Notes: a model not told the origin generated them from the sequence alone. DNA of 64,000 nucleotides from Macrostomum lignano (GCA_002269645.1 NIVC01002152.1:62001-126000), one strand, 5' to 3'; positions 1-64,000 are shown, counted from the first letter of the stretch. Translations and numbers: made by a program.

Positions 1-538
1 GCTGGCCAGGACCCCGGAGGGCCTCTCAAAGCTGTGGTTGTCAGGACCAACCCAAATATGCTCTGTAGCTGCAGTCGGCTTCCTGTAGGAGGTATGGGAG
101 AGGATTTTCTAGGGAAGGACAGTGAGCATGCAGTGGACGGTTGCCTGTACTCAAAATGGGGTTGCAGTCAATGGCAGCTCTTTAACGACTCCCCCAAGCT
201 GATTGCTGCGGACTGTAGGGCGAGGGAAAGAGTCCTTCACACACCAATGATCCCCTCGCGTGGCAACGCCAATTCTGAGCTGAACAGAAGTACATGCATG
301 CACTCTCCTCTCTCTCTCTACCACCTATGCGACAGTTTCTCTCCCCCACTTTCCTCCCTCTCGCCCACCGTATCCAAGCCCTTTGCATCAGCCATTGCGC
401 CAATACTAGCTATAGTTCCACAATAAAGAGCCGCTTCTGAGAAGCGATTGAATGGACTGGCTGGTGCCGGAGTTAGAACCTAGATTTCTTCATTTTCGAT
501 CTGCGATCGCCTAAACTGAACCTTAACCTAAAAGCGAC

Positions 539-3500
539 ATGTCGGCCACTATTTCGACAATGCCGTCGCCAGCGACTAACACGACGGAACAGGACAAGTA
601 CAGCCGGCTGACTGTGCCCTCCTTCTCCATTCAGTGGGCCGTGGCGTTGTGTACATGCAACTTTATTGTGCCTGGCTTGGGTGAGTCCATATATGAGTGT
701 CTGAAGAAGCATGTAGTGCAGGGTCCTGACATAGCTGCACTGTGCAATGTGCTGTCATTGCTGCAGGGTCCTGACATAGCTGCACTGTACAATGTGCTGT
801 CATTGCTGCAGGGTCCTGACATAGCTGCACTGTGCAATGTGCTGTCATTGCTGCAGGGTCCTGACAGAGCTGCACTGTGCAATGTGCTGTCATTGCTGCA
901 GGGTCCTGACATAGCTGCACTGTGCAATGTGCTGTCATTGCTGCAGGGTCCTGACATAGCTTCTCAACGCAGGATTCTTGGGAAAAATTTTAGCATTTTT
1001 TATAGCTGAGCAACTGTTTAAAAGTGCAATCATGTTTATCCTTAATTTAGGCACTCTGATGGCCGGGCTCTCTCTGTGCTGCCCGTGCAGCAATAGGAAA
1101 GATTTCGACTGTCGGGACACCTGCTGCTCCGCCTGCATCCAGCTGGGCATCGCCCTGATGCAGCTCCTGCTGACTCCCGTGTGCCTCGTTGGCTGGATTT
1201 GGAGCTGCGTTTGGGGCTTTGCTTTTATCGGACAGTCTGGTGAGTTTCAAGTGTCGCCTTGGTACACGCGAATCATTTTACAGCCTCATTTGACCCCAAT
1301 AGGTTTGGGGCTCAGATTTCCACATGGCGTTGAACTCAGATACTAGCAAACGACATTGTGAGGTTGTTTGGTCCTATATAAAACCGGATGTCATTTGGTT
1401 AGCTGAAGAACCCAGATGTCAATTGGTTAACTGAAGAACCCAGATGTCAATTGGTTAACTGAAGAACCCGGATGTCATTTGGTTAGCTGAAGAACCCGGA
1501 TGTCATTTGGTTAGCTGAAGAACCCGGATGTCATTTGGTTAACTGAAGAACCCGGATGTCATTTGGTTAACTGAAGAACCCGGATGTCATTTGGTTAGCT
1601 GAAGAACCCGGATGTCATTTGGTTAGCTGAAGAACCCAGATGTCATTTTGTTAGCTGAAGAACCCAGATGTCATTTGTTAACTGAAGAACCCAGATGTCA
1701 ATTGGTTAACTGAAGAACCCAGATGTCAATTGGTTAACTGAAGAACCCGGATGTCATTTGGTTAGCTGAAGAACCCGGATGTCATTTGGTTAGCTGAAGA
1801 ACCCGGATGTAATTTGGTTAGCTGAAGAACCCGGATGTCATTTTGTTAGCTGAAGAACCCGGATGCCATTTGGTTAGCTTAAGAACCCGGGTGTCATTTA
1901 GTCAGTAGTTCTAGAGTAGTTCTAGTTCATGTAGTTCTAGAAGCAGGATATCGTTTGGCTATTTAGTTAAACCAAAGTGTTGATTTTCTAGTAGGATCAG
2001 GATACTAAAATTGGCATCGACGACAGTCCAGTGTCTCGACTAGCATTGTTACAATTTCAACTGAGTCGCCCTTTACTGAACCGACGCTCATGCATGGTTA
2101 TGAGTAACTATAATTATACGAGTAGTATGGGGCCTGCAATTAGCTATAAGTCTAGTAAGACAGGGTTTGGCAGGGTGCTGATCAAATATTTGCCCCACTT
2201 GCATGAATAAGTAGAGCGGATTTGCTCAAAGCTGACAGAACCAATCTCCTGTAGATCTATCGAATAATGTAAAGCAAATGTTACCAAATATGAAATTATG
2301 ATTCTAATTATGATGATGTGAGGATGATTAAAAGCTTTTGGTATGCCCCTGCTGCGGTAACTTTTATTGATAACGGAGGACCAACAATTCCCTTGGTTAA
2401 CATGCCAGTTCAAAGAGAGCTGAGGGCGACCCGCGATGCACCGAACAACCAGCTGAGACTGACGCGGGCCTCCGACATCAGACACCAGAGCTTGAATTGT
2501 TTAATTTTTACAGCCGATCAAAGTCCCGTGTTTCTCTTCTTAAGGCAAGCTGCCGTTATCATGATCAGGATATTATTTCCCGTATCTAAGGGAAACCCCA
2601 ATCAGCGTAACCGGAAGCTCAGCAGGAGGGTTAGAGAGCATTGCCTAAAATAAAAATGCCCGTCATGGGCATCAAACTTTTGAAAAGGTTTTGTTGTCAT
2701 AGGCAACATGCCCGTTTTTCAAACCTCCAGTCCTGAAGCAATCAAAAGCCAATTAAAGCATTCATAGAGATCCATTCCGACGAGGGTAGCAAAATGACGG
2801 GCGTCTGAGTCTCGAATTGATTACATCAATACCATTTTAGTGCAGAAAAAAGCATCCTTGATAGTGCTCTATCGTAGGGTCAAAGTAAGTACTTTAGCAA
2901 GCTGCGTAGCCACAGCGAAGCATTCAGTGTAATTCAATTTTTATAAACTATTAGAACACAAGTTGAGTTTTAAAATGAAGCATCACACAAGGTGGTTGTA
3001 AGCCGAGCGGTTAGAGCGTCCGATTAACTACCGAATAGTCGGGGGTTCGATTCTCGACCCACTCGGAAAAATTTGTGCCCTTGAGCAAGACACTTAACTC
3101 TGCATTGCTTCAGTTCACCCAGCTGAAAATGGGTGCCAGCAATTTCTGGGGTAATTGAGGGTGGCGACTTCCCAGTCCTTGGACTGAACAGCCGTAGCTG
3201 TCGGTTGCACACCTGGCCATACAGGGCAGGTGTGATAAAAAATCACACAAGAAAATCGGTAGAGAATTGCCATAGATATCGAAGCCGTGAACTTGAACCC
3301 AACCTCGTAGGCCTGGGGTCTGCGATTCCCGCCTACATATATGGGGCTAACCTACTAGCCAGTGTTCACGTGCATGTGACTATGAGAAAGCCAGGACCAA
3401 GCGCGCCTGCGTACATGTAGGTATCAGTGCGCTTGTGCGCGCTCCACAGACTGCCGGCCTCCTCGCTGGCTGCGGTTGCTTAAAACCTTCCCGCAAACTG

Positions 3501-3871
3501 ACTAGTGCCCTAACCCATCATGCTTCTATATAGGTCACGAGCGGCGCCGGGTCAACGCGACTGGCCGCGTCGACGGTGCCAATTCGGGCGTTGTTGTCGT
3601 AGCAACCAGCCAGCCGCAGTCGGGCATGCAGGCGGTGGGTGGCAGCAGCGGCTATTTGAACTACGCATTCCACTTCAAGGCGCCGGTCACGGTGCACCCG
3701 TACGGGCCGCCGCCAGCTTACACCGCCGAGGCACCGCCGCCGCCGTACTGCGAGGCCGCCGCCGAACAGGCGTCGACTTCGGGAGTAGCGACGGCAACGG
3801 CGTCGGCGATGGTGCAGCAGCAGCAGCCACGGTCAGCAGCCTCCATGGAGCCATCGGCGCCGGAAATTTGA
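539..3871 (+). CDS. SPEC3/Stum-family small Cys-rich membrane protein, 3 exons, ~222 aa
   Basis: Exons 539-680 (G|GTGAGT), 1051-1239 (TTTAG| ... G|GTGAGT) and 3534-3871 (TATAG|) join in phase 1/1 to 669 nt. The protein has the family pattern CNFIVPGLGTLMAG...QLLLTPVCLVGWIWSCVWG, followed by a Pro/Ala-rich tail with PPAY, PPPY and PSAP. Confidence 0.85.
717..961. repeat. 45-bp minisatellite (~5.4 copies) in SPEC3-like intron 1
   Basis: Unit GCAGGGTCCTGACATAGCTGCACTGTGCAATGTGCTGTCATTGCT. Confidence 0.95.
1384..1897. repeat. 28-bp minisatellite (~18 copies) in SPEC3-like intron 2
   Basis: Unit GGTTAGCTGAAGAACCCGGATGTCATTT. Confidence 0.95.
2992..3241 (+). mobile_element. tRNA-derived SINE with CORE-like central domain and 10-bp target-site duplication
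   Basis: A-box-like AGCCGAGCGG (~3001-3010) and B box GGTTCGATTC (3044-3053). The central segment TGTGCCCTTGAGCAAGACACTTAACTC...CTGAAAATGGG resembles the MIR CORE. There is a 3' hairpin CACACCTG/CAGGTGTG. Direct repeat ATCACACAAG at 2982-2991 and 3242-3251. Confidence 0.8.
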
Positions 3872-4013
3872 GTTATTAGCGGAACAGCCAAATTATTAGC
3901 GACTGTGAATCTCTTGACTTGTAGCTGGCGATCCGTCATTGCTCAGATTGAATGTACAGACGGTAGGGACTTTATATATATAGTTGCCACACTTGTGCTT
4001 GTACAATCTATCA

Positions 4014-4657
4014 GATATGGGTGTTCAAACAGGTGGATATAGGTGTTCAGACAGGTGGATATGGGTGTTCAGACAGGTGGATATGGATGTTCAAACAGGT
4101 GGATATGGGTGTTCAGACAGGTAGATATGGGTGTTCAGACAGGTGGATATGGGTGTTCAGACAGGTAGATATGGGTGTTCAAACAGGTAGATATGGGTGT
4201 TCAGACAGGTGGATATGGGTGTTCAAACAGGTGGATATGGGTGTTCAGACAGGTAGATATGGGTGTTCAGACAGGTGGATATGGGTGTTCAAACAGGTGG
4301 ATATGGGTGTTCAGACAGGTAGATATGGGTGTTCAGACAGGTGGATATGGATGTTCAAACAGGTGGATATGGGTGTTCAGACAGGTAGATATGGGTGTTC
4401 AGACAGGTGGATATGGGTGTTCAGACAGGTAGATATGGGTGTTCAAACAGGTAGATATGGGTGTTCAGACAGGTGGATATGGGTGTTCAAACAGGTGGAT
4501 ATGGGTGTTCAGACAGGTAGATATGGGTGTTCAGACAGGTGGATATGGGTGTTCAAACAGGTGGATATGGGTGTTCAGACAGGTAGATATGGGTGTTCAG
4601 ACAGGTGGATATGGGTGTTCAAACAGGTGGATATGGGTGTTCAGACAGGCAGATATA
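4014..4657. repeat. 22-bp minisatellite downstream of the SPEC3-like stop, with 264-bp higher-order block
   Basis: Unit GGGTGTTCAGACAGGTGGATAT; identical repeat ORF starts at 4175 and 4439 (offset 264 = 12 units). Confidence 0.95.
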
Positions 4658-5189
4658 TGTACAAAATATTGCACTCCGTGTCTAACAGGTGAAAATTCAT
4701 CAAGGTTTTACTAATAATCTACCAATCAGTTTTCACTTGCACTCTCAGACATGTACTTTAACACTGCGGTCAATACTACATGTACTCCTAGCATGAGGCT
4801 CTCTTGCACTTTTAATTGATAACTAATTAATCGATTTTTGTCATGTATAAAACTCAGAGCGAAAGGTCACACACAGATTTGCGCTCGCGGCCTATCTATC
4901 AATAATTTAGACAGGTAGTTTATTTTCACAAAGCTAAATTAATAAACCTAATGAGCAAATCGTTTCGGGCAGTTATCTACCGAAAATTAATTTGACAGGA
5001 AACAGGATCGTTATTCTATGCACAAACTGACAGATAGTGAAGTAGCATTGTAGACACGATTTAGTTTACAATCTAAATTTATAATAACTTTTTATTTTTT
5101 ACAGAAAAGCGCAAAGCAAGCACTAGACAAAATATGTTCGGTAACAATACATGAGATAATACATTAACAGCTTTGATTGAGGTTAGAGT

Positions 5190-6405
5190 GGGGAATCTGA
5201 GGATGAGGTGGAGTCAGAGTGGAGGATCTGAGGAAGGATGAGGTGGAGTCAGAGTGGAGGATCTGAGGATGAGGTGGTGTCAGAGTGGAGGATCTGAGGA
5301 TGAGGTGGAGTCAGAGTGGAGGATCTGAGGATGAGGTGGAGTCAGAGTGGAGGATCTGAGGATGAGGTGGAGTCAGAGTGGAGGATCTGAGGATGAGGTG
5401 GAGTCAGAGTGGAGGATCTGAGGATGAGGTGGAGTCAGAGTGGAGGATCTGAGGATGAGGTGGAGTCAGAGTGGAGGATCTGAGGATGAGGTGGTGTCAG
5501 AGTGGAGGATCTGAGGCAGGATGGGGTGGTGTCAGAGTGGAGGATCTGAGGATGAGGTGGAGTCAGAGTGGAGGATCTGAGGATGAGGTGGAGTCAGAGT
5601 GGAGGATCTGAGGATGAGGTGGAGTCAGAGTGGAGGATCTGAGGCAGGATGGGGTGGTGTCAGAGTGGAGGATCTGAGGCAGGATGGGGTGGTGTCAGGG
5701 TGGAGGATCTGAGGCAGGATGGGGTGGTGTCAGAGTGGAGGATCTGAGGATGAGGTGGAGTCAGAGTGGAGGATCTGAGGATGAAGTGGAGTCAGAGTGG
5801 AGGATCTGAGGATGAGGTGGAGTCAGAGTGGAGGATCTGAGGATGAGGTGGAGTCAGAGTGGAGGATCTGAGGATGAGGTGGAGTCAGAGTGGAGGATCT
5901 GAGGATGAGGTGGAGTCAGAGTGGAGGATCTGAGGATGAGGTGGAGTCAGAGTGGAGGATCTGAGGCAGGATGGGGTGGTGTCAGGGTGGAGGATCTGAG
6001 GCAGGATGGGGTGGTGTCAGGGTGGAGGATCTGAGGCAGGATGGGGTGGTGTCAGGGTGGAGGATCTGAGGCAGGATGGGGTGGTGTCAGAGTGGAGGAT
6101 CTGAGGCAGGATGGGGTGGTGTCAGAGTGGAGGATCTGAGGCAGGATGGGGTGGTGTCAGAGTGGAGGATCTGAGGCAGGATGGGGTGGTGTCAGAGTGG
6201 AGGATCTGAGGATGAGGTGGAGTCAGAGTGGAGGATCTGAGGCAGGATGGGGTGGTGTCAGAGTGGAGGATCTGAGGCAGGATGGGGTGGTGTCAGAGTG
6301 GAGGATCTGAGGATGAGGTGGAGTCAGAGTGGAGGATCTGAGGCAGGATGGGGTGGTGTCAGGGTGGAGGATCTGAGGCAGGATGGGGTGGTGTCAGGGT
6401 GGAGG
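5190..6405. repeat. 31/35-bp purine-rich minisatellite
   Basis: Units GAGGATGAGGTGGAGTCAGAGTGGAGGATCT and GAGGCAGGATGGGGTGGTGTCAGAGTGGAGGATCT interspersed. Confidence 0.95.
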
Positions 6406-6769
6406 AAAAACTAACAACCGTGAACGGTGAATTAACTGCGACAAGGACACAGAAGCCTCCGCAAGTGCATTGGCAGGTATGCTCTGCTTTGACAACAATA
6501 ATACAAAATTCGAAGGGCTCAATGCGATCAACCAGAATAACAAAAAATTCTGGCGTTGGAATGTGCGTAACTAGAAGGAATTTACTAATACTTAGCACTG
6601 AGTATTTAGCACTGAGGGCAAGACATGATTATAAAAGCAAAGGCCTTGTAGCAAACGAGAGCAAGGCATATTGATGTAGGAAAATTTGCAGCTAGCAACA
6701 GTGTCATGAATAAGACCATGTGTACCATGTGTATAAATGTCCATATGTTTACATTTCAATCTGTCTTGG

Positions 6770-7245
6770 TGTCCGTGTGTCAAAATTTCCATGTGTCTAA
6801 ATGTCCGTGTGTCAAAATTTCCATGTGTCTAAATGTCCGTGTGTCAAAATGTCCGTGTGTCTAAATGTCCGTGTGTCTAAATGTCCATGTGTCTAAATGT
6901 CCGTGTGTCTAAATGTCCATGTGTCTAAATGTCCGTGTGTCTAAATGTCCGTGTGTCTAAATGTCCATGTGTCTAAATGTCCGTGTGTCTAAATGTCCGT
7001 GTGTCTAAATGTCCATGTGTCTAAATGTCCGTGTGTCTAAATGTCCGTGTGTCTAAATGTCCGTGTGTCTAAATGTCCGTGTGTCTAAATGTCCGTGTGT
7101 CTAAATGTCCGTGTGTCTAAATGTCCGTGTGTCTAAATGTCCGTGTGTCTAAATGTCCATGTGTCTAAATGTCCGTGTGTCTAAATTTCAATGTTTCTTA
7201 GTGTCCATGAGTTAAAATGTCCGTGTGTCTAAATGTCCGTGTCTT
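6770..7245. repeat. 16-bp minisatellite
   Basis: Unit AAATGTCCGTGTGTCT. Confidence 0.93.
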
Positions 7246-7699
7246 TTGGTGTCAATCTACCTTAGCAGCTGATTTAATACTTAGTTCAGATTTTAGCCAG
7301 CCTGGATGTAAAGCAGAAAAGCGATAAACTTCAATATTAATACACTCGCACGGTGGCTACTGTTAGTAGTAGTCCAATTGGACGCAGACAGTTGCGAGTG
7401 CAGATAAAAACGAGCATGACATGCATAATGCGATGGAATCTGGACTGTAATGAAACTGTAGCTACGCAATCAAGCAGTTCCCAGGGACAGAAGCTTACAC
7501 ATCATTAGCTTACAATAGAGATTCAATGTGCAAAAAAATAACATGTGCAGACACTGACTGGATATTCTTGATCGAAAGTTCTTTTTCGTAAATATTAATT
7601 CGATAATTTTTTTGAAAGAGACATACGAGAAGAGAAGATTAAAGACAAGAGAAGCAGGTAAATACAGGAGACAACATCAAAGACATGTAAAGCAAAGAA

Positions 7700-8832
7700 T
7701 ACCATAGTAACCTACGCAATCATAGTTAGCCATAATAACCTACGCGTCTATAGTAACCATAGTAAACTACGTGGTCATAGTAACGATAGTAACCATAGTA
7801 AACTACATGATAATAGTAACCATAGTAACTATAGTAACCTACGCGTCTATAGTAACCAACGCGTCTATAGTTACCATAGTAACCTACGCGTCTATAGTTA
7901 CCATAGTAACCTACGCGTCTATAGTTACTATAGTAACCTACGGGTCTATAGTTACCATAGTAACCTACGCGTCTATAGTTAACATAGTAACCTACGCGTC
8001 TATAGTAACCATAGTAAACTACGTGGTCATAGTAACGATAGTAACGATAGTAAACTACATCATAATAGTAACCATACTAACTATAGTAACCTACGCGTCT
8101 ATAGTAACCTACGCGTCTATAGTAACCAACGCGTCTATAGTTACCATAGTAACCTACGCGTCTATATAGTTACCATAGTAACCTACGCATCTATAGTAAC
8201 CTACGCGTCTATAGTTACCATAGTAACCTACGCGTCTATAGTTACTATAGTAACCTACGCGTCTATAGTTACCATAGTAACCTACGCGTCTATAGTAACC
8301 TACGCGTCTATAGTTACCATAGTAACCTACGCGTCTATAGTTACCATAGTAACCTACACGACTATAACCTACGCGTCTATATAGTTACCATAGTAACCTA
8401 CGCGTCTATAGTAACCTACGCGTCTATAGTTACCATAGTAACCTACGCGTCTATAGTTACTATAGTAACCTACGCGTCTATAGTTACCATAGTAACCTAC
8501 GCGTCTATAGTAACCTACGCGTCTATAGTAACCTACGCGTCTATAGTTACCATAGTAACCTACGCGTCTATAGTTACCATAGTAACCTACGCGTCTATAG
8601 TTGCCATAGTAACCTACGCGTCTATAGTTACCATAGTAACCTACACGACTATAACCTACGCGTCTATAGTTACCATAGTAACCTACGCGTCTATAGTAAC
8701 CTACGCGTCTATAGTTACCATAGTAACCTACACGACTATAACCTACGCGTCTATAGTTACCAAAGTAACCTACGCGTCTATAGTAACCTACGCGTCTATA
8801 GTTACCATAGTAACCTACGCGTCCATAGTAAC
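7700..8832. repeat. 27/18-bp minisatellite abutting and overlapping the NR-A stop codon
   Basis: Units CATAGTAACCTACGCGTCTATAGTTAC and TATAGTAACCTACGCGTC; degenerates towards 7700. Confidence 0.95.
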
Positions 8833-10270
8833 CAAAGACGGCTCGCTGTTAACGGAAGATTGCAGCATCTCAGAGAAAAGCTGCGGCATTCTAATGGCCT
8901 GCCTATCAAAATAGGAGGACCAGAAGCCCAAACAGAATAATCGAATCGAGTTGATGCGGCCTGACAGAGCCATCAATTTGCCGCGGCGGACAACATCCGG
9001 ACAGATTCGGCGAAGCTCTCTAAGAAAAGTCGACTGCAACTTGTCGATTTCGTCCGGATTGTCGAAATGCTGGCCTGGCGGGCACTGCAACATAAAGATT
9101 GCTTTTAGCAGCAGGAATTCGATGCGACTGACGTTCCACTCGGTGAGCAGTCGAGCTGTCAATCGAATCTGCTGGCTGGCACGCATGGCCAGGCTGCTGT
9201 TGAACGCGCTCACCCGGCCTGGGGGCACGCAGACGTTGGCCGCAAAGTACAGCAGGCCGGTGAAGGGCACCGAGTTCATGGACAGCTCGAATGAGACCAG
9301 ACCGGCCCAGTGGGCCTGCAACAGGCGGATGCGGTCGGGCATGGCGACCCGGCTGAAGCCCGGCAGGTCTTTGGCGAACTGTACCAGCCTGGCCGAGTGG
9401 GCATCCAGACAGGGCAGGACAATCACGGCCAGTTCGCGCGGCTCCACGGAGAGGAAATCTTCGCCCATTGTTGATGTTTCCATTGAGAACTGGGGCCTGT
9501 CCATGGAGCGGATGGTCTGCAACCGACGGTGAGGCGATGCAGATATTCAAGTTACTGAGAGGCATTCACAACGGTTGCTGAGCTTCTAGAGGTGTGGGGA
9601 GGCCGGGTGTTGGCAGAGCAGCGTCTGAATCTTGCGCCGCGAACCCTGGTTCGATTCCGTGCGTTACATCACAGCCATGAGGGCCAACCCCTCAAAAGAC
9701 GATTAGAAAGTCAAGGGGCCGATGTACACCTGTGTGAGCTGTGTATGAGTGCGTGACTGCGTACAGTATTGGTGCGCTTGTATGTTGCTCAGGAGTCTGC
9801 GGAATGGCCAGAATTGCTATCAGCGCTGGTTGTAAAATATGAATTCAGGAACAGGTACAGAGGCTCAAGAGGGTGCGGGCAGACATACGCGGAGCTCCTT
9901 ACTTTGCACAGTTCGCTTTCGACTTCTCCAGCAGACGGTGAGGCTGTGCGCGGCGTGTCAGCGCTGGAATTCGTTGAAGCTGCCGGACCAGAAGCTGCTT
10001 GATTCGCCGCGGCGGCGGCTCGAGCGGCGGCTCTGGCAGCGGCCCTGGCGGCTGAGGCCTCAGCCCGGTGCAGCCGGGGGTATCGCTCCGACTCGGTGCC
10101 AGGAGCTACGGTGCGCAGCATGCCCGGCTGCATCCCGGACATGAGGCAGCGGCGCCACCGGCAGGCGGGGCACTGCTTCCGGCTGGCGTTGTTCACCGGA
10201 CACAGCGGTGACTGCTGTTTAGGGTCCTGGATTGGGGGACGGGCGGGGACTGTGCTGCGGCTGAGGCTGT

Positions 10271-10362
<92 letters not shown>

Positions 10363-10375
10363 CACAGACAGACAC

Positions 10376-10444
<69 letters not shown>

Positions 10445-10595
10445 AAGACGGGCAGACACACAGACAGACAGACACTAAGACAGACAGACACACAGACAGA
10501 TACACAGACAGACAGACAGACACACAGACAGACAGACAGACAGGCAGACAGACAGACAGACAGACAGATAGGCAGACAGACACACAGACAGATAC

Positions 10596-10666
<71 letters not shown>

Positions 10667-10787
10667 CACAGACACACACACAGACAGACACACAGACAGA
10701 CACACAGACAGACACACACACAGACAGACAGACACACAGACAGACACACACACAGACAGACAGACAGACACACAGACAGACACACAC

Positions 10788-10818
<31 letters not shown>

Positions 10819-11261
10819 CACAGACAGACACACAGACAGACACACACACAGACAGACAGACACACAGACAGACACACACACAGACACACAGACAGACACA
10901 CAGACAGACACACACACAGACAGACAGACACACAGACAGACACACACACAGACAGACAGACAGACACACAGACAGACACACACACAGACAGACAGACAGA
11001 CAGACAGACAGGCAGACAGACAGACACACAGACAGATGCATAGCAAGTCAATCCTCTCACCTGCAGAAACGGCTGGTACTGGCCGTCGGTACTGCTAGCG
11101 CACAGGTAAGTCAGGCAGGAGTGCACAGTCCGCTTAAAGAAAGCTTTACAAGCATTGCACGTAGCGGCTCCGTAGTGCACGCCGGTGGCGGTCAGGCCAC
11201 AGACGGCGCACAAACCGACGCCAGAAAATTGAGGGTTCAGTGGGTCGGAGTAGTCGGTCAT
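8815..11261 (-). CDS. Nuclear receptor NR-A, divergent ERR/NR3-like (C4 zinc-finger DBD + LBD), 3 exons, ~408 aa
   Basis: Exons 11261-11061 (CAG|GTGAGA), 10226-9903 (ATCCAG| ... AAA|GTAAGG) and 9516-8815 (TTGCAG|), all phase 0. DBD CAVC...[11 protein letters not shown]...[12 protein letters not shown] signature [31 protein letters not shown]-2 QLFSEML. The start ATG is the first in-frame Met; an upstream exon cannot be excluded. The exon-2 acceptor is the best in-frame candidate. Confidence 0.85.
10271..11036. repeat. (GACA)n/(CA)n compound microsatellite filling NR-A intron 1
   Basis: Continuous GACA/CACA tract. Confidence 0.97.
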
Positions 11262-11504
11262 GAGGAAGTGTTGGGACTCAGTCTGCGGCAACCTTTGCCT
11301 GTAGCTGCAAGATGGCTGTTACTGTCTGCGTCGACGTTGCTGGCTCTGAAGTCATAATTTGATTTCGAAGATTTAGCTAAATAAAAGTTTTCGTTTTTAG
11401 TATATCTGACTTAAGCTTTAAATTTTAGGCGCTTAGACTAAGGATTTACAAAAAAAACCTAACACACCACTTAGATACATCCCAATCTCAAACATCTTAA
11501 CTCA

Positions 11505-12205
11505 CCTTCCCCTCACCAATGTACACATAATCAAACCCTTCACTATATCCCAGTCAATTTACACACGCTCAAACCCTTCCCCAACCCCACCAACGTACAC
11601 GCTCAAAACCTTCACTACACCAGCCAATGTACACCCGCTCAAGTCCTTCACTATCCCAGCCAATGTACACCCGCTCAAGTCCTTCACTATCCCAGCCAAT
11701 GTACACCCGCTCAAGTCCTTCACTATCCCAGCCAATGTACACCCGCTCAAACCATTCACTGCCGCAGCCAATGTACACCCGCTCAAACCATTCACTGCCC
11801 CAGCCAATGTACACCCGCTCAAACCATTCACTGCCCCAGCCAATGTACACCCGCTCAAACCATTCACTGCCCCAGTCAATGTACACCCGCTCATCAAACA
11901 CTTCACTGCCCCAGCCAATGCACACCCGGTCATCAAACACTTCACTGCCCCAGCCAATGCACACCCGCTCATCAAACACTTCACTGCCCCAGCCAATGCA
12001 CACCCGCTCATCAAACACTTCACTGCCCCAGCCAATGCACACCCGCTCATCAAACACTTCACTGCCCCAGCCAATGCACACCCGCTCATCAAACACTTCA
12101 CTACCCCAGCCAATGCACACCCGCTCATCAAACACTTCACTGCCCCAGCCAATGCACACCCGCTCATCAAACACTTCACTACCCCAGCCAATGCACAGAC
12201 GCTTC
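11505..12205. repeat. 36/39-bp minisatellite (AATGTACAC family)
   Basis: Unit CCCAGCCAATGTACACCCGCTCAAGTCCTTCACTAT plus a 39-bp variant. Confidence 0.93.
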
Positions 12206-12964
12206 AAACCCACTATTTAATGCTCCAGTTCTGAAAACTGTATTGCCTTAACGAATCTAATGAATCTACTTAAAGATCTCAGTACGATAATACTGAGTGA
12301 GAACAACTTGGTAAACTTAATATTTCCAATACAGTTCAAAAATTTGGAAAAATAGAACAAAGCATAAAAATTGAAACCTTTATTATTATTAGTATGTACG
12401 AGTATTTTGGTACAAAGCGACAATGTGGGATTTTATTGGAATACATTACTTCCATCCAAATACAATTAAATACAGGTTCCTACTAATCTAATTGGAATGA
12501 TGTCTACTTTAAAAAGTAATCAATCAGGTCATTAACAAAAGCGTGGAAGGACATTGAAAGGCAGGGCGTAAAAATAAATAAATCACAGCTTCTGACCCCT
12601 AAATATAATAGTTATACATCGGTAAATTTGTAAAAATTTAGCAATCGGAATAACAATGATGGCTTTAAATGGTTTAACAAGTCTTGCTAGGAGCCTAAGA
12701 CGATTAAGGCAGTGAGTAAGACTAAAAAAAATTGAATTATAAGGATTTCAAAAAGGATTGTTGCATTTAATAAACTTGCTAAACGATTTCGAAGGCATCA
12801 GGGAAAAGTCACTGTTACACGAATGAGTAGAGTCGTTGGTTAAAATGATAGAAATTCAAATACTGTATGCTGCTCAGAATCAAACTAACAGAGCCAAATT
12901 GTGCGCGACTATGTACAAATAGCCGTAAAACTCGATTGATTATAAACGATTGCTAATAAGCCAC

Positions 12965-13465
12965 AGTATACACGCTCAAGTCCTTCCCTACCCCAGCCAA
13001 TGTATACACACCCAAACCCTTCCCCACCCCAGCCAATGTACACACGCTCAAGTCCTTCACTATCCCAGCCAATGTACAATACACACGCTCAAATCCTTCC
13101 CTACCCCAGCCAATGTACACACGCTCAAATTCTTCCCTACCCCAGCCAATGTATACACGCTCAAGTCCTTCACTATTCCAGCCAATGTACACACGCTCAA
13201 ATCCTTCCCCACCCCAGCTAATGTACACACGCTCAAATCCTTCACTACCCCAGCCAATGTACACACGCTCAAGTCCTTCACTATCCCAGCCAATGTACAC
13301 ACGCTCAAATCCTTCCCTACCCCAGCCAATGTACACACGCTCAAATCCTTCCCTACCCCAGCCAATGTATACACGCTCAAGTCCTTCACTATTCCAGCCA
13401 ATGTACACACGCTCAAACCCTTCCCCACTCCAGCCAATGTACACACGCCCAAACCCTTCCCAGTC
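12965..13465. repeat. 36-bp minisatellite (AATGTACAC family) just 3' of the NR-B stop
   Basis: Unit CCCAGCCAATGTACACACGCTCAAATCCTTCCCTAC. Confidence 0.93.
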
Positions 13466-13509
13466 ATCAAAGTGTGCCAATAAGTTAATAAATCGACAAA
13501 TTTGCTAGA

Positions 13510-16500
13510 TTAAATCCGCCGAGACGATACAGCGTGCGGAAATTCATTCAACGAAAACTCCAGCATCTCGGACACGAGCTGCGGCGGCAGGAAGGCGTTG
13601 CTACGTACAACAGTAGACCAGAAACCAACTGAAGCAATCTTCAACGCCATCAGGTTGTTCATAAGCAGCAGCAGACTGCTGCGGCGCAGGCTATCCGGGC
13701 AGAGCTGGCGCAACTCGCGCAGGTAGCTGGTCTGCACCAGCTCGATTTGGCTGGGATCTTGCCAGCCATGTCCGGCAGAACCCTCAAATAAAAATATTGC
13801 TTTTAGAAGCAGAAATTCCGATCGGGTTACCTGAAGAAAGAGAAATTAAGAAAATTTGATTAAAAAAAAGCACGTAACAAAAGTGTGCCCAAATACTTTC
13901 CGAGAATGTACAGCCCCCTTTTCTAAACCCTCCCCTCAACACGCCTATTAATGTACACCTGCTCTCAACCCTCTCCTCAACACGCCCCTCAACAGTACAC
14001 CAGCTTTAAGCCCTCCCCTCAACACGCCTATTAATGTACACCCGCTCCTACCCTCAACACGCCTATTAATGTACACCCGCTCCTCCCCTCAACACGCCTA
14101 TTAATGTACACCCGCTCCTTCCCTCAACACGCCTATTAATGCACGCCCGCTCCTCCCCTCAACACGCCTATTAATTTACACCCGCTCCTCCCCTCAACAC
14201 GCCTATTAATGTACACCCGCTCCTACCCTCAACACGCCTATTAATGTACACCCGCTCCGCCCCTCAACACGCCTATTAATGTACACCCGCTCCTTCCCTC
14301 AACACGCCTATTAATGCACGCCCGCTCCTCCCCTCAACACGCCTATTAATGTACACCCGCTCCTACCCTCAACACGCCTATTAATGTACACCCGCTCCTC
14401 CCCTCAACACGCCTATTAATGTACACCCGCTCCTACCCTCAACACGCCTATTAATGTACAACCGCTCCTTCCCTCAACACGCCTGTTAATGTACACCCGC
14501 GCCTCCCCTCAACACGCCTATTAATGCACACCCGCTCCTCCCCTCAACATGCCTATTAATGTACACTGGCTCTAACCCTCCCCTCAACACGCCTAATAAT
14601 GTACACTGGCTCTAACCCTCCCCTCAACACGCCTAATAATGTACACTGGCTCTAACCCTCCCCTCAACACGCCTATTAATGTACACTGGCTCTAACCCTC
14701 CTCTCAACACGCCTAATAATGTACACTGGCTCTAACCCTCCCTCAACACGCCTAATAATGTACACTGGCTCTAACCCTCCCCTCAACACGCCTATTAATG
14801 TACACTGGCTCTAACCCTCCTCTCAACACGCCTAATAATGTACACTGGCTCTAACCCTCCTCTCAACACGCCTAATAATGTACACTGGCTCTAACCCTCC
14901 CCTCAACACGCCTAATAATGTACACTGGCTCTAACCCTCCTCTCAACACGCCTAATAATGTACACTGGCTCTAACCCTCCCCTCAACACGCCTAATAATG
15001 TACACTGGCTCTAACCCTCCCCTCAACACGCCTAATAATGTACACTGGCTCTAACCCTCCTCTCAACACGCCTAATAATGTACACTGGCTCTAACCCTCC
15101 TCTCAACACGCCTAATAATGTACACTGGCTCTAACCCTCCCCTCAACACGCCTAATAATGTACACTGGCTCTAACCCTCCCCTCAACACGCCTATTAATG
15201 TACACTGGCTCTAACCCTCCCCTCAACACGCCTAATAATGTACACTGGCTCTAACCCTCCCCTCAACACGCCTAATAATGTACACTGGCTCTAACCCTCC
15301 CCTCAACACGCCTAATAATGTACACTGGCTCTAACCCTCCCCTCAACACGCCTAATAATGTACACTGGCTCTAACCCTCCCCTCAACACGCCTAATAATG
15401 TACACTGGCTCTAACCCTCCCCCCAACACGCCCACGAATGCGCAACTTCAGTAACCCTTCCATTAAGAGCTCAACAGGCGCTTAACTTTCTAATTTGTAA
15501 AACAAATTTACTCCTATAATTCAACACTCTTCTCTTGACAGAAATGAATTCCAGTCACCTGCCACAGGGTAAGCCATCGAATCAAGCAGCGCAGGTGTTG
15601 ACCAGTTTTCGGCGAGAAGAAGCCGCGAAATTGAAGACCGTATGCTTCATTTATACTCAGGTCTGAGCAGAACACGATGTTGCCATTGTAGGGGACTGAG
15701 TTCATCGCTACCTCAAATGCGATTAATTCAAGGCAGTGAAGCTGCAACAACAGCACCTGTCAAAAGAGATGAATGACGCCTATCGTATTAGCTAAACTTT
15801 GGGATTCTAGAGTTTCTAAAAAAGGATATTAGAATCCAAGAAAATTCGAGAACGAGACTCGCCGCAATTCAAGAATTGCTGTTCTCAGAAGCTCAGAACG
15901 GGGTATCCGAATTCCAGAATGGGATATTCCAGAATCCCAGAATGGGGATCCTAGAATCCCAGAATGGGGATCCTAGAATCCCAGAATGGGGATCACAGAA
16001 TTCCAGACTGGGGATCCCAGAATTCCAGAATGGGGATCCCAGAATCCCAGAATGGGGATTCCAGAATTCCAGAATGGGGATCCCAGAATCTCAGAATGGG
16101 GATCCCAGAATTCCGGAATCGGGATCACAGAATCTCAGACTGGGGACCCCAGAATCCCAGAATGGGGATCCTAGAATTCCAAAATGGGGATCCCATAATC
16201 TCAGAATGGGATATTTCAGAATTCCAGAATGGGATATTCCAGAATTCCAGAATGGGGATCCCAGAATTCCAGAATGGGGATCCCAGAATCCCAGAATGGG
16301 GATCCTATCCAGAATGGGGATCACAGAATCCCAGACTGGGGATCCCAGAATTCCAGAATGGGGATCCCAAAATTCCAAAATGGGGATCCCAGAATCTCAG
16401 AATGGGGATCCCAGAATCCCAGAATGGGGATCCCAGAATTCCAGAATGGGGATCCCAGAATTCCAGAATGGGGGTCCCAGAATCCCAGAATGGGGATCCC

Positions 16501-19500
16501 AGAATCCCAGAATGGGGATCCCAGAATTCCAGAATGGGGATCTCAGAATCCCAGAATGGGGTCCCAGAATCCCAGAATGGGGATCCCAGAATCCCAGAAT
16601 GGGGATCTCAGAATTCCAGAATGGGGATCTCAGAATTCCAGAATGGGGATCTCAGAATTCCAGAATGGGGATCTCAGAATCCCAGAATGGGGATCCCAGA
16701 ATCCCATAATGGGGATCCTAGAATTCCAGAATAATGCCAGATAATGCCAGACATGATGAGAATCACCTCCCACGCCACCCAATTAACTCGCCTTGTCCTG
16801 CATTGGCAGCGGGCCAAATCCGGGCACAGCTTTAGCAAACTTGACCAGGTCGGCAATCAGCCTGTCCGTGCACAGCGTCAGCGTGTAGGCCAGCCTGGCC
16901 GGGGTCTCGGCCACGCCGCTAGCAGACACGTCGCTAAGGCTAAACGTTGGAGAATCGATAGCGGCCAGCTGGCTCAGCAGAGTTAGCGACTGCACTGCCG
17001 CAGGCGAATGCGGGTGCGGGGGCGGGAGCGGAGACGGCGGAGGAGGCAGCGGAAGTGTAGCGGCGGAAGTAGCTGCGGCGGTAGAGGCAGAAGCGCCATT
17101 GGCAGAAGGGAAACTCGCCGTTGGCTGATTAGGAAAGTCGGAGATCGATGAAGGTGGCTGTGAGCTGTAATGGAGAGGTATTTCATGGAATAATATTGGA
17201 TTACACTCCGGCTTCAAGGATCCCAAATATTTGACATCTGGGGGCATTAACAACCTCGAAATCAAAGGATCTGGGGAGCATTGTAACCTGGGAATTGTTG
17301 GGATCTGGAGGGGTGATTGGGATCTGGAGGGATTAACAGTAGAACTACCAAGAGGGGGGATTTCCCCCCTCTGACAATTTTTTTGCTGCGCCGGAACGGA
17401 GCAACGCAGGCACACGAAATTCAAGAATACGGGCTAACTATTTGTTGCGCACCTTCTCAAACAATAATCAAGTCGCCAGCCCTCCAGACCGTCGAGATAT
17501 TCGACGATTCTGTTAGAAGGTCGGATTCTTCCCATAAGCGCCAGTGTATTCAGTACACCCCTGTGCGCCAATCAGCACTGCGCCTCAGTGCAGCCTTGCC
17601 AAGCCTCTAAATTTTATCAGAACGTCGACCACGTGTGTCTGCATCAGTTCTGCCTTCGATGGTCAATAGCCTTCACCCAGGTGGAGCTTCTGGACCCTCA
17701 ACAGGTGGCACCAGGTGATTATGAACACCCTGATCCGAATTTCTCTAGTTTCGCTGATCAAGCCTTGACAGTGGGCAAGCCTCAACCGCCGGACATTCTC
17801 AGCTGGTCTCTCGAGCCTTGATAAAAGAGCATGATGAAAAATCACGCTCAGGTGTCCTTAATCACCCGGTGCCACTTGTTGAAGGTGCCGACGGCGTCGG
17901 GGTGATGACTGAAGGCTCGAGAGACTAGCTGAGAATGTCCGGCAGTTGAGGTTTGCCCATTATTGAAGCTTGATAAGAAAAATCTGACATAGCTCCAACA
18001 GGCTCTTCATAGTCACCTGGTGCCACCTGTTGAAGGTGCCGACGGCGTCAGGGTGATGGCTGAATGCTTGACTGACCAACTGAGGATGTCCAGCAGTTGA
18101 TTTTTGCCCACCGTCGAGGCTTGATCGACGAAACTAGAGAAATCCGCATCAGGGTGTCGATAGTCACCTGGTGTAATCTGTTGAAGGAGTCGACGGCGTC
18201 GGAATGATGACGGAATGCTTGAGAGACTAGCTGAGAATGTCTGGCGGTTGATTCTTGCCCACTTTTGAGGCTTGATCGGCGAAACTCGAGAAATTCGCAT
18301 CAGGGTGTTCATAGTCGCCTGGTGTCATCTTTTGAAGGTGCCGACGGCGTCCGGGTGAAGACTAAATGCTCGAGAGACCAGCTGAGAATACCTAGCAGTT
18401 GAGGCTTGCCCAAAAAAAAGTTAGAAAGTTAGCCCGTGTTCTTGAATTTCGTGTGCCTGCGTTGCTCCGTTCCAGCGCAGCAAAAAAATTTGTCAGGAGG
18501 GATTCCCCCCCTCTTGGTAGTTCGACGGGCGGAAAAAAGGCTTGGTATTCCTACTTTTAATGGTTGGTAACTGGGGGGAATTAATGGGATCTGGGGGGTT
18601 AATGGGATCGGGGGGGGGGTAATAGTATCGGGGGGAGGTTAATGGTATCTGGGGTAGGGGTTAATGGTATCTGGGGTGGGGGTTAATGGTATTTGGGGTG
18701 TGGGTTAATGGTATGGGGGGGGGTTAATGGTATCTGGGGTGGGGGTTAATGGTATCTGGGGTGGGGGTTAATGGTATCTAGGGTAGGGGTTAATGGTATC
18801 TGGGGTAGGGGTTAATGGTATCTGGGGTAGGGGTTAATGGTATCTGGGGTAGGGGTTAATGGTATCTGGGGTAGGCGTTAATGGTATCTGGGGTGGGTGT
18901 TAATGGTATCTGGGGTAGGGGTTAATGGTATCTGGGGTGGGTGTTAATGGTATCTGGGGTAGGGGTTAATGGTATCTGGGGTAGGGGTTAATGGTATCTG
19001 GGGTGGGGGTTAATGGTATGGGCGGGTTAATGGTATCTGGGGTGGGGGTTAATGGGATCTGGGAGGGTTAATGGTATCTGGGGGTTAATGGGATGTGGGG
19101 TAGAGTTTGGATGGGATCTGGGGGGGGGGGTTAATGGGATCTGAGGAGATTTAATGGGATCTGAGTCTGTATGTATGCAGCGCATCCTAGGAACCAGGAC
19201 GTTAAGACTGCCGAACAGGAGTCCATTAAAATGGTTTAAGCTTTTTTGGTACATTCGCCATATATGAGTCGGATATTCAAGCTCATACTACAAGTGCTAA
19301 CCTAGCATTGCCTTCCTGCTGCTGCTGCTGCTGCTGAGGACGCAGCCTTGGATACCGCTTGGTCTCTGTGCCGGCTTCAACGCTGCGCAGCAGACCCGGT
19401 CGCATGTTGGCGCGCAGACAGCGGCGCCACCGGCAGGCGGGGCACTGCTTCCTATTGGGCTCGCGCACCGGGCACAGCTGATCATCGCTAGCGCCAGACA

Positions 19501-19717
19501 GGCGCCTGGCGCACTGGTAAGTCAGGCAGGAGTGCACGGTGCGTTTGAAAAACGTTTTACAAGCGTTGCACGTGGCCGCGCCGTAGTGAACGCCGGTTGC
19601 GCGCAGGTCGCACACGGAGCAGCCGCCCAGCAGGTCAACAATCGGCCGCTGCTCAGCCGGGGCAGCGGCCGCTTCGTCGACATCAATGGCCGTGTCCTTC
19701 GTCTGGCCCGCCAGCAT
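13510..19717 (-). CDS. Nuclear receptor NR-B, divergent ERR/NR3-like, 4 exons, ~435 aa
   Basis: Exons 19717-19302 (AG|GTTAGC, phase 2), 17164-16792 (TTACAG| ... AAG|GCGAGT), 15756-15559 (TTGACAG| ... CAG|GTGACT) and 13830-13510 (CTTCAG|) total 1308 nt in frame. DBD CSVC...CNACKTFFKRT...[31 protein letters not shown]|[25 protein letters not shown]-2 QLVSEML. Confidence 0.88.
13925..15435. repeat. 35-bp then 40-bp minisatellite in NR-B intron 3 (AATGTACAC family)
   Basis: CCCTCAACACGCCTATTAATGTACACCCGCTCCTC, switching at ~14560 to CCTCAACACGCCTAATAATGTACACTGGCTCTAACCCTCC. Confidence 0.95.
15900..16735. repeat. 22-bp minisatellite in NR-B intron 2
   Basis: Unit GAATGGGGATCCCAGAATTCCA / GAATGGGGATCCCAGAATCCCA. 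Confidence 0.95.
17342..18523. mobile_element. Foldback-like non-autonomous element with ~98-bp terminal inverted repeats and internal ~151-bp repeats
   Basis: 17342-17439 (GAACTACCAAGAGGG...GGGCTAACT) is the reverse complement of 18427-18523. Internal units start at ~17861, 18011, 18162 and 18313, with one inverted copy at ~17695-17822. No TSD is evident. Confidence 0.75.
18570..19160. repeat. 22-bp G-rich minisatellite in NR-B intron 1
   Basis: Unit GGTATCTGGGGTAGGGGTTAAT; related GGGATCTGG units also occur at 17290-17335 on the other side of the foldback element. Confidence 0.92.
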
Positions 19718-19731
19718 GTAAAAAAAATTAT

Positions 19732-20212
19732 TTCTAAGAAAGTTACACTAGATTTTCAGGTATTTCTACGAAATCAAAGCCTACATGTAGTTAGCTCAAA
19801 TTTTAAAGAAACATATTGGTCAGTTTTTGTTAATTTTTAAGAAAAAATTAGGACTAATTTTAGCGCTTCTAAGAAATATAATAGGGTTTCTGTGAATTTT
19901 AACGATAGTTTCGGTCAGTTTCATAGAAATAAAAGTTTGTCTACGTCACTTTCTAAGAAGCCAATTTTCTTAATTACTAAGAAATGTAAGGCTATTCATT
20001 ACAAATTTGATTTCTAAGAATCAGAGTTGATTTTTAACTATTTAAAAAAAGTATGTCTATGTTTATAAGAAATACAGGGCTTCAATTTATGTCAGTTTCT
20101 AAGAAATGAATCGTTGGCTTTTTGATTTTCAAAGAAGTCTGTGGTTAGCTTTACAGATTTTTTAAAGATGCAGTTAAGTTTAAATAGGTTAGTCTTAAAC
20201 TCTTTCTAAGAA
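19732..20212. promoter_or_regulatory. Cluster of TTCN3GAA (GAS/STAT-type) palindromes upstream of NR-B
   Basis: TTCTAAGAA at 19732, 19867, 19951, 20012, 20097 and 20204; also TTCTACGAA 19764, TTCATAGAA 19920 and TTCAAAGAA 20128. Function is inferred only. Confidence 0.35.
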
Positions 20213-20465
20213 ATCTTGGGTACTCCTTAAAAGTTAAAGACCAGTTGTTGGCTTAGGGATAATTTCTAATTTAAAAAGTAGGGTAGCTTCAGAATATTTT
20301 TTTCTCGAATTCTATGCCCTATTTTAGACAGTAAAATAAAAAACACAGAAAAGTCACAGTGTTGCAATTGCAGCAGCAGTTAGAATTCGCTCTGCTAACT
20401 GAAAGCTTCTTTAATACAACAAGCAACAAAAAGCAGCAATTCAGCAGCCAGATCTGACAGTAATG

Positions 20466-20693
20466 TATCCGGCCATCAGGAAATTTATTGCGCTTATTCT
20501 TTCATTGCTCCTCATTGCGCAAATTCCTATTTTCAGTTAAACCTCTCCTACTGTGAAAGTGATGCAATACAAATAAAAAAATTAAAACTGGGTGATTATT
20601 TTATGTTGAATAAATATATTACACATATGCTTTTTGCTCTAACTGATTATAATTCGCAATAAATGCCACAACAATTTTCCGGATGGCCAGATA
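20466..20693. mobile_element. Possible short MITE
   Basis: TATCCGGCCATCAGGAAA near 20466 versus reverse complement TATCTGGCCATCCGGAAA ending at 20693; TSD not clear. Confidence 0.4.
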
Positions 20694-21284
20694 TTTAATC
20701 AATACTAATAAGTACTCTCTGCACTTCCTCCGACAATAAACAAAAAACAATAGCAATAATGAAAAGCTTGCGAGAAAATAACATTTAGATTCATCTCAGC
20801 TATGACAGAACAAGATTCGCCAGCACAATGCCAGCTATACTACTCATAGCAAACACAAACGCATCGGGGTGTATTTTTCTAGGCGATTTTATGAAAATTA
20901 ATATGGCGCTTTTCATTTTTTTCAATCCGGATTTGAGGGTGAGGCAGTTAAACAAACACGCAAAGTGCACATTGTTCTATGCTATTACTATACTAATCAA
21001 CATCTGCATAGCTAATTAGCTGATAAACTTAACGAAGTACAACGTATAGCACATTGATTAAAAATGAAAGCAATCTGTTGAAACTTAAAAAATTTAAACT
21101 GATGCCAAAATGTACACACAGATGAAATAGACCGGCACAGGTAATGTTAATCTGACTAGAGATCAGTCCCGAGCTCGAACCCGCTTAGCAATGATTGAGG
21201 CTTGGAAGATTTGTCTGAGGCAAAATTAGACAATCAGATACCAGATTGGTCTAATATAAGTATATAAGTATGGAAATTATAGAT

Positions 21285-21825
21285 AATAAACACTATCCCA
21301 TTGTTTATCAGTGAGCAATAAACACTATCCCATTGTTCATCAGCGAGCAATAAACACTATCCCATTGTTTATCAGTGAGCAATAAACACTATCCCATTGT
21401 TCACCAGTGAGCAATAAACACTATCCCATTGTTTATCAGTGAGCAATAAACACTATCCCATTGTTCATCAGCGAGCAATAAACACTATCCCATTGTTTAT
21501 CAGTGAGCAATAAACACTATCCCATTGTTTATCAATGAGCAATAAACACAATCCCATTGTTCACCAGTGAGCAATAAACACTATCCCATTGTTTATCAGT
21601 GAGCAATAAACAGTATCCCATTGTTTATCAGTGAGCAATAAACACTATCCCATTGTTTATCAGTGAGCAATAAACACTATCCCATTGTTTATCAGTGAGC
21701 AATAAACAGTATCCCATTGTTCACCAGTGAGCAATAAACACTATCCCATTGTTTATCAGTAAGCAATAAACACTATCCCATTGTTCATCAGCGAGCAATA
21801 AACACTATCCCATTGTTTATCAGTT
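21285..21825. repeat. 32-bp minisatellite starting a few nt after the NR-C stop
   Basis: Unit AATAAACACTATCCCATTGTTTATCAGTGAGC. Confidence 0.95.
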
Positions 21826-21831
21826 TCCACC

Positions 21832-23209
21832 TCATTTGAAACACTCGGAAGCGGCGGCTTTATCTGCAGCGCTCTGCATAGCGGCCAGATCCGAGGATAT
21901 TCGGGGCACCTGGCCGAGGGAGAATTTCAGCATCTCGGACATCAGCGGCGGCGGCAGGAATGTGGTCCGCTGCATCACCCGGGACCAGTAGCCGACTGAG
22001 AATACCTGTATAGCGGACAGCATGCCGCTCAGAGACAGCAGCTTGCCTCGGCGAGCATTGTCCGGACAGATGGTCCGCAGCTCCCGCAGGTAGGTGGCCT
22101 GGGCGGCCTGGATCTGCTCCGGCTGGCGCCATTCGTCCAGTGGGGACGTGGCGTCGAAAAGAAACACCAATTTGAGCAGGAGGAACTCCGCCCAGGTGAC
22201 GCCTGTGCTGGTCAGCAGGCGGGCCAGACACCGCATCTGGCTGCCGCAGCGAACCGGGATCAGGCCGGCCACGCTGGAGGCCTGCGGGACAGATGATGAC
22301 AAAATATATCAGCTTTTTATAGGCTTGTTTGCCATTGTTTCTACTGACAGTAGGCTGTTGCAGTAGGGGCTTGAAGTTTTGGCATAGAGTGCCTGCGAAG
22401 CTACAGTCCACGCCTGTGGATCTGGGAAGGTGGCAGTGGCCCAGCAACTGAGGATCTGGGAGGCTGGTCCAGCAACTGGGGATCTGGGAGGCTGGCCCAG
22501 CAACTGGGGATCTGGGAGGCTGGCCCAGCAACTGGGGATCTGGGAGGCTGGCCCAGCAACTGGGGATCTGGGAGGCTGGCCCAGCAACTGGGGATCTGGG
22601 AGGCTGGCCCAGCAACTAGGGATCTGGGAGGCTGGCCCAGAAACTGACACTCTGGGAGGCTGGCCCAGAAACTGACACTCTGGGAGGCTGGCCCAGAAAC
22701 TGAGGATCTGGGAGGCTGGCCCAGCAACTGAGGATCTGGGAGGCTAGCCCAGAAACTGAGGATCTGGGGACCTGGGAGGCTGGCGCAGTGTTAGCGATGA
22801 GTTCTTTCAGTTTCATCTTTACATGACTACAAAGGAAAGGATAATTGGAGAAGCAGGAAAAGCACTTTTTGTCGTCAAAGGAAAACTTATGGAAGCCAAA
22901 GCGAAAACACTTTGCTAGGCTAAAAATGCTTTGCTGACTTCTGAAAATACGAGTACTTCCCACGATTAAGCACCTGGGATCACAGGGCACCAGCTGCTGT
23001 GCGAAGCGATAACAAAAGCATATCCTGTCTTTTGCCCCCCCCCCTCCCGACCAGTTCTGGCAGTTGAAACGCTTCGGTTAAAAACATCGCTTTTTTGCTT
23101 GTCCATTAGCCTGCCTTGCTTGCCTGTCTGCCTGCCTGACTGCCTGCCTGTCTGCCTGCCTGCCTGCCTGCCTGTCTGTCTGTCTGTCTGTCTGCCTGTC
23201 TGCCTGCCT

Positions 23210-23304
<95 letters not shown>

Positions 23305-24430
23305 TGTCTGTCTGTCAGCTCGATTGCAGGCGCGGCAAACGAGTTTTAACTACACTTCTCTAGAGTAGCGCCAGCTGAGTAGCAGCTGACTGGATTCGAA
23401 TTCGAGCGTGTGCCAGCAGCGTACGTATGATCCGTGCGCGTACTTAAGGGCCAGCGAAATGCTAGCTGTTAGCTGTTGGTCAACTGTTGCTTTGGCACTC
23501 TTCAAATAAATATAAATCAATCAATCAATCAGTCAGCCTGACGATCAGTCAGCCAGTCCTCACCTGATCCTCCCTCAGCGCATAGCTGGCCGAGAACTTC
23601 AGACTGCCATCGTAGGGCACAGAACTGTAGGCCACCTGCCACACAGTCAGGCTGAGCCAGTGCATCTGCAGCAATCGAACCCGGTCCTCCATAGGCAGCT
23701 GAGTGAATTCGGTCAGTCGTTTCGAAAAATCAATCAGATCAACGGCCAGTTTATTAGTGGCGGCACCCAGCTGAGCAGTGTGCTCATCCGACTGGCCTAG
23801 GGAGCCGGCGGGCGAGCTGACAGACGCGGCCGATAGCTGCTCAGCATCCGCCTGCTGATGAAGCTGATCATCTGGGGTGCACTCGTTGAGCAGCTCGGTC
23901 AGTCGGCATACCAGGGCGCTCCGGTTCGATGCCTGATGGTCGCCCTGGACGGGCCGCTGAGCCAGCAGCTGGCGCATGTAGGCAGGCGGCTCGCGGCCCA
24001 ACGGCAGGCTGGCGGCTGATGCTGCAGCTTCGGCTGTTTCAACGCTGTCAACCGCCGGCTGACTGCAGGAATCAGTCAGCAGAGTCGCCCCCGCTGATGC
24101 CTCAGCCGATGCAGGAGGAAGAAGAGCAGCTGTAGGCGATGAGCAGCGGACTAGAGCGGTCTGCATGCGGGCCTCCAGACAGCGGACCCATCGGCAGGCA
24201 GGGCAATGCCGCTTGCGACTGCTCTTGGGCACCGGGCAGCGGGAGCCGGAGCGCTGCACCGGGCAGAAGTAGGTCACGCAAGAGTGCACAGTGCGCTTGA
24301 AAAATGCTTTACAAGCCTCGCAGGTTACTGCGCCGTAATGATGACCAGTTGCTTTGCGGAAGCAGATACTGCAAGACTCGTCTTCTAGGAGCTGCTGCTG
24401 CTGCTGTTGGTACATTGGTTGTTGCTTCAT
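21832..24430 (-). CDS. Nuclear receptor NR-C, ERR/NR3-like, 2 exons, ~438 aa
   Basis: Exons 24430-23564 (CAG|GTGAGG) and 22281-21832 (CCCGCAG|), phase 0. DBD CSIC...[11 protein letters not shown] (ERR-type P-box)...CPACRWVRC. LBD LIDFSKRLTEFTQLPMEDRVRLLQMHW, SVPYDGSLKF, EFLLLKLV, AF-2 PLMSEML. Confidence 0.9.
22415..22785. repeat. 28-bp minisatellite in NR-C intron
   Basis: Unit GGGATCTGGGAGGCTGGCCCAGCAACTG. Confidence 0.93.
23108..23316. repeat. (CCTG)n/(TCTG)n microsatellite in NR-C intron
   Basis: Continuous CCTG tract. Confidence 0.95.
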
Positions 24431-24957
24431 GCAATATGAAATTAAAGTGTTGGATTCAACAGGCGATAGGGTAAAGTCTCCGCATGCGCATACAAGCGTG
24501 TACTCAAAACCCGAAGCCAGTTCGTGCTAAATCTATTTTATTCTGGGGCCTAAAAGTATTTTTCGATCCTGTTCGGTTTGCGTCACACGGGAGTGGCGCT
24601 GATTGGCTGGGGGGGGGGGTGACAAGTGTCATGGAGAACTCTGAGGGTAGAGAGATACGCTAGCGAGGCCGTGAGCTCTAGAAAGGAAGACGAAATAAAT
24701 ATTGTACAAGGGAGGGGAAGAAGCGGTGGGTTTCAGGGGGAGCTTAGACGGGCTTCACTCCCGCCTTGAACCGAAGAAAGGGGAGAATAGTTGCAGGAAA
24801 CTGCGACACGAGGATTAAGTAAACGACTCGCAAGAAAAAGGGTGGAAACAGGGAAAAGACAAATAATAACATGCGTAATGGTCTCAGACTCTTTTTATTT
24901 ACGATAATTTGCTCATACAGGCCTTAACTACTGATGAACTTCTTATTTACTGCTGAA

Positions 24958-25940
24958 GCTACAGACATACAGATTCAGCTACAGACATACAGATTCAGCT
25001 ACAGACATACAGATTCAGCCACAGACATACAGATTCAGCTACAGACATACAGATTCAGCTACAGACATACAGATTCAACTGTAGACATACAGATTCAACT
25101 ACAGACATACAGATTCAGCTACAGACATACAGATTCAGCTACAGACATACAGATTCAGCTACAGACATACAGATTCAACTGTAGACATACAGATTCAGCT
25201 ACAGACATACAGATTCAGCTACAGACATACAGATTCAGCTACAGACATACAGATTCAGCTACAGACATACAGATTCAGCTACAGACATACAGATTCAGCT
25301 ACAGACATACAGATTCAACTGTAGACATACAGATTCAGCTACAGACATACAGATTCAGCTACAGACATACAGATTCAGCTACAGACATACAGATTCAACT
25401 GTAGACATACAGATTCAGCTACAGACATACAGATTCAGCTACAGACATACAGATTCAGCTACAGACATACAGATTCAGCTACAGACATACAGATTCAGCT
25501 ACAGACATACAGATTCAGCTACAGACATACAGATTCAGCTACAGACATACAGATTCAGCCACAGACATACAGATTCAACTGTAGACATACAGATTCAGCT
25601 ACAGACATACAGATTCAGCTACAGACATACAGATTCAGCTACAGACATACAGATTCAGCTACAGACATACAGATTCAGCTACAGACATACAGATTCAGCT
25701 AAAGACATACAGATTCAGCCACAGACATACAGATTCAGCTACAGACATACAGATTCAGCTACAGACATACAGATTCAGCTACAGACATACAGATTCAGCC
25801 ACAGACACACAGGTTCAGCCACAGACATACAGATTCAGCTACAGACATACAGATTCAGCCACAGACATACAGGTTCAGCTACAGACATACAGATTCAGCC
25901 ACAGACACACAGGTTCAGCCACAGACACATAGATTCAGCT
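24958..25940. repeat. 20-bp minisatellite
   Basis: Unit ACAGACATACAGATTCAGCT with periodic CAACTGTAG variant. Confidence 0.96.
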
Positions 25941-26684
25941 CACCTATGAGTTATCTAGTCTAGTAAGTGTTGACTGAAATCAAGCCAGTTTCATAGCACA
26001 TGTAAGAATAAAGCAAAAAGTGAGCTATATAGAAAAAGAGGTGGAGTCAGGACAAGCGAGAGCGCATCAAAAGTCCATCATATTAGCTTATCAATCTTGA
26101 GACACATTTATTTAGGTCAGCAACAAGGAGATGGATTATATTATTGTCAATATAAACTCAACAAAAATAATCTGGGAAGAGCATTTTAGCAGTTTTCGAA
26201 AAAGTACATATCTGTATTTTCTTCCCAGCAACAACAAGCGGTGCCTGGGAGTAGAAACTATTTAAAAGGTTACCTACTTCAGTTAATAAAGAAGATTATA
26301 CAGACAAAAAAATTCAATAAGCAATATAATCCGATAGGGCCTGGCGGTACAAAAAAACAGATAAAAATACTTCTCTATTAGTAAAACAGCTTTAAAAACA
26401 ATTGAGTAATTCGATGTAAAGCCCAGCTATAGTAAATCTAACTCATATACTACTAAGAGTAGGGAACATTAAGGCACAAAAACGCCAATCGCATAGAGGA
26501 AAAATAGCACAGCGTATATATAGCCTTAGAAGTTATCACAAAAGTAAAAAAATCGATTAAACATTGTAAAATAGTTCTGTTTTGAAAAAGGCGGCTTCTG
26601 TAAAAAAATTATCACGCTGGTTTGCCTTCACTATTAATATACAAAGGGAAACTCGCTATTTGTTTTCTCTGATGTAAAATAAGT

Positions 26685-27135
26685 GTACATTGGAGACCGG
26701 GGGTGGGTTAGAGGGGTAAGGGAGAGAATGAGTGTACATTGGGGATCGGGGTTGGATTAGAGGGGTAAGGAATAGAACGAGTGTACATTGGGGAGCGGGG
26801 TTAGGTTAGATGGGTAAGGGATAGAACGAGTGTACATTGGGGAGCGGGTTGGGTTAGAGGGGTAAGGGAGAGAAGGAGTGTACATTGGGGAGCGGGGTTG
26901 GGTTAGAGGGGTAAGGGAGAGAAGGAGTGTACATTGGGGAGCGGGGGTTGGGTTAGAGGGGTAAGGGAGAGAAGGAGTGTACATTGGGGAGCGGGGGTTG
27001 GGTTAGAGGGGTAAGGGAGAGAAGGAGTGTACATTGGGGAGCGGGGTTGGGTTAGAGGGGTAAGGGACAGAATGAGTGTACACTAGGGAGCGGGGTTGGG
27101 TTATAGGGTCAGGGAGAGAGCGGGTGTACATTGGG
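26685..27135. repeat. 49/50-bp minisatellite (AATGTACAC family, opposite strand)
   Basis: Unit GAGTGTACATTGGGGAGCGGGGTTGGGTTAGAGGGGTAAGGGAGAGAAG. Confidence 0.92.
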
Positions 27136-27440
27136 GACAGGGTTTGAAGAGGAACTGGTCAGGAGCAAAGGTACAATGAATACAGGGGGTTGTTTTGAAA
27201 CCATATTTGCTTTTAAAAACGAAACGCATAATAAGGCAATTAGAAGGAATGGACCAAAGAGCAGACATTTGGAAAGAGTCAAAAAATCTTTTAAAAACTC
27301 TGTTTCGAAGTAGCCAAGTTAAAAAAGTAAAAAAATTCAATTTATGAAAAATAGATCTGTCATGCGAATACAACTGCATATCAAGGTTCAGTTCGGACGG
27401 ATCAATCCCTGTCTTCATAACGGAAGTGTCTGAAAAGTGA

Positions 27441-30400
27441 TCAATTGGCCAACAGCCAGCTGTCGTCCTGCAGAGTGTCGCCAGTCCTCGGCCGGCTGTC
27501 CTCAAGGCCGCGCTGCTGGCGCATGAACCGGCCCAGCACTTCGTCCGGATCGCCCGAGGCGCCCTCCAACGAAGCCGAATCAGCCTGCATCCGCTGCAGG
27601 CGGCGCAGGCGGGCCTCGTTGGCCCGTGCGATTCTCTCGGCGTCCAGGCTGGCCTGCGAGCCGAAGCCGCCGCTGACCGACGGCTGTCGCTGCTGATAGC
27701 CGTTCGGATCCAGGCGGCCAGTTGACACCGGCTGATCGATGTCAACGAAAGCGGTGTCCGCCTGCAGCTGGGCAGAGTCGGCCCGAGAGTAGGACCGCAG
27801 CCCGAGGTCGCGGGGGCGAAGGCCGAGGCCGTCGAGGTCGTCGCCGCCGCCGCCGCCGCCGCCGCCCTGCATGCGGCGCAGCCGGTCGCGCTGCTCTCGT
27901 AGGAGAGCCGCCTGTTGCGCTTCGAGAGCTTCGCCACTGATTGGCGTTTCCGGGAAATAGTTGCGCACCTGGAATGAGCGATTATACTGAGAGTGAGCTG
28001 ACGCTGGATAGAATAGAATAAACAGCATATCTGAGATTTGCAGCTAGATTATATTAATATCTAGTATATCTGATCCAGGTGACGTACAGTAATTTCAAAG
28101 ATAGCTCAGGATCCCATATCATGCCCTCAGTATCCCAGGTGAGACCAAAATATCCGAGGTGAGACCTAAACATCCCAGCTAGGTAAGACCTAAATATAAC
28201 AGGAGAGACTTAAATATACCGGCTAGGTGAGACCTAAATATCCCATGTGAGACCTAAATATCGCATGTTAGACATACAAATATCCCAGGTGAGACCTCAA
28301 GCTACCAGACGGGCCTAAGGATCCCATGTCTGACCAGAAGCTCCCAGATGGGACACCCGGCACCCGCACCTGATTTGCTGCCGGGTCGCTAGAGTTGGCC
28401 TTGAGCCTGTTAAACTCCTGAGCCGCAGTAGGGTCCAGGCTGGACTGCTGCTGATAATTATTCGGCCTGCGCGACACCGGGGCCGCCTTGCGCCGGTCCC
28501 TGGCCATGTCGAAAACGTCGACCTGCTGGCCAACAGCCGGCCCCTGCACTGGCCGATGATCGCCCGGACCCTCGAATCCGTGCAGTCGAGGGTCAAACAC
28601 CTCCGGCTGATATTTCTGCGTCTCCAGTGCGTCTTCAACGCGTTGGCGCTCGCTGCGCAGCTGATTCCTCAGCCTGGCCAGCTGCACAATCGACTCGCTG
28701 TCGGTTGGCGGCTCCTCGCGTTGGGTGTCGGCCTCCTCGGCGGCTGAAGCCGGTGAGCCGCGAATGGACGGCACTGGTGGAGAGCGGGACCGCTGCTGCT
28801 CGGTCATGGCCACGTCCGCTGCCCGCTCCACCCGCTCCCTGGCACCGCGAATGGCGGGTCCGGAGCTTGGTTAAAATGTCTGTCATTGCACCTACCTGTC
28901 CATCCCCGCACCGTGTCCACCCCTGCACCAACCTGTCCATCCCCGCACCAACCTGTCCATCCCCGCATCCACCTGTCCATCCCCGCACCAACCTGTCCAT
29001 CCCCGCACCCACCTGTCCACCCCCGCAACCACCTGTCCATCCCCGCACCCATCTGTCTTCACCAACCTGTCCATCCCTGCACCCACCTGTCCATCCCTGC
29101 ACCCACCTGTCCATCCCCGCACCCACATGTCCATCCCGCACCCACCTGTCCATCCCCGCACCCACCTGTCCATCCCGCACCCACCTGTCCATCCCGCACC
29201 CACCTGCCCACCCCTGCACCCACCTGTCCATCCCTGCACCCACCTGTCCATCCCGCACCCACCTGTCCATCCCGCACCCACCTGCCCACCCCTGCACCCA
29301 CCTGTCCACCCCCGCACCCACCTGTCCACCCCGCAACCACCTGTCCACCCCCGCAACCACCTGTCCATCCCCGCACCCACCTGTCCATCTCCGCACCCAC
29401 CTGTCCATCCCGCACCCACCTGTCCACCCCCGCAACAACCTGTCCATCCCGCACCCACCTGTCCATCCCCGCACCCACCTGTCCATCCCGCACCCACCTG
29501 TCCATCCCGCACCCATCTGTCCATCCCCGCACCCACCTGTCCATCCCCGCACCCACCTGTCCATCCCCGCACCCACCTGTCCATCCCCGCACCCACCTGT
29601 CCATCCCCGCACCCACCTGTCCATCCCGCACCCACCTGTCCATCCCCGCACCCACCTGTCCGCCTCCTTGGCCTTGCGCGCCGCCTCGCTAGACCGTCGT
29701 TTCTCTTCGGCAAGCCGCAGCATCTCCTCGTTCTTGCGCCTGGCCTCCTCCTCTTTCTCCGTCTGTTTCCGTTTCTCAGCGTCCAGCTCCGCTTGAATTC
29801 GCCTCTGCTGCTCCTCAACCCGCCGCTGCTCTCTTTCGTCTTCCTCGCGCTGGCGCAACTGGTCAAGCTCGCGCAGCCGCCGGCGCTCCTCCATCTGGTC
29901 GCGCAACTCGTCCTGATAGCGCTCGCGTTCCCGCTTCTGCGCGTCGGTGAGGCCCTGGCCGAATATTCCGTGGCCGCCTCTGGCGTGAGTGGCCTCGCCT
30001 AGTGCGTTAGTCTGTCTGGGCGTCGGCTTCTCAATCCACGGCAGCGGCTCTTGGGTCCGGCTGATGGGGCAAGGGATGAGAATAGCAATTTTATATAGCA
30101 ACTCACAGGTTTAAAGCTCGCTAGTTGTATTTATTTCACTTTGGAATGGATACCGCTGCTCACCACTGTCCCTTGGATGGGACACCGCTGCCCACCACTG
30201 TCCTTGGATGGGACACCGCTGCCCACCACTGTCCCTTGGATGCGACACCGCTGCCCACCACTATCCTTGGATGGACACCGCTGCTCACCTCTGTCCCTTG
30301 GATGGGACACCGCTGCTCACCTCTGTCCCTTGATGGGACACCGCTGCCCACCACTATCCTTGGATGGGACACCGCTGCTCACCACTGTCCCTTGATGGGA

Positions 30401-33400
30401 CACCGCTGCCCACCACTATCCTTGGATGGGACACCGCTGCTCACCACTGTCCCTTGGATGGGACACCGCTGCCCACCACTATCCTTGGATGGGACACCGC
30501 TGCTCACCTCTGTCCCTTGGATGGGACACCGCTGCTCACCTCTGTCCCTTGGATGGGACACCGCTGCCCACCACTGTCCTTGGATGGGACACCGCTGCCC
30601 ACCACTGTCCTTGGATGGGACACCGCTGCCCACCACTATCCTTGGATGGGACACCGCTGCTCACCACTGTCCCTTGGATGGGACACCGCTGCCCACCACT
30701 GTCCCTTGATGGGACACCGCTGCCCACCACTGTCCTTGGATGGGACACCGCTGCCCACCACTGTCCTTGGATGGGACACCGCTGCTCACCACTGTCCTTG
30801 GATGGGACACCGCTGCTCACCACTGTCCTTGGATGGGACACCGCTGCTCACCACTGTCCTTGGATGGGACACCGCTGCTCATCACTGTCCTTGGATGGGA
30901 CAACGCTGCTCACCACTGTCCTTGGATGGGACACCACCACCCCATACCTTGGATCTTGAGTACTACTATATTTGATTCTACAATACACCCTTATGGTGCA
31001 GCAAAGCGGAACCTGATGACTCACCTGCGAGCTCGGCCAGTTGCTCCGCCGCCGCCGCCTCTTCTACCTTGCTCCTCCGTAAAGGAGTTAGCTAGCCGCA
31101 GCCGAAGGTCCTTCAACGGATCGCCTGTGGACGCCGCACCGCTGCCACCGTAATCGCCATAGTCGCCACCGCCGCGGCTCCTAGTGGTTTGCCCGTCACC
31201 GCCGCCGCCTCCGCCGCGTATGGTGCCCCGCAGGTCGGCCCGGGTGTTGCCCTGTTCGTCTTTGAGCGGCGCTCCGCCACCGCCGCGGCCCCACGGATCG
31301 TAGGTGGCGATCTCCAGCTCCTTCAGCCGGTCGTATTCGTCGCGTTCTTTACGCCGGCCCTCGTCGCGAGTTCGCTTGGCGTCCATTTGCTGGTTGAGCT
31401 CCAGCGCGTATTCAACTTTCTGGCGGGCCAGACGGGCGCGCCGCTCCTCCTCGGAGGTGAACAGCATCCCCGTTGCGGCGGTGCCATCGTTGTTCTCCTG
31501 GTAGCGGACGCGCGAAGACTTGGCTGGCCCGCTACCGCCGCTGCCGCCGGCGCCTGCGCCACCGCCGACGTATCCGCCTCCACCCCTGCCGCTAAAGCCG
31601 CCTGATTGAGCGAAAGTCAAAAAGAACTATGCGTTAAAAGAAGCGTCATGAGGAGCCAAACTGAGGAAGTTAAGAGAGGCGCCAAACTGAGGAAGTCAAG
31701 AGAGGCGCCAAACTGAGAAAGTTGAGAGAGGCGCCAAACTGAGGAAGTTAAGAGAGGCGCCAAACTGAGGAAGTCAAGAGAGGCGCCAAACTGAGAAAGT
31801 TGAGAGAGGCGCCAAACTGAGGAAGTCAAGAGAGACGCCAAACTGAGGAAGTCAAGAGAGACGCCAAACTGAGGAAGTCAAGAGAGGCGCCAAACTGAGG
31901 AAGTCAAGAGAGACGCCAAACTGAGGAAGTCAAGAGAGGCGCCAAACTGAGGAAGTCAAGAGAGACGCCAAACTGAGGAAGTCAAGAGAGACGCCAAACT
32001 GAGGAAGTCAAGAGACGCAAAACTGAGGAGTCCAGAGGCCAATAATTGAGGAACATAAAAAACAAAAGGCGCCACTACTAATGCCCAAGCCCTTTTACAC
32101 TAGCTCGGAGAGCAGCCCAACCACTCACTGCCGCTGCCCTCCTCCAGCGGATTCTGCATTCCGTAATAGAAATACGAATCGTCCGCAGGTGTATTATAAG
32201 GCGACAATTGCGGCAGGCCGCCAGACTGAGCGGCCAGCAGGCCCGGCGAAGTGGCGCCGCTTCCCGCGCCGGCGCCAGCGCCGCCAGGCCGGTCAGTGAC
32301 GGCGCCGCCTAGAACGCCGGGGGCGTCGCTGCGAGCGTCTCGACGCTCCTGCTTGCGACGGTTCTCCTCTTCGGCCATCTGGCGTTGAAGTTCGCGTTTG
32401 TAAGACTCTTTGCGGTTCTCGCGAACGGTGCCGGAGTCCGGTCTATGCAGGTCGATTGTGCCGCCAATGCCGTCTGGATGGGGCGGGTTGGGGTTCTCTG
32501 AGATCTCTATGAGATTGCAGTGAGGCAGTGAGCGGATGAAGGGGCGGGTGAGGAGGCAGTGAGCGAATGAAGGGGCGGGTGAGGAGGCAGTGAGCGGATG
32601 AAGGGGCGGGTGAGGAGGCAGTGAGCGGATGAAGGGGCGGGTGAGGAGGCAGTGAGCGGATGAAGGGGCGGGTGAGGAGGCAGTGAGCGGATGAAGGGGC
32701 GGGTGAGGAGGGAGTTAGCAGATGAAGGGGCGGGTGAGGAGGGAGTTAGCGGATGAAGGGGCGGGTGAGGAGGTGAGCATGAAAATCAGTAATCAAGCAA
32801 AATAAGAACAAACCGATTAAGCCGGCTCCGTCTTTGCCTCCGCCGCCGCGCTGCTGAAAGTGCCGATTGCGCCGCAGGCTGAGGTCCAAGTCCAGCGACT
32901 TGTCTGTGTTGCCGCCGCTGCGAAGCCAGGCGTCATCGTTGCGACGCCTGCCGCCGGCGCCGCCTCCGCCGAACAGCAAGCGCAACTTGGCGCTGTCATA
33001 CTGAGCCTCCAGCTCGGACAGGCGCTTCTCCTCGGCCAGGGTGGCCGGATCCTTCACGGCCACAGGACGGGGCCGATTGTACGCGGCGTACTGATCATCG
33101 GGATTGTCGACGTACCTGCCGATTGAGCGGGGGCATTAGGGACTGACAGACACTGGGTTTCACACAGACACTGGGCTTCACACAGACACTGGGCTTCACA
33201 CAGACACTGGGCTTCACACAGACACTGGGATTCACACAGACACTGCGATTCACACAGACACTGGGATTCCCACAGACACTGGGATTCCCAAAGACACTGG
33301 GATTCCCAAAGACACTGGGATTCCCAAAGACACTGGGATTCCCAAAGACACTGGGATTCCCAAAGACACTGGGATTCCCACAGACACTGGGATTCCCAAA

Positions 33401-36400
33401 GACACTGCGATTCCCAAAGACACTGGGATTCCCAAAGACACTGGGATTCCCAAAGACACTGGGATTCACACAGACAATGGGATTCACACAGACAATGGGA
33501 TTCACACCGACAATGGGATTCACACAGACACTGCAATTCACACACCCTGGGATTCCCAGACACTGGGATTCACACAGACACTGGGATTCCCAAAGACACT
33601 GGGATTCCCAAAGACACTGGGATTCACACAGACAATGGGATTCACACAGACAATGGGATTCACACCGACAATGGGAATCACACACACTGGGATTCACGCA
33701 GACACTGGGATTAACAGACACTGGGATTCACGCGGACACTGGGAGTCACACAGACACTGGGATTCACGCAGACACTGGGAGTCACACAGATACTGGAATT
33801 CACAGACACTGACCCACACAGACACAGGGATTTAAAGTGCAATATCAGAGAAAATCTCGTTATGACAAATGATGTCTGGGTGCGGTAGAAAATCTACTTT
33901 ATGAAAAAATCATCTTTATGACGCACCTGTACAGTCCCTCCTCCATCCGTTTCTGCGTCAGAACGTCCTCGTAGTGAACTCCGGTACCACCCCTGCGCCA
34001 GTCCCTGTGCGTGGCCTCCTGGTCCAGTTTGCCGCGCAAGAATTCATTATATTCGCGATTGCGCTCGGCCCGTTTCTGGGCGGCGGCTCGTTCGCGATCG
34101 TCTACGAATGGCAGGGAGGTGTTCTGCGGCCCGGCGTCCGCTGGGATGCCGCGGGGGCTGTGGCGGCCTGCGGACCGGAATGGCGGTTTGGCGCGGCTGA
34201 CTACTAACTAGAATAATTCTGCTTGAATGACTGAAGTCAGCGAGGAGAATGCGGTGACGTCGGTAGAACATGGGAAAAGTGCTTCACTAAATAGGGGTGG
34301 GGCAGGATAGAGAGTAGAGTCGATGTGATACACATAAGAGTTGGTTGGATAGACAAGACATTAAGATTCGGTGGAGAAGACAATAGAATCGGTGGGGTAC
34401 ATGTAGACAGTAGAATCGGTGGGGTACATGTAGACAATAGAATCAGTGGGGTAGACAATATAATCAGTGGGGTGGACAATAGAATCAGTGCGTTGACAAT
34501 AGAATCAGTGGGGTGGACAATAGAATCAGTTGGGTAGACAATAGAATCAGTGGGGTGGACAATAGAATCAGTGGGGTGGACAATAGAATCAGTGGGTAAA
34601 CAATAGAATCAGTTGGGTAGACAATAGAATCAGTGAGGTGGACAGTAGAATCGGTGGGGTGGACAATAGAATCAGTGGGTAAACAATAGAATCAGTTGGG
34701 TAGACAATAGAATCAGTGAGGTGGACAGTAGAATCGGTGGGGTACATGTAGACAGTAGAATCGGTGGGGTACATGTAGACAATAGAATCAGTGGGGTAGA
34801 CAATAGAATCAGTGGGGTAGACAATAGAATCAGTGGGGTGGACAATAGAATCAGTGGGGTAGAAGACAATAAAATCAGTGGGTAGAAAATAGAATCAGTG
34901 GAGTGGATGCTATAAACACAAGCCCGACTAACCAGGCGGTTCAGGCAGAGCCAATGGATCCAATTGTTCAGGTGGCGCCGGCGGAGGCGCAGCTTCAAGC
35001 GCCGGCCTCTGTGGGGCGCCGCCATTGTACGAGCCCTGCGGCTGTCGCAGCTGAGTGACTTGCCGCTCAAGTTCGTCGAGAGTTGGATCAGACGCCGGCG
35101 GAGCCTGTGGCTGCGGCTGCGAAGCGGCGCGAATCGGCTGGCGGTACTGCGATTGCGCGGCTGGCTGCGGCTGCTGCTGACGTGACCGACCGTCGGCCTC
35201 TTTCCGCTTCAAATAATCATTATACTCAGCGTTGCGTTCGCGACGCTTCCGCTGACGCGAGGCGGCCGAATCCCGCTGCCCGATGGCGCCGGACACGCCT
35301 GGCCGGTCGTCTGGCGAAGCGTCGCTGCCGACGCGCCGAGCGGCGGCAGGCTGAGCTCGAGCCTGCAGCTGCTGATACTCCAATCGTCTGGCCTCGTCCA
35401 GCTGTCGCCGGCGGGCCTCATAGTCTCCAAATTTTTCAAAGAAATTCCCATCCTCATCGTAATAGCCGGCTTCGTTTTTAGAGGATCGGCGAGGCTGCTG
35501 AGTCGGCGGCGGCGGCTGCTGCTGCTGTTGTTGAGCTGCACGACGGTCCAGCAGCTGCTGCTGGCGCTTCTGCTGATCGTTGCTCAGCCTGGCAACCAGA
35601 GGCTCCTCGTCGCGATAGTCGTAGCGAGGCGCAGCAACGGACTCCGGCTCGGCCGGCTGATGTTGGGCGAACACGGCCTTCTGGGGCGGCACCTGGGCAC
35701 CGACCGGGTCTGCGGGGCAGTCAGAGTAGCCACAGCAGGGGCGGAGCGGGTTAAAGCGCCTGATTTCCGAGCGACATGTACACTGCCCAACGATGTCATG
35801 CACACCCTGTGTAAGCGTGTGCCTGTGTACGTATCCGGGTCTGTGTGCTCCTAGGCCCCCCGCCATGACTTAACAAAGACTCTCTTGTCCATTTCGTTCG
35901 TGTCCCTTGGCTTGGCTTTCGACAATTTTTATATTGAAGAATTATTGCAATTACGAGATAACTGAAGAATTGATGAATATCTAGACCAGGGTTTGGCGAG
36001 CTATTTACGTCGAGGACCAGGAGAATCCAGTGCCTGACTGCGGGCCAGAGAAAGGAGAGAAGACAGACAATACGAGAGAGGAGAAAGAAGATATGGGATA
36101 GGAAAGGAGAGAGAGGACAGAGGACAGAAGACAGAGAAAAGGAGCGAGAAGAGAGAGGAGAGAAAAGAGAAAAGAGAGAGGAGGGAGAGAGAGGAGCGAG
36201 AGGAGAGAGTTGATAAAAGAGAGAGGAGAGATAAGAGAGGAGCGAGGAGAGAGAGGAGAGAGAGGGGGAAGGAGAGAAGAGACGCAAACCTTGAGCGGGC
36301 CGGATTGCTATTGGGAAGTTTCAAAGAACCTGAGAACCGTAGTTTGCCAACCCCTGCTCTGAGACGTCATGAACGCTGCAGATCAGAACAATTTTGCTCA

Positions 36401-39400
36401 TATTTTACAATATTTCAATGATAATAAAAAATGACACATCCAAACCTATTCTCGCAGTTTTTCTTTGCACTTCAATTTTAGGGAGCAGAAAGATGAGATA
36501 GTTGGACATTTCAGGAGCCATAATCACAGCAGCTGGATTATCTCTGAGGCTATAATTATAAGAATTATAAGAATAAGAATGTTCCTACATACAAGCGGGG
36601 CAGCTGTGACTGATTTGCAAGACAAAAAAATCATCACGAATTGCTGCAGAAATCTGCATTTATACGCTCAATCATCACGTTTGCTAAAACAAGAAACAGG
36701 AATTCAGCAAAATAGAACAGGAGCAATACGGCTTCATTCATTATCCTGCTATTATTTTAACTTCAAAGGGGCAGCCTAGCCTGCAAGTAAACACAGGTTG
36801 TGCGGGTTGGAAAACTGCTTAAGCCTGAATTCTTACAATGCCTTTCATAGGCTGTTTTATGGAGTTTTAGCCATGTGTTTTATGGAGTTTGAGCCAGTTG
36901 TGTTTTATGGAGTTTGAGCCATGTGTTTTATGGAGTTTGAGCCGGGTGTTTTATGGAGTTTAAGCCAGGTGTTTTATGGAGTTTGAGCCAGTTGTGTTTT
37001 ATGGAGTTTGAGCCAGGTGTTTTATGGAGTTTTAGCCAGGTGTTTTATGGAGTTTTAGCCAGTTGTGTTTTATGGAGTTTTAGCCAGTTGTGTTTTATGG
37101 AGTTTGAGCCGGGTGTTTTATGGAGTTTAAGCCAGGTGTTTTATGGAGTTTTAGCCAGTTGTGTTTTATGGAGTTTGAGCCATGTGTTTTATGGAGTTTG
37201 AGCCGGGTGTTTTATGGAGTTTAAGCCGGGTGTTTTATGGAGTTTAAGCCAGGTGTTTTATGGAGTTTGAGCCAGTTGTGTTTTATGGAGTTTGAGCCAG
37301 GTGTTTTATGGAGTTTTAGCCAGGTGTTTTATGGAGTTTTAGCCAGTTGTGTTTTATGGAGTTTTAGCCAGTTGTGTTTTATGGAGTTTGAGCCAGGTGT
37401 TTTATGGAGTTTAAGCCAGGTGTTTTATGGAGTTTGAGCCAGTTGTGTTTTATGGAGTTTGAGCCATGTGTTTTATGGAGTTTGAGCCGGGTGTTTTATG
37501 GAGTTTAAGCCAGGTGTTTTATGGAGTTTGAGCCAGTTGTGTTTTATGGAGTTTGAGCCAGTTGTGTTTCATGGAGTTTGAGCCAGGTGTTTTATGGAGT
37601 TTTAGCCAGGTGTTTTATGGAGTTTTAGCCAGTTGTGTTTTATGGAGTTTTAGCCAGTTGTGTTTTATGGAGTTTGAGCCGGGTGTTTTATGGAGTTTAA
37701 GCCAGGTGTTTTATGGAGTTTGAGCCAGTTGTGTTTTATGGAGTTTGAGCCATGTGTTTTATGGAGTTTGAGCCGGGTGTTTTATGGAGTTTAAGCCGGG
37801 TGTTTTATGGAGTTAAAGCCAGGTGTTTTATGGAGTTTGAGCCAGTTGTGTTTTATGGAGTTTGAGCCAGGTGTTTTATGGAGTTTTAGCCAGGTGTTTT
37901 ATGGAGTTTTAGCCAGTTGTGTTTTATGGAGTTTTAGCCAGTTGTGTTTTATGGAGTTTGAGCCGGGTGTTTTATGGAGTTTAAGCCAGGTGTTTTATGG
38001 AGTTTGAGCCAGTTGTGTTTTATGGAGTTTGAGCCATGTGTTTTATGGAGTTTGAGCCGGGTGTTTTATGGAGTTTAAGCCAGGTGTTTTATGGAGTTTG
38101 AGCCAGTTGTGTTTTATGGAGTTTGAGCCAGTTGTGTTTCATGGAGTTTGAGCCAGGTGTTTTATGGAGTTTTAGCCAGGTGTTTTATGGAGTTTTAGCC
38201 AGTTGTGTTTTATGGAGTTTTAGCCAGTTGTGTTTTATGGAGTTTTAGCCATGTGTTTTATGGAGTTTGAGCCAGTTGTGTTTTATGGAGTTTGAGCCAT
38301 GTGTTTTATGGAGTTTGAGCCGGGTGTTTTATGGAGTTTAAGCCAGGTGTTTTATGGAGTTTGAGCCAGTTGTGTTTTATGGAGTTTGAGCCAGTTGTGT
38401 TTCATGGAGTTTGAGCCAGGTGTTTTATGGAGTTTTAGCCAGGTGTTTTATGGAGTTTTAGCCAGTTGTGTTTTATGGAGTTTTAGCCAGTTGTGTTTTA
38501 TGGAGTTTGAGCCAGGTGTTTTATGGAGTTTTAGCCAGTTGTGTTTTATGGAGTTTGAGCCATGTGTTTTATGGAGTTTAAGCCAGGTGTTTTATGGAGT
38601 TTGAGCCAGTTGTGTTTTATGGAGCTTGAGCCAGTTGTGTTTCATGGAGTTTGAGCCAGGTGTTTTATGGAGTTTAAGCCAGGTGTTTTATGGAGTTTGA
38701 GCCAGTTGTGTTTTATGGAGTTTGAGCCATGTGTTTTATGGAGTTTGAGCCGGGTGTTTTATGGAGTTTGAGCCAGGTGTTTTATGGAGTTTTAGCCAGT
38801 TGTGTTTTATGGAGTTTTAGCCAGTTGTGTTTTTCATGGAGTTTGAGCCGGGTGTTTTATGGAGTTTAAGCCAGGTGTTTTATGGAGTTTGAGCCAGTTG
38901 TGTTTTATGGAGTTTGAGCCATGTGTTTTATGGAGTTTGAGCCGGGTGTTTTATGGAGTTTGAGCCGGGTGTTTTATGGAGTTTTAGCCAGTTGTGTTTT
39001 ATGGAGTTTTAGCCAGTTGTGTTTTATGGAGTTTTAGCCATGTGTTTTATGGAGTTTTAGCCATGTGTTTTATGGAGTTTGAGCCAGGTGTTTTATGGAG
39101 TTTTAGCCAGTTGTGTTTTATGGAGTTTGAGCCATGTGTTTTATGGAGTTTGAGCCGGGTGTTTTATGGAGTTTAAGCCAGGTGTTTTATGGAGTTTGAG
39201 CCAGTTGTGTTTTATGGAGTTTGAGCCAGTTGTGTTTCATGGAGTTTGAGCCAGGTGTTTTATGGAGTTTTAGCCAGGTGTTTTATGGAGTTTGAGCCAG
39301 TTGTGTTTTATGGAGTTTTAGCCAGTTGTGTTTTATGGAGTTTTAGCCATGTGTTTTATGGAGTTTGAGCCAGGTGTTTTATGGAGTTTGAGCCAGGTGT

Positions 39401-42400
39401 TTTATGGAGTTTAAGCCAGTTGTGTTTTATGGAGTTTGAGCCAGGTGTTTTATGGAGTTTGAGCCAGTTGTGTTTTATGGAGTTTGAGCCAGTTGTGTTT
39501 TATGGAGTTTTAGCCAGTTGTGTTTTATGAAGTTTTAGCCAGTTGTGTTTTATGGAGTTTGAGCCAGTTGTGTTTCATGGAGTTTGAGCCAGGTGTTTTA
39601 TGGAGTTTTAGCCATGTGTTTTATGGAGTTTTAGCCAGTTGTGTTTTATGGAGTTTGAGCCATGTGTTTTATGGAGTTTGAGCCAGGTGTTTTATGGAGT
39701 TTGAGCCAGGTGTTTTATGGAGTTTGAGCCAGGTGTTTTATGGAGTTTGAGCCAGTGCAGTTGTGTTTTATGGAGTTTGGGCCAGGTGCTTCATGGAGTT
39801 TGAGCCAGTTGTGTTTTATGGAGTTTGAGCCAGTTGTGTTTTATGGAGTTTGAGCCAGGTGTTTTATGGAGTTTGAGCCAGTGCAGTTGTGTTTTATGGA
39901 GTTTGAGCCAGGTGTTTTATGGAGTTTGAGCCAGGTGTTTTATGGAGTTTGGGCCAGGTGCTTCATGGAGTATTAGCCATGTGTTTTATGGAGTTTGAGC
40001 CAGTTGTGTTTTATGGAGCTTGAGCCAGGTGTTTTATGGAGTTTGAGCCAGGTGTTTTATGGAGTTTGAGCCAGTTGTGTTTTATGGAGCTTGAGCCAGG
40101 TGTTTTATGGAGTTTGAGCCAGGTGTTTTATGGAGTTTGAGCCAGGTGTTTTATGGAGTTTGAGCCAGGTGTTTTATGGAGTTTGAGCCAGTTGTGTTTG
40201 ATGGAGTTTGAGCCAGGTGTTTCATGGAGTTTGAGCCAGGTGTTTCATGGAGTTTGAGCCAGGTGTTTTATGGAGTTTGAGCCAGGTGTTTTATGGAGTT
40301 TGAGCCATGTGTTTTATGGAGTTTGAGCCGGGTGTTTTATGGAGTTTAAGCCGGGTGTTTTATGGAGTTTAAGCCAGGTGTTTTATGGAGTTTGAGCCAG
40401 TTGTGTTTTATGGAGTTTGAGCCAGGTGTTTTATGGAGTTTTAGCCAGGTGTTTTATGGAGTTTAAGCCAGGTGTTTTATGGAGTTTGAGCCAGTTGTGT
40501 TTTATGGAGTTTGAGCCAGGTGTTTTATGGAGTTTTAGCCAGGTGTTTTATGGAGTTTTAGCCAGTTGTGTTTTATGGAGTTTTAGCCAGTTGTGTTTTA
40601 TGGAGTTTGAGCCAGGTGTTTTATGGAGTTTAAGCCAGGTGTTTTATGGAGTTTGAGCCAGTTGTGTTTTATGGAGTTTGAGCCATGTGTTTTATGGAGT
40701 TTGAGCCGGGTGTTTTATGGAGTTTAAGCCAGGTGTTTTATGGAGTTTGAGCCAGTTGTGTTTTATGGAGTTTGAGCCAGTTGTGTTTCATGGAGTTTGA
40801 GCCAGGTGTTTTATGGAGTTTTAGCCAGGTGTTTTATGGAGTTTTAGCCAGTTGTGTTTTATGGAGTTTTAGCCAGTTGTGTTTTATGGAGTTTGAGCCG
40901 GGTGTTTTATGGAGTTTAAGCCAGGTGTTTTATGGAGTTTGAGCCAGTTGTGTTTTATGGAGTTTGAGCCATGTGTTTTATGGAGTTTGAGCCGGGTGTT
41001 TTATGGAGTTTAAGCCGGTGTTTTATGGAGTTAGCCAGGTGTTTTATGGAGTTTGAGCCAGTTGTGTTTTATGGAGTTTGAGCCAGGTGTTTTATGGAGT
41101 TTTAGCCAGGTGTTTTATGGAGTTTTAGCCAGTTGTGTTTTATGGAGTTTTAGCCAGTTGTGTTTTATGGAGTTTGAGCCGGTGTTTTATGGAGTTTAAG
41201 CCAGGTGTTTTATGGAGTTTGAGCCAGTTGTGTTTTATGGAGTTTGAGCCATGTGTTTTATGGAGTTTGAGCCGGGTGTTTTATGGAGTTTAAGCCAGGT
41301 GTTTTATGGAGTTTGAGCCAGTTGTGTTTTATGGAGTTTGAGCCAGTTGTGTTTCATGGAGTTTGAGCCAGGTGTTTTATGGAGTTTTAGCCAGGTGTTT
41401 TATGGAGTTTTAGCCAGTTGTGTTTTATGGAGTTTTAGCCAGTTGTGTTTTATGGAGTTTTAGCCATGTGTTTTATGGAGTTTGAGCCAGTTGTGTTTTA
41501 TGGAGTTTGAGCCATGTGTTTTATGGAGTTTGAGCCGGTGTTTTATGGAGTTTAAGCCAGGTGTTTTATGGAGTTTGAGCCAGTTGTGTTTTATGGAGTT
41601 TGAGCCAGTTGTGTTTCATGGAGTTTGAGCCAGGTGTTTTATGGAGTTTTAGCCAGGTGTTTTATGGAGTTTTAGCCAGTTGTGTTTTATGGAGTTTTAG
41701 CCAGTTGTTTTTATGGAGTTTGAGCCAGGTGTTTTATGGAGTTTTAGCCAGTTGTGTTTTATGGAGTTTGAGCCATGTGTTTTATGGAGTTTGAGCCGGG
41801 TGTTTTATGGAGTTTGAGCCAGTTGTGTTTTATGGAGTTTGAGCCAGTTGTGTTTCATGGAGTTTGAGCCAGGTGTTTTATGGAGTTTAAGCCAGGTGTT
41901 TTATGGAGTTTGAGCCAGTTGTGTTTTATGGAGTTTGAGCCATGTGTTTTATGGAGTTTGAGCCGGTGTTTTATGGAGTTTGAGCCAGGTGTTTTATGGA
42001 GTTTTAGCCAGTTGTGTTTTATGGAGTTTTAGCCAGTTGTGTTTTATGGAGTTTGAGCCGGTGTTTTATGGAGTTTAGCCAGGTGTTTTATGGAGTTTGA
42101 GCCAGTTGTGTTTTATGGAGTTTGAGCCATGTGTTTTATGGAGTTTGAGCCGGTGTTTTATGGAGTTTGAGCCGGGTGTTTTATGGAGTTTTAGCCAGTT
42201 GTGTTTTATGGAGTTTTAGCCAGTTGTGTTTTATGGAGTTTTAGCCATGTGTTTTATGGAGTTTTAGCCATGTGTTTTATGGAGTTTGAGCCAGGTGTTT
42301 TATGGAGTTTTAGCCAGTTGTGTTTTATGGAGTTTGAGCCATGTGTTTTATGGAGTTTGAGCCGGTGTTTTATGGAGTTTAGCCAGGTGTTTTATGGAGT

Positions 42401-45400
42401 TTGAGCCAGTTGTGTTTTATGGAGTTTGAGCCAGTTGTGTTTTATGGAGTTTGAGCCAGGTGTTTTATGGAGTTTTAGCCAGGTGTTTTATGGAGTTTGA
42501 GCCAGTTGTGTTTTATGGAGTTTTAGCCAGTTGTGTTTTATGGAGTTTTAGCCATGTGTTTTATGGAGTTTGAGCCAGGTGTTTTATGGAGTTTGAGCCA
42601 GGTGTTTTATGGAGTTTAGCCAGTTGTGTTTTATGGAGTTTGAGCCAGGTGTTTTATGGAGTTTGAGCCAGTTGTGTTTTATGGAGTTTGAGCCAGTTGT
42701 GTTTTATGGAGTTTTAGCCAGTTGTGTTTTATGGAGTTTTAGCCAGTTGTGTTTTATGGAGTTTGAGCCAGTTGTGTTTCATGGAGTTTGAGCCAGGTGT
42801 TTTATGGAGTTTTAGCCATGTGTTTTATGGAGTTTTAGCCAGTTGTGTTTTATGGAGTTTGAGCCATGTGTTTTATGGAGTTTGAGCCAGGTGTTTTATG
42901 GAGTTTGAGCCAGGTGTTTTATGGAGTTTGAGCCAGGTGTTTTATGGAGTTTGAGCCAGTGTTTTATGGAGTTTGAGCCAGTTGTGTTTTATGGAGTTTG
43001 AGCCAGGTGTTTTATGGAGTTTGAGCCAGTTGTGTTTTATGGAGTTTGAGCCAGTTGTGTTTTATGGAGTTTGAGCCAGGTGTTTTATGGAGTTTGAGCC
43101 AGTGTGTTTTTATGGAGTTTGAGCCAGGTGTTTTATGGAGTTTGAGCCAGGTGTTTTATGGAGTTTGCCAGGTGTTTTATGGAGTTTGAGCCAGTGTTTT
43201 ATGGAGTTTGAGCCAGGTGTTTTATGGAGTTTGAGCCAGGTGTTTTATGGAGTTTGAGCCAGGTGTTTTATGGAGTTTGAGCCAGTTGTGTTTTATGGAG
43301 TTTGAGCCAGGTGTTTTATGGAGTTTGAGCCAGGTGTTTTATGGAGTTTGAGCCAGGTGTTTTATGGAGTTTGAGCCAGGTGTTTTATGGAGTTTGAGCC
43401 AGGTGTTTTATGGAGTTTGAGCCAGGTGTTTTATGGAGTTTGAGCCAGGTGTTTTATGGAGTTTGAGCCAGGTGTTTTATGGAGTTTGAGCCAGGTGTTT
43501 TATGGAGTTTGAGCCAGTGTTTTATGGAGTTTGAGCCAGGTGTTTTATGGAGTTTGAGCCAGTTGTGTTTTATGGAGTTTGAGCCAGGTGTTTTATGGAG
43601 TTTGAGCCAGGTGTTTTATGGAGTTTGAGCCAGGTGTTTTATGGAGTTTGAGCCAGTGTTTTATGGAGTTTGAGCCAGGTGTTTTATGGAGTTTGAGCCA
43701 GGTGTTTTATGGAGTTTTAGCCAGTTGTGTTTTATGGAGTTTGAGCCAGTTGTGTTTTATGGAGTTTGAGCCAGTGTTTTATGGAGTTTGAGCCAGGTGT
43801 TTTATGGAGTTTGAGCCAGTTGTGTTTTATGGAGTTTGAGCCAGGTGTTTTATGGAGTTTGAGCCAGGTGTTTTATGGAGTTTGAGCCAGGTGTTTTATG
43901 GAGTTTGAGCCAGGTGTTTTATGGAGTTTGAGCCAGGTGTTTTATGGAGTTTGAGCCAGTGTTTTATGGAGTTTGAGCCAGGTGTTTTATGGAGTTTGAG
44001 CCAGTTGTGTTTGATGGAGTTTGAGCCAGGTGTTTCATGGAGTTTGAGCCAGGTGTTTTATGGAGTTTGAGCCAGGTGTTTTATGGAGTTTGAGCCATGT
44101 GTTTTATGGAGTTTGAGCCGGTGTTTTATGGAGTTTGAGCCAGGTGTTTTATGGAGTTTTAGCCAGTTGTGTTTTATGGAGTTTTAGCCAGTTGTGTTTT
44201 ATGGAGTTTGAGCCAGTGTTTTATGGAGTTTGAGCCAGGTGTTTTATGGAGTTTGAGCCAGTTGTGTTTTATGGAGTTTGAGCCAGTGTTTTATGGAGTT
44301 TGAGCCAGGTGTTTTATGGAGTTTGAGCCAGGTGTTTTATGGAGTTTGAGCCAGTTGTGTTTTATGGAGTTTGAGCCAGTTGTGTTTTATGGAGTTTGAG
44401 CCAGGTGTTTTATGGAGTTTTAGCCAGTTGTGTTTTATGGAGTTTTAGCCAGTTGTGTTTTATGGAGTTTTAGCCAGTGTGTTTTATGGAGTTTGAGCCA
44501 GGTGTTTTATGGAGTTTGAGCCAGGTGTTTTATGGAGTTTGAGCCAGTTGTGTTTTATGGAGTTTGAGCCAGTTGTGTTTTATGGAGTTTGAGCCAGGTG
44601 TTTTATGGAGTTTGAGCCAGTTGTGTTTTATGGAGTTTGAGCCAGTTGTGTTTTATGGAGTTTTAGCCAGTTGTGTTTTATGGAGTTTGAGCCAGTTGTG
44701 TTTTATGGAGTTTGAGCCAGGTGTTTTATGGAGTTTGAGCCAGGTGTTTTATGGAGTTTGAGCCATGTGTTTTATGGAGTTTGAGCCAGGTGTTTTATGG
44801 AGTTTGAGCCAGGTGTTTTATGGAGTTTGAGCCAGGTGTTTTATGGAGTTTGAGCCAGGTGTTTTATGGAGTTTGAGCCAGGTGTTTTATGGAGTTTGAG
44901 CCAGTGTGTGTTTATGGAGTTTGGCCAGGTGTTTTATGGAGTTTGAGCCAGTTGTGTTTTATGGAGTTTGAGCCAGTTGTGTTTTATGGAGTTTGAGCCA
45001 GGTGTTTTATGGAGTTTGAGCCAGGTTGTGTTTTATGGAGTTTGAGCCAGGTGTTTTATGGAGTTTGAGCCAGGTGTTTTATGGAGTTTGGCCAGGTGTT
45101 TTATGGAGTTTGAGCCATGTGTTTTATGGAGTTTGAGCCAGTTGTGTTTTATGGAGTTTGAGCCAGGTGTTTTATGGAGTTTGAGCCAGGTGTTTTATGG
45201 AGTTTGAGCCAGGTGTTTTATGGAGTTTGAGCCAGGTGTTTTATGGAGTTTGAGCCAGGTGTTTTATGGAGTTTGAGCCAGGTGTTTTATGGAGTTTGAG
45301 CCAGGTGTTTTATGGAGTTTGAGCCAGGTGTTTTATGGAGTTTGAGCCAGGTGTTTTATGGAGTTTGAGCCAGTGTTTTATGGAGTTTGAGCCAGGTGTT

Positions 45401-48400
45401 TTATGGAGTTTGAGCCAGTGTGTGTTTTATGGAGTTTGGCCAGGTGTTTTATGGAGTTTGAGCCAGTTGTGTTTTATGGAGTTTGAGCCAGTTGTGTTTT
45501 ATGGAGTTTGAGCCAGGTGTTTTATGGAGTTTGAGCCAGTTGTGTTTTATGGAGTTTGAGCCAGGTGTTTTATGGAGTTTGAGCCAGGTGTTTTATGGAG
45601 TTTGGCCAGGTGTTTTATGGAGTTTAGCCAGTGTTTTATGGAGTTTGAGCCAGTTGTGTTTTATGGAGTTGAGCCAGGTGTTTTATGGAGTTTGAGCCAG
45701 GTGTTTTATGGAGTTTGAGCCAGTTGTGTTTTATGGAGTTTGAGCCAGGTGTTTTATGGAGTTTGAGCCAGGTGTTTTATGGAGTTTGAGCCAGGTGTTT
45801 TATGGAGTTTGAGCCAGGTGTTTTATGGAGTTTGAGCCAGGTGTTTTATGGAGTTTGAGCCAGGTGTTTTATGGAGTTTGAGCCAGGTGTTTTATGGAGT
45901 TTGAGCCAGGTGTTTTATGGAGTTTGAGCCAGGTGTTTTATGGAGTTTGAGCCAGTTGTGTTTGATGGAGTTTGAGCCAGTTGTGTTTGATGGAGTTTGA
46001 GCCAGGTGTTTTATGGAGTTTGAGCCAGTTGTGTTTTATGGAGTTTTAGCCAGTTGTGTTTTATGGAGTTTGAGCCATGTGTTTTATGGAGTTTGAGCCA
46101 GGTGTTTTATGGAGTTTTAGCCAGTTGTGTTTTATGGAGTTTGAGCCATGTGTTTTATGGAGTTTGAGCCAGGTGTTTTATGGAGTTTAGCCAGGTGTTT
46201 TATGGAGTTTGAGCCAGTTGTGTTTTATGGAGTTTGAGCCAGTTGTGTTTTATGGAGTTGAGCCAGGTGTTTTATGGAGTTTTAGCCAGGTGTTTTATGG
46301 AGTTTGAGCCAGTTGTGTTTTATGGAGTTTTAGCCAGTTGTGTTTTATGGAGTTTTAGCCATGTGTTTTATGGAGTTTGAGCCAGGTGTTTTATGGAGTT
46401 TGAGCCAGGTGTTTTATGGAGTTTAGCCAGTTGTGTTTTATGGAGTTTGAGCCAGGTGTTTTATGGAGTTTGAGCCAGTTGTGTTTTATGGAGTTTGAGC
46501 CAGTTGTGTTTTATGGAGTTTTAGCCAGTTGTGTTTTATGGAGTTTTAGCCAGTTGTGTTTTATGGAGTTTGAGCCAGTTGTGTTTCATGGAGTTTGAGC
46601 CAGGTGTTTTATGGAGTTTTAGCCATGTGTTTTATGGAGTTTTAGCCAGTTGTGTTTTATGGAGTTTGAGCCAGGTGTTTTATGGAGTTTGAGCCAGGTG
46701 TTTTATGGAGTTTGAGCCAGGTGTTTTATGGAGTTTGAGCCAGGTGTTTTATGGAGTTTGAGCCAGTGCAGTTGTGTTTTATGGAGTTTGGCCAGGTGTT
46801 CATGGAGTTTGAGCCAGTTGTGTTTTATGGAGTTTGAGCCAGTTGTGTTTTATGGAGTTTGAGCCAGGTGTTTTATGGAGTTTGAGCCAGTGCAGTTGTG
46901 TTTTATGGAGTTTGAGCCAGGTGTTTTATGGAGTTTGAGCCAGGTGTTTTATGGAGTTTGGCCAGGTGTTCATGGAGTTTAGCCATGTGTTTTATGGAGT
47001 TTGAGCCAGTTGTGTTTTATGGAGTTGAGCCAGGTGTTTTATGGAGTTTGAGCCAGGTGTTTTATGGAGTTTGAGCCAGTTGTGTTTTATGGAGTTTGAG
47101 CCAGGTGTTTTATGGAGTTTGAGCCAGGTGTTTTATGGAGTTTGAGCCAGGTGTTTTATGGAGTTTGAGCCAGGTGTTTTATGGAGTTTGAGCCAGTTGT
47201 GTTTTATGGAGTTTGAGCCAGGTGTTTTATGGAGTTTGAGCCAGGTGTTTTATGGAGTTTGAGCCAGGTGTTTTATGGAGTTTGAGCCAGGTGTTTTATG
47301 GAGTTTGAGCCATGTGTTTTATGGAGTTTGAGCCAGGTGTTTTATGGAGTTTGAGCCAGTTGTGTTTGATGGAGTTTGAGCCAGTTGTGTTTGATGGAGT
47401 TTGAGCCAGGTGTTTTATGGAGTTTGAGCCAGGTGTTTTATGGAGTTTGAGCCATGTGTTTTATGGAGTTTGAGCCAGGTGTTTTATGGAGTTTGAGCCA
47501 GGTGTTTTATGGAGTTTTAGCCAGTTGTGTTTTATGGAGTTTTAGCCAGTTGTGTTTGATGGAGTTTTAGCCATGTGTTTTATGGAGTTTGAGCCAGGTG
47601 TTTTATGGAGTTTTAGCCAGTTGTGTTTTATGGAGTTTGAGCCAGGTGTTTGATGGAGTTTGAGCCAGGTGTTTTATGGAGTTTGAGCCAGGTGTTTTAT
47701 GGAGTTTGAGCCAGGTGTTTTATGGAGTTTGAGCCAGGTGTTTTATGGAGTTTGAGCCATGTGTTTTATGGAGTTTGAGCCAGGTGTTTTATGGAGTTTG
47801 AGCCAGTTGTGTTTGATGGAGTTTGAGCCAGTTGTGTTTGATGGAGTTTGAGCCAGGTGTTTTATGGAGTTTGAGCCAGGTGTTTTATGGAGTTTGAGCC
47901 ATGTGTTTTATGGAGTTTGAGCCGGGTGTTTTATGGAGTTTGAGCCGGGTGTTTTATGGAGTTTTAGCCAGTTGTGTTTTATGGAGTTTTAGCCAGTTGT
48001 GTTTGATGGAGTTTTAGCCATGTGTTTTATGGAGTTTGAGCCAGGTGTTTTATGGAGTTTTAGCCAGTTGTGTTTTATGGAGTTTGAGCCATGTGTTTTA
48101 TGGAGTTTGAGCCAGGTGTTTTATGGAGTTTGAGCCAGGTGTTTTATGGAGTTTGAGCCAGTTGTGTTTTATGGAGTTTGAGCCAGTTGTGTTTTATGGA
48201 GTTTGAGCCAGGTGTTTTATGGAGTTTTAGCCAGGTGTTTTATGGAGTTTTAGCCAGTTGTGTTTTATGGAGTTTTAGCCAGTTGTGTTTTATGGAGTTT
48301 TAGCCATGTGTTTTATGGAGTTTGAGCCAGGTGTTTTATGGAGTTTGAGCCAGGTGTTTTATGGAGTTTGAGCCAGTTGTGTTTTATGGAGTTTGAGCCA

Positions 48401-51400
48401 GGTGTTTTATGGAGTTTGAGCCAGTTGTGTTTTATGGAGTTTGAGCCAGTTGTGTTTTATGGAGTTTTAGCCAGTTGTGTTTTATGAAGTTTTAGCCAGT
48501 TGTGTTTTATGGAGTTTGAGCCAGTTGTGTTTCATGGAGTTTGAGCCAGGTGTTTTATGGAGTTTGAGCCATGTGTTTTATGGAGTTTGAGCCGGGTGTT
48601 TTATGGAGTTTGAGCCATGTGTTTTATGGAGTTTGAGCCAGGTGTTTTATGGAGTTTGAGCCAGGTGTTTTATGGAGTTTGAGCCAGGTGTTTTATGGAG
48701 TTTGAGCCAGTTGTGTTTTATGGAGTTTGGGCCAGGTGCTTCATGGAGTTTGAGCCAGTTGTGTTTTATGGAGTTTGAGCCAGTTGTGTTTTATGGAGTT
48801 TGAGCCAGGTGTTTTATGGAGTTTGAGCCAGTGCAGTTGTGTTTTATGGAGTTTGAGCCAGGTGTTTTATGGAGTTTGAGCCAGGTGTTTTATGGAGTTT
48901 GGGCCAGGTGCTTCATGGAGTATTAGCCATGTGTTTTATGGAGTTTGAGCCAGTTGTGTTTTATGGAGCTTGAGCCAGGTGTTTTATGGAGTTTGAGCCA
49001 GGTGTTTTATGGAGTTTGAGCCAGGTGTTTTATGGAGTTTGAGCCAGGTGTTTTATGGAGTTTGAGCCAGTTGTGTTTGATGGAGTTTGAGCCAGGTGTT
49101 TCATGGAGTTTGAGCCAGGTGTTTTATGGAGTTTGAGCCAGGTGTTTTATGGAGTTTGAGCCAGGTGTTTTATGGAGTTTGAGCCATGTGTTTTATGGAG
49201 TTTGAGCCAGGTGTTTTATGGAGTTTGAGCCAGTGCAGTTGTGTTTTATGGAGTTTGGGCCAGGTGCTTCATGGAGTTTGAGCCAGTTGTGTTTTATGGA
49301 GTTTGAGCCAGTTGTGTTTTATGGAGTTTGAGCCAGGTGTTTTATGGAGTTTGAGCCAGTGCAGTTGTGTTTTATGGAGTTTGAGCCAGGTGTTTTATGG
49401 AGTTTGAGCCAGGTGTTTTATGGAGTTTGGCCAGGTGCTTCATGGAGTTTAGCCATGTGTTTTATGGAGTTTGAGCCAGTTGTGTTTTATGGAGCTTGAG
49501 CCAGGTGTTTTATGGAGTTTGAGCCAGGTGTTTTATGGAGTTTGAGCCAGTTGTGTTTTATGGAGTTGAGCCAGGTGTTTTATGGAGTTTGAGCCAGGTG
49601 TTTTATGGAGTTTGAGCCAGGTGTTTTATGGAGTTTGAGCCAGGTGTTTTATGGAGTTTGAGCCAGTTGTGTTTGATGGAGTTTGAGCCAGGTGTTTTAT
49701 GGAGTTTGAGCCAGGTGTTTTATGGAGTTTGAGCCAGGTGTTTTATGGAGTTTGAGCCAGGTGTTTTATGGAGTTTGAGCCATGTGTTTTATGGAGTTTG
49801 AGCCAGGTGTTTTATGGAGTTTGAGCCAGTTGTGTTTTATGGAGTTTGAGCCAGTTGTGTTTGATGGAGTTTGAGCCAGGTGTTTTATGGAGTTTGAGCC
49901 AGGTGTTTTATGGAGTTTGGGCCAGGTGTTTTATGAAGTTTGAGCCAGGTGTTTTATGGAGTTTTAGCCAGGTGTTTTATGGAGTTTTAGCCAGGTGTTT
50001 TATGGAGTTTGAGCCAGTTGTGTTTTATGGAGTTTGAGCCATGTGTTTTATGGAGTTTGAGCCAGTGCAGTTGTGTTTTATGGAGTTTGGGCCAGGTGCT
50101 TCATGGAGTTTGAGCCAGTTGTGTTTTATGGAGTTTGAGCCAGTTGTGTTTTATGGAGTTTGAGCCAGGTGTTTTATGGAGTTTGAGCCAGTGCAGTTGT
50201 GTTTTATGGAGTTTGAGCCAGGTGTTTTACGGAGTTTGAGCCAGGTGTTTTATGGAGTTTGGCCAGGTGTTCATGGAGTATTAGCCATGTGTTTTATGGA
50301 GTTTGAGCCAGTTGTGTTTTATGGAGCTTGAGCCAGGTGTTTTATGGAGTTTGAGCCAGGTGTTTTATGGAGTTTGAGCCAGTTGTGTTTTATGGAGCTT
50401 GAGCCAGGTGTTTTATGGAGTTTGAGCCAGGTGTTTTATGGAGTTTGAGCCAGGTGTTTTATGGAGTTTGAGCCAGGTGTTTTATGGAGTTTGAGCCAGT
50501 TGTGTTTGATGGAGTTTGAGCCAGGTGTTTCATGGAGTTTGAGCCAGGTGTTTCATGGAGTTTGAGCCAGGTGTTTTATGGAGTTTGAGCCAGGTGTTTT
50601 ATGGAGTTTGAGCCAGGTGTTTTATGGAGTTTGAGCCATGTGTTTTATGGAGTTTGAGCCAGGTGTTTTATGGAGTTTGAGCCAGTTGTGTTTGATGGAG
50701 TTTGAGCCAGTTGTGTTTGATGGAGTTTGAGCCAGGTGTTTTATGGAGTTTGAGCCAGGTGTTTTATGGAGTTTGGGCCAGGTGTTTTATGAAGTTTGAG
50801 CCAGGTGTTTTATGGAGTTTTAGCCAGGTGTTTTATGGAGTTTTAGCCAGGTGTTTTATGGAGTTTGAGCCAGTTGTGTTTTATGGAGTTTGAGCCATGT
50901 GTTTTATGGAGTTTGAGCCAGGTGTTTCGTGTTTCAATTCCCAGTTTAATGATTAATGGCTTTATAACCTCTGTGAATAATAGAACCATTTGAGAGTAGT
51001 TAAAATAAAAACAAGACCACTCATACGATTAAAAACGTATGAGTATATCGGGGGTCGGCAAACCCCAGCCCGCGAAGCCTCTCTCTCTATCCGGCCCTCG
51101 GGTCCTTGGAAACTTCACAATAGCAATCCGGCCCGCTCAAAGTTTGTGTTTCTTTCTTCTCAGCTCTCTTCTCTTCTCTCCCTGTCTCTTCTCTTCCACC
51201 ATCTCGCCTCTTCCGCATATTTTCTCTCCTCTCTCAGTTTCGCATTCAAGCGCTAGATTCTTCAAGGCCTCTGAGTTAAAAAAGTTTGCCGACTACTCAT
51301 CTACATAGAAAATAGTTAACAAAGCCGAGTAGAAAAAACAAAACCAGATAGACGGAATAGAAATACGGCGCAACTGAACTAAAGAAGAGCTAATCAAGAG

Positions 51401-52920
51401 TTATTAGCCATAAAAAGAATTATAAAATAAAAAACTTTGTAAATAGTAGAGCCAGATCAAAAGTAAGGCGAAGAAAAGGAAATGAAATGATGACCCCCTA
51501 GAGTAGTCTGTCGCTGAGGTTTCTGATGTGGGCTGCTGCTAGAGTACTACATGTACAGAGGGTTGTCGCGAGAGCACTACAGTGGGTTGCCGCGCGAGTA
51601 CTATAGACTATAGTGGGTTGCCGCGAGAGTACTATAGTGGGTTGCCGCTAAAGTACTATAGTGAGTTGCCGCGAGAGTACTATAGTGGGTTGCCGCGAGA
51701 GTACTATAGTGGGTTGCCGCTAAAGTACTATAGTGGGTTGCCGCTAAAGTACTATAGTGGGTTGCCGCGAGAGTACTATAGTGGGTTGCCGCTAAAGTAC
51801 TATAGTGGGTTGCCGCGAGAGTACTATAGTGGGTTGCCGCGAGAGTACTATAGTAGGTTGCCGCTAAAGTACTATGGTGGGTTGCTGCGAGAGTACTATA
51901 GTAGGTTGCCGCTAAAGTACTATAGTGGGTTGCTGCGAGAGTACTATAGTGGGTTGCCGCGAGAGTACTATAGTAGGTTGCCGCTAAAGTACTATAGTGG
52001 GTTGCTGCGAGAGTACTATAGTGGGTTGCCGCGAGAGTACTATAGTGGGTTGCCGCGAGAGTATTACAGTAGGTTGCCACTAGAGTCCTGAGGAGGGCTG
52101 CTGCTAGAGTACCACAGTGGGCTTCGAAAAGTCAGAAACAAAGACCAGAAACAAGCAATATCTATATTTATGAAGATCCAGTAACCTTTCGTACCTGCCA
52201 GTAGCTGAACTGCTTGACTGGGTAAATACAGCAAGCTGTAGAGTGGGTCTGAAACAATTGCCACACGCGAATGTTTATGGCGAAAAATCGAAAACACGCA
52301 TATTTGATTTCAATAAGCGTGTATGTTTGACATTTAAAATTTGAAGAAAGTTAATCACATATAGTACTCAAAGATACCGAACCTGTATCTTATCCTGTCT
52401 GAACCTGTATCTTATTGTCTCAACTGGAATCCCATGCTGTCTCAACCGGAATCTCATGCTGTCTCAACTGGAATCTCACCCTGTTTTAATCTGAATCTCA
52501 TCTTGTCTCAACCTGTGTCTCATCCTGTCTCAACCAGAATCTCATCCTGTTACAATCGGAATCTCATCCTGTCTCAACCTATATTTCATCCTGTCTCAAC
52601 TCATTTCTCATCCTGTCTCAGCTTGTATCTCACCTTGCCTTAATCTGAATCTCATCTTGCCTTAAAAACAAATTTCAGCTCGAGTCTTAGAAACAACAAA
52701 TCACACTGAAAAGCAGCCAAGTGCATAAAATACAAGTTTTGAAACTGAAGCGCAGCTCACCATGCCTAGGAATTGGGTACTGGGCCTCACGAATAGCAGC
52801 GGCCACCCCAGCACCCTCCCGCTCTTGGCTCCGATCTCGGCCAGTTTGCTGCTGCCGATTGGCCACCAGCCGCTGCTTCTCTTGCACAATGAATGAATCA
52901 ATTTCAGTGGCAGCAGCCAT
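27441..52920 (-). CDS. CSPP1: Centrosome and spindle pole-associated protein 1 orthologue, 9 exons, ~1298 aa
   Basis: Exons 52920-52761, 35709-34933, ~34200-33927, 33115-32814, 32506-32129, 31601-31025, 30060-29656, 28865-28370 and 27968-27441 join in frame. Recognised motifs: IDSFIVQEKQRL (N-term), ERNREYNEFLRGK, YDPWGRGGGGAPLKD, QQRRIQAELDAEKRK, SPPVPS, LARLRNQLRSE, DVFDMARDR, ALEAQQAALLREQ, NEARLRRL, DPDEVL. The exon-3 acceptor is ambiguous (34203 vs 34200). Small extra exons in the 17-kb intron 1 cannot be excluded. Confidence 0.88.
28075..28305. repeat. Degenerate ~20-bp repeat in CSPP1 intron 8
   Basis: Recurrent CCAGGTGAGACCTAAATATC. Confidence 0.75.
28885..29661. repeat. 19/20-bp minisatellite filling CSPP1 intron 7
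   Basis: Sense-strand unit GTGGGTGCGGGGATGGACAG, starting exactly at the donor site. Confidence 0.95.
30140..30935. repeat. 31/32-bp minisatellite in CSPP1 intron 6
   Basis: Unit GATGGGACACCGCTGCCCACCACTGTCCTTG. Confidence 0.95.
31655..32025. repeat. 26-bp minisatellite in CSPP1 intron 5
   Basis: Unit GGCGCCAAACTGAGGAAGTCAAGAGA. Confidence 0.95.
32518..32775. repeat. 31-bp minisatellite in CSPP1 intron 4
   Basis: Unit GAGGCAGTGAGCGGATGAAGGGGCGGGTGAG. Confidence 0.95.
33145..33830. repeat. 18-bp minisatellite in CSPP1 intron 3
   Basis: Unit CACAGACACTGGGATTCC and variants. Confidence 0.95.
34375..34900. repeat. 21-bp minisatellite in CSPP1 intron 2
   Basis: Unit GACAATAGAATCAGTGGGGTG. Confidence 0.93.
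36050..36356 (-). mobile_element. hAT-type MITE end plus GA-rich tract (copy 1)
   Basis: Minus strand reads CAGGGGTTGGCAAACTACGG...GAAACTTCCCAATAGCAATCCGGCCCGCTCAAGGTTTG, then a CT-rich tract; CAGGGG(T/C)-GGCAAAC is a typical hAT terminus. Confidence 0.55.
36853..50927. repeat. ~14-kb satellite array of 23/25-bp monomers inside CSPP1 intron 1
   Basis: Monomers GTGTTTTATGGAGTTTGAGCCAG (23 bp) and TTGTGTTTTATGGAGTTTGAGCCAG (25 bp) with variant-defined higher-order blocks. Confidence 0.98.
51049..51240 (+). mobile_element. hAT-type MITE end plus CT-rich tract (copy 2, inverted relative to copy 1)
   Basis: CGGGGGTCGGCAAAC...GAAACTTCACAATAGCAATCCGGCCCGCTCAAAGTTTG, then a CT-rich tract. Confidence 0.55.
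51560..52085. repeat. 24-bp minisatellite in CSPP1 intron 1
   Basis: Unit GTTGCCGCGAGAGTACTATAGTGG. Confidence 0.95.
52400..52665. repeat. Degenerate ~19-20-bp repeat near the CSPP1 exon-1 donor
   Basis: Recurrent ATCTCATCCTGTCTCAACC. Confidence 0.75.
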
Positions 52921-53481
52921 TTTGGCATCCAATTTAAGTGTAATACACTTTTACTTAGCCTAGGGAAGCTCTTAGCTGATGGCAGTCAACAGCCACTGCC
53001 CAGTTGCATGAATCAAACATGTTCAAACAATAAAAGAGAAACTTTCCCATATAAGCAAACTATAATTTTCTAGACCTCAAGATCCTAATGTTGATGACAT
53101 TATGTTTTAAGCAAATAAGCTTAGTATTTTTTGTTTATAACTTTGTTAATTCTAACAAATATTCTCTACTGGTAAGGCTGTTCCTTAGATTTTAAAAAGC
53201 TAACCAATAGATATTAATTACAAATTTTGTTAAATTCATTTAAATAAATAAAAATAAATAAAAATCTTGTACAACTGAAATAGAATAATCTCTAATAATT
53301 TTAGATTTGAATTTTATAATTATTAATAATTTAAAGTAAACTATTATATATGCTTCAATGTTTAGCAACTCAATATAAAATAGAATACAATCATTAAATT
53401 GAAATGGGATTTCATATAGATTTTAAATATCTTAGATCATAGCATGAATTTATCTTGATTATTATGCTTACAACCAAACTA

Positions 53482-54465
53482 TGAGGGGTGTTGCAAAAGT
53501 TTCTAGACTAGTGTTTGCTAAAGCACAATTCTTATCAGATTTAGATAAGCTTTCATCCATAAACTATTTGGTTATTAATAAGAGCCAGGCTAAAATTTTG
53601 CATGACTAGGACAAACACAGCCTACATTAGAGCCAAGTTAAGCCTGAGGGTCTATGTTATTTCATACAATTTCACTTGGAGAATGAGCCAGCCAAAAAAC
53701 CAACCAGATTTTGGTTCAAAAGAAAGTCAACGTCACTTCATTATGGCATGTCAACACATGGGTAAGACACCAATGCAGACTTTTAATGAAGTTTGTACTG
53801 CTTTTGGTGATCATGCGTTGGGTTGCACACAAGTGTTTGCCCACCATTGACTTGCTACTAATGGTCAAATAAGCGTCGTTGATGCTGATTGCTCTGGCTA
53901 TCTATGTTCCAGCACAGATGACAACAATGCGGCTGCCATGCTCCAATATTTGGAGGCAAATCTATCTACAGCCCTGACCTCGCAATTGCCAACTTCTGTC
54001 TTTTCCGTCCAATGAAGTTGCCAATGCGTGGGAAAGTTTTCACGACATATCAGGTCATTGACGCCGCTAACGCATTGCTGCACTAGCTAGACTCCAGCTT
54101 CTAGAAGGCTGGGTTTGACAATCTGATCAAATGCTATCAGAAGTATATAGCATTTAACAGTGAAAATGTGGAACGCAACAGTGCTAGGCCAGACAGAAAA
54201 AACAACATCAGTGACAGTGATAGTGATTGGTAGGGATGGATGGCAGCTGGAACTTTAGTACAGTGATTTATGGTGAAGGGACACTGATTGATTGCAACAT
54301 GTTTTAAATTGTTGCTTTTTGTTCCACTTAACACTATTAAAACATAATAATATGTTACCTTACTATTTTTGACTGTTTTAGAATATTACCTAGAAATTTC
54401 CCTTGTTATCAGTGTTGAGAAATTTGCCTACAGGAAATCTAGAAACTTTTGCAACACTGCTTGCA
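53482..54465 (+). mobile_element. Decayed, internally deleted Tc1/mariner transposon
   Basis: TIR core GTGTTGCAAAAGTTTCTAGA at both ends, TA flanks, start TGAGGGGTG (mariner-type). Relic N-terminal HTH QRHFIMACQHMGKTPMQTFNEVCTAFGDHALGCTQVF and relic C-terminus ...AGFDNLIKCYQKYIAFNSENVE, with stops. Confidence 0.8.
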
Positions 54466-55676
54466 TATTATAATATTTGAAATTTTATATTATATTTTAA
54501 AGATGATCAGGCAAGATAAAACAAAATTTTCTGAATGATCTATTAGAACTAATGAAATTATCTAAAGATTGAGTTTTAGGTTAGTTATATAACTTAGTTA
54601 TATTAGTTAGTTCTGAGCTATCAGTTATTGGCAATGTAAATTATCTTAGATGGCTAGAAATCTTTGTAATAAAACAAATTTAAGTAAAAACCTATCAAAT
54701 GTTGCATAATATTTTATTGAATTTAACTTAAATCTAAGACATTATATTAAATGAAAATAATAAATTTTCTGATGGAGATATTTATCTAGTTATAAGTTAA
54801 TTGCCTTTGATTTTTGAATCACAATTTAGCAATAAACATATGGACAAATAACTAACTAAATAATGAATAATGAATGAAAAATGAATGAAAAATGAATGAA
54901 TAATGAAATAAGATGCTAAAAAAATAGAAAACATGATCGATAAACTCTAACCATATTAAGAAATTAATTTTCTGTTTGATTTATGAAGGCATCTTTATGT
55001 AATGTAACTCACATTACATAGTTACATTAATGTTACTCTAATGTAACTCAGCAGTCAGCACATATTTCGCTCTGATAGTCCGACCTTTTATCTGACTAAA
55101 GATTAAGCAAGGGAGAAGAACGGACAAGGGTTGCATTAAAATATTTTAAGTAGCATACATAATCTGTATAAAAAACTCGATATTCAGTTGAAACAGTTTT
55201 GCATCAAATTAAATCTGCTGTTGTGAAACGTTTAAATTTTATAATAAAAACAATCGAATTTAAATTTTACAATACACAGTTAACAAGAAACGTATGACAA
55301 TAACTCCTATGTCATACAAAAGGCAATATTTTTATTTTTTTATGTTTATAATATTGCCTAAATGACTTCTTTTTGTTTTAACTTAAAAACAAAAAACTAA
55401 GTATTTTTTAAAACTGCTATTTTCTTTATTTTATGCATCACACTAAAAAGCCTTCACGTCCCGTCCCTTGCTGCAGCTGATAAGACTAAGAGCAAAAGGT
55501 CCCCCCGAAAAAGATAGATTAGTTGATTGAAATACGACTGGTGTAAATCTAACATTCTAAACGCTCAATGGTTGAATTTTTAATATTATCGTGATAAATC
55601 TGCTTAGTTAGGGTTTCACTTTCATTTGCTTTGTGTTTCAATTATATATTACTGAAGTTGAAGTACAATTACTAAA

Positions 55677-55845
55677 ATGGCTGACATGCCTTTTAAGTGG
55701 AAAAAGGTCGCACACACATCATCTGGTAACATTCCACTGCCTAGACCACGGCATGGTCACAAAGCTGTGTCAATTAAGGACCTTATTATAATATTTGGAG
55801 GTGGAAATGAAGGAATCATTGATGACCTTCACGTTTTTAACACAA
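55677..55845 (+). CDS. HCFC1: Host cell factor (kelch/beta-propeller), first coding exon; rest of gene beyond the window or not found
   Basis: [56 protein letters not shown]|, donor A|GTGAGT; matches the HCF signature [35 protein letters not shown]. The exon is too short for the ORF track. Confidence 0.92.
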
Positions 55846-56289
55846 GTGAGTAGTTTTATTTTTTCATGACATTTAAATTTTGTTTTTTCCTATCATGTAA
55901 CGACTTGATGAGATTGAATGACTTTGAATTATTTGAATGAAAATAAAATACTGTTATTTTTTTCATTAATGTTAGCCTATCATATGACTTATCTGATTTT
56001 TAATATTATGTATGTAGTAAACAAGAATAAATGATAATTTAGTTTTGAGGCCATTGGCATTAGGCATAATTCAATTTTACCCAATTTAAACCAAACTTTA
56101 ATTTTTATAGTGGATTGAAAGCCTTAATCCCAAATGTTATATATATGCCAAAAAATTCTAACTTAAGCCTAGTCTGTTTGACTATAGTTCATAGTACAAC
56201 ATATTTTAGAAAATGTCTCTTTCATTATAGCATATCCAATATATGCCACTTTTGCATTGCAAAAATATAGTAATAGTAGTAGGCCTAAT

Positions 56290-56977
56290 CCATAGTCAGG
56301 AAGGTGGCAAGTGCACGCGGGAATCAATTTATGGAAAAATCCTTGGTGCACGCCAATGTACACCAATTTTTTAAAACCCTTAACATGACGTTTCTGTTGC
56401 ACGCCAAAAATCTTGAATACCAAAAAACATGTACACCTCATGTACGTGTGATTTGAATATTAACTGTATTAGATACTATTTTTAAATAAATTTTCTATTT
56501 ACGTTAAACAAAGTTTATATAAAAAAGGAAATTTGCTACAAAGAACATAGTGAGTATCAAAAACTTTTTCTTCACATTTCAAGAAACAAATAAACTAAAA
56601 GTCTACAATAGTCACAAAATAAGAGCGTTAAAAAGTTATTGGATATTTTAATTTTAATGTAGGCTGTAGAGTGTCGGCTTGGCTGTAGGCTAGGCTGTAG
56701 CCTCAACTAGTTGGTTTAATCAATATTCAAATTCAATTGTTCACGTTTAACTTTTTATATTGTATATATATAGTGTATATATCTATATCTGACTTGTTGA
56801 TATACTGTCAGTTTGTAATTGCACGCCAAGGTTATACGCCAAGTAAAAAACTTGTACGCTGAAAATTTAGGCGTGGCTTGAGACCCCTATTTGCACGCCA
56901 ACTTTGCATGCCAAAATTTTAGCATGGCTTGTGCACGCGGGAAAATTCCTGCGTGCAGGCCACCTTCCTGAGTATGG
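56290..56977. mobile_element. MITE with 8-bp TSD (hAT-like)
   Basis: TIR CCATAGTCAGGAAGGTGGC / GCCACCTTCCTGAGTATGG; TSD GGCCTAAT at 56282-56289 and 56978-56985; repeated subterminal TGCACGCC motifs. Confidence 0.85.
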
Positions 56978-57855
56978 GGCCTAATAAGTTTAGCTTAGGC
57001 AAAAAAGCCTATTTAGCCTATTGTAGTTTAGAAGGTAATATGTATGCCAGGGTTTTCTAGCGTACAATAAGGGCATTTGCCTTTTTTTGGTAATGGCTAG
57101 AGTTCCAACATTGGAACCCATTTTTTAATGGCTATGGATCTAATAGTCTTCTGCAAGCAGTTATTTACTAATGAAGTATTTGAATATTAGAAGTATATTG
57201 TTTTGAATCTTATGATTTTGTTTTAATAAGTATGAGTTTTGTTAAAATTATATGGCGAAATCCAAAAACGTGGGATAAAATGGTAAAACAAATCTGCGGA
57301 CATTCGATGGAAAGTAATGTATCTAAAAAAAGTTTTTGAAAGATAAATAGGTCTTTAGAAAATAGTTTTGGATAAAACTATTGTTTTCATGCCTTATATT
57401 GTTGAATAAATAAGAAAAAACCACAAAAAAGCATTTTGAAAGTCCGAGTTGACCAATTTGCAATTTTTTATTTCACTTTTTTCATTATTAAACAATTAAT
57501 TTTAAGACTTGTAGGCCTTAGAGAAGGCTAATTTTTTTACTACTTACAAAACAGAAAGTAATCTGTGTTTTACTTTTTATTCAATTCAAAAAGATGAAGT
57601 ATTTCTAAGGATTTCAAAGTTTTTCTAAAACTATATAAACTCGCAAAAATTCATACTAATATAAAGTGCAAAGTTTGCCAGCAAACATCTTATTCTAAAA
57701 ATAAATATATCGCTAATTCCTTGTTGCAAAATAATCTTTAAGTTGTTTTCTTTCATTTAAATATCAACTTGCATAGTATTAGTATTTGTAATATGCCTAT
57801 ATTTAGACTTCAAAAATTTGGGCAAAAAATGGTACCACAAAATGTGAACCCGCAT

Positions 57856-58370
57856 CCAAATCAGATGCTTACTGTATGCTCATTAAGCGACAAAGAACAA
57901 TAAAATTACACTAAAACATGTATCATCGCGGCGTGTATGCAGGAAAAAAAGAATTTTCCAAATCGCTTTAGTAGAAGCTGAGTAAAATGCAATTTTCCAA
58001 TCCTTATGGGAATTCCAATGTGTTACCCGGCTTCCAAATCAGATGCTTACTGTATGCTCATTAAGCGACGAAGAACAATGAAATTATACTAAAACATGTA
58101 TCATCGCGGTGTGTATGCAGGAAAAAAAGAATTTTCCTTATCGCTTTAGTAGAAGCTGAGTAAAATGCAATTTTCCAATCCTTATGGGAATTCCAATGTG
58201 TTACCCGGCTTCCAAATCAGATGCTTACTGTATGCTCATTAAGCAACAAAGAACAATGAAATTACACTAAAACATGTATCATCGCGGCATGTATGCAGGA
58301 AAAAAAGAATTTTTCCCAATCGCTTTAGGAGAAGCTGAGTAAAATGCAATTTTCCGATTCTTACAGGAAT
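57856..58370. repeat. 178-bp tandem repeat, ~2.9 copies
   Basis: CCAAATCAGATGCTTAC starts at 57856, 58034 and 58212. Confidence 0.92.
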
Positions 58371-59936
58371 TTGTATGTTTAAATAATAAACTTACGTTGA
58401 ATACAATTTATTGCAAACAAACTCTACAAAATACACGTCAAGAGTAACGAAAGTGATAAACAAATAAACCCTTGAAAATAATGTTAAATATGTTGTAGAA
58501 TTATAGAGTGTAACATTATAAGATAGTTAAAGTTAATAAAATACATTATTATAGCTTTTCTAGCATTTTCATTTGACTCATTTTAGGTTGTAATTAAACT
58601 TACCATTTTAACAAATCATTTTATTAAAAATAAAGCTATACGAAAATAATTTCTGCTTTAATAGACTTTTTTACCTTTTAAAAACTTGAATAAATTTATT
58701 TTATAGCTTTTTTGCTTTCAAATTGCCAAAACACAAATTTTCATAAAACTTGCCCCCAATTTTTGGATTCACCATATATAGTATTTGAAAGAGTAGCTAA
58801 ACAATTCTCTATGAATCTTCAAAATAAATTTAATAGCTAATAAAACAAAAAGTATTTAAATAAGGAATTATAAAACAGGTATTATATGAACTTTATAGAG
58901 AGCAATTTTCCAATAAGTGATTAAAAAAGAAATATATAAGTATTCACTGAATATCAAATATTGAATATATAGATAGCTGGCAATATTATATTACTATATA
59001 TTAGGCATTTAAAAATGAAAGATAATTTTTTATAAAATGAAACAACCAAAATAAATAAGACATTTTTTAAACATAAATTTAGATAGACATTCATTGTTAA
59101 CTAAATTTTAACTATAATTTAGGGTTTAATTTTTTTACCTTTGTTTTTTAAAAAAACTCTGAAGTGTGCACTTTATAGAATTGAGTCATTGTGAAGTAGA
59201 AAAAAAAGTTAATTTTTAAGCAGAAGTTTTCTGTTTTTTCAAGCTTGTGAAGAAGCATTTAAACAAATCTTTGTGTGTATCAATTTTCTAGTATAAATAG
59301 TATCACAAAAAAGCACAAAAATCAACTAAGTTATCTTCTAATAAGGGTCTATTACACAATTTAAATAAATGTCATCTATTATTATAATGTAAAAAATGGC
59401 ATGCATTTGTAATTATTAATTTTTTTGGACATGCGCCCAGCTAATGTATTAAAAATCTATTTAAGCTCAAGGTAGTATACCAAAGTAATATGCCAAAATA
59501 ATTGAACTATCCACTGTGTGGCATATAGTGGACCTAAAATATGCTTGGCATATAATACCTGACATTAGTGTTCCACAATAAAGGGGGTCCATGTGCTATA
59601 GCCATAAGCAAAATTATGGCTTATTCCAATTTTCTATATTCCTTAGCTATAGAGATCCCAATATTACCATATTCGTATAGTTCCTATAGCCATAGCTTCA
59701 GTTTTAATAAAAAGCCCAGGAAACAAAACATTTTGAGTCAAGAAGATAACTTAGTGCTTAAACAACTGCAAAAAAGGTAGAAAATCAAACAAACACTTGA
59801 TTGCCTTTGTAAGATTATATTTCATCAGTTTTATAAAGCGTAACAATACTTAATCTCTACTAAAGTACTAATGCTAAACTTTTTCATATTAATAAAAGTT
59901 ATAATTTGCTAGTGTTCTATTGTACTTTATTAGATA

Positions 59937-60782
59937 CAGTGTTGGGCACTGGTCTATTAATAAGCATTAATCCATTAATAAGCATTAATAAGCATTAAGA
60001 TTTTTCATTAATGTTAATGGACTGCCATTAAGATTTTTTGAACTAACGGATTAACAAATTTGTGTTAATTATTTTGTGAGTTCACAACAAATTAATCATT
60101 AATGTCAATGACAGTGTCAAGACTAACAACACAGAAAAAAACAAAAATACAAGTCTGACAAGAAGTTACAACATTACAAATGTATTCAATCAAATTTACC
60201 TAAATGCCTAATTAATCTCTTTTTTATGACAATGATCATGCAGATGTAACAACTTACTAATGAACTTTAATAATGAATTAAAATTGTGAACTTTTTTGCT
60301 TGTGCTTGAGCATCGATTGCTTTGATTCACTTCTTTGCCAATCTTTTGTAACTTTCTGCTACACCTGCTAATGCTATTGAAACAACCTTATTTGTATTTT
60401 ATCATTAACTAATTAGCTTTTCAAGTTTCAAATAAATAAGTTACTTTGTTTACCATGTGCTTACTTTTAGTAGTATTGTACTTACAAGTTTTTACTATTA
60501 TTATTTTTTATTTTTTAGCTTGTAAATCTGTTGGGTGACCTGTGTTTTACTAAAAAAATAGAAAAGCAAAAGCAGTGCATTTTAAAGTCTGTTTTAAAAA
60601 GATGTGCAAGACTTCTGAATTTTGTGTTAACTTTAATGGATTAATGCTTATTAATGATTATCAGTTAATTTTCAGTTAACTTAACAAAATTAAGAGTTAA
60701 AAAGTTAAGTTTTTTTCATTTTAACATTAATGCTTTTGTTTTTAATGGAAGTTAAGATTTTCATTAACAGTGCCCAACACTG
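59937..60782. mobile_element. hAT MITE with perfect 8-bp TSD
   Basis: TIR CAGTGTTGGGCACT / AGTGCCCAACACTG; TSD ATTAGATA at 59929-59936 and 60783-60790; subterminal CATTAA repeats. Confidence 0.9.
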
Positions 60783-62199
60783 ATTAGATATAATCTATAA
60801 GTTTCTAAGTCTATAATACAGTTTACCAAAGTATATTTGTTTTATTCTACCTGTTTCTAATATTTATTTATTTATTTAAATTAAGAACATTGGCTATAGG
60901 AATCTATGGAATAAGACAAAAAACTACCATATTTCTGTAGTCATAGTCATAAGAGCAGCTATCTACTATAAGGCATATTTGTAGTTGCTGTAGGCACCTA
61001 TTTTACCATCTTTGCTATAAGATCCTATAGCCATAGCTGTAACTATGGCAGAACCTGGCATATTACAATAGCTATACCATATTAAGTGTGTGCGCTATTG
61101 CATTAGTGTATTCTTATAGTCTAGATTATGCTAGGTGCATGCTTGAACAAATTGGAATAATTATAAATGCATGCCAAAAAAATTTGCAACCACACCCATA
61201 TTCTCAAATTTAATCTGGTATTATGACAATAAATGCCTTTTTTGCATTGTGGTTTTTGCTTGATTCTTGGTAAATTAAACAAATAATTAAAATTTAAAAT
61301 AGGACCACTTTAGTTATACATGCACAATCTCCCTGATTTACACTGGCTATGCAATTTACTTTTTGACCAAAATGCAATTTACCTATAAAGGAAACCCTAA
61401 AGCAAAAATTAATGCAAATTTGGGTAAATAGGAAGAGTAACCATGACTGTCTTATTAGGGTCTAAATGCCTTATCATCTAATTAGTACTATATCTGTATT
61501 CTTTTGGGTGGACATTTTTGCAACTTACCCCTTATCCATCAAAATTTATAGTAGCCAGATCAGCCAGGTTGGCTAGTAGTTGTGCATGTATAACTTTAGT
61601 CCTTTAGGTAAAGTTTTAGCCAATATTTTTGATAATTTTCAATTCCAAATACTAAATCCAATATACTAAGAATCAGATATACTATAGGGGGATATCTAGG
61701 TAAAAACATAGCATGATAATAGTGATAATAGACATAGTGTGATTTGATTTAGTAGTTTTTTATTTCCTAAGATATTAGAAGCATGTTTTTCTAATATGCA
61801 TTAGAAAAAATATGCATATGCAAAAGCATAATAAGAATGCTACAGAAAAAACTGACTGGTTGAATCCTGATTCTGAAATAAATTGCATCATAACTGAATT
61901 GTAACTTCAACTTGAATTGAAAATGCAGTGTGGAAGCGTAGCACCATATTGTTAACTGATACTGACTGACTGAGAAATTAATTATCTCATAACTGCTTTG
62001 TGTGATTTACTCTATGCTTGGAGTTTAAAGTGTTGAATTATATAAGCACTAAATTTCATGCTATCAAAACAATGAGAGCTAGCCTAGAGGTAAATAGACC
62101 AAACTGCTAAATTCAGCGATGATGGTTCAAATTTTCTTAGAGTAGAATTGTTAAATTAATGCTTCTAAAAACTAAAACTAAAAAACTTTTTAAAAAGAA

Positions 62200-63600
62200 G
62201 TGTCATATAAAAATTATAGAAGTGTCATATAAAAAAATCATAAAAGCATCATGTAAAAAATTATAGAGGTGTCATGTAAAAAATTCAAGAAATGTTGTAA
62301 AAATTCCAGAAACGTCATGTAAAAAATTATAGAAGGGTCATGTAAAAATAATAATAAAAGAAAGAATAATAAAAGAAGTGTCATGTCAGACATAAAAGAA
62401 GTATTGTGTAAAAATCAAAAGAAGCATAATGTCAAAAATAAAAGAAGCATCACATAAAACTGTGCTGTGACTCTTAAGGAGAATTACTCCTCAAGGCACA
62501 CTCAAGGCTCACAGAGAATAACTGAGATGTAAAGGATTATAGTGGGATTTCTGAGATGTCAAGGCAAAAGTCAAGCTACATGTACTGTGCTCAATTTTTT
62601 TTTATATTCTTTGTTGGCTTGCCACGGGGGGCGCTGATAAAAGAAGCATCATGTAAAAAGAAAAGAAGCATTATGTAGACATAAAAAAGAGTCATGTCGA
62701 AGTTAAAAGATTCATTTGGGAATTGCTACAATGTCAAAGCTTGGAGGGAATCGCTATAGTGCTGTGATTCTTGGGGAGGAATCACTAAAATGTCAAGGCT
62801 TAGGGGAGAAGAACTTTTGCAATGTAAAGGCTTTGACAGGTGACAGGTGATTTTTCAGATTTCAAGGTTTATGGGGGGCATTGCTAAGATGTCAAGACTT
62901 GCAAGGGGAATAGCTGAGATGTCAAGGCTCCCAAGGGATTGCTAAAGTTATTGCAAAGAGAAGCTGTAGTTTAAACAGGTATAAACATGTAGTTTATTCT
63001 AAAGTAGAATAAAGCCTTGACAAAAGAAGCGTCATGTCAGTCAGACATGAAGGAAGTGTAATATCAGAAATGAAACTGTGAAACTGTGCTATGACTTTTG
63101 AGGAGAATTACTATGATGTCAAAGCTTATGGGGGAATAGCTAAGATGTCAAGGCTCATAGGGGAATAAATGAGATGTCAAGGCTAAAGTCAGAAGCTATA
63201 TGTAGTTTATTCAACTTTATTCACTGATAAAAAAGTTCATTTAAAAAAACAAAAGAAGCGTCATGTCAAAGTTAAGAGATTTATTTGGGAATATCTACAA
63301 TGTTGAGGGTTGCAGGGAATTGATATGATGATGTAGTGCTATAATGACTCTTGGTGAGAATTACTAAAATGTCAATGCTTAAGGGTTAGGGTTAGGCTAG
63401 GGTTAAGGTTATATTAAGGTTATATTAGGCTAGGGTTAGGCTTAGAAGCTAGGTTGACCAATTTTTTAAGATGTCAAGGGGGGGTTGATATGTTAAAGCT
63501 TGAGGCGGAATTGCTGACACGTCAAGGTTTACAAGGGACTACTAAGGTATAATGCAAAGAAATGCTACATGTAGTTCATTAAAAAACTTTTACTGCATTT
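62200..63600. repeat. Old degenerate tandem duplication (~570-630-bp unit) built from AGATGTCAAGGCT-like subunits
   Basis: AAACTGTGCT...GGAGAATTACT at ~62455 and ~63080; GTCATGTC.AAGTTAA.AGATT.ATTTGGGAA at ~62690 and ~63260. Confidence 0.6.
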
Positions 63601-64000
63601 TTTTGGCTCCCCAATGGGGGGTGCTGATTGCTAGTATGAGCTAAAATAAAACAGAATTTTAAATTTAATTAAAAAGGCCTTAAAATGCAACAAAATTGAT
63701 CTGTTAATTTAAATTTTAATTTAATTTGAATTTTACTAGATTTTTTAGTATTACTACACACTAGTGCTCCACTATATAGGTATTTTTATATCAAACAAAT
63801 ATAAGACTTAGTGCTAAAATTTGTATTTTAGCTTTGCACATAGTGCATGCTCCAAAAGAGATGATAAAAAATATACTATACTATATAAAAATATACTATG
63901 TATAGTAGAAAATTGATGCACACAAACATTTGTTTTAATGCCTTATTACAAACTTAAAAACTGGAAAGCTTGCAATTTATGCTTAAAAATGAACTTTTTA

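Follow-up and report, generated by a model that had tools for sequence, protein, structure and literature searches.

NR3 receptors were long thought to have been lost from flatworms. Within this subfamily, the ERRs (NR3B; human ERRalpha, ERRbeta and ERRgamma, and invertebrate ERR) activate constitutively and independently of ligand, and bind as monomers to TCAAGGTCA; their C-terminal extension RGGRQKY recognises the TCA at the 5' side of the ERR element (ERRE). We know of no protostome member of NR3C, the steroid receptors.

Three receptors of Macrostomum lignano, MlERR2, MlUn6 and MlUn7, were catalogued by Wu & LoVerde in 2021 (PLoS One; PMC8363021). That analysis used DNA-binding domains (DBDs) only, its passages on D-boxes and ligand-binding domains (LBDs) concerning other receptors; no canonical ERR turned up in M. 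lignano, the ERR placement had a posterior of only 0.56, and MlUn6 and MlUn7 were filed as 'divergent', outside the nomenclature. Its S5 file enters all three genes under NR3 (ERR) for Cheng et al. 2021 (Front Mar Sci). Apart from the ERR-like genes of M. lignano no NR3 receptors are reported for the phylum, a point already made in 2021. Other lineage-specific expansions with altered zinc fingers, among them the M. lignano HR96 group, HR96b of parasitic flatworms (with a long DBD and a CHC2 finger) and the nematode supNRs, share with the trio local amplification and diverged P-boxes and D-boxes, as well as introns or additional sequence within the DBD (PMC8363021). Those expansions belong to other subfamilies (NR1J, NR2A-derived), however, and the trio keeps all eight zinc-binding Cys.

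We analysed 64,000 nucleotides (the window) of M. lignano contig NIVC01002152.1, a source identified by 100% matches to an M. lignano protein and to the contig. The genes of interest, here g1, g2 and g3, are all annotated in GenBank, and the DBDs of g3, g2 and g1 are identical residue for residue to those of MlERR2, MlUn6 and MlUn7 (PMC8363021; S2 and S5 for MlERR2). The genes themselves are therefore not new, having been published in 2021. A sequence-only reading of the window had proposed that they are potentially an undescribed sensing system, of which 'undescribed' is not supported, and had named known annotated orthologues as grounds against its proposal; in part this is what they are, given the GenBank annotation and the published names. 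What is added here are correct full-length models, including the repair of a truncated GenBank model, purifying selection on the three genes in two genomic copies, LBD-based support for the NR3 placement of the two 'divergent' members, and an inventory of residue differences from ERR in P-box, D-box, C-terminal extension and ligand anchor. We did not find the second copy of the triplet, the intact copies with a dN/dS of 0.08 or the truncated NCBI model of g2 in PMC8363021, a word search of which gave no occurrence of 'tandem' or 'same scaffold'; a literature search for Mlig015060 returned no match. We consider it probable (about 85%) that the locus carries three functional paralogues in tandem, nuclear-receptor genes that belong to a clade specific to Macrostomum and comprising nine to ten receptors of NR3 type (ERR-like). 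In a model species for regeneration, the trio is a documented case of receptor genes that have amplified and diverged.

Three complete nuclear-receptor genes in tandem

As the sequence-only reading had described, three nuclear-receptor genes lie head-to-tail on the minus strand (24430-21832, 19717-13510 and 11261-8815), each with a complete DBD and LBD and an open frame (no internal stop codon in any of the three models):

21832..24430, minus strand: g3, MlERR2 (BOX15_Mlig015060g1, PAA60440.1); exons 24430..23564 and 22281..21832; 438 aa
24164..24373, minus strand: DBD of g3; zf-C4 64 bits; P-box CEACKA (ERR type); 8-residue D-box PVQRSGSR; extra Cys in FFKRTVHSC
13510..19717, minus strand: g2, MlUn6; exons 19717..19302, 17164..16792, 15756..15559 and 13830..13510; 435 aa
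19403..19621, minus strand: DBD of g2; zf-C4 68.7 bits; P-box CNACKT; 12-residue D-box ARRLSGASDDQL
8815..11261, minus strand: g1, MlUn7; exons 11261..11061, 10226..9903 and 9516..8815; 408 aa
10131..11210, minus strand: DBD of g1; P-box CNACKA; 21-residue D-box, ending DPKQQSPL after the intron
8815..9516, minus strand: LBD of g1; Hormone_recep 46 bits; helix-3 FAK; signature starting PGF; AF-2 LFSEML

The model of g3 is 100% identical to PAA60440.1 (BOX15_Mlig015060g1) and has a single GT-AG intron of 1282 nt; translation probably begins at the second of its ATGs, at 24415, because the first reads AAG in the second genomic copy described below. The exon chain of g2 reproduces a 432-aa protein, BOX15_Mlig002286g5 (P0009), which is encoded by that second copy. 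The second intron of g2 has a GC donor (GC-AG), and every other intron of the three genes is GT-AG. In length and boundaries g1 equals the 408-aa gene at the corresponding place of the second copy (L002, 21494-23556), and its last exon (9516..8815) holds the entire LBD. A scan of the window and of the surroundings of MlERR1 found no further nuclear-receptor fragments, no other nuclear-receptor genes are called within 10 kb of the MlERR4 locus, and an Rfam search of the window gave no match.

A second genomic copy and purifying selection

The entire triplet is present again on a 949-kb contig, NIVC01000087.1, in the same gene order and at about 96% DNA identity, and the reading frames of the three genes are intact in both copies. 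Between the copies, exon identity is 98.7-100%, whereas the long non-coding blocks examined are at 92-97%. Synonymous sites are saturated among the paralogues, whose LBDs share 37-43% identity, and dN/dS was therefore computed between the two copies of each gene. The values were 0.15, 0.13 and 0.00 for the three genes and 0.08 for the pooled set, which has 27 synonymous and 7 non-synonymous changes (p = 4e-11). This shows that purifying selection conserves all three genes in both genomic copies.

That at least one of the trio is a decaying or unexpressed duplicate, or that the triplet is an assembly duplication, is extremely improbable. The M. lignano genome is repeat-rich and polyploid, and the NCBI model of g2 on NIVC01002152.1 is truncated at 327 aa, ending at 13827 in another frame, both of which could be taken to favour such an origin; the intact frames and the strong synonymous excess argue against decay. 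Assembly duplication or collapse of reads is ruled out because the paralogues share just 37-43% LBD identity, and a fused g2-g1 protein model (P0008; in UniRef and MetaClust only) independently puts g2 beside g1. On a second long contig the three genes recur in unchanged order; the triplet is no assembly artefact, which had been judged unlikely from the sequence alone.

DNA-binding domains

All three proteins exceed the Pfam zf-C4 gathering score of 21.1 (64-69 bits), and the eight zinc-binding Cys of the nuclear-receptor C4-C4 double zinc finger are invariant in the DBD alignment. The signature FFKRTVHSC(L/V)TY.C, with its extra Cys, is present in each, as had been noticed, but it is not private to the trio as had been supposed: the search for further paralogues found FFKRTVHSC exactly in MlERR4 and with one or two substitutions in MlERR1, MlERR3 and MlUn5, elsewhere in the genome. 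The ERR P-box named in the earlier reading is found in g3 only; in g1 and g2 its first residue is Asn instead of Glu. D-boxes have 8 (g3), 12 (g2) and 21 (g1) residues, compared with 5 in 65 of the 66 receptors outside Macrostomum in the set compared. RGGRQ, part of the ERR C-terminal extension VRLDRVRGGRQKY, occurs in nearly all ERR matches and in none of g1, g2 and g3, whereas the spacing R-x9-(K/R)-Y-x-R, at the place where ERR has RLDRVRGGRQKYKR, is kept in g1 and g2 only, by direct reading of the sequence. The DNA targets and the geometry of dimers would probably differ from those of ERR, because two of the P-boxes carry Asn, the D-boxes, which form the dimerisation loop, are lengthened and RGGRQKY is gone. 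These changes agree with the strong divergence in DNA recognition proposed earlier.

Ligand-binding domains

The Pfam Hormone_recep cut-off of 23.5 was likewise exceeded by all three proteins (35-65 bits). Helix 3 carries FAK, FAK and FSK and AF-2 reads L(F/V/M)SEML, in keeping with the earlier description, and FAK/FSK, D(R/K)xxLLQ and SEML are invariant across the LBD alignment. The segment SVP(F/Y)(T/N/D)G, whose resemblance to SLPYDDKL had also been pointed out, does align with that segment of human ERRbeta (HMMER). An AF2 structure model of the g1 LBD, built from five sequences, is helical with the order of an LBD, at low confidence (pLDDT 65); Foldseek searches with it gave MR, AR and ERRgamma LBDs as top matches (TM about 0.6), which confirms the general LBD fold only. 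All three genes code for a DBD of the C4 zinc-finger type together with a canonical helical LBD, and the LBD retains the helix-3 lysine and the AF-2 glutamate, the residues that form the coactivator charge clamp. Like ERRs, the three receptors would be expected to regulate transcription at specific DNA sequences, with coactivators recruited through AF-2.

The pocket has changed, as anticipated. The NR3 ligand anchor (helix-3 Glu/Gln and helix-5 Arg) is replaced by H/N in g1, L/N in g2 and L/S in g3, and likewise in every member of the M. lignano clade shown in the alignment; pocket-lining positions also vary among the three genes. Since this Glu/Arg pair of ER and ERR is replaced, estrogen-like ligands are unlikely; the trio may be constitutive orphans or may bind some other ligand. 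The further proposal of a sensing system, here a lineage-specific one for small molecules or xenobiotics, is decidedly doubtful. Nematode supNRs and the NR1J/HR96 expansions are often discussed as sensors (PMC8363021), and pockets that differ among three neighbouring genes would suit such a role. However, the conserved anchor residues are lost, the cluster comprises three genes only, and nothing in the sequence bears on ligand binding or speaks for ligand sensing. The nearest relatives, the ERRs, are moreover constitutive orphans.

Placement within the nuclear receptors

Against the PDB, the best 60 sequences for the LBD profile were all NR3, the first being ERRbeta with 76 bits across the full LBD (helices 3-12). 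In a HMMER scan of 1.84 billion proteins with the LBD alignment, ERRs ranked first after the M. lignano paralogues, and the best matches outside Macrostomum are named ERR2-like (Tubulanus) and ERRgamma-like (Ptychodera) by their sources. Single LBDs also gave NR3 first for each of the three genes, with just isolated outsiders far down the lists; in these searches steroid receptors were level with or above ERR (AncSR2 first for g1, at 46.5 bits, and MR first for g2). Over helices 3-9, the LBDs of g1 and g2 have their best or near-best single-sequence PDB matches among the steroid receptors and their reconstructed ancestors (NR3C; AncSR2, AncCR, MR, AR), but these matches end near helix 9-10, and the P-box of the trio is not GSCKV. 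A whole-protein homologue search returned seven matches only, the poly-Q and poly-A hinge having perhaps swamped candidate selection; with the hinge removed it returned M. lignano proteins only, and no relatives outside M. lignano were found among 90% clusters. The DBD profile scored ERRgamma at 78.1, COUP-TF at 77.8, GR at 77.4 and NR5A2 at 77.0 bits, and a subfamily assignment from it was dropped, the scores lying within 2 bits across NR2, NR3 and NR5.

In NJ trees, for which sequences were chosen by similarity to the query and outgroups were few and biased, the nine ERR-like receptors of M. lignano all fall into a single clade (bootstrap 99, 95 and 100% for LBD, DBD and both), which groups with NR3 against nine non-NR3 receptors at 91% (DBD+LBD), 70% (LBD) and 24% (DBD). 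Inside the clade, g1 and g2 join those MlERRs that bear the P-box (core five, 88%), and the nearest relative of g3 is MlERR1, on another contig (94-99%), not the neighbouring g1 or g2. The local expansion of NR3-like receptors suggested by the sequence-only reading is thus upheld as a lineage-restricted clade (95-100%) and not as a simple local triplication. Likewise, the trees bear out the NR3 grouping and not a strict ERR identity: the clade joins ERR with 4% bootstrap, and its position within NR3 was not recovered.

As judged from sequence comparison, these tests support NR3 membership of the three genes. Descent from NR2, NR5 or NR6, with a convergent ERR-like P-box, is very unlikely: it could appeal to the DBD profile, in which COUP-TF, NR5A2 and NR2C2 are within 2 bits of ERR, to the DBD-only tree and to the filing of MlUn6 and MlUn7 as 'divergent' (PMC8363021), but the LBD matches, the bootstraps that include the LBD, and the grouping of g1 and g2 with P-box-bearing MlERRs all speak for NR3. 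Whether the genes are true ERR (NR3B) orthologues or co-orthologues, a single protostome ERR having multiplied and evolved fast in Macrostomum, is evenly balanced. The ERR-specific P-box EACKA is kept in four clade members, g3 included; the LBD favours ERR both in the PDB and outside Macrostomum; the YxS(L/V)PY(D/N) segment, AF-2 L-x-x-EML, helix-3 Lys and, in g1 and g2, the retained extension spacing are ERR-like; and no canonical ERR was found in M. lignano by Wu & LoVerde (PMC8363021). On the other side, LBD identity to ERR is only 20-26%, sister placement has 4% bootstrap here and the published posterior of 0.56, RGGRQKY and the 5-residue D-box are missing, g1 and g2 lack the ERR P-box, the equivalents of Glu275/Arg316 are replaced, and Macrostomum has multiple copies and not one. 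ERR may also rank first merely as the slowest-evolving NR3 branch.

That the clade is instead a distinct NR3 branch, with a new DNA half-site and dimer geometry, a new ligand class and a co-regulated trio, is unlikely. If it were so, the lengthened D-box and Asn P-box would give a half-site or dimer geometry unlike that of any characterised nuclear receptor, the remodelled pocket would accommodate ligands of a new class, and the conserved tandem trio would be a co-regulated module. On the preferred reading of a tandem array within a Macrostomum-specific NR3-type clade, an ancestral ERR-type gene would have undergone repeated duplication in the lineage of Macrostomum, in part as tandem copies; later the finished triplet would have been copied en bloc, giving a homeologue or a divergent haplotype.

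An intron within the g1 DNA-binding domain

The DBD of g1 is split by an 834-nt intron (11060..10227) situated inside the D-box. A (GACA)n array at 10271-11036, which keeps the frame open, fills this intron, and the spliced DBD given by Wu & LoVerde (PMC8363021) is identical to that of our g1 model.

Gene models and identity of the receptor cluster

Three consecutive groups of open frames with matches to the Pfam domains zf-C4 and Hormone_recep occupy the minus strand at 8815-24430. The exon models rest on the reading frames, on canonical splice sites and on how the paralogues compare with one another, and each gene was matched by its DNA-binding domain (DBD) to the catalogue of Wu & LoVerde (2021, PLoS One, PMC8363021).

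24430..23564 and 22281..21832, minus strand: g3, 438 aa; MlERR2 (PAA60440.1)
19717..19302, 17164..16792, 15756..15559 and 13830..13510, minus strand: g2, 435 aa, intron 2 with a GC donor; MlUn6 (PAA91460.1 / PAA91417.1)
11261..11061, 10226..9903 and 9516..8815, minus strand: g1, 408 aa; MlUn7 (PAA91461.1)

None of the models contains an internal stop, and both Pfam domains score above the curated cut-offs in each full-length protein; the sequence-only reading had placed three genes here, and was correct, end coordinates included. No additional receptor fragments were found in the 64-kb window by tblastn. Intron 2 of g2 is a non-canonical GC-AG intron (donor at 16791: AAG/gcgagt ... gacag/GTG); without it the conserved PMQDK-VLLLQ junction would fall out of frame, and the annotated protein of the second genomic copy supports it. 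On NIVC01002152.1, the contig of assembly GCA_002269645.1 to which the window belongs, the GenBank model of g2 (13827-19714; 327 aa) follows another frame at 13827 and ends in NFLNFSFFR and a stop. Helices 7-12, and with them the C-terminal half of the ligand-binding domain (LBD), are absent from it; these helices are regained by the exon model proposed here, and g2 on NIVC01000087.1 is correctly modelled in GenBank (432 aa). The first ATG of g3 (24428-24430) is AAG in the second copy of the locus (L002 5725-5727), which makes the ATG at 24415 (MYQQQ...) the probable conserved start, in agreement with the annotation. The second g3 copy continues beyond the position of the g3 stop (...ECFKG).

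For g3, the model shows 100% identity to BOX15_Mlig015060g1, a 'hypothetical protein' of Macrostomum lignano, and the DBDs of g1, g2 and g3 equal, residue for residue, supplementary DBDs of PMC8363021, in which 61 M. lignano nuclear receptors are catalogued. That study reported four 'MlERRs' with the P-box of estrogen-related receptors (ERR, NR3B) as the first flatworm NR3 members, gave their clustering with ERR a posterior no higher than 0.56, and classed MlUn6 and MlUn7 as 'divergent' because of their atypical P-box; as it records, Cheng et al. 2021 (Front Mar Sci) assigned all ten receptors, g1-g3 included, to NR3. The genes, their ERR-like character and the notion of a lineage-specific amplification are thus already published, and the word 'undescribed', which the sequence-only reading used of a potential sensing system, is not supported. 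A word search of PMC8363021 found neither 'tandem' nor 'same scaffold', and its D-box and LBD passages deal with other receptors. What the present analysis adds to PMC8363021 is the tandem arrangement of the trio, the second copy of the array, evidence of purifying selection, a corrected gene model, support from the LBDs for placing the 'divergent' pair in NR3, and the D-box and ligand-anchor differences.

Subfamily placement

Using an alignment of five LBDs (A1) as a profile against all PDB sequences, we found ERRbeta as the top match (76 bits, E=2e-20, helices 3-12 aligned), and 60 of the 60 matches listed are NR3 structures (ERR, ancestral steroid receptors, MR and AR). When single LBDs were searched against PDB, NR3 came first for all three genes, with ERR and steroid receptors on a par (g1: AncSR2 46.5 bits; g2: MR 49.9 and ERRalpha 48.1; g3: ERRbeta 40.8 and MR 39.8). 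Scores of the DBD profile do not separate the subfamilies (ERRgamma 78.1, COUP-TF 77.8, GR 77.4 and NR5A2 77.0 bits). When A1 was scanned against 1.84 billion representative proteins with no word index in use, M. lignano paralogues ranked first. Most of the next-ranked hits carry the 11-letter ERR P-box stretch, in the main together with the extension VRLDRVRGGRQKY, or are fragments that lack a DBD but have this extension, and some have source names such as 'ERR2-like' (Tubulanus) and 'estrogen-related receptor gamma-like' (Ptychodera). Another protein, P0012 (3384 aa, predicted, from the mite Medioppia subpectinata), has 12 stretches that match the LBD profile and probably represents a tandem receptor array whose genes were merged into one model.

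Bootstrap support in neighbour-joining (NJ) trees of 75 receptors from the scan (200 bootstraps)
Grouping: LBD; DBD; DBD+LBD
Nine M. lignano ERR-like receptors as one clade: 99%; 95%; 100%
NR3 versus nine other receptors: 70%; 24%; 91%
M. lignano clade with ERR: 4%; 0%; 4%

Taken together, these results mean that membership of g1-g3 in NR3, including the two members left unplaced by PMC8363021, is reasonably supported. The NR3-like assignment of the sequence-only reading is supported by the LBD matches and by the 91% on DBD+LBD. In place of the maximum-likelihood trees against all subfamilies that it had suggested, NJ trees with nine non-NR3 receptors were used; they recover the NR3 grouping on the LBD and on DBD+LBD, but not the grouping with ERR (0-4%).

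Second copy, selection and age of the array

P0009, a database protein encoded by a nearly identical copy of g2, lies on another contig, NIVC01000087.1, of 949 kb. Three receptor genes there (437, 432 and 408 aa) stand in the same order and orientation, collinear with 26816..5084 of the window. Identity between the copies is 98.7-100% in exons versus 92-97% in the long unique blocks that could be read.

Substitutions between the two copies of each gene (Nei-Gojobori)
Gene: synonymous; non-synonymous; dN/dS
g3: 9; 4; 0.15
g2: 8; 3; 0.13
g1: 10; 0; 0.00
Pooled: 27; 7; 0.08 (p=4e-11)

All six genes are intact, which, together with the low dN/dS, rules out an assembly artefact, an explanation already thought unlikely from the sequence alone, and argues for g1-g3 being functional genes under purifying selection. 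A fused g2-g1 model (P0008, present only in UniRef and MetaClust) is an independent sign that g2 adjoins g1. The block copy itself (about 96% identity) is recent, and may be either a homeologue or a haplotype. A recent triplication within the array was rejected, as the nearest relative of g3 is MlERR1 (94-99% bootstrap), solitary on another contig, and g1 groups with g2 by the DBD (78%; 69% identity), not by the LBD; this pattern indicates that the array is old relative to the radiation of the family. No other called receptor genes lie within 10 kb of MlERR4. Orthologues outside M. lignano were not found in 90% clusters, a database from which other Macrostomum genomes may be missing.

Differences from ERR

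The ERR P-box is shared by g3 only, whereas g1 and g2 carry Asn instead of the first discriminating Glu. The D-box (Cys5 to Cys6) spans 8, 12 and 21 residues in the trio, compared with 5 in 65 of the 66 non-Macrostomum receptors of the set, and an 834-nt intron interrupts the D-box loop of g1. The ERR extension RGGRQKY is missing from the trio; only its spacing survives in g1 and g2 (RSVEAGTETKRYPR versus RLDRVRGGRQKYKR). Identity of the LBDs is 37-43% among g1-g3 and 20-26% to ERRs. Conserved features of the LBD are the D(R/K)xxLLQ signature, the Lys of helix 3 and the Glu of AF-2. ER and ERR anchor their ligands with a Glu in helix 3 and an Arg in helix 5; this pair has become H/N in g1, L/N in g2 and L/S in g3. 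An AF2 model of the g1 LBD has helices in the expected order at low confidence (pLDDT 65), and Foldseek matches it to MR, AR and ERRgamma LBDs (TM about 0.6).

The three genes, which are under selection, are shown to encode DBD+LBD receptors whose coactivator clamp is intact. They probably act through AF-2 as transcription factors, as ERRs do; the altered P-box, long D-box and lost extension would give response elements and a dimer geometry unlike those of the ERR monomer on TCAAGGTCA. Estrogen-like ligands are unlikely, as the Glu/Arg anchor is lost. The proposed 'sensing system' finds no specific support in the sequence; of the sequence-only reading as a whole, the observation is confirmed and the interpretation holds in part: the NR3-like grouping is supported, the novelty and the sensing role are not.

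Repeats and neighbouring sequence

The 64-kb window is eukaryotic DNA crowded with minisatellites. In the receptor cluster, both spacers and all but one of the six introns hold a minisatellite of their own (unit 4 to 151 bp), and array copy number is unequal between the two genomic copies.

11606-12197, 12959-13461, 13926-15432, 15886-16732, 17835-18402, 18594-19143, 21285-21824, 22437-22768 and 23109-23314: cluster minisatellites
10271-11036: (GACA)n array filling g1 intron 1, frame maintained
17376-18490: foldback or TIR-like element in g2 intron 1
27441-34415 and beyond, minus strand (as the receptors): 1267-aa gene with a CSPP1_C domain
36853-50927: 14-kb satellite of a 23-bp unit (TGTTTTATGGAGTTTGAGCCAGG)
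57841-58371: 178-bp tandem repeat

Because the (GACA)n array stays in frame, a mechanical 500-aa ORF (9789-11291) crosses g1 intron 1 as CLSVCLSV repeats. The 64-nt arms of the foldback element (17376-17439 and 18427-18490, 97% complementary) flank 151-bp repeats, and a further copy of the repeat at 17689-17819 has the opposite orientation. The CSPP1_C domain of this upstream neighbour is that of centrosome and spindle-pole associated protein. The satellite comprises about 594 copies that match at 91%, and is strongly skewed in GC and AT. The segment 52000-64000 is AT-rich (27-32% GC versus 43-62% in the rest of the window) and has a single ORF of at least 90 aa past the 24-bp repeat at 51560-52121.
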